DNA from: Laetmonice hystrix
Lineage: Eukaryota
Assembly (NCBI GenBank): GCA_965235115.1
Contig: OZ249436.1
Span: 18,354,001-18,418,000 of the forward strand
Length of the DNA stretch: 64,000 bases
Reading direction: 5' to 3'
The notes beneath the pieces are model-generated. The model was not told the origin of the DNA. It did not search any database and saw only the letters and a list, made by a program, of their open reading frames with translations. A program made the position numbers and the translations under genes. How positions within the stretch are numbered: the first letter of the stretch is position 1; every line of letters starts with the position of its first letter. Positions 1-64,000 of this stretch are shown piece after piece.

Positions 1-7
1 CGTCTTA

Positions 8-399
8 GGCCAAAAAAAAAAAAAGTTTCGTTTCTTGTCCTTTCATATAAAAAAAATTGGTGCGGTGACGCGGTTTTTTTTTTTTTTTTCATCTTTCTTT
101 TTTTTTTTTGGATGCAACTAGACAACGGCCGATTCTTCGAATGCAATTGCTGTTGGGTACATAAATCTTGAAGAAAAGACTAATGCAATGATGTTCAATG
201 TTTTAGAATGTGTAAAACTCACATAAAATCAACAAGACTAACAGAAAAACGCCAACGCCAAAGAACCGTTGCAACGTTCTGTCACAGCGCTACACTGCCC
301 ACCATATGAAGCAGTCGGATTTGAAAAAAAAGACTTGACGCGGGGGTTTTTAGGTGACGCGCGCGGGGACAAGAAACGAATCTATTTTTTTTTTTGGCC
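8..399. mobile_element. MITE, PIF/Harbinger-like
   Basis: TIR GGCCAAAAA..TTCGTTTCTTGTCC at both ends; TTA duplicated at 5-7 and 400-402. Confidence 0.85.
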
Positions 400-746
400 T
401 TACTAAGAATTTTGTCCACAGCTGGCGACATCCCCAATCTGGGGACATCCCGGCGACATCCCCCGATGACCGTCTTACTAACATGTCGCCGATTGCCGCT
501 TATGCTGACGATAATTCGCCCAGCAGAGAAACTTAAAACATGCTGTTTTAACACCTTTTGTAGTGCATTTTGCGTTCTTACCTTTTACAATCTATGTAAC
601 TAAAATCATGAGCTCAACTTATGTTGTTTGATTATGATAAACTAACATTCCAAAACACGTTATTTTAGACGTCCGCCATGCCCGTTCACTGTGTCAGCTA
701 GAATCACTGTCTATTTTGACGTCAGACAACCAGTTTGTTTGGACGT

Positions 747-3207
747 CAGGGGTGGCGTTTGGACTCGACCGGTCGACCGAGGCGACTAAAAATGAGCCCG
801 GGCGACTAGGCATTCAAAGAACACACGCCCGGTTGGCGACTAGCAAATTCTGGGGACATAGATCTAGGCCTACTTACATTTTTCAGGTCTGACTGGGGCT
901 AATTTATTGCAAAACCAGCACATTATCTCGAATGGTTTGTCCACTTTCGACGCTTCATAAACTTCCGGTTGGTATGGTCATGACATGTGCGCGACTGACA
1001 GTATGAGTCCGTACGCGGTACATTATTAGTTCGGCTGTTTGCCGCTATGACGCGTTTCAGTGGTGACTGGCGCTGTATGCAGCAAGACGCTGATCAACGT
1101 CTGATTTATTGGCATCGCGTGTGAACCTCCATATGGGCACCTGGCAACAGGATAACACTGTTTGCCGCCGCGGTAATCCATCAGTAAACTTGCAGACGAC
1201 AACCCTGATTATCTAACAACATGTGGAGATATCTACAAGGAGTAGCCCCCCCACCTCCCAAAAAGGTCAAATTAGGTGACGAACAGCGGAAGGAGCATGA
1301 CAGAGAGTATGAAAAGTTGAGATGCAGATCATTCTTTGCAGGGTGGCAGAAAGGGAGAGAATGGCTAATCTATGATAAAGACAAAACGCAGATGTGGTGT
1401 GAATGCTGTAAGCAGTTTTCAACCTCCCAGAAGGGAGGTCCCTTTGTACAAGGCACAAACCACTTCAAGCTGGAAAATATACAGGCCCATGAGAAGTCAG
1501 TTTGCCACAGTCGCTGTCTAGCTATTCATAAAGCAAAGGAAACCCCTTCCACCTCTGCAACCGAGCTGATGCTAACAAAAATTAGCTCCTACCAGGCTGC
1601 CAAAATGTCAATCCTGTTTAGGAATGCCCATGCGTTAGCTAAGCAAGCCAGACCCTTCACTGACTACTCCTGGATGTGCACCCTAGACAAGAAGAAAGGT
1701 CTGAAGATAGGAAAAACATACACCAACAGGAAGCAGGCGCCAACTTTTGTAGGTTACATAGCAGATGTAGAGCGTCAACGACTGAGGGACCAGTTTCATG
1801 AGGCTAAATACCTGACACTGATGTCTGATGGATCAACAGACAGCTCTATCATAGAGGAGGAGATAATCTATGCTAGATATGCCATCAAAGGGGAGGTGCA
1901 CGTCCATTTCTGCAGCCTCCAGCCAGTTGGAAAACCAGATGCACAGAACATCACCAGTGCTATCAGAAACGGCGCTACTAAGGTCCTGCCAGACTGGCAG
2001 TCAAAGCTGGTAGCATTCGCCAGTGATGGCGCGTCTGTAATGACAGGCAGGAAGACAGGTGTGGTGACACGACTGAGAGAGGACACGCCCCATCTGGTTG
2101 GGATACACTGCATGGCGCACAGGCTCGAACTGGCCTACAAGGATGCTGGGAAAAGAAACAAGCTACATCAGGATCTGGAATGTCTGCTGACGGGACTGTA
2201 CAATTTCTATCATTACAGCCCTCTCAACAGGTCCAACCTGAAAGCTGCGTACTCATCACTAGATATGTCCCCCTTGATGCCCACACGTGTGGGTGGAACC
2301 CGTTGGGTCGGCCACCACAAGATGGCTCTGGATAACTTCTTGAGGGGGTATCAGGCTATTCTGCTACATCTTGAGCAGATCCAGTCGCCTGATGTGCAAG
2401 GTGTCAACAAAGATCAACAGGCCAAGGCGAAAAACTTCTTCAAGTTGGCTAGATCTGCAGATGTGGTGGCCTATGCTTGCTTCATGCATGATGTCCTGGA
2501 GCAGCTGAGCAAATTGTCAGGAAAGATGCAGAAGAAGAAGGTCACTATGGCTGAAGTGTGCACATCACTTGACTGTACCAAGGCTGTCCTGTGCAGATAT
2601 AAAACAAAATCTGGTCCAATGCTTATCAAGTTGGATGCAGAAGAGAAAGGCACTTTTAAGAAGACAAACTTGGCTGGTGATAAGAAGCGTTTTGAGAGCA
2701 GTCGAAGGGATTTACTGGAGGAATTGATACAGGGCCTGGAGAATAGGTTTGAAGATACCGCACAGGATATCATCCAGGCCACTAAATTACTCGACTTCCA
2801 GAAATACTGGCCCACCAAGGAGATGATGACAGACTTTGGGGACTCTGAGCTGGACAGCCTTGTCACACATTTCTCACAGGTGCTGCAGTCTGCTGGGGTT
2901 GAAGTGGAGAAAATTTCTGACGAGTGGGAGATGTTGAAATCAGGCATCTACAACCAGAAAGGCTGGCTCCCTTTCCTACAGTCAACTACCGTGACGGAGA
3001 TCAACAGGCAATATCATGACGACTGCCCTAATCTGCTTTCAGTCTTCGATCTCCTGCTTATAAAGGTTATATTTTAGACCTTTCATTTTGTTTCCACAGA
3101 ATCTGAATGTTTAGACTCTGGGCTAGCAATTTTTCATCCGGGCTAGATGATTTTTTACTTTACTAGCCCGGCTGGCTAGTTCCTAAAAATTTTAATTTCC
3201 ACCCCTG
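747..3207 (+). mobile_element. hAT-superfamily DNA transposon with internal deletion
   Basis: TIR CAGGGGTGG/CCACCCCTG; subterminal GGCGACTA/GGCTAG repeats; GACGT duplicated at 742-746 and 3208-3212; contains transposase ORF. Confidence 0.9.
1221..3077 (+). CDS. hAT transposase (ZNF862-like), 618 aa, lacking the C-terminal ERxFS/dimerisation end
   Basis: TTF-type Zn finger (WL..MWCECC..HEKSVCH), DGSTD and SDGASVM catalytic Asp motifs, HCMAHRLEL (CxxH), GTRW; ends right after CPNLLSVFDLLL. Confidence 0.85.
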   Translation: MWRYLQGVAPPPPKKVKLGDEQRKEHDREYEKLRCRSFFAGWQKGREWLIYDKDKTQMWCECCKQFSTSQKGGPFVQGTNHFKLENIQAHEKSVCHSRCLAIHKAKETPSTSATELMLTKISSYQAAKMSILFRNAHALAKQARPFTDYSWMCTLDKKKGLKIGKTYTNRKQAPTFVGYIADVERQRLRDQFHEAKYLTLMSDGSTDSSIIEEEIIYARYAIKGEVHVHFCSLQPVGKPDAQNITSAIRNGATKVLPDWQSKLVAFASDGASVMTGRKTGVVTRLREDTPHLVGIHCMAHRLELAYKDAGKRNKLHQDLECLLTGLYNFYHYSPLNRSNLKAAYSSLDMSPLMPTRVGGTRWVGHHKMALDNFLRGYQAILLHLEQIQSPDVQGVNKDQQAKAKNFFKLARSADVVAYACFMHDVLEQLSKLSGKMQKKKVTMAEVCTSLDCTKAVLCRYKTKSGPMLIKLDAEEKGTFKKTNLAGDKKRFESSRRDLLEELIQGLENRFEDTAQDIIQATKLLDFQKYWPTKEMMTDFGDSELDSLVTHFSQVLQSAGVEVEKISDEWEMLKSGIYNQKGWLPFLQSTTVTEINRQYHDDCPNLLSVFDLLLIKVIF

Positions 3208-3540
3208 GACGTCACGTAGCGCTCTCTGTAAACACAAACGATGTGCTCGTGGCACTGGGGAGAGAAAGCAAGATCTCTAGTTTACGGTTTGACACATTTT
3301 AGCTTTTATTTACTTAGAGATATACCTCTAATTAACGTTTTCTTATCGGGGATTTGGCGGGGACTACTCAGTAGCAGTCCCCACCAAAATCCCCGATTTG
3401 GGGATGTCGCCGGGAGGGACATTCTTAGTAAGACGCCTCAGAGTGGGGATGTCCCCAAACTGGGGACAATCCCGGGGATTATCCCCGGGATCTACGTTAG
3501 TAAGACGGGCCCATGGAGTCTGACTCTGAAGCCGGGAACC

Positions 3541-3718
3541 CAGTGGCGGATCCAGGGGGGGTGTCGGCGACGTCCAGACCCCCCCTCAAATTTGCCAAAT
3601 TTAATTTTTTATAACCAAAATGCCTTTTGTTTTTACAACGGACCCCCCTCGATTTGCCCTTTTTATGCTGGACCCCCCTCGGACCCCCCCCTGAATATAG
3701 ACCCTAGATCCGCCCCTG
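3541..3718. mobile_element. hAT-like MITE nested in the TIR of another MITE (~3530-3940)
   Basis: CAGTGGCGGATC../..GATCCGCCCCTG; GAACC on both sides; host TIR GCCGGAACCCACTA / TAGTGGGTTCCGGC. Confidence 0.8.
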
Positions 3719-4246
3719 GAACCCACTACGGCACTATGCGATTTCAGATCGCAGGCTCTACGTTTTTTAAAATCGTACGAGCCTGCGACAAAATATCAAA
3801 CATGTTTGATCTGAAATCGTAGCTGAATCGCAGGGCCTGCGATCTGGAATCGTAAGTGGCACCGGAACCCATTCGACAAATGGTCACGACATGAATCGTA
3901 CCAGAATTCTAAGGTCAAAATCGCATAGTGGGTTCCGGCCTTGACATAGCCATGACCTCTGGCTATAGGGCCTGCTATACCTTAGGTAGGGAGTTTCGTC
4001 ACGTGACCAAAACAAAGGGATTCCACCACATTTCGCCATCGTGGCTGGACAATCTGCAAACAACACCGTATTTATAAAACTAAAAGTTTTTTAAAGATGA
4101 AACTTGCGTGGTGCATGTAAAACATGTTAAGCACGATGTCTGGCCAGTTTTTAAGACCAAAGATCGTCGATTTCTAGAATAGTGGAACTCTCTAGCACGG
4201 GGAGAACAGAAGGTTCGCTCCATTTGGATGCCTATAGGGCGTTTAA

Positions 4247-4818
4247 AGGGAAATGTGAGTGTTCGAATCCACCACTAGAATTTCCAAAATATTTTTATGG
4301 GGGATAGCCTTTGTCCTTAGGAGTACAAAGAAACAAAAAAAATCATATGTCACCGAATTAGATTTTTTTATACAGGCCTCCGTAAAAAATGGGTCTTTAC
4401 TATAGGTTTCAATGGGAAAAACAGGATTTTTCAGACATTTTGACTAATAGTTAAAAAATGACCACCAATTTTCTCCTGAAACTCGGTGACAAGATAAAGT
4501 GGATCAAGACTAATAGTTTAAAACCAAAAAAAATGGGGGTCACCGAATCAACAAAAAAGTTACAGCCTGCCAAACAGTCAGTGCCTTGGTAAAACACGGG
4601 TCTTAACTATAGCTTTCAATGGAGTAGACAGGTTCTGGCACACAGTTTGGTTCATTGTTTAAAAAATACTACTGATTTCCAGATCAAACTAGTTGACTGC
4701 ATAAATAAGCCAAACAGTTTTCTTTTAAAGCTCACTACGCGGCGCTTTGAATACTCACATTTTCCCCGTGGTACCAACGCGGCTCACTAGGTGGCGCTTT
4801 GAACACTCACATTTCCCT
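4247..4818 (+). mobile_element. Kolobok-like MITE
   Basis: TTAA TSD; TIR AGGGAAATGTGAGTGTTC; second inverted copy at 8182-13846. Confidence 0.85.
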
Positions 4819-5361
4819 TTAAGTATATCACGAGAATTCAAGAGATTTTGCGTTAGCAGGACAAGGAGCAGATAGCCTCGCTGGTTTAACATTGCGATGG
4901 CCATAGGGAACAGTGACAGTCAACTTTGAAATATTTTCATTCTGCAGTCAAGTCGCTGTTAATGTTGAGCGTTACAATGTTAACATGAATACCGGGATGT
5001 TTACTCTAGGATAAAGTTTGTTTTATAGTTTAGAAAGTTAGATTGTGAATATACAGGCTGGTTTTTGTGAACCTGTCGGCCCTGTCAACAGTCAATGTTA
5101 ATCCTATGGGAAATTTTTTGACATCACAATCGCTTGGCGCACTTTTGGCGCTATCGTGAGCTGGTTTGAGGCTATTTAACGTCATTTGCATATCCAGGTC
5201 ACGAGACTTAAACCCCCTATTGTCTCCACACAGACTTTTTAATCCAAAGCCGATTTGAGAATTAGTCAGGGTCATATTGATTTCATTGAACTTTGAAGTC
5301 AAATTCTATTTAGTTGAGAGGACGAGAGGTGGTGTAGGTTTGATAGACCTACCTAAGCGAA

Positions 5362-7148
5362 TCAGTCAGGTAGGTAGGTAGATTTAATATCTGTTTTAGC
5401 CGTAAAGGCAGTGGGAGGCAACCGCTTCACAATATCTACTGCTTCATCCATCGATGCATACAACACTTTTTCCTGAAACTGGAATGTTGGCGTTAACCGA
5501 GGTAGACTTGCCAAAAGGGTGTGAAATATTGTGAATAAAACGATATTCGCCAGGGACTTCCTTAGGATGCAGGCACACTGAAGAGCAGTGAAAACTTCTA
5601 AATGGAGGAGTGTCAAAGGGACCAAAATACGACCCAACGATATCTCCTTCTCTATCTTGTTCATAACGACCTCCAACTTTTGGCATAGGTGGATTGCGGA
5701 CTTAGTTAGAGACAAAAACCTTCTGTAAACCTGAGTTCAGGTACGTTGTTTCAATCTGCAGATAACCCAATAGTCACAAAAAGGGAGGTAAATCAGCGGT
5801 TGGAAGACCACTGCTGGTATTCCGAGAGTCCCTGAACTAGATCCCAAGTAACCCTGCTGCTGCAGGTAGTTGCTTGGATGTTTCCGTCAACTGGGGAGCG
5901 GTCGGATGATTCCCCGGGACTGCTTGCATGAGGCCACTGGGTGTTCTCCATCACATTTCGGACATCTGTGCAGGAATCTACAAGCGCGTAGCCAACAGGT
6001 TCCTGATCTGTGTAATAAGAAACAGAATCCTTTATGGATGTCTTTCCCAAAATAGGTGGCCAACATGACCTTCTATACCTTCCCCTAGATGATGGGCTCT
6101 CCACAGGATCATAACATCTAACGACAGATCTAAGTTCATTTGACCCCTTTCCATTACCCCATCTGCTATTGCTCTCCAGTATTCCTTGGCATAGCTCATC
6201 CATTCCCCGCCTGCCTGGGCAATCTTCTTTACATGTTGTTGTTGCGCAATGAGTGCTTCTGACAGAATCAGAATAGCGTGATCAGAATAGCGTGGAACCT
6301 AGCAAATGCTCTATCCCACTGGGGGCAACGACCTAATGGATGCTGTAGGGCGCTGGCCGACGGCAAGGGAGGGGTCTGAATCTCCCGATCTTACAGTGAA
6401 TGTTAAAACTGACTCCTGTTTGATGATCAACGTTGACAACTCCACATACTTTCCTTCCCAAATCTTTCTCTTCAAGGAGTCTGGGATTCCTGATACAAGG
6501 AAAGTAATGGAAAGTCATGGCTGTATTCAAGGCAGCCTGGACTTTTCCTGGGTGCATATTGACCTCTGGATCCACAAGAATAAAGGGTACGGTACCTGCA
6601 AGCTCATCTCTGACACACTCCTCACGATCTCCAGAGCTTCTGGACCTACTGCGGGATTTACTGGAGCATCCACAGCTGGGCTCGCCCCCAAAGCTGGTGA
6701 AGAGGTGTTCTGGACGATGGTTTCGGAAGTCCAGCGCTCTGCATCACTTCTGCCACTGCTGCCCTAACACCCTCCTCGAAGCATACACATCACACCAAGA
6801 CATTAGGCTTATTATGACAATTTTTTACTTGGTATTTCCTCAGCTGCAAAAGGAGCTCAATCCATTTCACTGAAGACAGTTTTAAGGAAGAGGAATTCAT
6901 TCCCATTAATGCAGAGACCTTGTTTTCCACGTTTTGATGGTCTTGATTAACAAGGACTGCATGCTTTTGTACAATTTGCAATTCCCTCTGTCATTCAAGT
7001 GAACGCCATCATCCCCCAAAATCCCAACTGCACCAAATGTTCGCGGATGCCTCCAATATGTTATTGTGTCTGACATCTCAGCGACCTCTTTCATCCACCT
7101 ATTTAGCTGAAAGACCTTGGATGGGAAAGGAGGGTTTACCTTAACCAC
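5362..7148 (-). mobile_element. decayed Ngaro/DIRS-type tyrosine-recombinase retrotransposon (SGNH hydrolase, gag and RT fragments)
   Basis: Minus strand: DDGVHLN SGNH motif (6906-7148); gag motifs IPDSLKRKIWEGKYVEL (~6490-6430) and Zn knuckle FCFLLHRSGTCWLRACRFLHRCPKCDGEHPVASC (~6050-5925); RT motifs PKEVPGEYRFIHNISHP..SVN and YASMDEAV..AKTDIKS (5715-5370); frameshifted. Confidence 0.8.
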
Positions 7149-7212
7149 CGTAACTTACCTGGCCGTAACCACAGCTAGCAGCACACCACACCGTATTCTT
7201 CACACCATACTT

Positions 7213-7421
7213 TTTTTTTGTACATGCCCAGACCACGGGCGCAGCATACCACGCTGCATTTTGTACATGCCCAGACCATGGGCACAGCATACCACACTGC
7301 ATTTTGTACATGCCCAGACCATGGGCAGCAGCATACCACACTGCATTTATGCCCAGACAACGGGTGCAGCATACCACACTGCATTTTGTACATGCCCAGA
7401 CCACGGACAGCAGCATACCAC
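7213..7421. repeat. ~40-bp minisatellite, ~5 copies
   Basis: unit TTTTGTACATGCCCAGACCATGGGCACAGCATACCACACTGCA. Confidence 0.9.
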
Positions 7422-7903
7422 AGGGCTTGTCCTGTGCACCTTGAAAGATTTTTGGCCTTTTTGAAAAAAAAATTAGCACTTGTACTGGTCATAATTTCCA
7501 CTTTTTTATTTTTTTTTCTAGCTGTGCTTACCCTTTTTATAAGGCGAAATTTAAAAAACATGCATTTAGCCCCAAAACACATATTTTACCAAGAAAAGGG
7601 TATAAAGCTACCACTTGGGAATGGCCATCATACTGAAACATGTGCCCCAGGTGATGATCTTTCAAAAAAATATAGTGAGCCTTTGTCTCTCGAGATGGTA
7701 CCGAAAAGTGTATTGGCCCATGGCCTAATGTACTATAACGATAATTTACGGTACGGTACCAGTGTGCAAGTGTACAAGAATTTCAAGAAGTACAAGAAGA
7801 TCTAATTCCTCTTCCTGGGGAATGGGATGATATCTATTTAATAACAATAAGAAGAATAGTGTAGTCTAATGAAATGGGATAATAAATTACTGTTTTTTTA
7901 CAG

Positions 7904-8000
7904 GCATCCACGACCAAGGAATTATGTATTGGAGAAGGATAGTAAACAATTGCCACGTGAAGAAACAAGTAGTCACCCACTTAAGGCGATCACAGTAACT
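7904..8000 (+). CDS. VPS35L: VPS35L coding exon 2
   Basis: ttttacag|G CAT CCA CGA..; (W)[32 protein letters not shown]; donor gtaagt at 8001 (alternative gtaact at 7995). Confidence 0.9.
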
Positions 8001-11000
8001 GTAAGTTGTCATTGTGTTATAAAATATATTTCCGATTACAGTTGAGTCCTGTTATAATGAACACACTTATAATATAAATTATAATAGATAACTAGACCAG
8101 ATGATTGCAGGCAATCATTTGTCCCATTTTCCACTATTATAGATAACAGTTTCTCAATGGACCTTTAGTCTGTCCTATTAAAGGGAAATGTGAGTGTTCA
8201 AAGTGCCACCTAGTGAGTCGCGTTGGTACCACTGGGAAAATGTGAGTATTCAAAGCGCTGTGTCGTGAGCTTTAACAGAAAAATGTTCGGCTTATTTATG
8301 CAGTCAACTCGTTTGGCCCGCGTTGCAGAAGTTTTGTCCTAAATTGCGATAAGAGAATCCTCGTAAATTTTAAGATACGAGAAAATTTGCGAACATTCGT
8401 TAATTGCGTTTCAGAACAGCTTTCGTATATCTGAAATTGCATATCTTAAATCTACGAATAAAATCGTAAATATTTTACGAGAATTCTCGTATATTGATTA
8501 AGGAAATGTTAACTTGTGTCGTGACACCTGAATACGCACAGGTCTTGGCATGTGCTCCGGTTTATCTGTTGTTTTTGCGAAACGAATGTTTATGTTTTGA
8601 TGATGCGGCCACCATTTTCCATGGGCGTCGAAAGGTGGGGGGGGGGGGGGGCATGTCCCTTCCACTTTTTATACAGGGCGGGGGACATCATATCAATTGA
8701 CACGCCCCCACCCCCCACCCCCCACCCCCACAAGCCAACCCTTGGTGGGTTCAGCAGACAGCAGGTCTGATTCCCTAAGCAGTATAAGCGCGTTGAACTG
8801 GATCCGATATGTTGGCATGACGTTGTCCGTCTCTTTCGTTAATTAAAATGCCAAACCAGGGCTAAAAATGAGTGAGTTTGTGGGGGGAGGGGGGCGAGGG
8901 GGGAAAGCATATTTTTGCCCCCCTAGCTCAAGGTGGCAGGAGATGTCAGGCGTCAGGCACTTTCCTTGCTTAACCACATCGAGTGGTCTAGATCTATAGC
9001 CATATCTGATAGATGTGCGATTTTTGCTAATTAAAAAAATGTTATTTTTAGCTACCTCTAAGACCTTGGAGTTTGATCCCCGATGCCAGGAAAACGCATA
9101 TTTGGCACTTTAATTTTTATTTTTTTCGGGGGAAGGGCCCCCAGACCCCCGCTCGCATGACCAGCATTTCGAATCTTGGAACTTGGGACCTATGATTTGG
9201 TCTTTGCCCTCCACCTGTGAATATCTTTCGCCGCCTATGTAGTGCACATAATTTGATTTAATTGTCAAATGCTTGTGGCAGGCACCCCCCCCTCCCCTGG
9301 TCCATCTGCGCATGCGTGTTGCATGCTTTAGATAGGGAGTCGGAGGGGGGGGGTCGTAACCCCCCCCCCTTCTCTCGGTTATTTCCCCCCTCTATTTCTA
9401 ATAAACATGCATTAATCAGTGGGGTGTCCAGGATTTTGATATTGGGATGGGGCCCACCTACAAAAAGAAATTATCCTCGCTACGCTCAGCATGATTTCAT
9501 GTTAGCTGTACTAAGGCATCTTCATACAAAAAAGGAAAACCTAAAGGGGCTGAGCCCCTCTGGATCCCCCACTGATTAATACATTAATTTTGACCAAAAG
9601 GTCGGTACCCAAAACTCTTCGGTTTGATGCAGAGAAGCCGGGAAATAGCATCTATGGCCTTTTATATTCCCAAACATTTTCAGTCGGAGCCCCCCCCCCG
9701 GCGCGGGAACCTTCTGACCCCCCCCCCCCCCTGCAAAAAATCCTGGATCCGCCCCTGGTCCCCCCACCACATTTTCAAAGTATTCGACGCCCATGCCATC
9801 ATCAGAAGCAAAGGAAGACGACCAATCTGCATCCAAGCATGTCGGGACTGCAGAAGAAGTGAAAAGGGAAGCCTGGGAGGAGATATCTGGTCACTGTATC
9901 TAGACTCTGCTATTCGCTAAATATGAAGGATTTGTGAGGTGTTTCTCATTTATAAAGTTGCAAATTCTGGTAGTGCCTACTATAGATGTGACGGCAATGT
10001 ATATAGGCCTAGGTATAGCAGTTCTCTATAGATCTTTTATTCAAATATATATCATATCTAGATGTTACGCGCCATCGGTCGATCTGACCCATCGGCCGAT
10101 GGGTCAGACCCATCGATGGATGGTAAACGGAACACATGGATGCAATACATAAAACGGACTATACTGTAGTTATCATGAAGAAAAAAACGTTTAGCCGTAG
10201 GCACCCTAACTTTTAAGACTTTAACAGAACTTGAAATGTGTGTAAAAAAGTTGAGTAGTGTTAACAGCGGGTAAATCCGGGGGTAATCAAACATGACAAC
10301 AATGGTGACCGATCTGGACAGGAGCTGGGTGTGGGGTCTGGACAGGAGCTGGGTGTGAGGCCTGGACGGGAGGTGGGTGTGGGGTCTGGACAGGAGGTGG
10401 GTGTGAGGTCTGGACAGGAGGTCGGTGTGAGGTCTGGACAGGAGGTGGGTGTGGGGTCTGGACAGGAGGTGGGTGTGAGGCCTGGGCAGGAGGTGGGTGT
10501 GGGGTCTGGACAAGAGTTGGGTGTGAGGCCTGGACAGGAGGTGGGTGTGGGGTCTGGACAGGAGGTGGGTGTGGGGCCTGGACAGGAGGTCGGTGTGAGG
10601 TCTGGACAGGAGGTGGGTGTGGGGTCTGGACAGGAGGTGGGTGTGAGGTCTGGACAGGAGGTGGGTGTGGGGTCTGGACAGGAGGTGGGTGTGGGGCCTT
10701 GACAGGAGGTGGTTGTGAGGTCTGGACAGGAGGTGGGTGTGGGGTCTGGACAGGAGGTGGGTGTGGGGTCTGGACAGGAGCTGGGTGTGGGGCCTGGACA
10801 GGAGGTGGGTGTGGGGCCTGGACAGGAGGTCGGTGTGAGGTCTGGATAGGAGCTGGGTGTGAGGTCTGGACAGGAGGTGGGTATGGGGTCTGGACAGGAG
10901 GTGGGTGTGGGGTCTGGACAGGAGGTGGGTGTGAGGTCTGGACAGGAGGTGGGTGTGGGGTCTGGACAGGAGGTGGGTGTGAAGTCTGGACAGGAGCTGG

Positions 11001-14000
11001 GTGTGGGGTCTGGACAGGAGGTGGGTGTGAAGTCTGGACAGGAGGTGGGTGTGGGGCCTGGACAGGAGGTGGGTGTGGGGCCTGGACAGGAGGTCGGTGT
11101 GAGGTCTGGATAGGAGCTGGGTGTGGGGTCTGGACAGGAGGTGGGTGTGAAGTCTGGACAGGAGCTGGGTGTGGGGTTGTCTCCTCTAGGTTTTCATGTC
11201 ATTTCATGTCTCTTGGTTTACCGATGGGTGAGACCCATCGGCACCCATCCACCGATGGGTCAGACCCATCGGCCGATGGGCCGCGACCCTGGCGCGCCGC
11301 GCATCCACCCGTTGGCCGATCCACCGATGGGTCTGACCCATCGGCCGATGGGTCAGATCGACCGATGGCACGTAACATAGATACTAATCTATCATCTTGC
11401 TATGGTTAAACACAAAATTAAAATCTTAAATGTTATGGCCGCTAGAAGTGTCAACTGAACAATGGGTATATCGCCCATGATAACTTAAACCCCACGAAAT
11501 TTGGTGGAAAGTAAAGATCCATGGCCCTGACCTTATCCCTAACCCCTAACCTCAGTCCCTACACCTCCCAAAAACATATTCCTATACTATCCCTATCCCT
11601 ATCCTTGACCTTAACCCTAACCCATGCCCAAACATTTCGTGGAAAGTTGGTTTTATATTTTTTGGTGTTTTTCCCCATAAATTTGACCATTGCTTCATGT
11701 CCACTTATGATAGGATTTAACTCATCTGGGGAAAAGTAACTTTTAAGTTTCACTACCCTTTGGTACAGAGTTGTATATAGAGCTTATGAGCTCATAGACT
11801 GTGTATATTTTCTATGTCTCTGTGACAGTAAAGTTTATTAGACATTGACATTGAATGTAACAACCTATTAATGTTGGTATCTTAATATCAACAGAGACGG
11901 TATGTGCGACTGGTGCAAAGCGAACTCCAGATGAGTGTGAGACCCGTCTGAAAACTTACACTAGTGCTACCAAATATTACAAAAGAACAATCAGTTATAC
12001 ATTTTTATTATAATGATTATTTATATCTATTTTACAGAACCACAACGAAGGCTGAGAGGATTACTGTTTGCACTAGGCTACACAATTTTCTCAGTAAAAA
12101 ATCGGATATAATTATAATTAATTGTGATTTTCTTATCATCTACAACATACCCTCTCACGGTGTGATAGACCCTTGCCATTTCGTTTCTCTTTGGTAGCAA
12201 ACTCTGAATTTCCGAATTCCTGTGCCAAATCCTCGATATTAACAGCAAAAACCATCCTCAGTGTAAATATTAAAGGGATCTGGACGTTCCTTTGGATATC
12301 GCGACGTCATGCCTGTCCGTGTGGTTACAGGTATCGTATAAGTTACGCCCAGGTCTGAGGTCGTCTTAAATATTTACGAATATCGTAAAACTTTCATAAA
12401 TATTACGACAACATTATTTACGATTTTTTGTTCTGAAACACTTTCGACAGAATTCGTAAATTTAAGATACGATTTTCATTAAGATTTTCTTCTGCAACGC
12501 GGGCTTGATGTGGAAATCAGTAGTATTTTTTTAAACCATGAACCAAACTGTGTGGCAGAACCTGTCTACATTGAATGCTATAGTATAGTTAAGACCCGTG
12601 TTTTACCAAGGCACTGACTGTTTGGCAGGCTGTAACTTTTTTTTTGGATTCGGCGACCCCCAATTTTTTTTGTTTTAAACTATTAGTCCTGGGGGGTGTT
12701 TCACTAACAGCGACGGACAGTCGGACCGGACGACGGACCCAGTCGGACCGTCCGTGTTTTAAAAAAGTGTTTCACTAAACTGTCCGACCGGGTCGGACGC
12801 GGTCGGACTGTCTGACTTTCTAGGACAACTCGGGAGTTGTCCTACACGGCGGTCGGACCAAAAAACATGGCGGACCAACTACTGTTTGATTCTCGACATG
12901 TCAACTTTGGCTGCCAATTTGAGAAATACCTTCGTCCTTACTAATGTTTAAAGTGCACTCCTGCTGTAGTGAAGGTTTTCATATTTGTATTTCTACCTTT
13001 ATTAGATGTATCTGATAATTACAGCATTCACAGACATCGATTGTTTACAAGTGAACCGATATTCTGCAAGCATATGGCTGTGCCAGATTGACCCACTTTG
13101 ATTGTCTTGATTGTGACGTAATCTTCTCAAACCTCAATATATGACCCGGAAGGAAAATATTGACCTTGGATCAGGACAACGTTAGCAACGTATCTTTAGC
13201 CGAAAAGTGACAGGTTTTATATCGAATAAATATATAAAATCTGCATCATACTGGCTAATAACGGAAGATCACACAATGAAAACCAGTGAGAACTATTGCC
13301 GACTGAGAAGACGTCTCAAAACATCTTTTGTACGTCACAAACTGCCAGAATATATAAGTAGATCAAGGCTTGGAGAATGCACGTTTGTTCGATGTGGTAT
13401 TGTGACGTCGCTCTTTGTCTATTGTCATGTCGGCATGGCAGCGTCGGACAGTCCGACTGGTCGGAATACGCACGGACCACGTTAGTGAAACACCTCACGG
13501 GCATTGTCCGTGGCCATTCCGACTTTTCGTCCGACGGACGGTCCGACCCGGTCGGACAAGTAAACGTTAGTGAAACACCCCCCTGATCCACTTTATCTTG
13601 TCACCGAGTTTCAGGAAAAAAATGGTGGTCATTTTTTAACTATTAGTCAAAATGTCTGAAAAATCCTGTTTTTCCCATTGAAACCTATAGTAAAGACCCA
13701 TTTTTTACGGAGGCCTGTATAAAAAAAGCTAATTCGGTGACATATGATTTTTTTTGTTTCTTTGTACTCCTAAGGACAAAGGCTATCCCCCATTTTTTGA
13801 AAATTCTAGTGGTCAATCAAATTCCATCGAACACTCACATTTCCCTTTAAGCACTAGATCTACAAGTTTAATTTAGATAGATATACACTATAATCTATTA
13901 AATTAGTTGAATGAAATATTACTGAATGGGTTCCGTGAGAATATTAATACCCACTTTGACGTCTTTAGTATGTTATAAAACCCTTACATGACGTTGCATG

Positions 14001-17000
14001 ACGTATTGCTTGATATGGAGAGTTGGTCAGACTATAGTAGCAGGGTTGCCAACATCAGGGGCGCCTGCAGAAATATTTTTCAGTATATGCACAGAGTTTT
14101 AAAGGTAGAGAATACACGAGGAGTAGTTTAGAAATAGGATTTATAAATGAAGTTACGTCGAAAAGTAGTGCTGGTTCGAACGAGTTACGTTACCAAAGTC
14201 AGGTCGGATTTTAGAGCCGATTTGTTTATTTAAGCATAAAAAAAAATTCAACAACATTTTCCATTATACGCACATGCGTATAGGCTGCAGGCGCCACTGA
14301 ACATGTACGGTTTGCCCGTAAACTGTACGGTTTCAGACTGTGGTCTACGGTAGTCATCTTATTTGCGATAAAAGTCTATTGGATGGGCGAAATTGCACGT
14401 AAGTGCACGTAAATGACCGCTAAGTTGACTTACAGGCTGGTGATTGCAGAAAGGTTCTGTTGCTCTCGCCAAACAGCTAGCCATTGCGACATGAGCGATA
14501 ATATCCAGACACGTTGTCACTGTTCTCGCGCTTTTTCACATTGTGTGGATTGAAACACCATTTCGTCTTTCGAAATCTGCCTTTCAATTCCACACACCTC
14601 GAACACCAAGTTGTCCTTCTATAGATACTTTTATTTCTCCACATTGCCAATTCCGTGACCATAGAAATTTACATAGACCTCCCGGGTCCTCTCCCGAAGA
14701 TCCGGTTAAGAGAACCCTAAACCATACAGCAGACAACCCAATACCAATAAACCTACGCGACCGATGTCCTCTCCGCGGCTGCGGGAAGAGGAACATTCAA
14801 TTTACTTGTAGACCCCTTTTGATGATAACGCTCAAAATGCTTCTCCCCGGACCGTCTTGGGCCCAATAGCGCCAACCGGATGACCCAAGTCATCCCGGGC
14901 CCAACCACCAACCGATCTCATCCATATTTTTGCAAGGCTATAACTTGTAAATGGTTGAAGTTAGAGCCATAGTTACTATTAAACTCTAATAGGAAGTCAT
15001 ATATGCTCATATATGACGTCATAATGTCATCCATATTTTCTCAGGGCTATCACTTGTAAATGGTTGAAGTTAGAGCCATACATAAAGGGAATTAATAGCT
15101 CTTTCATTTGTCACCATCATTTTGAATAGCTGTAGCTATCTCTACTCAGAACATGGTAGACAGATCCCCCCGGGGATGGAAATACAACTCAGTAATTAGC
15201 CTAGGCCTATAGTGCCGAAGGCGAAATTGGGGCCCTCTTCCAGAAAATTTTTAAAAAATAGTGACTCGTTCCTATGGCTTTTTGGGGCCCGGGTGATAGC
15301 CAGGATACCAGTACCAGGCTGCGCAGTCCGCACTCAGGTTTTTATGAGTCGAGGGGGTGGGGTCCCTGGCCCCCGCCGTCAATGGGCCCCATCAAGGCTG
15401 CGGGCCCCGTGCGGCCACCTCGATTGCCCAATGGTAATGGTGAATCTGCCACTGCATGCTGGCATGAAGATTATTTGACAGATAAATAATTTACAATAAA
15501 TTATTTACAGTAGTTTTTGAGTCACGAAGTCATGGCCAGCTATGGCTGCTCCATGTAGCCTACCCGCAAAAGGCATACATACACACGCGTGTAAGAAAAA
15601 TTTCCCCATATAATATTTTTTCTCCGTCCCAAGTACTTTCTTACAACCAGACTCCACTGTACTGACCATCACAAAAAATTTACCTTCTTTCCCTGAGGAA
15701 GAAAGAAAATTAACAATTAAGTTCCTCATCTTTTTGGGTTCATGCTCGCAATGGTTAGTTTATTTGATTAAGGTAACTCGGGCATTGAAATCGAGAACTA
15801 TTGCTAAGAAGTGAGAGAAAAATTATGGGTATGTCAGTACATCCTGTGGTTAATATATTGTTGTCCTCTCAAAGGAGGTCTTGTGTACCGATTTACAAAG
15901 ATGCTCAGAGCTTCATGTAAACAGTGCAGTTAAATTAAGACAAAGCTTGATATTTGATTCCTTGACCAGTGGCATGAGATGTCGGGAATGTATTTGGTAT
16001 TTTAGGTGACAGATGGAGGCAGAGTGAAGAAAGCTGGTAAAGGCTCAAGGAGGGGCAGCACTGAGCAGTCAGTGTTGCCAGCCTTTGATCCCCTCAGCTC
16101 TGCTTTAGAGGGCACAGACCCTCTGTCCATGATGGTGGCAGAAGTGACTGACCCGCTCTCACAGATGGTGGAACAGATGGCAGTTGCTGACAGTGTGAGA
16201 CACGTTTAATAGTTTGTAAGAACAAGATATTATCAGTTTAATCACCTATTTGCTCATAGACGTAATGATGTATTTAAAATAAGTAAAGTGTAACCTGTAA
16301 AAATAAGTTTATGCCAAATGTTACAAGGTCTAATGTTACAAGGTCTAATGTCACCGTCATGTAACAATGGCATCTGCTAGAGACATCTAACTGATGGTGA
16401 TACCCAAACTATCCAAGGAAAATGGTTCAGGGCAGACAAGTGCACTGTGTATGATGATTGAAAAATTGTAGCTTCTCTGTGACTTTGTATTTATAGAATT
16501 TATCTTCCATATTATGTGTCGACCATGGATGATGGAGGGTTACTGAATTCCCCATTCTTTTACCTAAATTTTCAGTTTGGGCTACCTATACTTCCTTTAC
16601 ATAGTTAGATCATGATAACACTTTGAAACAAAGTTTGGGTGAGAGGGTTCTCTATTGCATGGGCTACCAGTTATTGAATTCTAGCTACGAGTAAGCGAAT
16701 TGTGTGCCTAACTTGATGCCAATGTGATATGTCTGTTTGATAGAAACCAGGAAGGTCTAGTTCTGTTTCCTCAACCCATTCCAATGAACTGGAGGACACG
16801 TTTGAGCCATGGCAGGCCAAGCGAGGTGGAATCCTGAGCAAATATACAACATCCGAGAAACTCTCCATCACTACCAGCTTCCTCTCAGGCTCTGAGAAAG
16901 ACAGAGGTAAAGGGATAAATACCTATCACTTAGTTTACATTACAAAATATATGCAGGGCATAATTTATCTGGGGTCGTATCACAGTTTTGCGACTTGATC

Positions 17001-20000
17001 TACCCTGATGTGAAGCAAAGTCAAATTGTGTTGCAGTTCATTGTGAATCAGTTGAGAAATCATTGTCGTTAGCGGCTAGAGTATGGGCAGTTGGTGCACA
17101 GACGCAGTAGGCAGACTGGTCCTATGATGGATACAAACAAAAGAATTTTAGGTATGCCTGACATCAAGAAATTCCTGGAATCTTTCATCCTTGAATTTAA
17201 ACATTTACATAATCTGTAAGTGAGTGAGTAATGGTGGTTTTATGTTGGCATCTAAGGCCATCTTCAAGGCAAAAACGTTAGAACACTGGATAGTAAAAGG
17301 GATCTATTTTATCCCAGGTCCCGGAACTGCTGAAAACTGTAGGCTTATGAATAGAAATTGAATAGAATCAAAGTCTTCAGACTGTTTTAGAAAAATCAGC
17401 AATCTCTCATGAAGATAAAGTTATATGTATTTTGCTTGTAGAGGTTTAGAACCAAGAGATGTTTACAAGCCAACTTGCTTATAAAATGATAGTCTTTTAT
17501 GTTATGTCTCAGATGGCATGAATGTTGATATGATATGTAAAATAACTTTTTATTTTTGCATTTTATAGCTTTTATGTTGATACGAAGCATAAGTATTACC
17601 GGTATTTGAAATTTTGTAGTGACTCCTAAGGTACCTGGATCCGTGACAGAAAAAGTGAAGAACAGACTTGAACAGCTAGATGACTTTGAAGAGGTGAAAC
17701 GTCTTATGTTTAATGCAGAATGAGAACACATTGCTTTAAGACCTGGGTCATTCCAGGATATTTCATATCTAAATTTTAGGGCAAAATATCCAATAGTTCT
17801 GAAGATATTACCCTTTAATAACATGCCGGGGGGGGGGGGGGATGTGTGCGAATTTCGCAATTTTTTTTTCGCGTGTTATTTTTCATGTCATGTTCAAGAT
17901 CCTATAACTTTTGATCCAGAAGAAGTAGGGCTCTAAAATTTTTAATATTGATTCATCTCACAGGATGCTATCGGGAGACATCAACAGATACTTTTTATAT
18001 TAATTGACATGTGATACAGATCAAGTCAAAAATCATGATTTCATCAATATAAATGTTCACCGAGCCTACGAGTCATAGACACGCTTCAAGTTCCGTTTCT
18101 GACTTGCTGAGATACCGTTCCTACAGCCTGACCCATTTTGCCATCTCTTTGCTGACTAAATAAGAGGCCACAAAGACGTGAATCGAGCCTTGTCTATGAC
18201 ATAGCAGTCCAACGTCACAGTCAGCCTGACCTATTAATTGTGACGTCACTGGAAAGATCACGTCAGAATTGATATCTCCGTACATTACCGCAAGATGCCG
18301 CTTGATTGTGGCTGGCGAGTTTATCCTAGACAGCCAAATGCGGCACAATTTTTATTGCAAGTTGGTTGCATTTGTACTTTTTTTTGTTACTGATTTAAAT
18401 ATGTCAGGTAAAGCAAGTTTCTTTCTATTTTAAAGGTCAAAACCACCATTAGGCTGTATGGAAAATACAGATTACAATGGAGTGATATGGAACGAAGTTG
18501 ACCGACTTAACCCAGTGATTTTGAGTTAACCCAGAGACGAGGTTAAACCAAAGAGTGGGTTAAGCCGTTCTGGGGGTTAACTCTCGCCACTGTTCTTGCA
18601 TCCGGCCACATGGTTTCTAGTGTGAAGCAGCATCACTGCAGAAATGTGGAAATCCCCTCGTTCTGGGATACCCTTAATGCTCCCGCATTGTAGAAAGTCT
18701 CTGACAGTTTGGCACTTTTACAAACATAACGTCTAGTACCATTTGCATACACTGATTTCGAATATTGGAATGCTTAAACTTTACCTGTTACATTAATTGT
18801 AAATAATTTAAATGTGATAATATTCAATATTATCTGTGTGTATTACTGTATAATATGTCGCGAATGGTAAAAACTCCTCTTTTTGAATTGTCAGTTAGTC
18901 ACAGAAGACTTCTTGGAAGCAAGATGTGCTTGATACAGGGCTTGTCTTTTGAGGCACACAATTGCACTTAAAATTGTTCCAAGGCACGCAAAAGACTGCA
19001 CGCCTACCTATAAGATTAGTTAAAACTTTGCACGCCTAGCCAACTTCCTCTGGAGTGACCTTATTCTCTCAAGCAGAGGTCCCTCCGATTTTCTGACTGA
19101 CTTATATGCCAGGTATCTAGGTAGGGCTGGTTCTTCTTGGCTTGTGCCTCTTGTGGTATAATCAGGAACTAATTACCGAGTACAGAGGTATGTCAAAGTA
19201 AAAGCCATTAGCCCATATGCTGGCTTACAACAGTGAACCTTGTTGGTTGACTGATTGGGAAGTAAAACAGTCCACAGGCCGTCAGAAAAAAATGCTTGCC
19301 TAGAGGTTCAAATTGAAGTTTAGGCGAGTAATTCATGTTTTGGCTTATATCTCGAAAACGGTGCAAGATGACGCAAAAGTTATATGTATATGAAGTTTCA
19401 TTTGGTGCCATTTTCCATGACCTTGAGTGACCTTGAAAGGTCAAATCAAGGTCATGCATATTTTGAATAGCCTGGATCTTCAAAACATTTGACGATAACG
19501 ACGTAATCTTGCATGAACATTACATAATGATCAGGGACAGTCCAAGGATGAGGCAGGTCAAAGATATTTTTGACATTAGTCAAAATGGCCGCGTGGTGGC
19601 CATCTTAGATATAAACACATTTGGAGCAATAGCTCAGACACAACGATACCGATTCCTTTCAAATTTGGTGGAAAGAAGGTCCATATGAGGGGTAATGTAT
19701 ATGGCAATGTATTCCCAGATCAGAGCAAATATGGCGACATGGCGGCAATATTAATATTTACTCCCCCCAATAAGACTGTTTTGGCTCATATGTCCAAAAC
19801 GGTGCAAGATAAGGCAATAGTTACTATCATTGACAGATAGGAAGTCATATATGAAGTTTCATTTGGCGCCATTTTCCATGACCTTGAGCGACCTTGAAAG
19901 GTCAATCAAGGTCATGCATATTTTAATGGCCTGTACCTCCAAACCAGTTGAAGATAACAACATCTAATCTTGCATGAAACATTACATAATAACCAGGGAC

Positions 20001-23000
20001 AGTCTAAGGAGGATACAGGTCAAACATTAAAAATGGCTGCTTGGTGGCCATAGAAATTCGAAGCAATAACTCAAGCAAATTTGCAATTACCTGTATCTAC
20101 AAAACACTTCACGTCGAATAACACTAGTTATCAAACTGTACATAACTGCGTAGTTACTAAGATGCAGACGAAGTACATATGAAGTTTCATTTTACAATAT
20201 TTTCTTTGCCCTTCAAAGATCAATTGAAGTCATGCATCGTTTCTTCAAGAATCCATATTTCTTGGTGGGGGCTATAAGCTTCACAAGCTTGTTGATGAAA
20301 TCATGATTTTTGACTTGATCTGTACCACATGTCGATAATGATAGCAGCCAAAAGCTATAGGGTCTTGAACATGACATAAAAAAAATAACACGCGAAAAAA
20401 AGTTCGTGAAATTCACACCCCCCAGGCATGTTTAAAGGGTCATATCTTCCAAACTATTGGATATTTTGCCCTAATTCTGCAGGGCTTCATAATATACATG
20501 TATGCAAAAAATGGTTGAATTCTAAGGGGGTCACCCAGGGATTTTTTGATGATTTGACCTGGAATGACCCAGCTTTTTCCATGATTGTTTGGCCTTTATT
20601 GTCAGATAAAGGCACATTAAAATTTAAATGGTCAAGCTGCTTTGATATAACCAGTGTGTAATATTTTAAAGTCGTCATTTGGCCTGAAGATGATTAAACC
20701 AGTACAGTAGTTTATCTTTTCTTCTTAGGGGTCAGTCAAGGAGATGCTGAACCTAAGCCAGCAGGATTATATAAACCGTATTGAAGAGCTCAACAATGCC
20801 CTCATCATAGCTTGGGAACAGGACCAAAGAGTAAAAGCATTAAAGATTGCCATACAGGTAACAGGTTTCCCTTTGTTTTGACCGTTGAAGTTGAACTTAT
20901 GTTCATAGTTCCCATGGCTCCGGGAAACCGGGAAAAGTCGGGGAATTTAATGTTGGGACCTCCTGGGCTGGGAAAAGTCTGGGAATTTTATAAATATGTG
21001 CTCAAGTCAAGGAAACTTAAATTCTAGTTGGCTGTTTCACAGTCAGGGTACCATTCTTTAATCATCATAGATATTTCATGGTAAGAAAAAAATGGAAAGA
21101 GGCCTGAACATGGTCCTGGAAAAAAACTAAATGATGTGGCGAATTTGGGTTTATGTGTGTGCTTTCTTTAAGTTTTATTGTAAGGCCTTATTTTAGTGTG
21201 TATATGTGCCTGTGGCCGTGGTGCCCCCCCCCCCTCCCCCCACCCGGTGTCTAGACTGTGCGCGCGTGGGCGTGGCCAAGTGGGGAGTTCAGATGTCAAT
21301 CTCAAGCCACTCCCATTGGTCAGCCCCGCTGGCCGGGTGGAGGGGGCTGACCAACACTGGTCGGCTGCAGGGACCCCCTTTAAAAGGGCCTGCACGCCTT
21401 GGATTTGGGGGAGAGTGATCCACCCTCTCCGATGGGACGGCAGCCAACACTACCACCTGCCATTCGGAACACCGAGCCCTTTACGATGTAGAGAGACTCG
21501 GATACCAATCAGAGGTCCCCATATTGGGTCAGATGGGGTCAGCACACTATTGTCGTAGCGTCCAATGTAAACAACAATGGCGGCCACTCGCCAGTGTCTG
21601 GGCTGTGGTGCTGTCAATAGACGGCTTTCTTCGTTAGTTGGCAAAAATCTGAAACCGAATTTGTCATGGATTGTAGCCTTTCTTGACAATGACATTAGCC
21701 ATGAAAACGTGGACTATTCCTTATTTAGCATGTATGATCCGTGTGATAAGAGGATCGAATCAAGGTAGCCTGTCAAACCGTTACACGCCACCGTTGAATT
21801 GTCACACCCATTTTTCTGTGACGGTTTAAACTTTGACTTCTTTCATTTTACGAGATTGTGACGATTCATTTTAATCAAATCAAGGCAAATAATACGGCAA
21901 ATCCATCCTCAAAGTGGTTCAATATTATGAGCCAGGGCGACTCGGGGCCGCCGGGCCGCCCTAGCTGTCCCCACCGGGAGCCACCCGTGCTCTGACCTAG
22001 AACGTGTAGATTACTACATGCAAATTGGATTTAAGTCGTATGTCACAAATTTGTACGTGTAAGTACTTATTGACCACCCTGGGACACATGGAAAGTAAAT
22101 ACCCGCGGTATATGTCTGAATTCAGCAGTTGGAGCTGTCAACACCATAATGATAAGTCACTTGAGTATGACTGAAATAATCCTTCACAAGTAATAATTTT
22201 ATAATAACATGGTCTCAGACCTGTGTTGTCTGCAGTGTATAGTCCTAGGATATTGTATGTACCAGTTAACTGGTATAAGAATGCAAATTTAGTTCACTAA
22301 ATGATGTTTATCAACAGGGATTTATATTGTTACCTAACAGTGTGCCAAACTACTGGCTGACGTCAGTGTCATTCAGTTCTACCCCAGCAAGATGGTGCTC
22401 ATCACTGACATCCTGGACACTTTTGGTAAAAGATAATCACCAATTTTGCAAACTTTATTTTCTAAAATGTTCATGAAAGTGGGAAAATTATGCAGTAAAT
22501 CATGAAAGGGTACTAATCTAAAGAGTTTAGTTAAGAAGACTCTAGATTTCTTTTTATGTCAAATTTAATAAAACAATAAAAAAGAGAAAGAAATGTCATT
22601 CTCCCTGATATTACAATATCTATGATCACTCTTTGTGATGTTTTTTTCTGGTCAATCATTCAATCAGGCCGTCTAGTGTTTGACCGCATCAGAAACAAAT
22701 CTCAGTACGTTCCAAAGGGCAGTCAAACAACGGTCCAACTACCAGGTATGTTTGGCCAACTTGCATACATATTAATTTTGCATTCCCTTAACTGTTAAGC
22801 TAGGAACAGACAAGACGCGATACAATGCGATGCAACACGACTTTTTCAATTCCCCAGAAAGCTCCCAATGGTGTTCAATGTGAGTAAACACAATGCATGC
22901 TATGCGCTGTGCGATGCCACGCGATACCACTCGTCAAAATCGGGAAAAGCCTCAGTGGGGCTTTTTCTCACACGTCACATTGACGCATTTGGATGCAATG

Positions 23001-26000
23001 GGTTTCTCCTCATGCTGGTGACATATTCTGTCCTTTTCCACATCTGAATATGTAATCAGACAACAGGCTCTTGAATTTCTTGCTACCAGACCCGCAGAAA
23101 CCCTGTGATACTGCACCACAATATTATTCATATGTATCAATACTGATGAATAAAGAATTCTTCAAAATTATTTTATATATTTAAGCCACCAAAATGCCGC
23201 AGATATGTATGACCTTCCGAGAACATCTTCAGGCACTACGACAAGACGTGGTGTGCGATGACGCGCGCCAAACTGTCCTGTCTGTTCCTAGCTTAAAGGG
23301 ATGGAAAACACACACGGCAAATAAGGTTTCGTAGACCAAATGAAACACCAGCATTTACCTCAGGGCAATAAATGCCACATTTACGTTGTCTGAATGAAGT
23401 AATTAACGTGTAACTGCCGGATTGGTGACGCTGCTGGTTCTAACCTTGCTCTGCTTGTGTGTTCATTACCTCGGACGTTTACAAATGTTGGGCCTCCAAA
23501 CATTGTGTAGACAAGGTCTGTGAGCAGAGTAACATGCGGACAACGTAATTGTGGCATTTATTGACCAGAGGTAAATAATGGTGTTTCATTTGGTCTACGA
23601 AACCTTATTTGCCGTGTGTGTTTACCCTCCCTTTAATGGAGATAATTCAGTGATGATTGCTGTCATTGGTTGGAAAGCAGTTAAATGAAGTAAATATTTA
23701 TATTTGTAAAACCAGAGTTCTTGACAAAATGGGGATTTAGCAATTTATGAAAATATGTGAGATGATTAACACCTGACAGATGTTGCGTTGACACAACAGA
23801 GAACTTCACCCCGGTCCAGGTCCCTGAGTCAGCCAAGGAAACTTGCCGTAATTGGTTCTTCAAGATAGCTTCCATCAGAGAGCTTATCCCCCGTTTTTAT
23901 GTCGAGGCTGCCATTCTGAAATGCTACAGCTTCCTTACGACTGGGTAGGTAGAGTGTCATGAATACAAGCAGGTGATAGTATTCCTGTTAACTTTTAAGT
24001 GTCAGACTATGACACCATTTGGTTGATGAACCATGTTGCAGGGGTCCAAATAAGTTGCCGTGGACAACCTTTCCTTAATAAGAGTGGGCAAAAGCTTCAC
24101 TAATTATAGGCCTACACGGCTATAGCCTGCTCATTTTTAATTAATTTTAACACTGACGTTGTGTGTCTCAGGGAACCCGAGCTATTATGTAGGCCTATAC
24201 CTCTAAAGCTCTCATTCAAGAGCATGAGCTTTAATTAGTAATGCAAACAATCATGAATTGCTTTTCTGTGCCCCCCTTTAGTAAAATCCTGGATCCGCCA
24301 GTGGTGGGGTATGAAGTGACCTGAAAATGGCTCATGTAGGATTTTTGTGCTAAAATTGATTTTTGTTGTTGCTGCTTTATCGGGTGGATTTGGGGTCAAA
24401 TTATCGAAAAATGATAGGGTTCAAATTTTCCGATCTCCCAACCCCGTTTGAGGGCGGATATCCGTCCTGGGACCTCCCAAACTGACGCCAATTATGAACC
24501 TATTTTTACCATCTTTGGGTCATTTTAGGGGCTTTCGATGATGCTGAGTCCATTTATGACACGTTCAAAGCATTTAAGCACATATTCATTTTGTGGTGAA
24601 AAAGGTGACAAAAGCTGAAGAACACCACACCACACTTGCAGTTGTCGCATGTTGATCTTGACCTTATGAGTGACTGTTTCTAGGGAGTACAGCCAGGCAC
24701 TGCGCAGACTGGCCGTGATGATTCGGGGTATCGGTGACCCACTTGTCAGCATATATGCTCGCTGCTACCTCTGCCGTGTGAGTTTATATTTCGCTAAATG
24801 CATGAAGTCTTTCAGTAATGTCACACCAATTTAAAAATTGCAATTTACAGACTGCAGGTATTGTGTTCCAGATATGAGAAAAGAAAAAAGGTTTCATTAT
24901 GGATTGATACATTTTTCAAAGTCATTCAAATTACAATTTGAGTCTTCAGTAACGTCTACTGGTAAAAAAGTTTCTAGCAAACAAACGTAAATTATGCATC
25001 TATATCACGTCGGAAAACCTTGCAGAAATCACTTTGTGACCATAAAAGCTTTCCAAGTTCATGTACTTTGACTGCTGTGTTTGTATCCTCATGAGCAGGT
25101 GGGAATTGCTGTAGCACCGAAGATGCGTGACCACCTGATGCCCTGTTTTGATGACTTTATTTCAACCTACAGTCAGGTAGCTACCTACACCATGATAAAC
25201 ACTATTTGTCAAGCTTAGCTGTCCTATTCTATGGGATGACTGTTCATTTTTTGAGAAAACACTTAATTATTTATAAATAACTTGTACCATAGAACTGTAC
25301 TGGGAAAGTCTGGATTATATTTCGAAAAGATATTTATTTGCAGAATAGATACGTTGGTAGTGGTTATCTGTATAGGCCTAGACCTTGGCCTAGGAGCTGG
25401 CCTAGGGCTAGGCCTAGAATCTTGGCAGCCCGTGATTGGCCTGAACCAGGCCAATTTACAAACCATGGTAAATTCATGTATCTTCATTTTACTACTTTTT
25501 TTTGACAATAATTGAATTTTGATACTTTGTTCTTGAAAGATTCTATACATTTTTGTTTGTCAAACCCAGAGTGACGGCACTGAAGTCAGCCCCTGGGGTT
25601 CATATACACACAAAAGAGTATGAATAACAGTAAAAAAAAGAAAAAAGTATCAGCAGAGCTGCCTACCTCTACACATTTTGCGTATTTTGTATGCAAAATA
25701 ACGAAATTTGATAGTTGTACAATGTATACTCATAATTGTATGCATTTATGCACTTCTACCATTCTTCCATTAATTCTTCATACATACAGTATGCTCTATG
25801 GCTGGGTGACCGATCCCAGCGCCACACAGTGGTTAACACGCATACTTCAGCGCCACAGTGTGGTCTCCATCTAGTATATGAAAGTTGAAAATGTATATTT
25901 GTGTTTATTTTTAAAAGTTTCTCTTTATTTTTATTTATTTATCATTGATGTATTTCTTTAATAATTACATAAACTGTATTAACAATTTATATTAACTGCA

Positions 26001-29000
26001 TACAGTAGGGAAAATTTAGCATACGCGAGAATAAGCCAATTCGGTATCTCGGCTGGCGCGTTGCATTGTGGGATTGGGATTTGGTTTTAGAACCCAAACA
26101 AACGCACGTGGTCACCGTTGGCATGCCTGAATAAAGTAAGATGGTGGAGGTGAATTCTGGACTGGCTAGCGAATTGATCCCGGCCCGCTCACCAGCCGAC
26201 AGAACCACACTAGTCTAGGTCTTGTTGAGTCGCTAAGCTTCACTTGACTGTCTAATTGCATTTATTATTTTGTAGTGTAGTTTTTAAATAAAACATGATA
26301 TACTGGAAGTTGCTGTTATGAGTTCAGTTCATTGTTTCCTTTCTTCGACAACTTGGAAAAATATATTTTGTAACTTCTCAATGATAATCGCAATTGCACA
26401 AGAACTTGTTTCTGTCTGGATTATATATCCTAAGTTACTTCTTCAAAATGCCAAGGCTTGGCCAGTTGCCTATTTTGTTTCATTTGGTTTCAGTTTTTAC
26501 GTGACATAATAAGCTATGCCAAGCAATCGGCAACAGTACACAAGCTGAAGTTGAAGTTGTGAATATAGTTCCTAGAGTCACTGATTGAGTCTCCCCCTCA
26601 CTGTGTTGTAAAGGCCCAATTAAATCTACTTTTAAAATATTAAAGAGTTTGCCAGAGCGCCTAATTTATTGCTAAGGGCTTGCAACATTTTGCTCCACAG
26701 CCCATGCTTTCTTTGGAAGCAAAATAATTACCCAAGCAAGTGTAGTCGTGGGTTGAATACAGGCTCCCTAGCTGCATCTACATTAAGCTGCATCTACATT
26801 AGGATGTCACCACTGGGCGTTAATAATTGGGGCCGGATTTAATTTTGCTCTCTATGGTTGTTAAGGAAGATTTGAAGTATAGAAATTGTCTGGTCATTTG
26901 TATGCAGATTCAGGGGGACAGCGTGCAGAACATTCTGGCTGTACAGAAGCTGGAACTACCATGCTATCTGACACTCTACTCCCCGGCGCTCGATTGGGTG
27001 CTGCAGTGTCTGGCTCATAAAGCACCAGAGAAGACACTCGTCCAGGTGTTGGAGAAGTCTAAAAAACACTGCAATAAGTAAGCTTTACTTTTAATACCAA
27101 TTACTGGTTGTACTGGTCATTCTAAGAAGCGAACATGGACATCGTTTAGTAATATTGTTAGCACCCCCAACAAAAGAAAAGGGGGGAAAAGGACGATATA
27201 TCTACAGAAGAACATTACCCAGTAATTTTGTACACTGTAAAACTGTAAGATTTAAAAATAATAGTTGTTCATAAGTTAGCCAACGTCGCCAATGCCAATA
27301 TCTGTTTCAGTGCACTACTTCTCAATTCCATAATGGCTGCCTTCAAACCAGAATACATCACGGCCAGAGCACTGGAATTTACCGATATGATCAAAGAGTG
27401 TGAGGAGACTGGTTTCCCCAAGGTGAGGATACCAGCAAGCTCTGGGGCCAGTCTCACTAAAGGCTGGTTAATAACCAGATCGTTAAGTTAACATAGGAGT
27501 GAATGGAAGGCTGTTGGTTACTGTACCCAGCAGCCTTCCCTTCACTCCTATGTTAACTTAACGATCTGGTTATTAACCAGCCTTTAGTGAGACGGGGCCC
27601 CAGGTCTGGAATATTACTTAGTACAACGCTCTTTTACGGTAAACCACGAGAACTGCCAAACGGTATCACGTGATCATCAGTATGGCAGCGGCTCTCGCGC
27701 GGTTCAGACGGATGACACATGGGTGCAGAAAAAGTGAGTATTTTTGGTACATTTCATGGCAATGTTGGAAGTCGACATTAGCAATAAGTGTGCATAATGA
27801 AAGTTGAACGTAGTGAACAAGGATGGAATAGGTACAAGGGGTTGAAAATTAATTGATACATGCAGGGTTTCCGCCAGAAAAAAAAATTAGGGTACAGACC
27901 AGAGGAGGGGTTCGGGTTAGGGTTAGGCTAACTGCTGTTACAAATATGTGAATTAATCAAATAAAAACTGCATATACTGTTCAACATTATATTTGATTCC
28001 TTCAAGTTGCTCAAGGCATCATCAGGAGGTTTTTATCACTTTATGGAAAAATGGTTACCCAATGATTTTTAGGGTACGGATCCGTACCCTGAAAAAATTT
28101 TAGGGTATCGAATTGTACCCTCTGGCGGAAACCGTGACATGGAGACAATCTACCATAATAATTTATGGCAACCAATGTAGAGAGGCTAGGATATTTTTTT
28201 TTTAATTCGACTAGTATTAAGCACTTGTGATGGTAGAAAAATGAAAAAAATAGCTGCAGTGTCCGCAAAGTGTGATGAATCCGCCAGTTTGGCCCCTTTT
28301 GGCTGCTGCAAATCATTTGAACTGGTTCCATGATCACTTGGCTCTCGCTCTGATTACGGATTACTCGAGATTTAAACACACTGCTCTCCCCCGCTTGCGA
28401 CGTAGGCCTAGGCCTATTTGCAACACGAAAACAAGATCTGAGATATTGTCTTGATTTTCATGGACCAATTATGCCAGTAAATATAATGATGAATGTTATG
28501 TGATGATGCGATTGTGAGCTAGTGCTAGAGACAACATGACGATGTCTATTGGTAAGAAGTTCCAAGATGGAAGCCCACACTTTATTCTCAAGTCACATGA
28601 CCGGAAATTATGACCTCAAAGGTCATAGGTAGTATCGCAACAATGAAATATCTACAAAAATAATAGTGAGACTATATAATCCACGGTTTGGGTGCCAGAC
28701 TAGATAAGAGTTGCGAGTGAATAAAGCCACCCCACAGGTCGTGATAGGCTTCTGCTCTGTGGCTGGTCGTGCCTGGACAGGGGTTCGTATTACCCTCAAG
28801 AGAAAAATAACTACTGGACCGATTCTCTTAGAAATTGTCACACTTACTAAATACATGTGTTTCTTTAGTCTGCTGAGGTTTGGAGCAGCTACATTTAATA
28901 GTTTTTTAGTTATGAGGTTATGTTTGCGAGCGTTTTTATAAATGAACAAGATACACAGATCTGAACTAATTATGCCATCCGTGACCAAAGCCATGACAAT

Positions 29001-32000
29001 GGCCCATTTGATTGCTTTTCATTGCTTTCATCACGTTTTGTTTGAATTGAAAAGACTGTGACTTACTTGGCGCAAGTGGTGTGTTAAGGGTTTTTGAAAA
29101 ATGGCAAGTATTTCTTTATCTCATCTGAGCGAATCAACCACCAAATTGAAGCACAAGAGTTACTCTTACTGTACCAATTACTACATTGTCCTGATTTTGC
29201 CAGATCTCTGATTCATCACCCTATTTTTGAGTGTATAGTTTATTTGACTCACTGTACTGCCTTGATGTATTGGTCTTGATATTTACTTGATTAAACATTG
29301 CTGTTTATTGGAGAAGAACTGACTGGGAACTTAGTGTTTTCTGTTTCCAAATAGAGTGAAAAAATATATAGTGTAAAAAACTTAGCTCTGAAGTTCTCGC
29401 CGGTTACCATAAAGACTCAGAATGTTGTACTAAGTAATATGTACACATTTTAAGAGACTTAGCTGTGTATAGTTGAATTTAAATTGGGATATTCCGAGGA
29501 AAACACGGAAGATGCCTTTTCCTCCCATCCCACATAGAAAATTAGAGTTTTGTCCTCGTAATATCCCGATTTTAATTCAGTTATACCCAGGTAAGTCTCT
29601 TAAATTTGTACGTAAATCAAAACCAATGTATGGACAGTTGGAGTTCACAACTGGGAGAATAAATATCCCTGAATTTGACTTAATTTAGTTCTACTTAGAT
29701 CATATTTGTCGTGTCAAGAGCATAATCCCCTACATAACTGATATATGAATAAGTGGCACGTATTTCTGTCTTGCTTTCACACACTCAGACTGACAAAAGT
29801 TGTTATTAGTGTTGACTGAAATTTTATGGTATCGGCAAGTAAATGCAGATAATGCACTTGTTCGCTTACAGCATTTGCTCTTCCGAAGTCTGGGAGTGTG
29901 TGTGTCGGTGGCCCAGCCTCCGGAGCAGCAGCGCCTCAACATCCTGAACGATGTTTGGAAAGTTGTCATGAAGCTAAGAACACAAGGGGTTAGCTACACT
30001 TTGATGTATTCATGATAAAGCTCACTGGCGGATCCAAGATTTCACTAAAGGGAGGGGGGGGCACAGTAAAGCAATTCATGATTGTTTACATTACTAATTA
30101 AAGCTCATGCTCTTGAATGAGAGTTTTAGAGGTATATAGGCCTACATAATGGCTCGGGGTTTCCCTGGGAGACACCTTCAGTGTTAAAATTAATTAAGAA
30201 TTAGTAGGCTATAGCCCTATAGGCCTATAATTAGTGAAGCTAAAGGGGGGGCATGTGCCCCCTGTGCCCCCCTCTGGATCCGCCTTTGAAGCTGGACTAT
30301 TTAAATGAAAATGGGGTTGGACCTCATTATTCTGCTTCTGCTCCAGAATAGCCTTGCAAGCATGGATCATGAAACCTAAACCTAGAAAACCAACCAGTTC
30401 AGATGTACACACCAAGTTAATTTATAAGTAGTAAACGGTTAAACATTCTGTTCTTAATACATGTAATTCAAGCTCTTTGTGATGTGTGTTGCTTAGTTAT
30501 ATCCTTCTGCTGTTAGAAATGATGATTGAAACTGCATTTTGCAGGAGTACATCACTTGTGCAGAAGTTTGGATTGAGTATATTGTAAAAAACTTTACGGT
30601 AAGTATGTTCTTTAAAAAGTTTCTACTTCTCAGTGGATTATTCTAGGCTTTTTATGGACGCTCTGCCAGTGATAGAATTAACACTTGCTAAGTACAGACG
30701 GTATTTTGTGAATATGAAGGTGCATAACAGTGGAAGGTTGTGTCATGCTGTTAGTATAACAGCTGTTATAAAAATGCTTCCATTCTCCATACTGTTGTTT
30801 TGACATTATATTATCAACAAGTGTGAACTGTGACAGATTGAGAAGAGTAATCTGTCAAATGTTGCAGTTTCTATCAGAAAGCCCTGTCTCTGTCTTAGAA
30901 ACGAGAGGTAAACACAATTCTCGGGGATATCATCAAACACATGACTCCAGACCGTGCATTTGAGGACTGCTATCCACAACTACAAGTGATCGTCAGCAAA
31001 ACCCTCGACAACATCCATGATTTCTCTCTACTGTTCTCAATGGTACAAATCAAAGATTGGTGGAGTTCCATATAAATCTGAAAACCAAAATCAGTATACA
31101 TGTACCGTAATTTTCTGAGCTTCTAATTGTCTAAGCTGCAGCCATGTATAGGCCACAGGCCATTTTTGGCCATAGGTTGAAAAGTCCCTGTCCAGAAGCC
31201 AGTGTCACCATCACCTCCCAGATAAGTTCAAAATCAATATACCGATAGTTGCGATACTGTGGAACTTGGTAAAGTTATTAAAAGTGACTCTTAGAGAAAT
31301 AGTGAAAAACATGGACTGCATCAAAAATAAATATCAAGTACCTTAATGCCCTGCATGCCCCTTAGTGCCCATAATATTACATTAAGTTCAATCCGTTACA
31401 TTTACAGAGAGCAAACGTAAGGAATTGTTGGTATGGTTTGAGAGTTGATGAATGGAAATGTTTGATTTCAGGACAAATTCTTGCCCTTCATTGACATGTT
31501 CCAAAAGGACGCAGTCAAGGTTGAAGTGTGTAAAAATATCATGGAGGCCTATGTGAGGTGAGATACTGTCTTATTGCAAGCTTCCTTGCTGCCACATCCA
31601 GCCACTAGAGATTTCCATTCATATCTCAGAATTTTAGATGATCTTGGATTGTCATCAGTTACAAGGTGCTATGGGACGAAATAACTACATTGGTTTTAAC
31701 TAGAAAAGAGTTTCTAAAATGATATTTCCCAAAATTGATTCTAATCTTCAAAAAGCAATTGACTACAAGTACAAGAGATTCGGGAAAGGAAAGAGAAGGG
31801 TTGCATGTCAATTTTGGCATGTGTTTGCTATGTGTTTCAGGTATCAGACAGAGCCAACCAGTGATCCAGTGATCACCCATGCTCTCATGTACATCTGTAA
31901 AACGATGCACGACTCTGTCAAGTAGGTCTAAGTTTTGTGTAGCAAGAAAGCCCCACTAATTACAGAAAAATGGTCTCCAACTTGCCTCTGTAAATCTTCC

Positions 32001-35000
32001 ATTTAATTCTTTGGATGGGGATTTGACCTATTACTCAGCAGAACTCAAATGGAATGGTATGTTAACAGGTGTAATTAGTGTAAAGGCCAATTTACGCACC
32101 AGGGCCATTAAAGTAGAATCCCGTTTCATTTAATATTCACGAGGGGGGGATGAGAAGTGTGGAGTGTGGGAGTGCGGAGGAGAAGACGCGTTACAGTAGT
32201 TTTACCTCGCTAGGCTTGCTAACTCATTAACTTCCTGTTAGTATCCAGCCAAGTCATTCAGTGGATGAGTGACATAGTCAGTGAGCTGTATTTTCGAGGA
32301 TTAAATACATCAGCCTGGAGCGAGCGTACGACGTCACAATGTCTTTATTAGGGCCTTCATCAAGCTATGAAGGCAACACAGTCAGGCCTCGGTAATCCAA
32401 ACACTTTGGTGCCGTGAAAATTGCGCACAAAGTCAGCACACGATGTCTTTCCGATCGTCAGCTGGAGGTCTGTCTGGACATACTGTCTTAGGTCTTCAAG
32501 AGATGACTTTAGATGGGCCTGTTGCCATACACACAGCTTCTTCTTCCGGATGACTGTGACTTCTGTGCTCTTCTGCTTCTGTGACATGATGATGTTTAAT
32601 CTCTGCTATGTTCTCTGTATGCTTGTTCGGCTTGAAGTGAATACTGGTTCGGATGTTGAATGGTTGTTTATAGATTCTGTCCCTTGAGCAGCCTCATGGA
32701 GAGCTGCCTATATTGTCTTAGCGCGAAGTGGTTCGTCAGGGAGCGATTAACATTCACACCTCGACCGAGGCGCCATGACCGCCTGCTGTACGGTTCAGTG
32801 ATGCATAAATTCATAGACACAAACTTATATTAAGCGTTCGTATTTGGAAACTGGGGTGTCCGGATTAGTGGGTACAAATTGAACTAAAAAAATTCTGTTC
32901 CTAAGGTTTACCATTCGGATGTTGGGGGAAAACAGATTAGTGGAGCACGGATTACCGAGGTCTGACTTTATATCAGTAAAACTACCTGTTGGCGATAGTA
33001 GCCAGTCATCCCGAGGAAGGATTGCACCCCTTTTACGTCTGCCTGTTGGGCCATGTCCTTGATGGCACGGACCTTGGAGTGCTTGTAGTACCTGACGGAT
33101 GTGGTCCTCATGCTCCTGGGGGGGGTCCTGCTAAACACAATTATGTCGTCCAGGTAGACCATGACAAATTTCCCGAGGAACGGAGCCAGCACCCCGTTCA
33201 TCAGTCGCTGAAATACCCCTGGGGCATTGCATAGGCTGAACGGCATTCGGCATTCTCCGGCATTCTCCACACTGTCGCTGTCGCGGTCGACAGGTACCTG
33301 CCAATATCCGCTCTTTAGGTCCATGGTACTAAAGGTTGTCGCGCCGGACAGGGTGTCGAAGATGTCTTGAATGTTGGTTAGAGGGTAGGCATCCTTCACG
33401 GTGACGGAATTAAGTTGGCCGTAATTGACGCAAAATCGCATGGACCCATCCTTCTTTGGCTGTAGAGTGATGGGTGGGGCCCAGGCGGAGGAGCTAGGTT
33501 CGATGATCCCTTCCGCCAACATGGCGTCGATCTCTTGATCGACCAACCATCGCTTGGAAAAGGGCAGGCGGTACAGCCGTTGCCGTATAGGTGGGTGATC
33601 GCGGGTGTCGATCCTCAAGGATACTGCATCCGTGCAGCCAGTCGGCGTACCGTCGGCGGCAAACACCTGTGGAAATTCGTGTACCCATTTGTCCAGTTCC
33701 GTCTGTGCCGCTACCACGTGCTGGTCGAGCCCCAGGGGTGACCCGTAGCGGTGTCTCTTACCTGCCAGCATCACAACTTGGTCTTTGTAGCCGATTTCAG
33801 CCTTTAATGTGCGCAAAATGTCTGTGTCGAACAGGGCGTCATGTTGTAGCATACGAGCATACGATAGTATAAGGATCAACTCCGACCTGGGATGGGTTTC
33901 TGAATCTGGGTAAGATTGATAAGATACGAGGGTCCAGGAGCAACACATGATTTTTTTAATCTTACAAAGCATGTTAGAAGGGCCTTAAAGAAGAAGATTA
34001 AGAAAATAACTATGCAGATGAGGAGCAATGGGGCCTTTTTAATCTTATTCTTTAAGGCCCTTCTAACATGCTTTGAGAGATTAAAGAATTTTGGCGTTGC
34101 TCCTGAACCCTCGTATCTTATAAATCGAACCTTTACCAAATCCATTTTGGAGTGTGTGGTTATCTAATATGACACTCGAGCGACATGTTTTGGTTAAAAA
34201 CTTGCATATACGACAGCGATTCTATTAAGAAAAATTTAAAATCTTATTATGATACCATACGATAATCATCCTCTCTTACTTCTTAAGGCAGCTGTCTAAG
34301 GCTGTCTTAGGAAGTATGAATTTTCACGTTTTTCTATCATAAAATACGATATGAAATAATGTAGAGCAAAACTTGACTTTTATTATCGTAAATTTCTTTA
34401 AAGAATGTACTAACGTATCCTGGTGCTACGGGGCCCTGGTGGTCGGAGATGATCTTATCTTGTCTTATCCTATCGTAAGCTCCAGTGACTGGGGCATTAG
34501 GCAAGCCTTGCAGCCTGGATGTTCATTAATTGATCAATATTCTGCTTCTCCAGTGCATTAACCCTGGAGGATGAAATCCGTGTCATCGGTGGACTCATCA
34601 ATGGCTTCATCCGCAGTGTACAGTTTGGCCGGGACTTTGAACAACAGCTGAGTTTCTATGTGGAAGCAAGGTCTTCATTTAGCAACATTGACACTGTGCT
34701 CATGTTCCTTGTACAGGTAAACGCCACCAGACAAGCTGGAGTTAACAATCTGGGAATAAAGGCTTGTTAATTTCTCTCATATTTCATGGTTGACACTGGA
34801 ACATCTCCATGACAATTTATTTAAATCTAGAACAATTCTGGCATTGAAAAAAATATATGGGTTGGTGCTGCCATAAGAATTGAGTTCCCAGTTGAAAGAA
34901 TTAGTCACCATCCAAATTGGAGGAAACATTGTGGTAATGGTAAAAGACTGTCTTTTTCAGCCCATTATGTAATGTTGAAATGGGAAAGATCCTGGAGGGT

Positions 35001-38000
35001 GTTTCAATAAGCACGTGGGACCGTCTGACTGGCGACGGACTGTCCGTCGCTTGGTTGTAGGGCCTGTAATGTTTGGTCCGTCGCCGGTAGGACAGTCCAA
35101 TGCACTTATTGAAACACCCCCTGAAAAGATCCATCAAAAGTGGGAACCATGTACTCTGTAGGCCAGGAAAGTCGTGTACAGTAGAGTCCCGCATAAGGAC
35201 CATCCCGCTAGTAAGACCAACAATTAAGACCAACTCAGATGTGACCACCTAATTCCCAGTCCCAAGAGGCCTGTGTGTACTCAGCACTGAGACCACAGCA
35301 GGTTTGCCCACAGCTCTAGGTGTCAACTGTCAATCACTAGGGCCGTCACTATGGTGTAAACACACTTACAACTCCAGATACCTGTTCAAACATTCATACC
35401 CCCAACTGAGTTCGAGCTGAGATTTTGTCACCTTTCTATAAAGGGGCCAAATCCACAACAGTTAGCTCTGCTGCTCTTCAGAAGGTTCAGATCTAAAGAA
35501 CTGCCAGGCAGTGTGTAAAATTAACAATGCGTCCTTCGACATGATGAATTATTTTTGCGTCGGACGCATCCAAACCTTGGACTTTTGCGCCCGTGTGATG
35601 CGCTTCAGTTCGATTCCTAGTGCGTCCATGCCAGTCAGTCTACAGGCCAGCCCAGGGCAGCCACCGCTCAGTCTGTCACAACAAGCGTGGCTTGGACCTG
35701 GCTGGCCGTGCGCTCGACCATGTCACACCGCCGACCCTCTGCACCGATGTCCGCCAGGCCGCTACTCAGTCAGTCGGCGGCCGCGGTGGTGGTCGTGGTC
35801 GTCGGGTAGGGTGATGGTAGGGGTAATGGTGTGTATGCTGCAGAGGACCCTACCGGAGGGTCTGGCTCTTGGCGTCACTGGTGGTGGTAGTGGGGTGGGG
35901 TGATGGTAGGGGTACGGGTGTGTGTGCTGTAGCGGACCCTACCCGGTCTGGCTCTCGGCGTCACCAGCAACCGGCCTGCCCTTGCCCCCCCCCCCCCCCC
36001 CCCACCTCTCCACTCCTGGCCCAAGTGGTGCTTGACCGGCCCCTCTTCCCATCGGTTACCACGGATTTCGGCCACTGGGCCAATCCAGGGCCCATGCCGC
36101 CTGCCGATGACCGCACTCCCGACGACAGTCCTCTCCCCTCCCCGGCCCGTCAGTCCCACTACGCCCCTCCCGATGGCCGTCAGAATCCACAACCAGTGCA
36201 GCATCCAAATATGAATATTGCCTCTTATGATTTACCAGGTCATAATAATGTGGTCATACTCCCACCAATGCCCCCCCCCCCCCCCCCCCCCGAGACCCCC
36301 GATTCACATAACAGCTATTAAGACCGCACTGAGACAGCAAAACGCCCAGTCCCAAAGATGGTCTCCTAAGCAGAACTCTACTGTAGTATTTTTATATGTA
36401 ACAGTTGGTCAGATGCCACAGCAGGCTGCTAAAGTTATTACTGTTTGTTTGCAGAGTGTCAACAGGTTGGCCATGAATACCAGGCAGATCGTCAAGGGGA
36501 ACCACTCTAGGAAGACGGCAGCATTTGTCAGGGTCAGTTGGCACTATTTGCTTTTTTAATAAGAAAGGTGAAATTTAGTTCAAGCAGTAATTGTCGTACA
36601 TTATTGTTTGACATATTATAAACCAAATGTTAACTACGTCACACATGGGGCTTAGTCTTCATATGGCCTTGCTTGCCACTGATGGAGGCGTTGTTTGCAG
36701 GCCTGTGCAGCATATGCTTTCATCACCACGCCTTCCCTAACAGGCGTCTTCAGTCGTCTCAACCTGTACCTGAACTCTGGGCAGGTGGCTCTACTCAACC
36801 AGTGCATGTCGCAAGGTAACTAAGGCAGTAGGTTGTATTGTACAGGTAGTGTGGAAGGACTGGCATGCACGTGATACTGAATTGTTAAGCCTGGTCTACA
36901 CGATAGGTTTTTCCCACATGTCTCTGCAATACGTTTTTCCTATAGGTCACTTGACATCCCTGTACACACGGTAGGATTATCTCATAGGTTTTAGAACATG
37001 TTCTATTTCATAGGACAAATCTTAGGGCCCGGTTTTTAGTTCGCCACTCTGAATCTTAAGATTTAAGACTAGTCTTAAATCTTATCTAAGACCAATCTTA
37101 AAATCCGGTTCGAAGTTCTTCATTCTGCCCAGTCTTAACTAAGATTAAGATTAAGATTAAGACTGACCAACACAAAACGTGACTCATACATCCTGCAAAC
37201 GGAAACGCATCACTGATGTTATCTCTCATGTGCCATTGAATCGAAAATGCTGACTTTAGTGCCATCTATCAGCTCAAGATGGTACCAGTAAACGATATTA
37301 CGACGCTAGCTAGATGATGAAACAAGTGATTTAGCTTGTGTAGTAGGCCTAACTCCACCCCTTGAATAGGCGGGCAACTGCCCCTCATCTCAAACTCAGC
37401 CATGACATGATGATAAAATAATAACATTTTGCAAGATAATACATTTGAACTGGACTACTGTTACCATCATACACTTTGATGCAGGTATTTATAAATTGTA
37501 ATTAGGGGTCTAGCCCTAATGGGGATGAGATGAGGGGCAGTAGCCCGCCGATATATCACGTGATTCATATTGATCAGGCGCGTGTCCGGGGGGGGGTCCA
37601 GGGGGTCCAGACCCCCCTGCTCCCACAGAGCATAGATTTTTTCCAAGCATTCCCGCCGTTTTGAACCCATTGAGCGATGAATTCAACACTATCTGACTGC
37701 ATTATTTTTTCAAACTTTGGATGTCGTTTTCACTGCAAATTCTCTTTGACCAGATATTCTAGTTGAACACCACTCTTCTACATACATTCATGTTCATGCC
37801 TGTGCCTAAACAAGATGATATCATGTTTTGTTACCGATGCTACATGGGTTAAATGGTCAAAGGTAGACAGAGCTCTGAGGGCATTTATATTTGCCCCCAT
37901 ATGTAAAGTCTCTTCCGATTAGGTGCTTTCATGGGCCGGCTACGGGGGTAACTAGATGTTGACAGTTCTATATTTACCGATAGTTCAAAGTATTGTTTCA

Positions 38001-41000
38001 AAAAAAGTGTCGCTCTTGGCCAAACGTGGCATTGTTGCAATAATCAAAGAATAGTAAATTTATCAAGTGTGCCATAATTGGGAGCGTAAGTGTGTCATGT
38101 CACATTACGCGATTCGATGAGAAATGTGGTTTGGAGGCCGAAACTGATGACAGCCAAATTCTGCTTCCGGTCATTTAGCATTCGTAGGCCCATTGAAAAA
38201 ACTTGAAAAAAAAATTATAACTCCACAATTATTGTTCTCTTTGTTAACAGACTTACCATGCGGCGGAACCAACATCTCTTATGTCAGAAAAAATACATTT
38301 CATACTTAAGACGTATTTAATTGTCAAAAGAAAGGCCAATATTTGGGGAGGTTCACCCAATGTTAAACAAATGGCAATGGGGAATTGTGATGTAATGGAT
38401 ACTGCATGTTGCCAGTTATACCATAACGTTTTGATGACTATGTCATGAGGCTTATGCTCCCTATAGTCAAGCAGTGTGTTGGAGTTTACTCATGGTGGCC
38501 CCCTTAGTCATAGTTCTGCGTGAGGCCACCAGGTTTTAGGACTAGCAGTAGTTGGTGGAAAAGTGCTCTGCTTAGAGAAGTGAAACTTGTTGGCATTCCC
38601 ATTTTAGCTGATGCCTTCTTCAAGGCTGCTGTATCTGTGATGTCTGAGGTGCCACGCATGATTGAAATTGATGGCAAGCTGCGCCCCACGGATCCACTGC
38701 TGCTGGAGTATGTGTCCAACTTCAGCTCAACGCTCCTCATTTTGCCGGTTAGTTCAATTCTCTATTCACGTGGGCTCAGCAGTGGTCTAAGCCTCTCACC
38801 TCTCACCTTTTCCCCTTTGAGCCAGATGTAAGAAGGTTTGTCAGCAAATACAAACCACTTCTCTATTCTCATCACGCTATGGAAGGCCCTTACACAAGAG
38901 CGTAATTTTGACTGAAAGGGTGGAGCCAGTTTCAAAATTGTTTAAAAAAGGCAGAAGGAATTTGGCGAATACGCTGGCATACGTCGAATAAGTTACGGGT
39001 AAGTTAAGAGCACGCGGATGAATGCTGGGGTATGTCGTAGTACGATGAAGTTGTCGAGAAATTTTGTGCATGCACAAAATTTTTTGACGTATGCCACCCT
39101 GTGGCTTATACGTCCCCTGTACGCGGGACATTTATGCGTAAGTTATGCGATCGTTGACACACGTTTAGACGTTACTTGTAAGTTACTCATAAGTAGACAT
39201 ACGTCAAGATAATGTCTAGCGTACCCAAAACTTATGTCCAACGTATCAGTAACGTGCTTTGAACTTATTTGTAACTTATCTCCAACGCATATTGACGTAT
39301 GCAGATGTATTGGACGTGTTTCAGACGACCACAGAACTTACTGAACGTGTTTCTAACTTACGGCTACCGTATAATGGTGTACTGGTAGTGTTTAGGGAAA
39401 TTGGTATGTAAAAATGGGGTTCACAGGAGGAACCAGTCAGTACTCCTCAAGACCCCATGGTGAATATGTCGTACATTATTGGAATCGTCGAGTGGCAGCC
39501 TTTTTATAGACTGCGTTACGTTATCGTCGGCGATTAGCTGCCACACGCTATGCATACGTTAGACTATTGTTGGGCATACGTTGTGAACGCCGGCAACACA
39601 CTACACATTCGTTGATATATGTTGTCTATAAGTTATCGGAACGTTCTATATAAGTTACTAATACGTTATGTATACGTCCAACTCGTTATGAATACGCTAT
39701 GTATACGCCCAACGTTGAAAAAAAAACATCGAAAGTTCAGCGTATGCCAGCGTTTTAGAGAAATCTTATACGTTGGCATACGCTGGCTAAATCGTCAAGG
39801 TGTGACAGGGCCATAAGGTACCTTGTGACTAAACTGCCTTAAAGATGTATAATTGCACGCACTTCAAGAATCACAGGCTGGTTCTGTCCGACCCAAACGA
39901 TATCATTTGAACTTATTTAACGCGATCCGAAACCTCCACAAGCAATAGGGGCCATGGATAACCATGGTATAGTGCCTTTTACCTGCCACCATCTAATTCC
40001 CACAAAGTCTGTGTGTTAAAAGTAATCCCCGATAGAAACTGAAAGTTGACCGTTTGCCTACTGCGGCCATTTTGCACCAGACACTGCCGTGAGACCTTAA
40101 GAAAATGGCGTCCCTAGAGCCTACCCCATTCCCAATCACTGTGTTGGTCAACCATCTTCACCGACACTATGTACAATAATGGTTACTGGTGAACTCGGAC
40201 CATGGTTATCTCGGCCCATGTCGATTACATGACTTCATGTCCCCTTCATGCGTGCCCTGTCCCAGGCTCCATGCCTCACTCACCCCGACACCCGAGTCAG
40301 GTGGTCAAGTCAACAACGCAACGGGGCAGCACGGTGCTCCCGACGGGCGTGCACTGGTGGTTGGACGGGGCCAGACATGCCAATTTGGTCGATCAACAAC
40401 ATAGTGAAAAATCTCTTACCGGGCGCTTAAACGAACAGAAATTCGTCGCAATACCCTCCAACGCATGAAATGATGGCTGAAAGCTATTATTTATACGGAG
40501 AATTGTCAACTGGGGAATAAAATGTACACTGGTCGGGTCATGGATGGAGTCTGACACAGTAGTGACAGACTACGCGGCAGTCTACGGCCGGGGACATGGC
40601 GTGCACTGGAGCCTCGGGCCACCTTTCAGCACACCCAGGCATATCTTCACGAAGTATCAGCACCAAGTCAGTGGTGTGGTTAGACCTGCTGATCGGTCTC
40701 CTAGTACTATGACACGGATAATCTTACTCGCAGCTCTCAGTCTAGACTCTCTGACTACCTTGTATCCTCACCCGATCTGACAGCTGGTCGAAACTTGCGG
40801 CTCTGGCGACGTCACACTTCCGGGTGACCTGACTGTTTTTGATTGGCTGAATCAATCTACCATGTGATAATGTGATGTAAAATGGCGCCGAGTTCAATTC
40901 TCGGCTAGAGGTAGGGTACTCGTAGTTTAAGGTTGGCATTCTCGTTTATGTGAAACCTATTGACCTGCATTTATTGCTGATGTTATTCTTTATTGTATAA

Positions 41001-44000
41001 GGCATATGGGAAGGTATAAGGTAGCTGGATTGTTGCATTTGGCTTTAACAAGGACCCGGCAAATGACTCATAACAATAGATATTTCTGGGTGGCAACTTG
41101 GGACCCCTTTGCCTCTTGAATTATGGCAGCTCGCTGAAAGTCCGGCTGTTAATGATTTCAAGATCAACTCTCTGAAAGTTTCTGAAGGCAGGTCTGTCCT
41201 CAGCTTCTAGTTCCTTCATTAATGTGTCATATTGCCCGAGGCGTGGTCTCCTCAAAAACCATTCCCTTGACCAGGTGCTCCTTCTCCTCCGTTTTCTTCT
41301 CTGTTCTTCTTCTCTTTCTCTCCTTCTTTTTAGCAGAATCACAGCTGCAAACCGTAATGCAGTGATGCTGGGTTGGTCTTGAACGTTAGCCATCTTTCAG
41401 GAGTGTGTACCCAACTCTAGCGGCCCCAACTCTTTTATACCCGCCCCTTCCATGGCCATCACATGACCACATAATGTCGTAGTGCTGTCCTGACTGTCGT
41501 AGCGCTATCGGCATTGTCGTAGCTCTGTCGTCCAAATGGTAGGTCTGTCGTAGCTAGGTCGGCAAAGTCGCAGCTCTGTCCTAGCTCAGCCGTAGCGCTA
41601 TCGGCCTGATTTTCCGTAGCTCTATCGTAATGGTTATATTACCTATGATATCGTTTTTGCTTGATGTTGAAAGCGTTTGGGGGAAATATAGGAAAATTGT
41701 CATTATTTGTTTAATAATCATCTACTGCAATATTGGTTTCCTACCCATTCCTTATTTTGAAAATAGTTCCACCACTCTTTTAGTCAAAGTCATGCATGTA
41801 GAACCAGCCATCACCACGTTCATCATGGACCAGAGATGGGCTTGTGATAAGGGCCCTGTCTCCCTGACAGCCTGGATTCGATACGGTTTGATCTCTTACT
41901 GTGGCCTATGACATCACAAATCAATTAACTAGGGGTTTTTTTGCTATATAATGTTGCAATATTACACTTGAAAACTCACACTGTAGCTGCCTTGAGTCGA
42001 CCTTACACAGCAATGTGCCAGTAGTCTCAGTGATGTCACAGATCGATGTGCGGCACAACATCTTAGGTATATCCTACTATTTTGCCATCTATACTCTACT
42101 TATTGTTTTATTGAAAGAATAGATGCATTCAAACCTGTAAATTTCCTGGGTGAAAATCGCCGTGGAGGTCTAATCTGACGAAGATTAGATCTGTGAACCT
42201 GGCAATATATGAATATGTTGGGATATTTAAAGTCATTGTCAAAGTTTTTGGACTTTTTTTAATTTCAAAGCTCTCTACAGTTATAATTACAATGTATGAA
42301 GAATATCGTTAAATGAAAGGCAAAAGGAAAATGAAAGGAAAGGTCACAAGTTTTCATACTTTCGTAGCTTTTTTGATAATTTTCAAAAAGAAATGTGATT
42401 TGATGTAGATGGTAAAAGTAAAGTTTATTACATGTTTGCAGGACAATCCTGACCAAGGTGTGCTGTACCTATTGCGTGGCCTGCTCAATGTGCTCACTGA
42501 ACATGTGTGGGATCCACACAGCGATGCGCATGTGATAACCTACATGAATGTTCTTGTCATGCTCTCGGCATCAAGTCAGGAAACGTTCATTTACCATGCA
42601 GACAAAGGTCAGTCTAGTCCGGGGTCAGCAGCGGTATTTATAAATAGTTGCACATGTTCTTTAAACCAGTTGTTAGTATTCGACCATGGTTTCACAAATT
42701 TGTGTACAGAATTAGAAAATCTTGTTATAAAGATTATAAACGTCAGTTAAGAGGAACCATTGGGTCAGTGGTAAAATTGAAGGCCTTTATGAGTGTATAA
42801 TGAGAGCGGTTTAATGATTTCGTTTGGTGTTATCACAGTGGACTCCAACGATGCGTTGTATGGCTACGACCCCAAGTATCTGTTTGAGGTGAAGAAGATC
42901 ACCAACATGTTGCTACAGGAGACGCTGAACCATGTCAGGTCTTTGGAAAAACCAGAGGTACGTCTCCACCTGGGTACGTGACGTAAAGCATTATTTCTTG
43001 CTCACTGAATGTATGAGCGGATTGAGCGAAATGGATGTAGAGTGTAATTTTTTTTTAAATTTTCTCTGCTCGGCCCTTGAACAGTGGTGGATCCAACAGG
43101 GGGCATTGGGGGCACGTGCCCCCCCCCCCCTCCCCAGCAAATCTGAGAACCCCCTTCTTATTTTCCAGGAAATTAGGCCTCTGGCGCTCGCCAGAGGCCT
43201 AATCATATGAGAATTTCAGGAAAATTGTTACGTCTCGGTCCACTGAGGGTCTCCTACGGGGCAGGGGGACTAATGAATGGACCCGTTGGACTTTTCTGCT
43301 CATGGACTATCCATGACTAGGATGAAGTTTGCCTACATACGGGGCAGGGGACTAATGAATGGTCCCTTCCTCCTAGTCATGGATAGTCCAGGAGGACTAT
43401 ATATATCTAAGTTTGGTGACCCAGCGTGACCCCTGAAAACAATTGTAGGAGAACTTCCTACTAGTCTTGGATATTTCAGGAGGAGAAGAGTCCATGGGGA
43501 CCATTCATTAGTCCCCCTGTCCCATAGGGTACCCTCAGTGGACCCAGACGTGACAATTTTCCAGAAATTCTTATATATGATTGGAGTTTGGTGACCCCTG
43601 AAAACAATTGTAGGAGAACTTCCTGCTAGTCATGGATAGTTCATGAGGAGAAGAGTCCATTTCGCAATGGGGCAGCACATTGGATGGGCGGTCCACTGTT
43701 TGATCGTCAAGTATAGCAGCATTACTGATGCGACGAGCGAGAGATGAGCAACCGGCATCCCCCCCGGTTGCGATGGGTCGTCGCAAGCAAATTGCCTGTT
43801 GAATCGCCTAGTGTATCACCGGCTTAAGATGACTCGGGACTGATCTTCTATTCGAGGCCAAACAGTTCAGAAGCATGCATATCTCGTACTTTTACATCCT
43901 GATTTGGTTTGGAGTTGTGTAACATTTGCTTCATGGATGGAACACAAATCTCCATTTTGACATTGCAATAACTTTGTCAGGATGCCATTTCACATGCGCA

Positions 44001-45364
44001 ACACTACAGGGCGCTGCGATCGCTGTCTGTGCAAGGCCAATAGTGCACCCGATGTTTTGTGTTTTATTCAAGCTTTGTATCTGACGAGTCTTCTGTATTA
44101 CTGTTCAGCTGGCTACTTATCTAAGTAAACTGAGATGATTAGACTTGGCTTTTTCACTTTTTTTCCAGACATCTAAGCGTCAAGCAGCTTTAGCTCTGGA
44201 CCTTTTCAACCGAGTGGTGGCCCATGGCGACCTTAATAACCCAGATATGATTTCACAAGCAACTGCTCTTTGGGGAATTATTCAGAAGAGTGGGCAAGTC
44301 GACACCAAATTTAGGGTGAGTACCAGTTGGTCTGACCAGTATCACTTTTAGCTACATGTATATGTGTGAACAAATGAAATGAAGTAGTTCAAACAAAGGT
44401 TTTACTTTGTGTGGACTTACTGTTATTACAGAATTACATATAGGGCCTGTCAAAAAATGTATACACAGTGTACATATATAGAGGGTGTCCCATAAAAATG
44501 GAAACAAAAAAGTATTGCATGATTTGCCAATAGGTGTACAGGGGTCAATTTAGATGGGAGTCTGTGAGTCCGAGACGCCCAAAAATCATGAAGTAGCCAC
44601 CTGAATAGTATGAGTCCGACTGTCTACCAGATATTTACACAGAGATTGATGCAGATCTTAACCCAGGACCAGGTGACGATCGCCCAGTCTCGGTGACCTG
44701 ACTATCTGCTACTCAGCAGCAAATCCCAGGTCAAATCCCAGGAGACTTGTCCGTTCAGGTCTCTGTATAGTATACTAAAAAAAGGACACGGAATGAAACC
44801 TCTTTGACATACTAAGCGGACCCCTTAAAACCATAAAACCTTGACAAGTAGCCACTGTTCTGTATTCATAACTATTAGGAGTCTTGCTAAAAGAAAGACA
44901 TCTGCGGAGACCTTACAATGTGAGAAATAATTCCGGGCACTTGTTTGTATAGACGGAAAATGAGCCTAAGCGCCTATTCAGGCATCCTTGGAATGCAACG
45001 AGGCATTACCCTGTGAATTAAAGTTAGGCCAGTGCGTAACTGGCGTCCTAAGAGCCGGGCCTAGTGGTGTATGCTCTTCAACTATTTTCAACGTTGCAAA
45101 ATCATGTGCTACTTTTTTGTATACGTTTTTATGGGACATGGGTGTATGGGTATAAATATCTGTACTGATATTTTCACCCAGGACTTGACATATCTATGCT
45201 TGGATTCAAAGCATATTGATAATAAAACAGCAACGGATTATGAAGTGACCAGTTTCTTTTTCTAGACGCGGTCTCTCGAGTATGTGCGCCAGCAGGGCTC
45301 CAAGCCTTATGGCAAGGCATTCACAGAGCTGACCAACAGCCTGCCTTTGCAGACCCGGACCTGA
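7904..45364 (+). CDS. VPS35L: VPS35 endosomal protein-sorting factor-like (Retriever subunit); spliced CDS, 25 exons in window, first (ATG) exon not located
   Basis: Hand-spliced translation matches VPS35L hallmarks along its length: [152 protein letters not shown]-terminal LPLQTRT*. All introns GT-AG with compatible phases; exon lengths sum to 2923 nt. Confidence 0.97.
8088..8132 (-). mobile_element. 3' terminus of Helentron/DINE-like element
   Basis: reverse complement reads GAAAATGGGA - ATGATTGC/GCAATCAT hairpin - CTAGTT, same terminus as 58967-59009. Confidence 0.65.
9417..9574. mobile_element. hAT-like MITE with 6-bp TSD
   Basis: CAGTGGGG..TCCAG / CTGGA..CCCCACTG; ATTAAT both sides. 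Confidence 0.75.
10063..11377. mobile_element. Ginger-like non-autonomous element
   Basis: TGT..ACA termini, ~59-bp TIRs with 2 mismatches, 4-bp TSD TAGA. Confidence 0.75.
10313..11176. repeat. 24-bp G-rich minisatellite, ~36 copies
   Basis: unit TCTGGACAGGAGGTGGGTGTG(G/A)GG. Confidence 0.97.
11468..11648 (+). repeat. dispersed repeat with CCCTAA/CCCTAT motifs (second copy 60376-60567)
   Basis: near-identical TATATCGCCCATGATAAC..CATTTCGTGGAAAGTT in both; the 60k copy ends GTTATCATGGG (short TIR). Confidence 0.85.
12692..13582. mobile_element. Harbinger-like MITE
   Basis: TIR GGGGGTGTTTCACTAAC; CTG TSD; GTCGGAC subterminal repeats. Confidence 0.85.
14056..14299. mobile_element. hAT-like MITE with 5-bp TSD inserted in the terminus of a CAGGGTTGCCAAC element
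   Basis: CAGGGGCGCCTGCAG / CTGCAGGCGCCACTG; AACAT both sides. Confidence 0.85.
16006..16194 (+). CDS. VPS35L: VPS35L exon 3
   Basis: tttag|[29 protein letters not shown]|gtgaga. Confidence 0.9.
16744..16906 (+). CDS. VPS35L: VPS35L exon 4
   Basis: tag|[42 protein letters not shown]|gtaaag. Confidence 0.9.
17620..17693 (+). CDS. VPS35L: VPS35L exon 5
   Basis: tgtag|(V)[24 protein letters not shown]|gtgaaa. Confidence 0.9.
17743..18048 (+). repeat. repeat arm, inverted relative to 20292-20572
   Basis: CTGGGTCATTCCAGG..AGATCAAGTCAAAAATCATGATTTCATCAA vs its reverse complement at 20292-20572. Confidence 0.8.
19340..20060. repeat. two diverged ~440-bp tandem units of an interspersed repeat
   Basis: AAAACGGTGCAAGAT..CATGACCTTGAG.GACCTTGAAAGGTCAA..TCTTGCATGAA occurs twice. 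Confidence 0.7.
20729..20857 (+). CDS. VPS35L: VPS35L exon 6
   Basis: cttag|[43 protein letters not shown]|gtaaca. Confidence 0.95.
22341..22425 (+). CDS. VPS35L: VPS35L exon 7
   Basis: aacag|[29 protein letters not shown]|gtaaaa. Confidence 0.95.
22668..22745 (+). CDS. VPS35L: VPS35L exon 8
   Basis: atcag|(G)[26 protein letters not shown]|gtatgt. Confidence 0.92.
22799..23292. mobile_element. MITE flanked by TTAA
   Basis: TIR GCTAGGAACAGACA; shares its right TTAA with the next element. Confidence 0.75.
23297..23632. mobile_element. Kolobok-like MITE with long TIRs
   Basis: TTAA|AGGG..CCCT|TTAA; ~90-bp inverted arms. Confidence 0.85.
23800..23944 (+). CDS. VPS35L: VPS35L exon 9
   Basis: aacag|(E)[49 protein letters not shown]|gtaggt. 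Confidence 0.95.
24093..24303 (-). mobile_element. partial copy of MITE 30023-30288
   Basis: reverse complement aligns to 30023-30241. Confidence 0.85.
24684..24777 (+). CDS. VPS35L: VPS35L exon 10
   Basis: tctag|[31 protein letters not shown]|gtgagt. Confidence 0.95.
25099..25176 (+). CDS. VPS35L: VPS35L exon 11
   Basis: agcag|[26 protein letters not shown]|gtagct. Confidence 0.93.
26908..27077 (+). CDS. VPS35L: VPS35L exon 12
   Basis: tgcag|[58 protein letters not shown]|gtaagc. Confidence 0.95.
27311..27422 (+). CDS. VPS35L: VPS35L exon 13
   Basis: ttcag|[37 protein letters not shown]|gtgagg. Confidence 0.95.
27442..27603. mobile_element. palindromic (foldback) MITE; half copy at 46363-46454
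   Basis: ~78-bp arms, near-perfect inverted repeat. Confidence 0.9.
27863..28136. mobile_element. hAT-like MITE with 5-bp TSD
   Basis: CAGGGTTTCCGCCAGA / TCTGGCGGAAACCGTG; ACATG both sides. Confidence 0.85.
29872..29988 (+). CDS. VPS35L: VPS35L exon 14
   Basis: tacag|[39 protein letters not shown]|gttagc. Confidence 0.95.
30023..30288 (+). mobile_element. hAT-like MITE with 5-bp TSD
   Basis: CACTGGCGGATCCA / TGGATCCGCCTTTG; AAGCT both sides. Confidence 0.85.
30545..30598 (+). CDS. VPS35L: VPS35L exon 15
   Basis: tgcag|[18 protein letters not shown]|gtaagt. Confidence 0.95.
30899..31042 (+). CDS. VPS35L: VPS35L exon 16
   Basis: cttag|[48 protein letters not shown]|gtacaa. Confidence 0.95.
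31472..31557 (+). CDS. VPS35L: VPS35L exon 17
   Basis: ttcag|[30 protein letters not shown]|gtgaga. Confidence 0.95.
31841..31921 (+). CDS. VPS35L: VPS35L exon 18
   Basis: ttcag|[28 protein letters not shown]|gtaggt. Confidence 0.95.
32968..33890 (-). pseudogene. Gypsy/Ty3 reverse-transcriptase fragment
   Basis: [72 protein letters not shown]; internal deletions. Confidence 0.92.
33917..34123. repeat. palindromic MITE-like segment
   Basis: ATAAGATACGAGGGT.CAGGAGCAAC..AAGCATGTTAGAAGGGCCTTAAAGAA arms inverted. Confidence 0.75.
34554..34716 (+). CDS. VPS35L: VPS35L exon 19
   Basis: tccag|[54 protein letters not shown]|gtaaac. Confidence 0.95.
36455..36532 (+). CDS. VPS35L: VPS35L exon 20
   Basis: tgcag|[26 protein letters not shown]|gtcagt. 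Confidence 0.95.
36701..36815 (+). CDS. VPS35L: VPS35L exon 21
   Basis: tgcag|[39 protein letters not shown]|gtaact. Confidence 0.95.
38608..38747 (+). CDS. VPS35L: VPS35L exon 22
   Basis: tttag|(A)[46 protein letters not shown]|gttagt. Confidence 0.95.
38885..39812. mobile_element. non-autonomous TIR element (Harbinger-like ends)
   Basis: GGCCCT.ACAC / GTGTGACAGGGCC; subterminal CGCTGGCATACG / CGTATGCCAGCG. Confidence 0.55.
41121..41393 (-). pseudogene. PIF/Harbinger transposase N-terminal fragment
   Basis: [42 protein letters not shown], the W..R..G.Y..L..EL..ED...F.NF.R motif; GTCGTAGC repeats at 41470-41630. Confidence 0.75.
42442..42607 (+). CDS. VPS35L: VPS35L exon 23
   Basis: tgcag|[56 protein letters not shown]|gtcagt. 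Confidence 0.95.
42839..42957 (+). CDS. VPS35L: VPS35L exon 24
   Basis: cacag|(V)[39 protein letters not shown]|gtacgt. Confidence 0.95.
43207..43576. mobile_element. MITE with ~80-bp TIRs
   Basis: GAATTTC.GGAAAATTGT.ACGTCT.GGTCCACTGAGGGT..GGGGGACTAATGAATGG inverted at both ends. Confidence 0.75.
44169..44315 (+). CDS. VPS35L: VPS35L exon 25
   Basis: tccag|[49 protein letters not shown]|gtgagt. Confidence 0.93.
45266..45364 (+). CDS. VPS35L: VPS35L last coding exon
   Basis: tctag|[32 protein letters not shown] (human also ends LPLQTRT). Confidence 0.95.
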   Translation, partial: TRSLEYVRQQGSKPYGKAFTELTNSLPLQTRT

Positions 45365-45578
45365 AGCAGGGCTCCACGCAGTCTAAAGTTCCTTTTCAAT
45401 ACCAACAGACTGATCACACGCAGTTTCACTCTTGCTAATATAAATCGTAAACTAGAAAACCTTATCTTAATATATGACCTGAAGCGATGCAAGTGTAGGC
45501 TACTGAATGATAAAAGAAACATTTATAAAGACGTATAGAACACATGAAGTAATATCTCGCTCTGTCTTGTGAATCTAT

Positions 45579-45584
45579 AATAAA
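45579..45584 (+). promoter_or_regulatory. candidate polyadenylation signal of VPS35L
   Basis: AATAAA ~215 nt after the stop, followed by ATTAAA at 45588. Confidence 0.55.
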
Positions 45585-45682
45585 AGGATTAAATACAAAT
45601 GAACGCAAGGATTTGTCTCATAATGGTCAATGATGCATGTCTCCAGTTGTCAATGCAGTAATCATATACTCCACAGCATGTG

Positions 45683-46229
45683 CAGACCTGCCAAGTCCCC
45701 CGGTTTCACCGGGGGACTCCCGGTTTTTAACCTGATCCCCCGTCCCCCCGGTATGTCACAATTTTCTCACGGTAAATTGAAAACTCATGTATGCACACAA
45801 ATATACACAAAACACAAGAAAAAAGATAGATTGGACAATTTTAAGTTTAAAATATAATAAAAAAATGTTTGAGTATGTTTTAAGTACATGTAGCAACTAT
45901 ATGCAACGCAGAACACTAAAAAAGGATACACGAAGAGAAAAGAAACAACATAAAGGAGCAGATGTCTTAGGACAATTTTTTATTTTAAATTTATTAAACT
46001 GATGGTATGTAAGTTGTGTACTTCATGTGTAGAATGTAGTGGCTCCATACTAACGTTTCTCCCCCACTCATATGTCTATATCAGCTTCATAATGTAGTCT
46101 CCAGGTTTTCCCCCAAAATCTCCAGGTTTCCCCCCCAAAATCCCCCGGTTTTCCTCCCAATTTCCAGGTTTTTGGACACCAACTTTTAAAAATCTCCCGG
46201 TTTCTTCTCTCTGTAGGTTGGCAGGTCTG
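45683..46229. mobile_element. hAT-like non-autonomous element
   Basis: TIR CAGACCTGCCAA; CATGTG both sides. Confidence 0.85.
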
Positions 46230-46454
46230 CATGTGCCCTTTAAAATCCTCAATATACATAAAATGCCCAACATGCATGTCTCGAGTTACCAATACAGTAA
46301 TGATATGACTCCAATGTACACCTTTAAAATTCTCAATATGTGGGAATAATGTCAATATACATACTGTTGGTTACTGTAACCAGCAGCCTTCCCTTCACTG
46401 CTATGTTAACTTAACGATCTGGTTATTAACCAGCCTTTAGTGAGACGGGCCACA

Positions 46455-46657
46455 GGATCCCAAAACGTGTATTTATTCTTACATGGTCTTTCATTATAGA
46501 AACCCTTAAGTACTCTGACTGTTATTGGATGGGAACCGAATTGGAACCCGTCTATGGGCTCCATTAGCATAGACAAGGTACTGCTCATCTGATTTAGTGC
46601 CGAGAACTGATAACCCTTGTCAAACATATATAACAGAAACGACAGTCCATCATTCAA
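46455..46657 (-). pseudogene. DIRS tyrosine-recombinase N-terminal fragment
   Basis: FLLYMFDKGYQFSALNQMSSTLS..GSHPITVRVLKGFYNERP..Y.FWD. Confidence 0.75.
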
Positions 46658-46804
46658 ATTTTCCTTTAAAGGGTTCAGACCTTTTTCTACACAATAGACC
46701 CTCCAGTTTTTGTGCCAGGTATTGTACGCACTTCTAGTGCTCCACCGCCAAGAGTGCAGATAATGTCCAACTACTTTGCAGGGAAGCCCCAGCGTATGAA
46801 CCTA

Positions 46805-47287
46805 AAGTCCCGGCCACACAGAGCCGACTACCCCCAACCCGATGGTCGGAGGCCTGGGGAGTCCAAATCAGCCAACTACTCAGTCAGTCTGATATTATGC
46901 CCAACCATGCCACACTGAATGCGATTCGAAAGTCAGGAGTGGGATGCCACACTAGCGACACCACTCGTGACCAGTATATACTATTGTAACTATTCATTCC
47001 CCTAGCGGTAGTTCCCACTCCGCCATGTGCGCGCTGTGATTGGCTGGTAAGCAGCCCGACTGTTGAGTCTGGTCGTTAGGTATGCCACACAGGTCCGACT
47101 AGGCCCGACCAGACCAAACCGTTTGGTCGCTCATCTTGTGCAGGACAAGATGAACGACCGGACTGGCCAGTCGGTGAAAAACACCCGACTACGGCCGACT
47201 GACCATGCCAGACAGGGCCGACTACCCCCGACTCGACTCCCCCAGACCATCGGGTCGGGGGTAGTCGGCTCTGTGTGGTCGGGCCTT
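46805..47287. mobile_element. MITE
   Basis: ~40-bp TIR CCCG.CCACACAGAGCCGACTACCCCC.ACCCGATGGTC. Confidence 0.8.
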
Positions 47288-47415
47288 TACTCGTAAACAT
47301 GCACGCTTCCAGTGGACGGACGCTGAGCATGCAGCATTCCTTCAACTGTGCAGTGCACTCATGACAGGTCCTATTCTTGCCCATCCAGATACCCGTCAAC
47401 CTTACCACCTCTATA

Positions 47416-50150
47416 GAGTCTACTGATGCCAGTTCATACTCTGTTGGGGCAGTCTTGACTCAGACAGATAAATCAGGTTTGGACAGGCCAAGACACTACC
47501 TGTCCAAAAGTCTCAATGAAACTCAAAAGAAATGGAGTACAATCGAAAAAGAGGCATTCGCAGTGGTCTATGCCTTGAAGAAGTTGAGACCCTATCTGTA
47601 TGGCGCTCAATTCACCATTTGGACAGACCATAAACCCCTCCGGGCGTTGTTTGTGAGCGAGGTCAACAACACCAAGATTCAACGTTGGGCAGCACTGATC
47701 AGTGAGAACAATGCACCAATACAGTACACCAAAGGGTCCCATAATGTTTGCGCTGACATGCTTTCCCGTTTGCCAGCTCAGCCATCTGGCCAAAGCGATG
47801 TTGCCCTCATTGATGTTGATGAGCCGTGGATAGCTCCAAACAAAGAAGTGGGAGTCGAACCCACTCAAGCATTCTGGGAATACGATGGGATTGACTACAA
47901 TGAGCTAGTTGCCCAACAACGTGCTATGCCTGAGTATGTAATGGGTAGCCAGGATGAGACAGGCTACGAGCTACATGATGGTGTCCTGTACACCCTACGT
48001 GCACCCCGCGGTTATCCCATGTACCCTCGGCTTGTGTGACCACCAACCTTACAATCTCGGGTGAGACAGAACGCCCATGAAGATGTCGGTCATCAGGGGG
48101 CAGCCAAGACTATCTCCCACCTGCTGAGGTACTACAAGTGGCCAGGCATGTGGACAGAGGTGCGGCACCATCTGCAGAAGTGTGAACGGTGTGTTATCTA
48201 TCAAGCACGACGTGAGTACCCTCCTCCATCTGACATGCCTGTAGCCCAATGTCCGGGACAAATTGTAGCATTCGATCTTTGTGGACCAATGCCAGTGTCA
48301 GACCAGGGTAACCATTATATTCTGACAGCCTTGGACCACGCCACGGGATGGGTGGATGCGCAACCCATTCCCCAGAAAACCCAGAAGTGTGTGGAAGCCT
48401 ACATTCTGAACGATTTCATCGCAAGGTATGGTGCTCCCGAAATGGTAATAACAGACCAGGGGCTGGAATTTAAAGGGAAGGTATTGGTTGACAGTTTTAC
48501 GCGCCTAAAAGTCAATCACAAACGTACCACGTCCTACCATCCCCAGACAAATGGAAGGTTAGAGCGTGCGCAAATTAGTAAACAACCAGAGTGCAAGATG
48601 GGAGGATCAGCTTGTTGCTGCTTTGTGGGCCCACCGGATAACAAGGGGCCCCAATGGATTTACCCCATACCAGCTGCAGTACGGACGTGAACCGCGGGTG
48701 CCTTTAAGTCGTTTGTTGGAGGCAGATACTGTGAACTGTGCCCAAGATTATGGTTATCGGTATGGCATCCTGGCAGATGCGTTTCAGGAAGCTGCCAGAA
48801 ATACGGCTGATAGTCGGCAGTATAATCGGATGGTCCTTGAAAAACGTGGCAGAGCAAAGGATCTCAGAGCTGGAGACCACGTTATCGTGTTGGCCCAAGA
48901 ACGAGCCCCATTAGACGCTCGTTGGGATCAACGTTACATAGTTGAGTCAGTGCGGGGACCAGTCGTCCGGATCACAAATTAGTGGACTGGCCGCCGCCAG
49001 GCTATCAATCGAGATAAATTGTTGCTTGTGGATTCCGACCTTAATTGGGATCTCACTAACCTGCGAGTTCTGCGAGGGAGACGCCCGGCACGTGTGCTAC
49101 CGGGAACACGACCCCCTCCACGTCAACAGATAAGTCCTGTACCGGATGGTGCTCCTCCTCCAGATATACCTCCTATCAGCTCACCACCTGGTACACCCGG
49201 CTCTCCGGCTTCAAGGCGGAGTCTCTCTGATGCTGATGCTAACGAGCCAATGGATGACGCCATGGAGGAGGAGGAGGCTGCTGACCACGGCATGGAGGTA
49301 GAGGATCAAATAACTGTGCCTGAGGCGGAGCCTCAGCCTAGCACCTCCACAGCATCTGGCACCACTGAGGATTACCGCAGCCGGTTGAGACCTCGAAAGA
49401 GACGGCCAGAACTCTACATTGGCGACCACCTTACCTCAGGGGAACAGGAATTGGCGAAACGACGATGTGTTCGTTTAGCCGCTCAGTTCTGTTCCTCTCC
49501 TGTTTCACGGTAGTGGTGGCCACGGTATTTGAGGATAATATGCAAAAGTCTATGATTATAAAAGTAAAATCGTGATATCAACGTCTACGGACGTGACGGC
49601 AACTACACGTTGCCCAGCAGTGGCTGCTGTTAAGACCCGAGTGCATGGACTTGCACTGATTGACATACCCCCCGGTTGCCGCCTCGAGGTTGCCGGTGCG
49701 GAAAAATATCATGCTCAGGACATTCGGTCTCATATTGCACAGTCTTGGCGGCCGGACAATATTAGTAGAGCTTCGCTGAACTTATCTTGATCCGTCGTGA
49801 ATAAGAATCTAACACTGAAAGGTCTGCACATTGTTCCCCGAGCCCCGATTAGCCACCTTCGAAAATTAACCTGGAAACCCTCTATGGAGGATGGGACCAT
49901 TCTAGCTTGGTCACCGGGTGCACACGGTGTTCCTTGGCTTGGATTGGTTGCTTTTATTTTGTCAGTTTTGAACAGCCTTTATATCGTACAGCAAAGCTTC
50001 CGTGAATGGTGGACGCGAAACCGACCTAAGGAGTGGGTTGTCCAAAGTTCCATGAAACAACACTCTCCTCCCAGTACCCCTACCGTTCTTGATATGGCTC
50101 CCGGGTCTTTAAGTTTTCCGTAGGGATACGTGAAATGGGGAGGTGTGTAG
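47416..50150 (+). mobile_element. 5'-truncated Gypsy LTR retrotransposon: RNase H, integrase, env-like remnant, PPT
   Basis: TDASSYSVGAVL, EKEAFAVVYAL, WTDHKPL; HHCC (HEDVGH..CERC), FDLCGP, TDQGLEF, YHPQTNGRLER; stops at 48037 and 48980, frameshift ~48570; purine tract GAAATGGGGAGG then TG(TG)TAG at ~50144. Confidence 0.9.
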
Positions 50151-50250
50151 AAAATTTTTTTTTTACTTTTTTTTTTTTTATATATATACTTAGCCTTCAT
50201 CGTCTCTCGTTAATTAATTAAATTAAATTCTGCCAAATGTACTATCACCA

Positions 50251-50390
50251 TTGTATTGTATTGTATTGTAATTGTAATTGTAAAAATTGTAAAAAAAAAT
50301 GTATTGTATTGTAATGTAATGTAAAATGTAAATAAATAAATATAAAAAAAATAATAATAAATGAATAAAAAATAAATAAATAAATAAATA
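50251..50390. repeat. (ATTGT)n/(AAAT)n simple repeats
   Basis: visible directly. Confidence 0.85.
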
Positions 50391-51775
50391 ACGGCTGAAG
50401 GCTCTGTGGACATGTACAATTTCGGTCAACGTTTTGTATTGTTTTCTATGGGCCACTTGCCACGGTTCATTGTTGATGAACCAGAAGTATGCATTCCAAA
50501 CAAGTCAAGGAAGCGTGAACTCCTTTTCAGTATGTATCTTACTTGAGAGCCGACACTCTCAGCTGAGGTGGCACAGAAACATGAATATTAATTAATTTGG
50601 CCGATGGTGACCAAACACGCATGCGTGGTGGGAATGTGAACCGGTTAGGCCCGGTTTGAGGAGCAGCACGTACAGTGAAACACGTCAGTGGGATGGAGAA
50701 GTTGGATTACTCACCCCCTCAAAGAACTCCATTGCTTCGCAGCACCATGGTCAAGTTCTAAGTGACAAAGACCTGGATAAGGCCGAGAAAATAGAGGTAG
50801 GATTTATTGTATAATGAGCTTAGGTACAGACACTTCATTACACTCCATGTAGGCTACAACGTTCGCCAACGTCAGGTAGACTGTCACGTCTGTAAGTGTG
50901 TGCCACAGTGCTGTTGTGCAACAGACAAGGGCTACTCTTCGGTGTTCTGATGCGAGTTTGCGCCGATCCGGGCCCAGTCGTAGTCTGACAATTCATGCTG
51001 CCGGTAAAACTGTTAGTATCATGCAGTCAACAATCAAACTGTTCTTTCAGCCCTCGGGCAAAGTACGGGACTGTAGGGTCACAACAGGGGGTCGCCTGGG
51101 TCAAAGAACCATTCAGAGGCCTCACCGGTGGGCGATCATGCTTTGCCTCAGATGCCAGATCTTTGGGCTTTAGGATGTAGTAGTCCGGTCGACAAAGACA
51201 GTGTCTGCCTTTCTGTTTCTGCATTCGTTGTGATTGACGTTACCAAACCCTGACCAACATGCCGACTGTAGTGATCAAGGTAGGCCTATCTGCATGGCCA
51301 TGTTGCCGACGATCCTTGACCTCTGAGATTCAAATCTAATTGCACCTCATTGAGACAGAGTTTGTCAGTTACTTGCTGCAGTCTCCTTCTTTGCATGAAA
51401 ACTGACTGCTCTCAATATGACGGAATTGTCATTGTTGAGGCATTAAAAATAATGGATTAACAAGCTTGAATATTCTCATGTTTTAATTCTTCTATTATTT
51501 CTGTTTTCCCATTTTATGACTCAGCTTCACCAAGAGGATCCACACAGGCGCCCACATGAAAGAGCGCGAGAGCCAACTAAGTAGACGTGAAGGCAGCAAC
51601 ATCGCCCTGAATGAAACCTGCACGGATATAATGCTGATATGAAATGTATAGGAATGCCATGTCCTTGCCCTTTTGCTCGAGTATGTGGCCGCCTGTCTCC
51701 CCGCCTTTCTTCCAAGATACCTTCGGATCTCCGTGCAATTCGAACTATCTACTTAAGTGTACCTTATGGTTTGCC

Positions 51776-51836
51776 TTGCTTGCCTGTCTGCCTGCTTGCC
51801 TGCCTGCCTGCCAGCCTGCCTGCATGCTTGCTGCCT
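51776..51836. repeat. (CCTG)n microsatellite
   Basis: visible directly. Confidence 0.85.
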
Positions 51837-53355
51837 TCAGTTGAAGACGGGCTCCAAAGAGATCGAGCAAAGTTAAGACATAAAGACTATAACCTGAATC
51901 ATTCAAAAAGTCGACGTCAGAATACTTAAGCATTGTCAGTGATTCATTGAAGCAGAATAACGGCATATAGTGTAGCTAATTTTACGCAATTTCTTTTCTT
52001 ACTGCCTTCACGTTCTCAAATATTTGTACGAACACTTGCAATGTCAAATAGATAGTCCTACAGTACGTGTCACCTACTGCAAGCCGAAATAGTAGTCGCG
52101 ATCAATAAAACAAAGATCAACTCCATGGATTCCGCCACGCACCCTCCGATTTGAAATGGATGGGTGTCATATTGGGTGTGATATATTCCTACACAGCGAG
52201 TCAAGCCGACCAGCTCAGCCGTTAAACAATATTATAAACAATAATTAACATAAAGCAAGCCTCGTATTCGACCAGTCGATTATTGAGGGGACACTTGCTG
52301 GCCCGACTTCGCCGTTATTACGATGGAATCGACTTTATGAAGTCAAAACTCGGAGAGAAGGATGGTATTGTAGGTTACATTTTATTTGTATTGTAAACCG
52401 TCGATTCCCTCCCTATAAGAGGACTCTATACAAAAATAAACCCCGTAGATCCCTTATGACGTTGAATAATTAATTACATCACATGCTAACACTACTCCGT
52501 CATAAGTCGTTATAAAGTTATGTCAAAACTCAAAAGAGTCTGATAGAATACTGATTAGCCCTATTAGATGGAGACAACATGGGCCACAAAGAAACAACTC
52601 GGAATGCCCTCCCAAATCAACCCAATCCCCCCCCCCCCCCCCCCAAAAAAAAAAAAAAAACGGACAGAAACGCTGACCCCGAGTAACCCTCCCCTTAACC
52701 TTACCCAGCTCGGAAACCCCAGCGAATGTGTACGGAGGCGTCGTGGTTATGAAATCGGTGAAATATCGCAATGTATCAAGACTACAACGTGAGGTTGCAG
52801 ATCGAATCTGTGTAGCGATGACGTAGTCGTCACTGATTGAATCACCAAAAGATTGTTTCGTCCATGCTCCAGTTTTTAAGGACGTCAGGATGGTCGTAGT
52901 CATTGATTGGGCCACTAACTTGATGTCGTTTGAGTATAGGATTAATGATTCTGTCACTCAAGAAATTTCCCCAGGTTAATTGAGACCCTAATCATACCAA
53001 AGGCGATGGTGATGAAATCGGTGAAACATCGCAAGGTATCAAGACTACAACGTGAGGTTGCAGATCGAATCTAGAGCTCTGTGTTTCGGTGGCCGCAGTC
53101 ATCATTGATTGAATCACTAATGAAATGTTCCGTATCCTACATGTTGACCTGAGCCAGCCAAAATATCATCCCTGCCAGTCAAAATTTCAATGCACACTGC
53201 GATTCTGATTCTAAGCCGCTTTGATATCTTCCCAAGTCGCTGAAATACACACTGCATGCAGAGCCATCTGCAGAGAAATGATGGAAGCGTCACCTCTTAA
53301 TTTTGAGATGACTTGAAATGGCTGGGAGATTTCCCTTCACCTACGACAAATCCAT

Positions 53356-53779
53356 CGCCATCTTGTGAGAAAGGTGGAAACTATTGCATTGGAGCCTGCT
53401 GAAGAAAGCCGAATGTGACATCATCAATGACGTCAGGTGAGATACTACCTTTAAATTCAAGGTACGTTTTAATTAAAGCAAATCTCAGTCGACTGAAATA
53501 AATTCAACTGGCTATATCTTAAAAGATATTGATCATTTTCCCCCGAAAACCAAATGTGATACCCATTGATACAAAAGGAAAACATATGACCACAAAGTGT
53601 CGAGCAGGATTCAGTTTAAAAAAATTATTTTCAAAAATGACCTGAATTTTCGCCTTCTCAGCTTCTTTCGAGCACAAGGCCTTTCGTCCCACTGTTTCAC
53701 GATAGGTGGCGCTGCATTTTGCCGATAGTGGGCCATGAACCTTACACACCCTCCCAGAAACTGGGGGTGGCGCTGTATT
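53356..53779 (-). repeat. copy 1 (inverted) of local ~430-680-bp repeat
   Basis: reverse complement of 54168-54590. Confidence 0.9.
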
Positions 53780-54167
53780 AGCCTTCATCGTCTCTCGTTA
53801 ATTAAATTCTGCCAAATGTACTATCACCAAAGCTGGTTACTCGCCGGGACAATGACTCTACGACACATCGTTACACTTAAGTTAGATATTGTAATTTAAC
53901 GTTATTTTGTAAGTCTGTCGGTGGACTGTTGCGGCCGTATCTCCTACTCGTTTCGATATTTTAGCTCTCTATGTGTAACAGATGACCCTAGAATTTCACC
54001 CATTATTTCCTTTTATTCTATTTTGTCTCAATATGTAGTTTGTTATATTTCGTGTACCCAAAATAAAGAAAAGTGCACCAGTGGCAAGCTTGAATTTAAG
54101 GAAAAGAAGACGGAAATCAGCCTTGGCATTGGCAGCCATTATAGGCCTACCACAAACAGCTGAGGCG

Positions 54168-54847
54168 AATACAGCGCCACTTCCAGTTTCTGGGAAGGGT
54201 TGTAAAATTCGCGGCCCATTACAGGCAAAATGCAGCGCCACCTATCGTGAAACAGTGGAACGAAAGGCCTTGTGCTCGAAAGGAGCTGAGAAGTCGAAAA
54301 TTTAGGTTATTTTTGAAAATCAATTTTTTAAACTGAATCTTGCTCGACACTTTGTGGTCATATCTTTTCCTTTTGTATCAATGGGTATCACATTTGGTTT
54401 TCGGGGGAAAATGATCAATATCTTTTAAGATATAGCCAGTTGAATTTATTTCAGTCGACTGAGATTTGCTTTAATTAAAACGTACCTTAAATTTAAAGGT
54501 AGTATCTCACCTGACGTCATTGATGATGTCACATCCGGCTTTCTTCAGCGGGCTCCAATGCAATAGTTTCCATGTATGTCAAAAGATGGCGCTGTATTTT
54601 TGTCAGCGCCATCTTTTGAGATAGGTGGAAACTATTGCACTGGAGCCCGCTGAAGAAAGCCGGATCCGTAACATATGTTACATCACGACACATCCTTACA
54701 CTTATGCTTCCTTTAGTTTAAAATTCCGATGTGGTCTGACAGCCCCCAACACATGGCGGATCCGATCCGGTCATCACGACGCTGTCTTTCTGAGGAAAAA
54801 TCTTGTGTTGTGAACCACTGTATATTCTATCACTGATTGGCGTTATT
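54168..54847 (+). repeat. copy 2; includes TA-CAGCGCCA..TGGCGCTG-TA unit and 133-bp palindrome 54533-54665
   Basis: direct alignment to 55682-57260. Confidence 0.9.
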
Positions 54848-55681
54848 AACTTAAACCTGGTCATATCCAACATTTTATTTTTTTTAATTTAACACTCTTG
54901 TCTGTGCCATATAGATGTTTGTATACTAGATTAACATGTGCACAACTTACGGTCAATGTGTAATTTTTAAATAAAACCAACAGAAGCCTTTATATTTAAT
55001 TAATACTCAATTTTTTGCGCCTTTTTAAACATATTAGGCCTATGCAGATCATTCCTAACACTTACCGCGTTCCCCGATCCCGCCCAATCGACAGCTTGGC
55101 TTCAGACACTAGGGCGCCGCCTGATGAGATTAGCCGACAGGAAGTGGACACTTTGAAAATCATACACACAAAAAGGACAAACGCCATACGTACTTCTCTT
55201 ACATGTTTATTGATTTCTTCAGATACTTACAGCGTCTCTGCGGGTTTGGTCACAAGGAATTCTGGTGTGTTGGAGCACACTACTAGTAAATATTTACGAA
55301 TAGAGGTCTACGGTTTTAGACATCAGATTCAGCTAGTCAGACAATTTCCTATGTTAGCGTATCCACACCGACAACAGGTTTACGTTCAACAGGTACAGCA
55401 GCAAAGCAATAACTCATCCACCTTACCAGCGCAAACGATCCATATAGGTTCAGGAAGTGCAGGTTTAGTCACGTGCACAGAAAATCCCCCGAAAACTACC
55501 AGTACCAGAGATATATCTATATATAGACGCGCAACCTTACAGTTGGGTTGTATGTGGTTTGGCTTGGGATACGAGCAGACGTGGGGTTCTCCCATTCCGC
55601 GGAACGTAGTTTCTTAGCATTAGGAAGCCTGCACTTGGGCGCGCTAGTCTTAGATCTTGTACTACGGTCGAATACAGCGAG

Positions 55682-57260
55682 TACAGCGCCACCTCCAGTT
55701 TCTGGGAAGGGTTGTAAGATTCGCGGCCCATTACAGGCAAAATGCAGCGCCACCTATCGTGAAACAGTGGAACGAAAGGCCTTGTGCTCGAAAGGAGCTG
55801 AGAAGTCGAAAATTCAGGTCATTTTTGAAAATCATTTTTTTAAACTGAATCCTGCTCGACACTTTGTGGTCATATCTTTTCCTTTTTTGTTTTTTTTTAT
55901 ACATTTTTTTATTTTTTCTACATTGATATACAATATGTACAATATACAATACACATACACAAGTACACATACATGACATACAGAGACAACAGAGTTATAA
56001 AACAAAAGGTATTATACGGCAGCTGGTGTACAAAAATTAAATATTAATATGTTCTAGTGCAGTCCAAAGGGTTCCCCATTTGTCTATAAACCTATGTATT
56101 TTGTTCATGTTAATCGATATTTCCATTTCAACTTCTAATTCGTACCTCAGTTTCTTTAAAAAAGCTGGAAGTGTCGGCGCCAGTTCCCTTAACTTTGATT
56201 GGTAAATATAATATTTTCCTAATAGCACTACTCCATTCCACGCTGTCACATGTGGACTGTAGAGCAGGTTTCCGAAAATGACATGCATTTCCGAAATTTC
56301 CATTTTGTCATCTATAATATTATTGAACCAGTGTTTCACCTGTTCCCAAAAAGCGTTAACTCTCTCACATCTATATAGCATATGGACAATTGTCTCTTTC
56401 TCCCCGTCACAAAAGGTGCACAAGTCACTGTCCTTCAGACCCATTTTTAATAGAACTGGATTTAATACTACCACATTGTGGAGTACCTTGTATTGAAATT
56501 CTGTTATCTTTTTGTTTTTCCATAAAGTGCCGTATAAGGTATAAATCTTCTTCCAAGTTTCGTCCTTTATATGATACTCTACATTGTATTTCTCCTTTCC
56601 CGCTGATTCCCGACATAACTTTTTTTGTATTAACATTCTGTATATTATTTTTGTTGACGTAGTCTCCAAAACATACGATACTTTCTTATCCCCAATTTTT
56701 CCGCTTAACACCAAACCATTTAATGCACTGTCTACAGGTGTTTCGGGGCTTGCAGGTGTTGCCTTCTGTTTTAAAACTGCGCTTACTACCCTTTTGTATC
56801 AATGGGTATCACATTTGGTTTTCGGGGGAAAATGATCAATATCTTTTAAGATATAGCCAGTTGAATTTATTTCAGTCGACCGGGCCGGAGCACCTTTAAT
56901 TAAAACGTACCTTAAAGGTGCCCCTTTCTCACCGTTTGCTGACGTCATTGATGATGTCACATCCGGCTTTCTTCAGCGGGCTCCAATGCAATAGTTTCCA
57001 TGTATGTCAAAAGATGGCGCTGTATTTTTGTCAGCGCCATCTTTTGAGATAGGTGGAAACTATTGCACTGGAGCCCGCTGAAGAAAGCCGGATCCGTAAC
57101 ATATGTTACATCACGACACATTATGTTTCCTTTAGTTTAAAATTCCGATGTGGTCTGACAGCCCCCAACACATGGCGGATCCGATCCGGTCATCACGACG
57201 CTGTCTTTCTGAGGAAAAATCTTGTGTTGTGGACCACTGTATATTCTGATTGGCGTTATT
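55682..57260 (+). repeat. copy 3, interrupted by a LINE
   Basis: resumes exactly at CCTTTTGTATCAATGGG after the insertion. Confidence 0.9.
55887..56789 (-). mobile_element. 5'-truncated Tx1/L1-clade LINE (ORF2 C-terminus, 3' UTR, A-rich tail)
   Basis: FQYKVLHN..LLKMGLKDSDLCTFCDGEKETIVHMLYRC..FW (zf-RVT CCHC); AATAAA/A tail; CCTTTT duplicated at 55881 and 56790. Confidence 0.9.
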
Positions 57261-59009
57261 ATCCCATTTCCCTTACGGGGAAATGGGATGTTGTTCTTGT
57301 GTGCGTTCGTCTTCTCTATTTTTTTTTATTTATTATCGTCGTAGTTAGACAATGGCCGTTTCTCAGCCAGTTTTCAAGGTATCTGGATGAAAATTTCATG
57401 GTAGGTTGGCCATGTCATGACTACATCTCCATATCAAGCAGTACGTCATGGGCCTTCATGCTTCCGAGTTATGACGTGTTATACACGTCAAAAAGCACTT
57501 CACATTTTCAACTGTCAAGACCAAAGAAATAGCAATAGGGTTATTATCTCTCAGATACTGGAAAATGAATGGTTCCTTAATACTTTTTTATGAAAATTTC
57601 GCTGATGACCTTTGGCCTTTTTAAGAACTGGGTCACAGGTCACTTCTCACATAAATCTACGATTTTGAAGTAGCTTTCTTTAAATGAGGGCCAAATTGCA
57701 CAGAATGATTGCTCGTAGATATGCGCAGAAGTTGTCGCATGGATTTAGCGATATGACGTATATTGGCGGAGTCGCGTGACATCAAAGTTTGATTCTGTGG
57801 CCAGTTTATCAGACATCGGTCATATCTCTGACAGTTTTCAACAGATCTTAATGAAAATTGTTGTGCTTAAAGAGGGTGGGATGATAAGCCAAATTTATGA
57901 AAAATTTCTCCTATGACGTCACTTTTTCGCGTCATGACGTCATTCATCTATCCTAGATAGGACCTTCATACTTCTAGGTCTGTGTGTCTCAATAGCTGAG
58001 TGGGTAACATACCCGACCGAAAAGCTGGAGATCGCGGGTTCGAATCCCACTTAGAGATGTCTTTTTTGTCTGAAATTTTTCGTAATCTTAACGTCGTAAT
58101 GCAAATTTTGATATTTAGAAAAAAATAGCTATATTGTCTTTTTCAATTTGATGGTCAGTCATATAAGCTAAAAGTTGGGTTCTATGGCCGTTATACGAGA
58201 AATCGGTCATATCTCTTGCAGTTTTCAACAGATCTTTATGAAACCAGTTGGGCTTAAAGAAGGTGGGATATTGAGCCAAATATATGCAATGTTCTCCTGT
58301 GACGTCACTGTTATGTGCCGCGACTCCATCCATAAGATAGGACCTTAGTACCGCTTCAGTTGTGAGTCTCAATAGCCGATTGGGTTACAGACCCGTTAGA
58401 CAGTTTGTAAATCATGGGTTCGAATCGCAATACGGATTTTTTTTTTCAACTTGATGGTCACTCATAGGACCTAAAAGAGGGGCTCTGTGGCCATTTTACC
58501 AGAAATCAATCATATCTCTTGCTGTTTTCATGAGATCTTAATGAAACTGTGCTTTTAAAGCAGGTGGGATGTTGACCCGAAATTTGGCACACAAAATTAT
58601 TGAACTACAAATTATTCTAAAAACCAACCCAATGAGTTCCCATCCACTGTGGGGTTTAGCCCAATTCTAGTTTAGATTTGTTGATATGTTATACGTTATC
58701 TAGAAGTTTCACTATTTCAATGGCTGCGAACACACAACTGAATGCAAATAAAATATGTGGGATGGTTCCTTAATACTTTTTTTTACCAAAATTTTACTGA
58801 TGACTTTTGACTTTCTTAAGGACTGGATCAGAGGTAACGTCTCACATAAATCTACGATTTGGAAGTAGATGTCTTCCTATTATCCTCGTCAAATGCGCTC
58901 TCCATATCAATCTTTGTCATGTAGCCTATGGGTCATCAGGCTTACAAAATGTCTGTATGTATTTTAGGGAACTGGGATCAATGATTGCAGGCAATCATGC
59001 TGACTAGTT
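57258..59009 (+). mobile_element. Helentron-associated (HINE/DINE-1-like) non-autonomous element, complete
   Basis: 5' subTIR+IR hairpin ATCCCATTTCCC..GGGAAATGGGAT (57261-57289), internal tandem repeats, 3' subTIR GGGAACTGGGAT (58967-78), stem-loop ATGATTGC/GCAATCAT, CTAGTT end; no TSD. Confidence 0.75.
57986..58059 (+). pseudogene. tRNA-derived cassette (A box/B box, GAA in loop) inside repeat
   Basis: TAGCTGAGTGG, GGTTCGAATCCC, T6 at 58062; stems imperfect; related copies at 58366, 59662 and 63103. Confidence 0.75.
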
Positions 59010-59965
59010 ATCGTCGTAGTTAGACAATGGCAGTTTCTCAGTCAGTTTTCAAGGTATCTGGATGAAACTTGAACGGTAGGTTGGCCATGTCAGGACTGCC
59101 TCTCCATATCAAGCAGTACGTCATGGGCCTTCATGCTTCCGAGTTATGACGTGTTATACACGTCAAAAAGCACTTCACATTTTCAACTGTCAAGACCCAA
59201 GAAATAGCAATAGGGTAATTATCTCTCAGATACTGGAAAAGGAATGATTCCTTAATACTTTTTTTATCAAAATTTCGCTGATGACCTTTGCCCTTTTTAA
59301 GGACTGGGTCTCAGGTCACTTCTCACATAAATCTACGATTTTGAAGTAGCTTTCTTTAAATGAGGACCAAATTGCACAGAATGATTGCCCGTAGATATGC
59401 GCAGAAGTTGTAGCATGGATTTAGCGATATGACGTATATTGGCGGAGTCACGTGACATCAAAGTTTGATTCTGTGGCCAGTTTATCAAACATCGGTCATA
59501 TCTCTGGCAGTTTTCAACAGATCTTAATGAAAATTGTTGTGCTTAACGAGGGTAGGATGATAAGCCAAATTTATGAAAATGTTCTCCTGTGACGTCACTT
59601 TTTCGGGTCATGACGTCATTCACCCATTCTAGATAGGACCTTCGTACATTTTGGTCTGTGTGTCTCAATAGCTGAGTGGGTAACATACCCGACCGAAAAG
59701 CTGGAGATCACGGGTTCGAATCCCACTAAAGTACGTAATTTTTATCTGATTTTTTTCGTATTCTTAACGTCAAAATGCAAATTTTGTAATTTAGAAGAAA
59801 AGTATTCAGCTATATTATATTTTTCAATTTGATGGTCAGTCATATGACCTAAAAGTTGGGTTCTATGGCCATTATACCAGAAATCAATCATATCTCTTGC
59901 AGTTTTCAACAGATCTGTATGAAACTAGTTGGGCTTAAAGCAGGTGGGATGTTAAGCCAAATTTA
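59010..59965 (+). mobile_element. second head-to-tail, truncated copy of the same element
   Basis: aligns to ~57335-58285 with scattered substitutions. Confidence 0.85.
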
Positions 59966-61184
59966 CGTTTCGTACGTTTCGGTAGGGTCAGAGATGTTGG
60001 TGCTAGGGTGGAAGATCTCTGGTAGGATGTCACTATTGTAGGTCTTGGCCTATTTGTAGTTGTCTGGGCCAGTTGTGTGGAATACGTTCTATTGGGTGCT
60101 GAACATTGCGTTAAGTTCCTGTGACTGGTGAATAGATATGTCGGGGTTGTGTTGGCTTATCAGTGATTTCAGCTTGGCGTGGTGGGTACCTGGGGACCGT
60201 CTTCTGCAGGGGTGTCCGGTCTTGTCCGAATAAGGCCTTACTGAAGGAAAAAGTTTACTGGTTTGGGGTCGGTGTTGCCCCAATATGTTGTGGTAGGTCA
60301 CATTAGGGTTTGTCTTTGTGCCGGTGAGTAGGTCGATGCAGGTTTGTGATGAGTTTAGAGACAGTCTTAGCTGGTATATCGCCCATGATAACATAAACCC
60401 CACGAAATTTGGTGGAAAGTAAAGATCCATGGCCCTGACCTTATCCCTAAACCCTAACCCCAGTCCCTATACACCTCCCAAAAACATATCCCTATCCTAT
60501 CCTTATCCCTATCCCTGACCTTAACCCTAACCCCTGCCCAAACATTTCGTGGAAAGTTATCATGGGGGAAGAACCTCTTAGCTCCACGTAGTGTGTCGGG
60601 TACGCAGTGCCCGCTTGTTCATGGGTCCTTGTCAGAAATACATTTGTACCTTTTTAGTACATCCTATTTGTGGTCGATCTGGTCGCAGCTGTGGTACAAT
60701 ACGTTGTAGGGGTTTACATGAAATACATTAAGGTTTGTCCCTGTCCTTTTGGGTAGGTATGGTCAGGACTTTCCTGACTTTAGAAGCTGTGCGAATTTCG
60801 TGACGTAGCGTGTTGGAGACTCGGTTCTCGCCCTTACATGGGTTCTTGTCAAAAAATTACCTCTTGTTAAAGTTGCCCTTAGGTGCCTTATTTCTGCTTA
60901 GTCTGGTGGGAGTTGTGGAACAATGCGTTGTTATAGTGTTACATTATGTTTTTCCCCTGGGCCTCTCGTTAGATTTGCTCAGTTCTGTTCTGGTTTCAGA
61001 AGCGGTCTTTGCGTGAGGTAGCGTGTCGGTGCTCTTGTGTCTAGCCGGTTTTCAGAAGTCCTTATCGGGAGGTGACCGGGCATGTACCTCAGTCTGAAGC
61101 AGGTTCTGTGGTTACCGTCCACTAGGACTATTTGGCTTAGACCGCAGGCTTCAGGGGTCACAGTTCGGTGGTGAGCCGTATACA

Positions 61185-61640
61185 AAGCCTGTGTCCACTT
61201 GAGCGGTATGTCGTGCGTCTTAACGCCGCGTGATACGCACAGTGAAACACGCGGCGGAATACGCGGCGGCGATGCTTGTCCACTTTGGCGTGAAATTACG
61301 GTCACTGATCATCATATCATATCATATAGGTTTGGGTTTTTCTCCACTTCTGTGATCAGATATGCTCAGTTGTTCGGTCGTCCGCCTTTCGAGACATCTT
61401 GGTGAATGGCCAGGTGCAATTCAGTGCCAACGCTTCACAAAACACGCGGCGTAATACGCGCAATAAATAGATTTTCTTTACCGAGCGTATCACGCGGCGG
61501 TGGGAGTGCGTGTTTTTTTGCCGCCACGCTCAGGTGGACACTCCTGCATTGGAATCTGTTGTTCTTTTACTAGGCGTTTTACCGCCGCGTATCACGCGGC
61601 GTTATGACGCGCGGCATACCGCTCAAGTGGACACAGGCCT
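61185..61640. mobile_element. MITE with ~55-bp TIRs
   Basis: GCCTGTGTCCACTTGAGCGGTATG / CATACCGCTCAAGTGGACACAGGC. Confidence 0.85.
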
Positions 61641-62115
61641 TTAGGCTTATGGCGCACATGTGGTATTATCCCTGGTATTGGTGCTGGTATGGGATAATAT
61701 GGTGTCATTATACATGTGATGCTACAAGTCATTCGTCTTGAATTATGTTATTATTGTATTGGGTACTGTTATTGGGTACTGTTGCGGGGTATTGTTGGGG
61801 GGGGGGGCTCTTATGGGGTGCTGGTATTGGGCCTGTTTATTGGATCCTGTTGGGTATTGTTGTTGTATATTGTTGTTGGGTACGATTATGGCCAAGTGTG
61901 GGTGTAGGCTGTTATTGGGGCGAGGTAGTGGATGGTGTTAGTAGATATTTTGGTAATGGGTATCGGGTAGCGCGTATTGTTATTGGGTAGTATTAGTGAG
62001 TATGGTTGTTGGTACTATTGTTAGCATTGGCAATGTTATTATTATAATGTTAACTGTTATCATTGATATTGTGATAATTATTATTATTATTGTTATTTTA
62101 TTGTTATTTTATTGT

Positions 62116-62383
62116 TATTATCCCATTTCCCTGACGGGGAAATGGGATTTTGATTTTGTATGGTTTCGTCTACACTATTATTATTATCCCATTTCCCTGA
62201 CGGGGAAATGGGATTTTGATTTTGTATGGTTTCGTCTACACTATTATTATTATCCCATTTCCCTGACGGGGAAATGGGATTTTGATTTTGTATGGTTTCG
62301 TCTACACTATTATTATTATTATCCCATTTCCCTGACGGGGAAATGGGATTTTGATTTTGTATGGTTTCGTCTACACTATTATT
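62116..62383 (+). repeat. 4 tandem copies (63-69 bp) of a Helentron-like 5' terminal hairpin module
   Basis: ATCCCATTTCCCTGACGGGGAAATGGGATTTTGATTTTGTATGGTTTCGTCTACAC(TAT)n at 62120, 62186, 62252 and 62321. Confidence 0.95.
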
Positions 62384-63345
62384 ATCCCATTCCCCTGTAC
62401 AGGGGAATGGGATTTTGAAGTTGTCGTGTTTGCGTGTACTTTATTATTATTATTATTATTATTGTGGTTGTAAGACAAGGGTCATATCTCAACAAGTTTT
62501 CAGAATATCTCAATGAAACTTGGCCGAACCATAGATCATGGGCCTAAGAGCTCATATCATTTTGCGTCAAGTCATATGACATACCGTCATGACGTTATGA
62601 CGTCATAAAGACGGTTTTTAAGGGCATGGAAGCCACCTCATCTTCGAGTACCAAGAGCATCTAGCCAAAAGTCATTCAAAGCAGGGCCTTAGCACTTAGG
62701 GGGCAATAATTTTCTTCATCAGTTTGACCTCTGTCCTATGACCTGTCTGACTTGAAGGTCAAAACATAGATAACAGTCAAAATGTTTCTCCTCTTTCATT
62801 TTTCGCAGACTCTTCTCCTGCTTTGGTTTATACCTTCTCCATATTGGGGCTGATCGACTGATGCCAAAATTTTTGAAATGTGACGTCATATGACCCAGTC
62901 ACCTGACATCAAAATTTGGTTCTTTGGCCAGTGTACCAGAATTAAGTCATAGCTCAACCAGTTTTCGACCGATCCCAATGAAACTTCGTGTGCTTTAACA
63001 GGGTGGGATGCAGAGCCAAATTTATGCAAATTTTCTTCAATGACGTAACAGTGACGTCATCCACCTAATTAAAATAGGACTTCAGTAGTTAAATAGATGT
63101 GATCCTCGATAGCTCAGTGGGTAATACACCCGACATAACGGCTGAAGATCATGGGTTCAATTCCCACCAAGGGCAGATCTTTTTTTTTTCGTTTTTCTTG
63201 TCACAAAGGCTGAAGATCATGGGTTCAATTCCCACCAAGGACAGATTTTTTTTTTCGTTTTTCTTGTCAGACAGTACAGCTCATCTCTTTAAATGCTTAG
63301 GAGGCCTAGGCAGGGGAAATGTTGTCATGTTTTTTTTTCTTTATT
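62384..63345 (+). mobile_element. Helentron-like element, diverged subfamily (3' end not located)
   Basis: hairpin head, (TTA)n, core motifs shared with 57258-59009, tRNA-like cassette. Confidence 0.6.
63103..63175 (+). pseudogene. tRNA-derived cassette in second Helentron-like subfamily
   Basis: TAGCTCAGTGG, GGTTCAATTCCC, T10 downstream; 3' half duplicated at ~63208-63270. Confidence 0.7.
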
Positions 63346-63709
63346 AATTTTTGATATAGAATTGGAGTACTGAGACAGTAGCGGTTTCTAACTCATTTTT
63401 CGAGTTATCTGGATGAAACTTGCAGTAAAAATTGACCACAGGAGGAATTCCTCGACTTATATAATAATACATCATGTGACACCATGACGTCATGAATACA
63501 TTATGAATAGTGCAACCTGGTACTGCACCAGGAAAAGCTATCCAGAATTCTTTTATGCCATCTTCGTGCCCCTTAGGGGTCTCTAAATGTTAAAATTCAT
63601 TTGACCTCTGACCTATGCCATTTGTCAGGTACAGATCACAGGTTTGGAAACAGTCAAAACTTTATTTATGTGGAAATGTTTTGACAAAATTGCTCACAAA
63701 ATTAAAACC

Positions 63710-63905
63710 ATTTTTTCTCTGGGGTTATGTGAAAACCAAGGTGTACACCAGTCCCCCAGGAACACTTGATGAACTTCGCAATCCCATAATCATAGCTTTT
63801 CAAGAAATTCTGCATGATATGGTAACCAGAGCAATCGAAAGTATGTGACGCCGAGCAGTGATCTGTGAAGGCAACCATGGATTCCATGTTGAAGAACTCT
63901 TTATG
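63710..63905 (+). pseudogene. Tc1/mariner transposase C-terminal fragment
   Basis: FFLWGYVKTKVYTSPPGTLDELRN.I..AF..I..(stop)RRAVIC..NHGFHVE. Confidence 0.8.
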
Positions 63906-64000
63906 GAGGATTAAATTCAGCAAAAATTACCCTTTGCATGCAAGAAATGCAATAAATGTTTTGTTTTAATTCTTAACCATCATGGAATTAACCATTAACA

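Follow-up and report, generated by a model that had tools for sequence, protein, structure and literature searches.

SINEs, Cassandra and Helenus carry polymerase III promoters and require RNA for their movement. That tRNA heads normally define SINEs, as a preliminary description of this DNA assumed, does not hold for Helenus LTR elements, which also bear tRNA-like heads (PMC10886601), and tandem arrays are formed by Cassandra (PMC10886601, PMC7215508). DINE-1 has been described as devoid of polymerase III promoter sequences or tRNA similarity, and the word "tRNA" does not occur in the main text of the HINE and Cg_HINE papers (PMC4067079, PMC2374699, PMC7492417). In Arabidopsis, the elements of a tRNA-Cys cluster on chromosome 5 are reported as unconfirmed by three Helitron finders (PMC10701932, PMC7544208). 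Among stand-alone genes, those for 7SL, vault, EBER and 4.5S RNAs are typified by a -31/-24 box together with a CRE near -50, which raise transcription (PMC7279448).

Here we analyse a window of 64,000 nucleotides (the whole stretch of Laetmonice hystrix DNA under study) containing a non-coding, Helentron-ended element whose 160-bp monomer bears an insert of about 225 bp with a tRNA-like cassette. The chances that this cassette, in its best copies, is still a working polymerase III promoter appear to us evenly balanced.

Anatomy of the elements

The features of the locus are the following.

57260-57289 (+), 5' end of element A: a T, a 13-nt subTIR (57261-57273) and its inverted partner to 57289, forming the head hairpin
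57290-57338 (+), T-rich/TTA tract behind the head, insertion place of relatives; contig ends at 57259 and 57320 are head-inside-head joins
57333-57770 (+), first body segment (unit 0), from a core match: partial repeat core, possible fully decayed cassette (about 57524-57590), spacer
57771-57934 (+), central monomer of 160 bp (element A, unit 1): TGACGT in register, anchors 57771 and 57931 spaced by 160 bp
57935-58157 (+), 223-bp insert with cassette A1 (57986-58058), GTCA at both sides
A1 promoter parts (+): CRE 57935-57942 (-51/-44), -29 motif 57957-57963, A box 57993-58003, B box 58037-58047, T6 58062-58067
58158-58460 (+), unit 2, 303 bp: monomer and shortened insert with cassette A2 (58366-58438), proximal CRE gone
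A2 promoter parts (+): A box 58373-58383, B box 58417-58427, T10 58437-58446
58430-58585 (+), third repeat core, without cassette
58966-59009 (+), 3' end of element A: subTIR 58966-58978, hairpin 58981-58998, CTAG 59004-59007, then TT
59008-59965 (+), body of element B, headless, ended at 59965 by other repeats, with a 228-bp insert (59611-59838)
B1 parts in element B (+): CRE 59611-59618, cassette 59662-59734, A box 59669-59679, B box 59713-59723, T5 59739-59743
62110-62453 (+), five stacked heads with a 66-bp period
62459-63200 (+), body of diverged subfamily C with monomer, CRE 63052-63059 and cassette C1 (63103-63175)
C1 parts (+): A box 63110-63120, B box 63154-63164, T10 63180-63189
63202-63269 (+), 68-bp tandem duplication, through which another B box (63222-63232) and T-run arise
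63311-63520 (+), half head and body start of a further family member (57312-57398 vs 63337-63424, 74%)

Element A (57260-59009) has the complete set of Helentron (HINE) end structures. Its subTIRs, of 13 nt and thus within the 12-15 bp typical of HINEs near both ends, are identical at 12 of 13 positions in the window sequence, and at position 58972 of the 3' copy every contig covering the base carries the matching letter, which brings the pair to 13/13. The inverted-repeat structure of the head (57261-57289) and the 3' hairpin (58981-58998, an 8-bp stem) are likewise those of a HINE, as are the central repeats, the missing coding capacity and the many copies: the only frames of at least 120 aa over the elements are accounted for by one of 159 aa that spans the left junction and by the head repeats, and 891, 845, 872 and 46 contigs matched the locus in four runs of one sample. 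No Rep/helicase family was found among the 12 window ORFs scanned; judging from the family type, mobility would depend on a Rep/helicase supplied in trans.

The left junction has an empty site in a paralogous host repeat ending near 54848, and this junction together with the inner one at 59008 fits a T^T insertion without duplication; for no insertion does the window contain both host flanks. The right flank of element A is not host DNA: it is the headless body of a second copy (element B, 92% identical), so the absence of a TSD is not readable from two host flanks. At the contig end at 59010, two contigs run on into other DNA. Of the complete element with Helentron ends and no TSD that had been proposed, the ends (subTIRs, hairpins, CTAGTT) are confirmed and the flanks are not, since the right side belongs to a nest. 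For subfamily C, no 3' end was seen before the next member starts at 63311.

The repeat unit consists of the 160-bp monomer and an insert of 223-228 bp. Internal units had been put at about 380 bp; they are not uniform, measuring 387, 392 and 303 bp, and the third core carries no cassette. In unit 0, the similarity that follows the core was reached by 5/500 shuffles for the 57986 unit, 1/500 for the 58366 unit and 194/500 for the 63103 unit, and scanning this region with cassette models found no cassette.

The tRNA-like cassette

Four 73-nt cassettes in tRNA register start at 57986, 58366, 59662 and 63103. They align without gaps over all 73 columns and lie, with the same flanks, at one homologous place of the repeat unit in 4/4 copies, in agreement with the earlier proposal of a tRNA-shaped cassette in the units and in a diverged subfamily. 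A strict search for A box plus B box through the entire window gave three matches, all of them cassettes, against 0.25 in each simulated window (0.05 with the T-run); with one B-box mismatch allowed there were 11 matches vs 6.8 expected, and only the four cassettes had the T-run. The boxes are 44 nt apart in 4/4 cassettes, a spacing of 42-45 being found in 156/158 pattern matches from the bacterial and phage loci of the comparison set. Finally, a T-run of 5-10 starts at cassette position 72-78 in 4/4, whereas over the element 10-15% of positions lie within 20 nt of such a run. The retention of A boxes, B boxes and downstream oligo-T is thus upheld; the B-box change of the 58366 copy is private to that copy in the contigs spanning the site, 2-3 in each run.

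A and B boxes within a tRNA-like head are also what defines tRNA-derived SINEs, whose heads usually keep the boxes and lose the stems, just as seen here. Independent insertion of a SINE in each unit is nevertheless most improbable. Position and flanks are identical in every copy, direct repeats of at least 7 nt are absent around A1, A2 and C1 (B1 has one distant 7-mer), a SINE body or tail is absent, and the T-run directly behind the head would end the transcript. Separate SINE insertions with their own TSDs are contradicted by the one site shared in 4/4. The insert would instead have landed probably once, in an ancestor of the subfamilies, and have been copied along with the unit from then on. 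The idea that a DNA transposon amplifies a self-contained polymerase III unit within its repeat monomer fits these observations well, the cassette being fixed in a HINE-type unit and multiplied with it, with A box, B box and T-run complete.

Loss of the cloverleaf and predicted fold

The cloverleaf is broken. Over the cassettes only 42/84 cells pair (3/16 in the D stem), the Rfam tRNA model reaches 18.2 bits at 57987-58058 (model positions 1-71) vs a cut-off of 29 bits, the 59662 and 63103 copies were not among the matches listed in that search, and ARAGORN found 0 tRNA genes. The acceptor, D and anticodon stems are degraded, as previously noticed, and the cassettes do not have the four-stemmed cloverleaf of a functional tRNA gene.

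The predicted fold is a rod in 4/4 cassettes, in which the A-box region pairs with the 3' side of the B box (42/44 cells); under a looser rule such pairing occurs in 2/129 real tRNAs of the bacterial/phage set. Vault genes have a conserved CRE and A/B boxes, and their 5' and 3' regions pair around a middle that varies (PMC7058938); the cassettes, with a CRE near -50 in three of the four copies, both boxes and a terminator, could then derive from a captured vault RNA or similar stand-alone polymerase III RNA gene whose RNA is itself selected. We find this unlikely: the cassettes keep a tRNA register, covariation supporting the rod was not above shuffles (110/500), folding z-scores are -0.6 to -1.8, and the B1 fold changes when 3 nt join its 5' end. 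The Rfam Vault model was not among the matches listed for any copy (E up to 10 or up to 5); homology searches for vault RNA are described as often failing (PMC7058938).

The conserved GGGT/ACCC words could act as DNA hairpins during single-strand rolling-circle copying rather than as parts of a promoter. A 4-bp mini-hairpin (positions 17-20 with 26-29) pairs in 16/16 cells and the inner rod helix in 20/20, but as DNA the four copies fold weakly and differently (-6.4 to -10.4 kcal/mol), and the kept positions T8-C11 and T55-A58 and the upstream spacing are left unexplained. This explanation is improbable.

Upstream motifs and conservation of the promoter

Numbered from cassette position 1, a perfect CRE lies at -51/-44 in 3/4 copies (A2 has no proximal CRE) and a conserved motif at -29. 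The spacers between the upstream motifs are identical at 13/31 positions between A1 and C1, without indels, and from the -29 motif to the B box there is no indel in the four copies. Four distinct contig ends are shown just 5' of the cassette, and by hand count each of them has, at -29, the element's own motif or one closely similar to it. The CRE spacing might, with small probability, result from a lucky breakpoint, because TGACGT-type words are native to the monomer, where the register is also held before cores without cassette, and TGACGTCA is enriched in the window (16 occurrences vs 0.9 expected).

A way to see whether the promoter is maintained is to compare its positions with their surroundings. 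Taken whole, the cassette is as diverged as its flank (53/73 identical, 73%, vs 156/216, 72%), so that its retention in two subfamilies is no proof of maintenance. With only three lineages to compare, A1 and B1 being near-identical, 2/16 box columns are variable, against 84/209 upstream (Fisher p 0.022) and 31/57 in the remaining cassette (p 0.003). Between A1 or B1 and C1, 23/24 CRE and box positions are identical, the sole change being R to R, and 62-63/100 of the remaining positions of that stretch. When three blocks are drawn at random from the body, 1.0% of draws equal the score of CRE plus boxes, the CRE and -29 motif having been chosen for testing after inspection of the sequence and the cassette having been noticed through its intact boxes; two-block draws equal the boxes alone in 7.0%. 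The hint of maintenance that retention had been taken to give is thus lost for the cassette as a whole, and only the promoter positions seem to stand out, with moderate significance.

These figures also bear on a silent, neutral passenger, captured once and hitch-hiking since, whose boxes only seem kept through ascertainment and the patchy conservation of the monomer. Many body windows are conserved like the boxes (76/199 upstream 11-column windows match either whole box), decay is visible in unit 2 and probably in unit 0, Helitrons are known to carry host and transposon sequence of every kind (PMC4224331), and in Arabidopsis the majority of tRNA-Cys genes that overlap annotated Helitrons are silent (PMC10701932). 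Such a passenger would less readily account for 23/24 promoter positions kept vs 62-75% elsewhere, for the missing indels, or for the -29 spacing held in four further variants. We take it as a serious possibility, if not a probable one, and whether the promoter is maintained comes close to a coin toss.

Origin of the insert

One possible source of the insert is a miniature LTR retrotransposon of Helenus type that landed in the monomer and of which a solo LTR, now decayed, is left. This origin fits either function and would explain the ready-made promoter elements, because the upstream part of such an LTR would bring them. The A1 and B1 inserts run TG...CA over 223 and 228 bp with GTCA on either side, and removing the insert restores the monomer register. 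Animal Helenus are described as giving 4-bp duplications, in many of them the tRNA-like part is followed by a T-run, and an insert of 223-228 bp with kept boxes falls in their LTR size range of 104-323 bp (PMC10886601). Set beside the tRNA-like part of Helenus-3_CGi from oyster, the A cassette is identical at 19 of its first 21 positions and at 45/73 in all (hand count); the best of 129 bacterial/phage tRNAs scored 43 against A1. However, the insert is TGA...TCA and nearly all of the published consensus Helenus LTRs compared are TGT...ACA, those of molluscs, brachiopods and nemerteans being 104-193 bp long (PMC10886601); compared by eye, the insert flanks are unlike Helenus-3_CGi. The GTCA word is enriched twofold in the element (32 vs 15), A2 and C1 have no matching flank pair (it is found in A1 and B1 only), and primer-binding site, PPT and second LTR were not seen. 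We regard this origin as possible, on balance unlikely; alternatively, the insert may be a captured tRNA or SINE head.

Possible function of the cassette

If the promoter works, TFIIIC would bind the boxes, probably aided by the CRE at -51/-44. Since both boxes and the T-run are kept, polymerase III transcription into a short hairpin RNA, predicted at about 78 nt, is likely. The promoter of a DNA-copied element answers no known need, which counts against reading it as one; a kept promoter would point to another use, because a Helentron moves without RNA, and chromatin held open for the element's transposase or a shield against silencing are possible uses. The likeliest reason for retention would be weak selection at the level of the element: a copy to which TFIIIC and polymerase III bind would stay open and be copied more often, with the RNA probably a by-product. 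The element can do without the cassette, for the CRE is gone from unit 2 and a dead copy may lie in unit 0. Summed contig depth over A1 was 22,406 and 16,309 (run X1), similar to that of the body at 57326-57766 (6,444-24,331) and not above that of the repeat core (21,805-37,831), so no separate, more abundant cassette family shows up at 80% likeness or more.

A stronger version, in which a Helentron family took up a composite polymerase III gene (CRE, -29 box, A/B boxes, terminator) that was selected across subfamilies about 28% apart, its tRNA part refolded as a vault-like rod RNA, is conceivable and in our view doubtful. If true, TFIIIC sites and signal-responsive small-RNA genes would be scattered through an invertebrate genome. 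If the neutral explanation is right, we are looking at an unremarkable nested fossil that can give rise to false tRNA calls. The many dispersed copies at varied stages of decay make the question directly testable within one genome.

Comparison with known systems

With HINE/DINE-1, as described, the element shares the 13-nt subTIRs, 5' inverted repeat, 3' stem-loop, a probable T-rich target, missing ORF and central repeats of about 160 bp (140-180 bp in oyster Cg_HINE, about 160 bp in Pearl) (PMC4067079, PMC2374699, PMC7492417). Unlike them, its monomer bears a tRNA-like insert. Type 2 polymerase III genes (7SL, vault, EBER, 4.5SH/SI) have the same arrangement of TGACGTCA at -51/-44, a motif near -29, A/B boxes and a T-run (PMC7279448, PMC7058938), and in vault RNAs the 5' and 3' regions are paired (PMC7058938), as is predicted here; those, however, are host or viral genes with demonstrated transcripts, tested mostly in mammals, and Rfam gave no match between them and the cassettes. 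Tandem repeats from the tRNA-related region of a SINE-like element are also known as Xenopus satellite 1 and Hydromantes Hy/Pol III, but they are listed as satellites and not as the central repeat of a DNA transposon (PMC9659126). The Arabidopsis tRNA-Cys cluster is a single locus of mostly intact tRNA genes (PMC10701932, PMC7544208), whereas the element here has clear ends, belongs to a dispersed family and has lost the tRNA fold; it would be a clearer Helitron-class carrier of small-RNA-gene sequence. As in the TRIMp3 elements (Helenus, Cassandra, Ajax), what is kept of a small-RNA gene is its promoter boxes alone, with a T-run after the tRNA-like part (PMC10886601, PMC7215508). Those are LTR retrotransposons that need a transcript to move, while the carrier here is rolling-circle-ended, PBS, PPT or an LTR pair not being seen; were the composite gene real, Cassandra and Helenus would have their counterpart here among DNA transposons.

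Cassettes of probable tRNA descent

A Helentron element with a tRNA-like cassette of polymerase III promoter boxes in its repeat is real in this DNA. Its components (cassettes are 73 nt long, in tRNA register) are the following.

57260-59009, element A, a HINE-type non-autonomous Helentron
59008-59965, element B, a body without a head
62384-63270, element C, a diverged subfamily
57333-57770, unit 0 of A, its first body segment
57986-58058 and 58366-58438, cassettes A1 and A2 (units 1 and 2)
59662-59734, cassette B1
63103-63175, cassette C1

The four cassettes, proposed in the preliminary description, are well beyond chance: a strict scan of the 64 kb for A and B boxes returned three matches, all of them cassettes, against 0.25 expected. 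With one mismatch allowed the fourth was also found, among 11 matches versus 6.8 expected, and a T-run accompanied the four cassettes only. They align without gaps and have a tRNA-like spacing from A to B box. The minimal motifs of these boxes are TRGYnnAnnnG (A) and GWTCRAnnC (B), by which both are intact in all four cassettes, the 58366 copy included. Through a 68-bp tandem duplication (63134-63269), C1 is followed by another B box and T-run; the resemblance to human VTRNA1-1, which also has an additional box (PMC7058938), is probably coincidental.

The degradation of the stems was likewise borne out, half of the cloverleaf cells being unpaired. A functional tRNA gene was rejected, with these cells failing, no ARAGORN prediction and, in the covariance-model check, an Rfam tRNA match for A1 only (18.2 bits). 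Since the D stem is broken identically in all lineages, loss of the fold predates the divergence of the units. As for the parent tRNA, the best bacterial types were Thr, Met, Arg and Asn, with scores within 2 points; fish types with TAGCTC at positions 8-13 are listed in parts of PMC6685494 and PMC8869645. Minus-strand matches to the Rfam family RF04354 ('Plastid-ycf2 5UTR') were obtained for A1, B1 and C1 (15-22 bits); we read the consensus of this family as the opposite strand of a plastid tRNA (anticodon CAU), which would make the model a detector of tRNAs lying on the other strand.

The composite unit and the origin of the insert

The monomer length of the central repeat follows from two anchors spaced by exactly 160 bp in both A and B, with TGACGT in register, the size of the oyster and Pearl central repeats in excerpts of PMC7492417. 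The units had been described as about 380 bp long; two of them (387 and 392 bp) are made up of the 160-bp monomer and a cassette-bearing insert of 223 or 228 bp, and the third is a 303-bp unit of monomer plus shortened insert.

For the copies we used the window itself and the contigs of a single sample (four runs). The contig comparison drew on 40 difference rows (of 246) and 24 loose ends (of 591), and depth in it does not equal copy number. In this sample contig depth at A1 is about that at the element body and, among the 24 loose ends listed, four distinct ones at the 5' edge of A1 have the element's own motif at -29 (hand count; counted from cassette position 1). The contigs thus support insert and cassette as a family-wide feature. 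Because summed depth in run X1 (16,000-22,000) is far above that of the listed single contigs (42-99), a copy number in the hundreds, and no more than that, is suggested.

Insertion of a SINE into each unit independently is excluded by the common position of the cassettes and the lack of duplications and tails. A possible source would be Helenus, a TRIMp3-type miniature LTR retrotransposon with a tRNA-like part. With this part of the oyster Helenus-3_CGi (PMC10886601) the A cassette is identical, by hand count, at 45 of 73 positions, 19 of them among the first 21; the flanks of the insert differ from those given there, and its termini are not TGT/ACA. The insert of A1 and B1 does run TG...CA between two GTCA words, but A2 and C1 have no such pair and GTCA is frequent throughout the element. 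We regard this origin as rather improbable; most of the remaining weight falls on a captured tRNA gene or head of a SINE, with a small share for a vault-type gene.

That unit 0 holds a dead cassette is only suggested by sequence comparison. The local similarity test gave 70-887 of 2000 shuffles; the unit 0 segments of A and B gave 1-14 of 500 shuffles against A1 and A2 and 40-194 of 500 against C1. Those of C and D were not significant against the cassettes in the shuffle test, and neither HMM nor covariance model detected a unit 0 cassette.

Element ends and surroundings

The window (G+C 43%) is rich in repeats, among which the following were identified.

1209-3077, open frame of 622 aa with a C17orf113-type zinc finger
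10313-11177, minisatellite, 36 copies of 24 bp, several frames open
11465-11648 and 60373-60558, 186-bp repeat, 95% identity, with CCCTAACC-type tracts
32968-33984, 47365-48690 and 56037-56798, fragments of LTR-type reverse transcriptase, RNase H and integrase, and a LINE-type zinc-binding domain
53348-53784, 54369-54848 and 56790-57261, three copies of the host repeat; within it, arms of 62 nt (56961-57093) form a long inverted repeat
61184-61641, MITE-like element with 55-nt terminal inverted repeats, within DNA interrupting element B

By eye the 622-aa frame looks like a hAT-type transposase; Pfam named only the zinc finger.

The head of element A has a 13-nt subterminal repeat (57261-57273) inside a hairpin. 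In the tail this repeat recurs inverted at 58966-58978, before a hairpin of 8 bp and CTAG with TT behind it, in agreement with the HINE/DINE-1 ends in excerpts of PMC4067079 and PMC2374699. Every contig that covers base 58972 has the nucleotide that makes both subterminal repeats identical. The head is inserted in one copy of the 62-nt-arm repeat, which also contains TGACGTCA; the paralogue near 54848 represents the empty site, and one of the 24 listed loose ends (of 591) runs on like it. Of the complete element without TSD that had been proposed, the ends stand, and the right flank turned out to be the second body (59008-59965, 92% identity, no head) and not host DNA. Two of these listed loose ends and, likewise, five heads stacked at 62110-62453 show insertion in the tract that follows the head of a relative; the simplest reading of the A/B arrangement would be such a nest minus one head. 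Subfamily C has no tail within the window. A 3' end of this family also stands alone at 8090-8135 (minus strand), with a degenerate subterminal repeat, an identical hairpin and CTAGTT; fragments resembling heads occur near 7880 and 7828.

Promoter conservation

The retention of the cassette in diverged subfamilies had been taken as a hint of maintenance. This does not apply to the whole cassette (A1 and C1 are identical at 53 of 73 positions, and at 156 of 216 upstream) but may to the promoter positions: variable columns number 2 of 16 in the boxes, versus 84 of 209 upstream (p 0.022) and 31 of 57 in the rest of the cassette (p 0.003). A perfect CRE, the upstream motif TGACGTCA, lies at -51/-44 in A1, B1 and C1 and is lost in A2, and a 7-nt motif at -29 is present in all four. 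The genes for 7SL, vault, EBER and 4.5S RNAs have a CRE at or close to this position, and tRNA genes and SINE copies have none such, according to PMC7279448. CRE and boxes together are 23/24 identical, which random block sets from the body equal in 1.0% of draws; the boxes alone are equalled in 7.0%, and 76 of 199 body windows are conserved as much as a whole box. CRE-like words are native to the monomer, and the window contains 16 occurrences of TGACGTCA where 0.9 would be expected; 12 or more of these fall within described repeats. With few lineages, and motifs chosen after the data were seen, the sequences leave maintenance of the promoter about evenly balanced.

Predicted RNA and proposed mechanism

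Energy minimization predicts one shared rod for all four cassettes, the A-box region being base-paired to the 3' side of the B box (42 of 44 cells paired). Other tRNA-derived RNAs, such as rodent BC1, refold similarly. Under a looser rule the rod appeared in 2 of 129 real bacterial and phage tRNAs, our ARAGORN-confirmed control set, most of which already pair partly in its register. Folding z-scores are weak, the B1 fold switches on adding 3 nt 5', covariation of the rod did not exceed shuffles (110/500), and the Rfam Vault model did not match the cassettes. A2 has the sole double change affecting the rod (G15-C65 to U-A), which was set aside as unconfirmed, since the few contigs that cover 58430 read C. 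The rod agrees with the vault RNA description in parts of PMC7058938; we consider this predicted fold a lead and not a result.

By analogy with its family, the element would be copied via its ends by a Rep/helicase made elsewhere. Homology among the units suggests a single entry of the insert into the monomer, followed by tandem amplification and spread through transposition. Where a unit is intact, TFIIIC would recognize its boxes, and polymerase III would produce an RNA of about 78 nt ending in the T-run. The likeliest gain may be the element's own, if bound copies remain accessible and are copied more.

Relatives and known systems

The cassette pattern had no match in metagenome contigs or prokaryote genomes, the tail pattern and core word none in viral contigs, and the head hairpin none in viral contigs and eight loci in metagenome contigs, alike in the hairpin only (one, L004, adds three chance-level matches of 19-27 nt). 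The CRE-A-B pattern retrieved 120 prokaryote and 28 viral loci, none with element-like DNA, which yielded the 129 distinct tRNAs of the control set. Among phages, BLAST found 67 weak matches to C1, most of them at the B box; the longest covered a tRNA-Met (E 9).

In the full-text literature searched, where subscription papers are thinly covered, no description was found of a Helentron whose central repeat contains a tRNA-derived promoter; the family may be catalogued in Repbase or Dfam without comment. The nearest cases, from partial texts, include the Arabidopsis tRNA-Cys cluster (PMC10701932), whose overlying Helitrons are unconfirmed, the TRIMp3 elements (PMC10886601), tRNA-related satellites (PMC9659126, table) and bat Helitrons that carry retrotransposons (PMC4224331).
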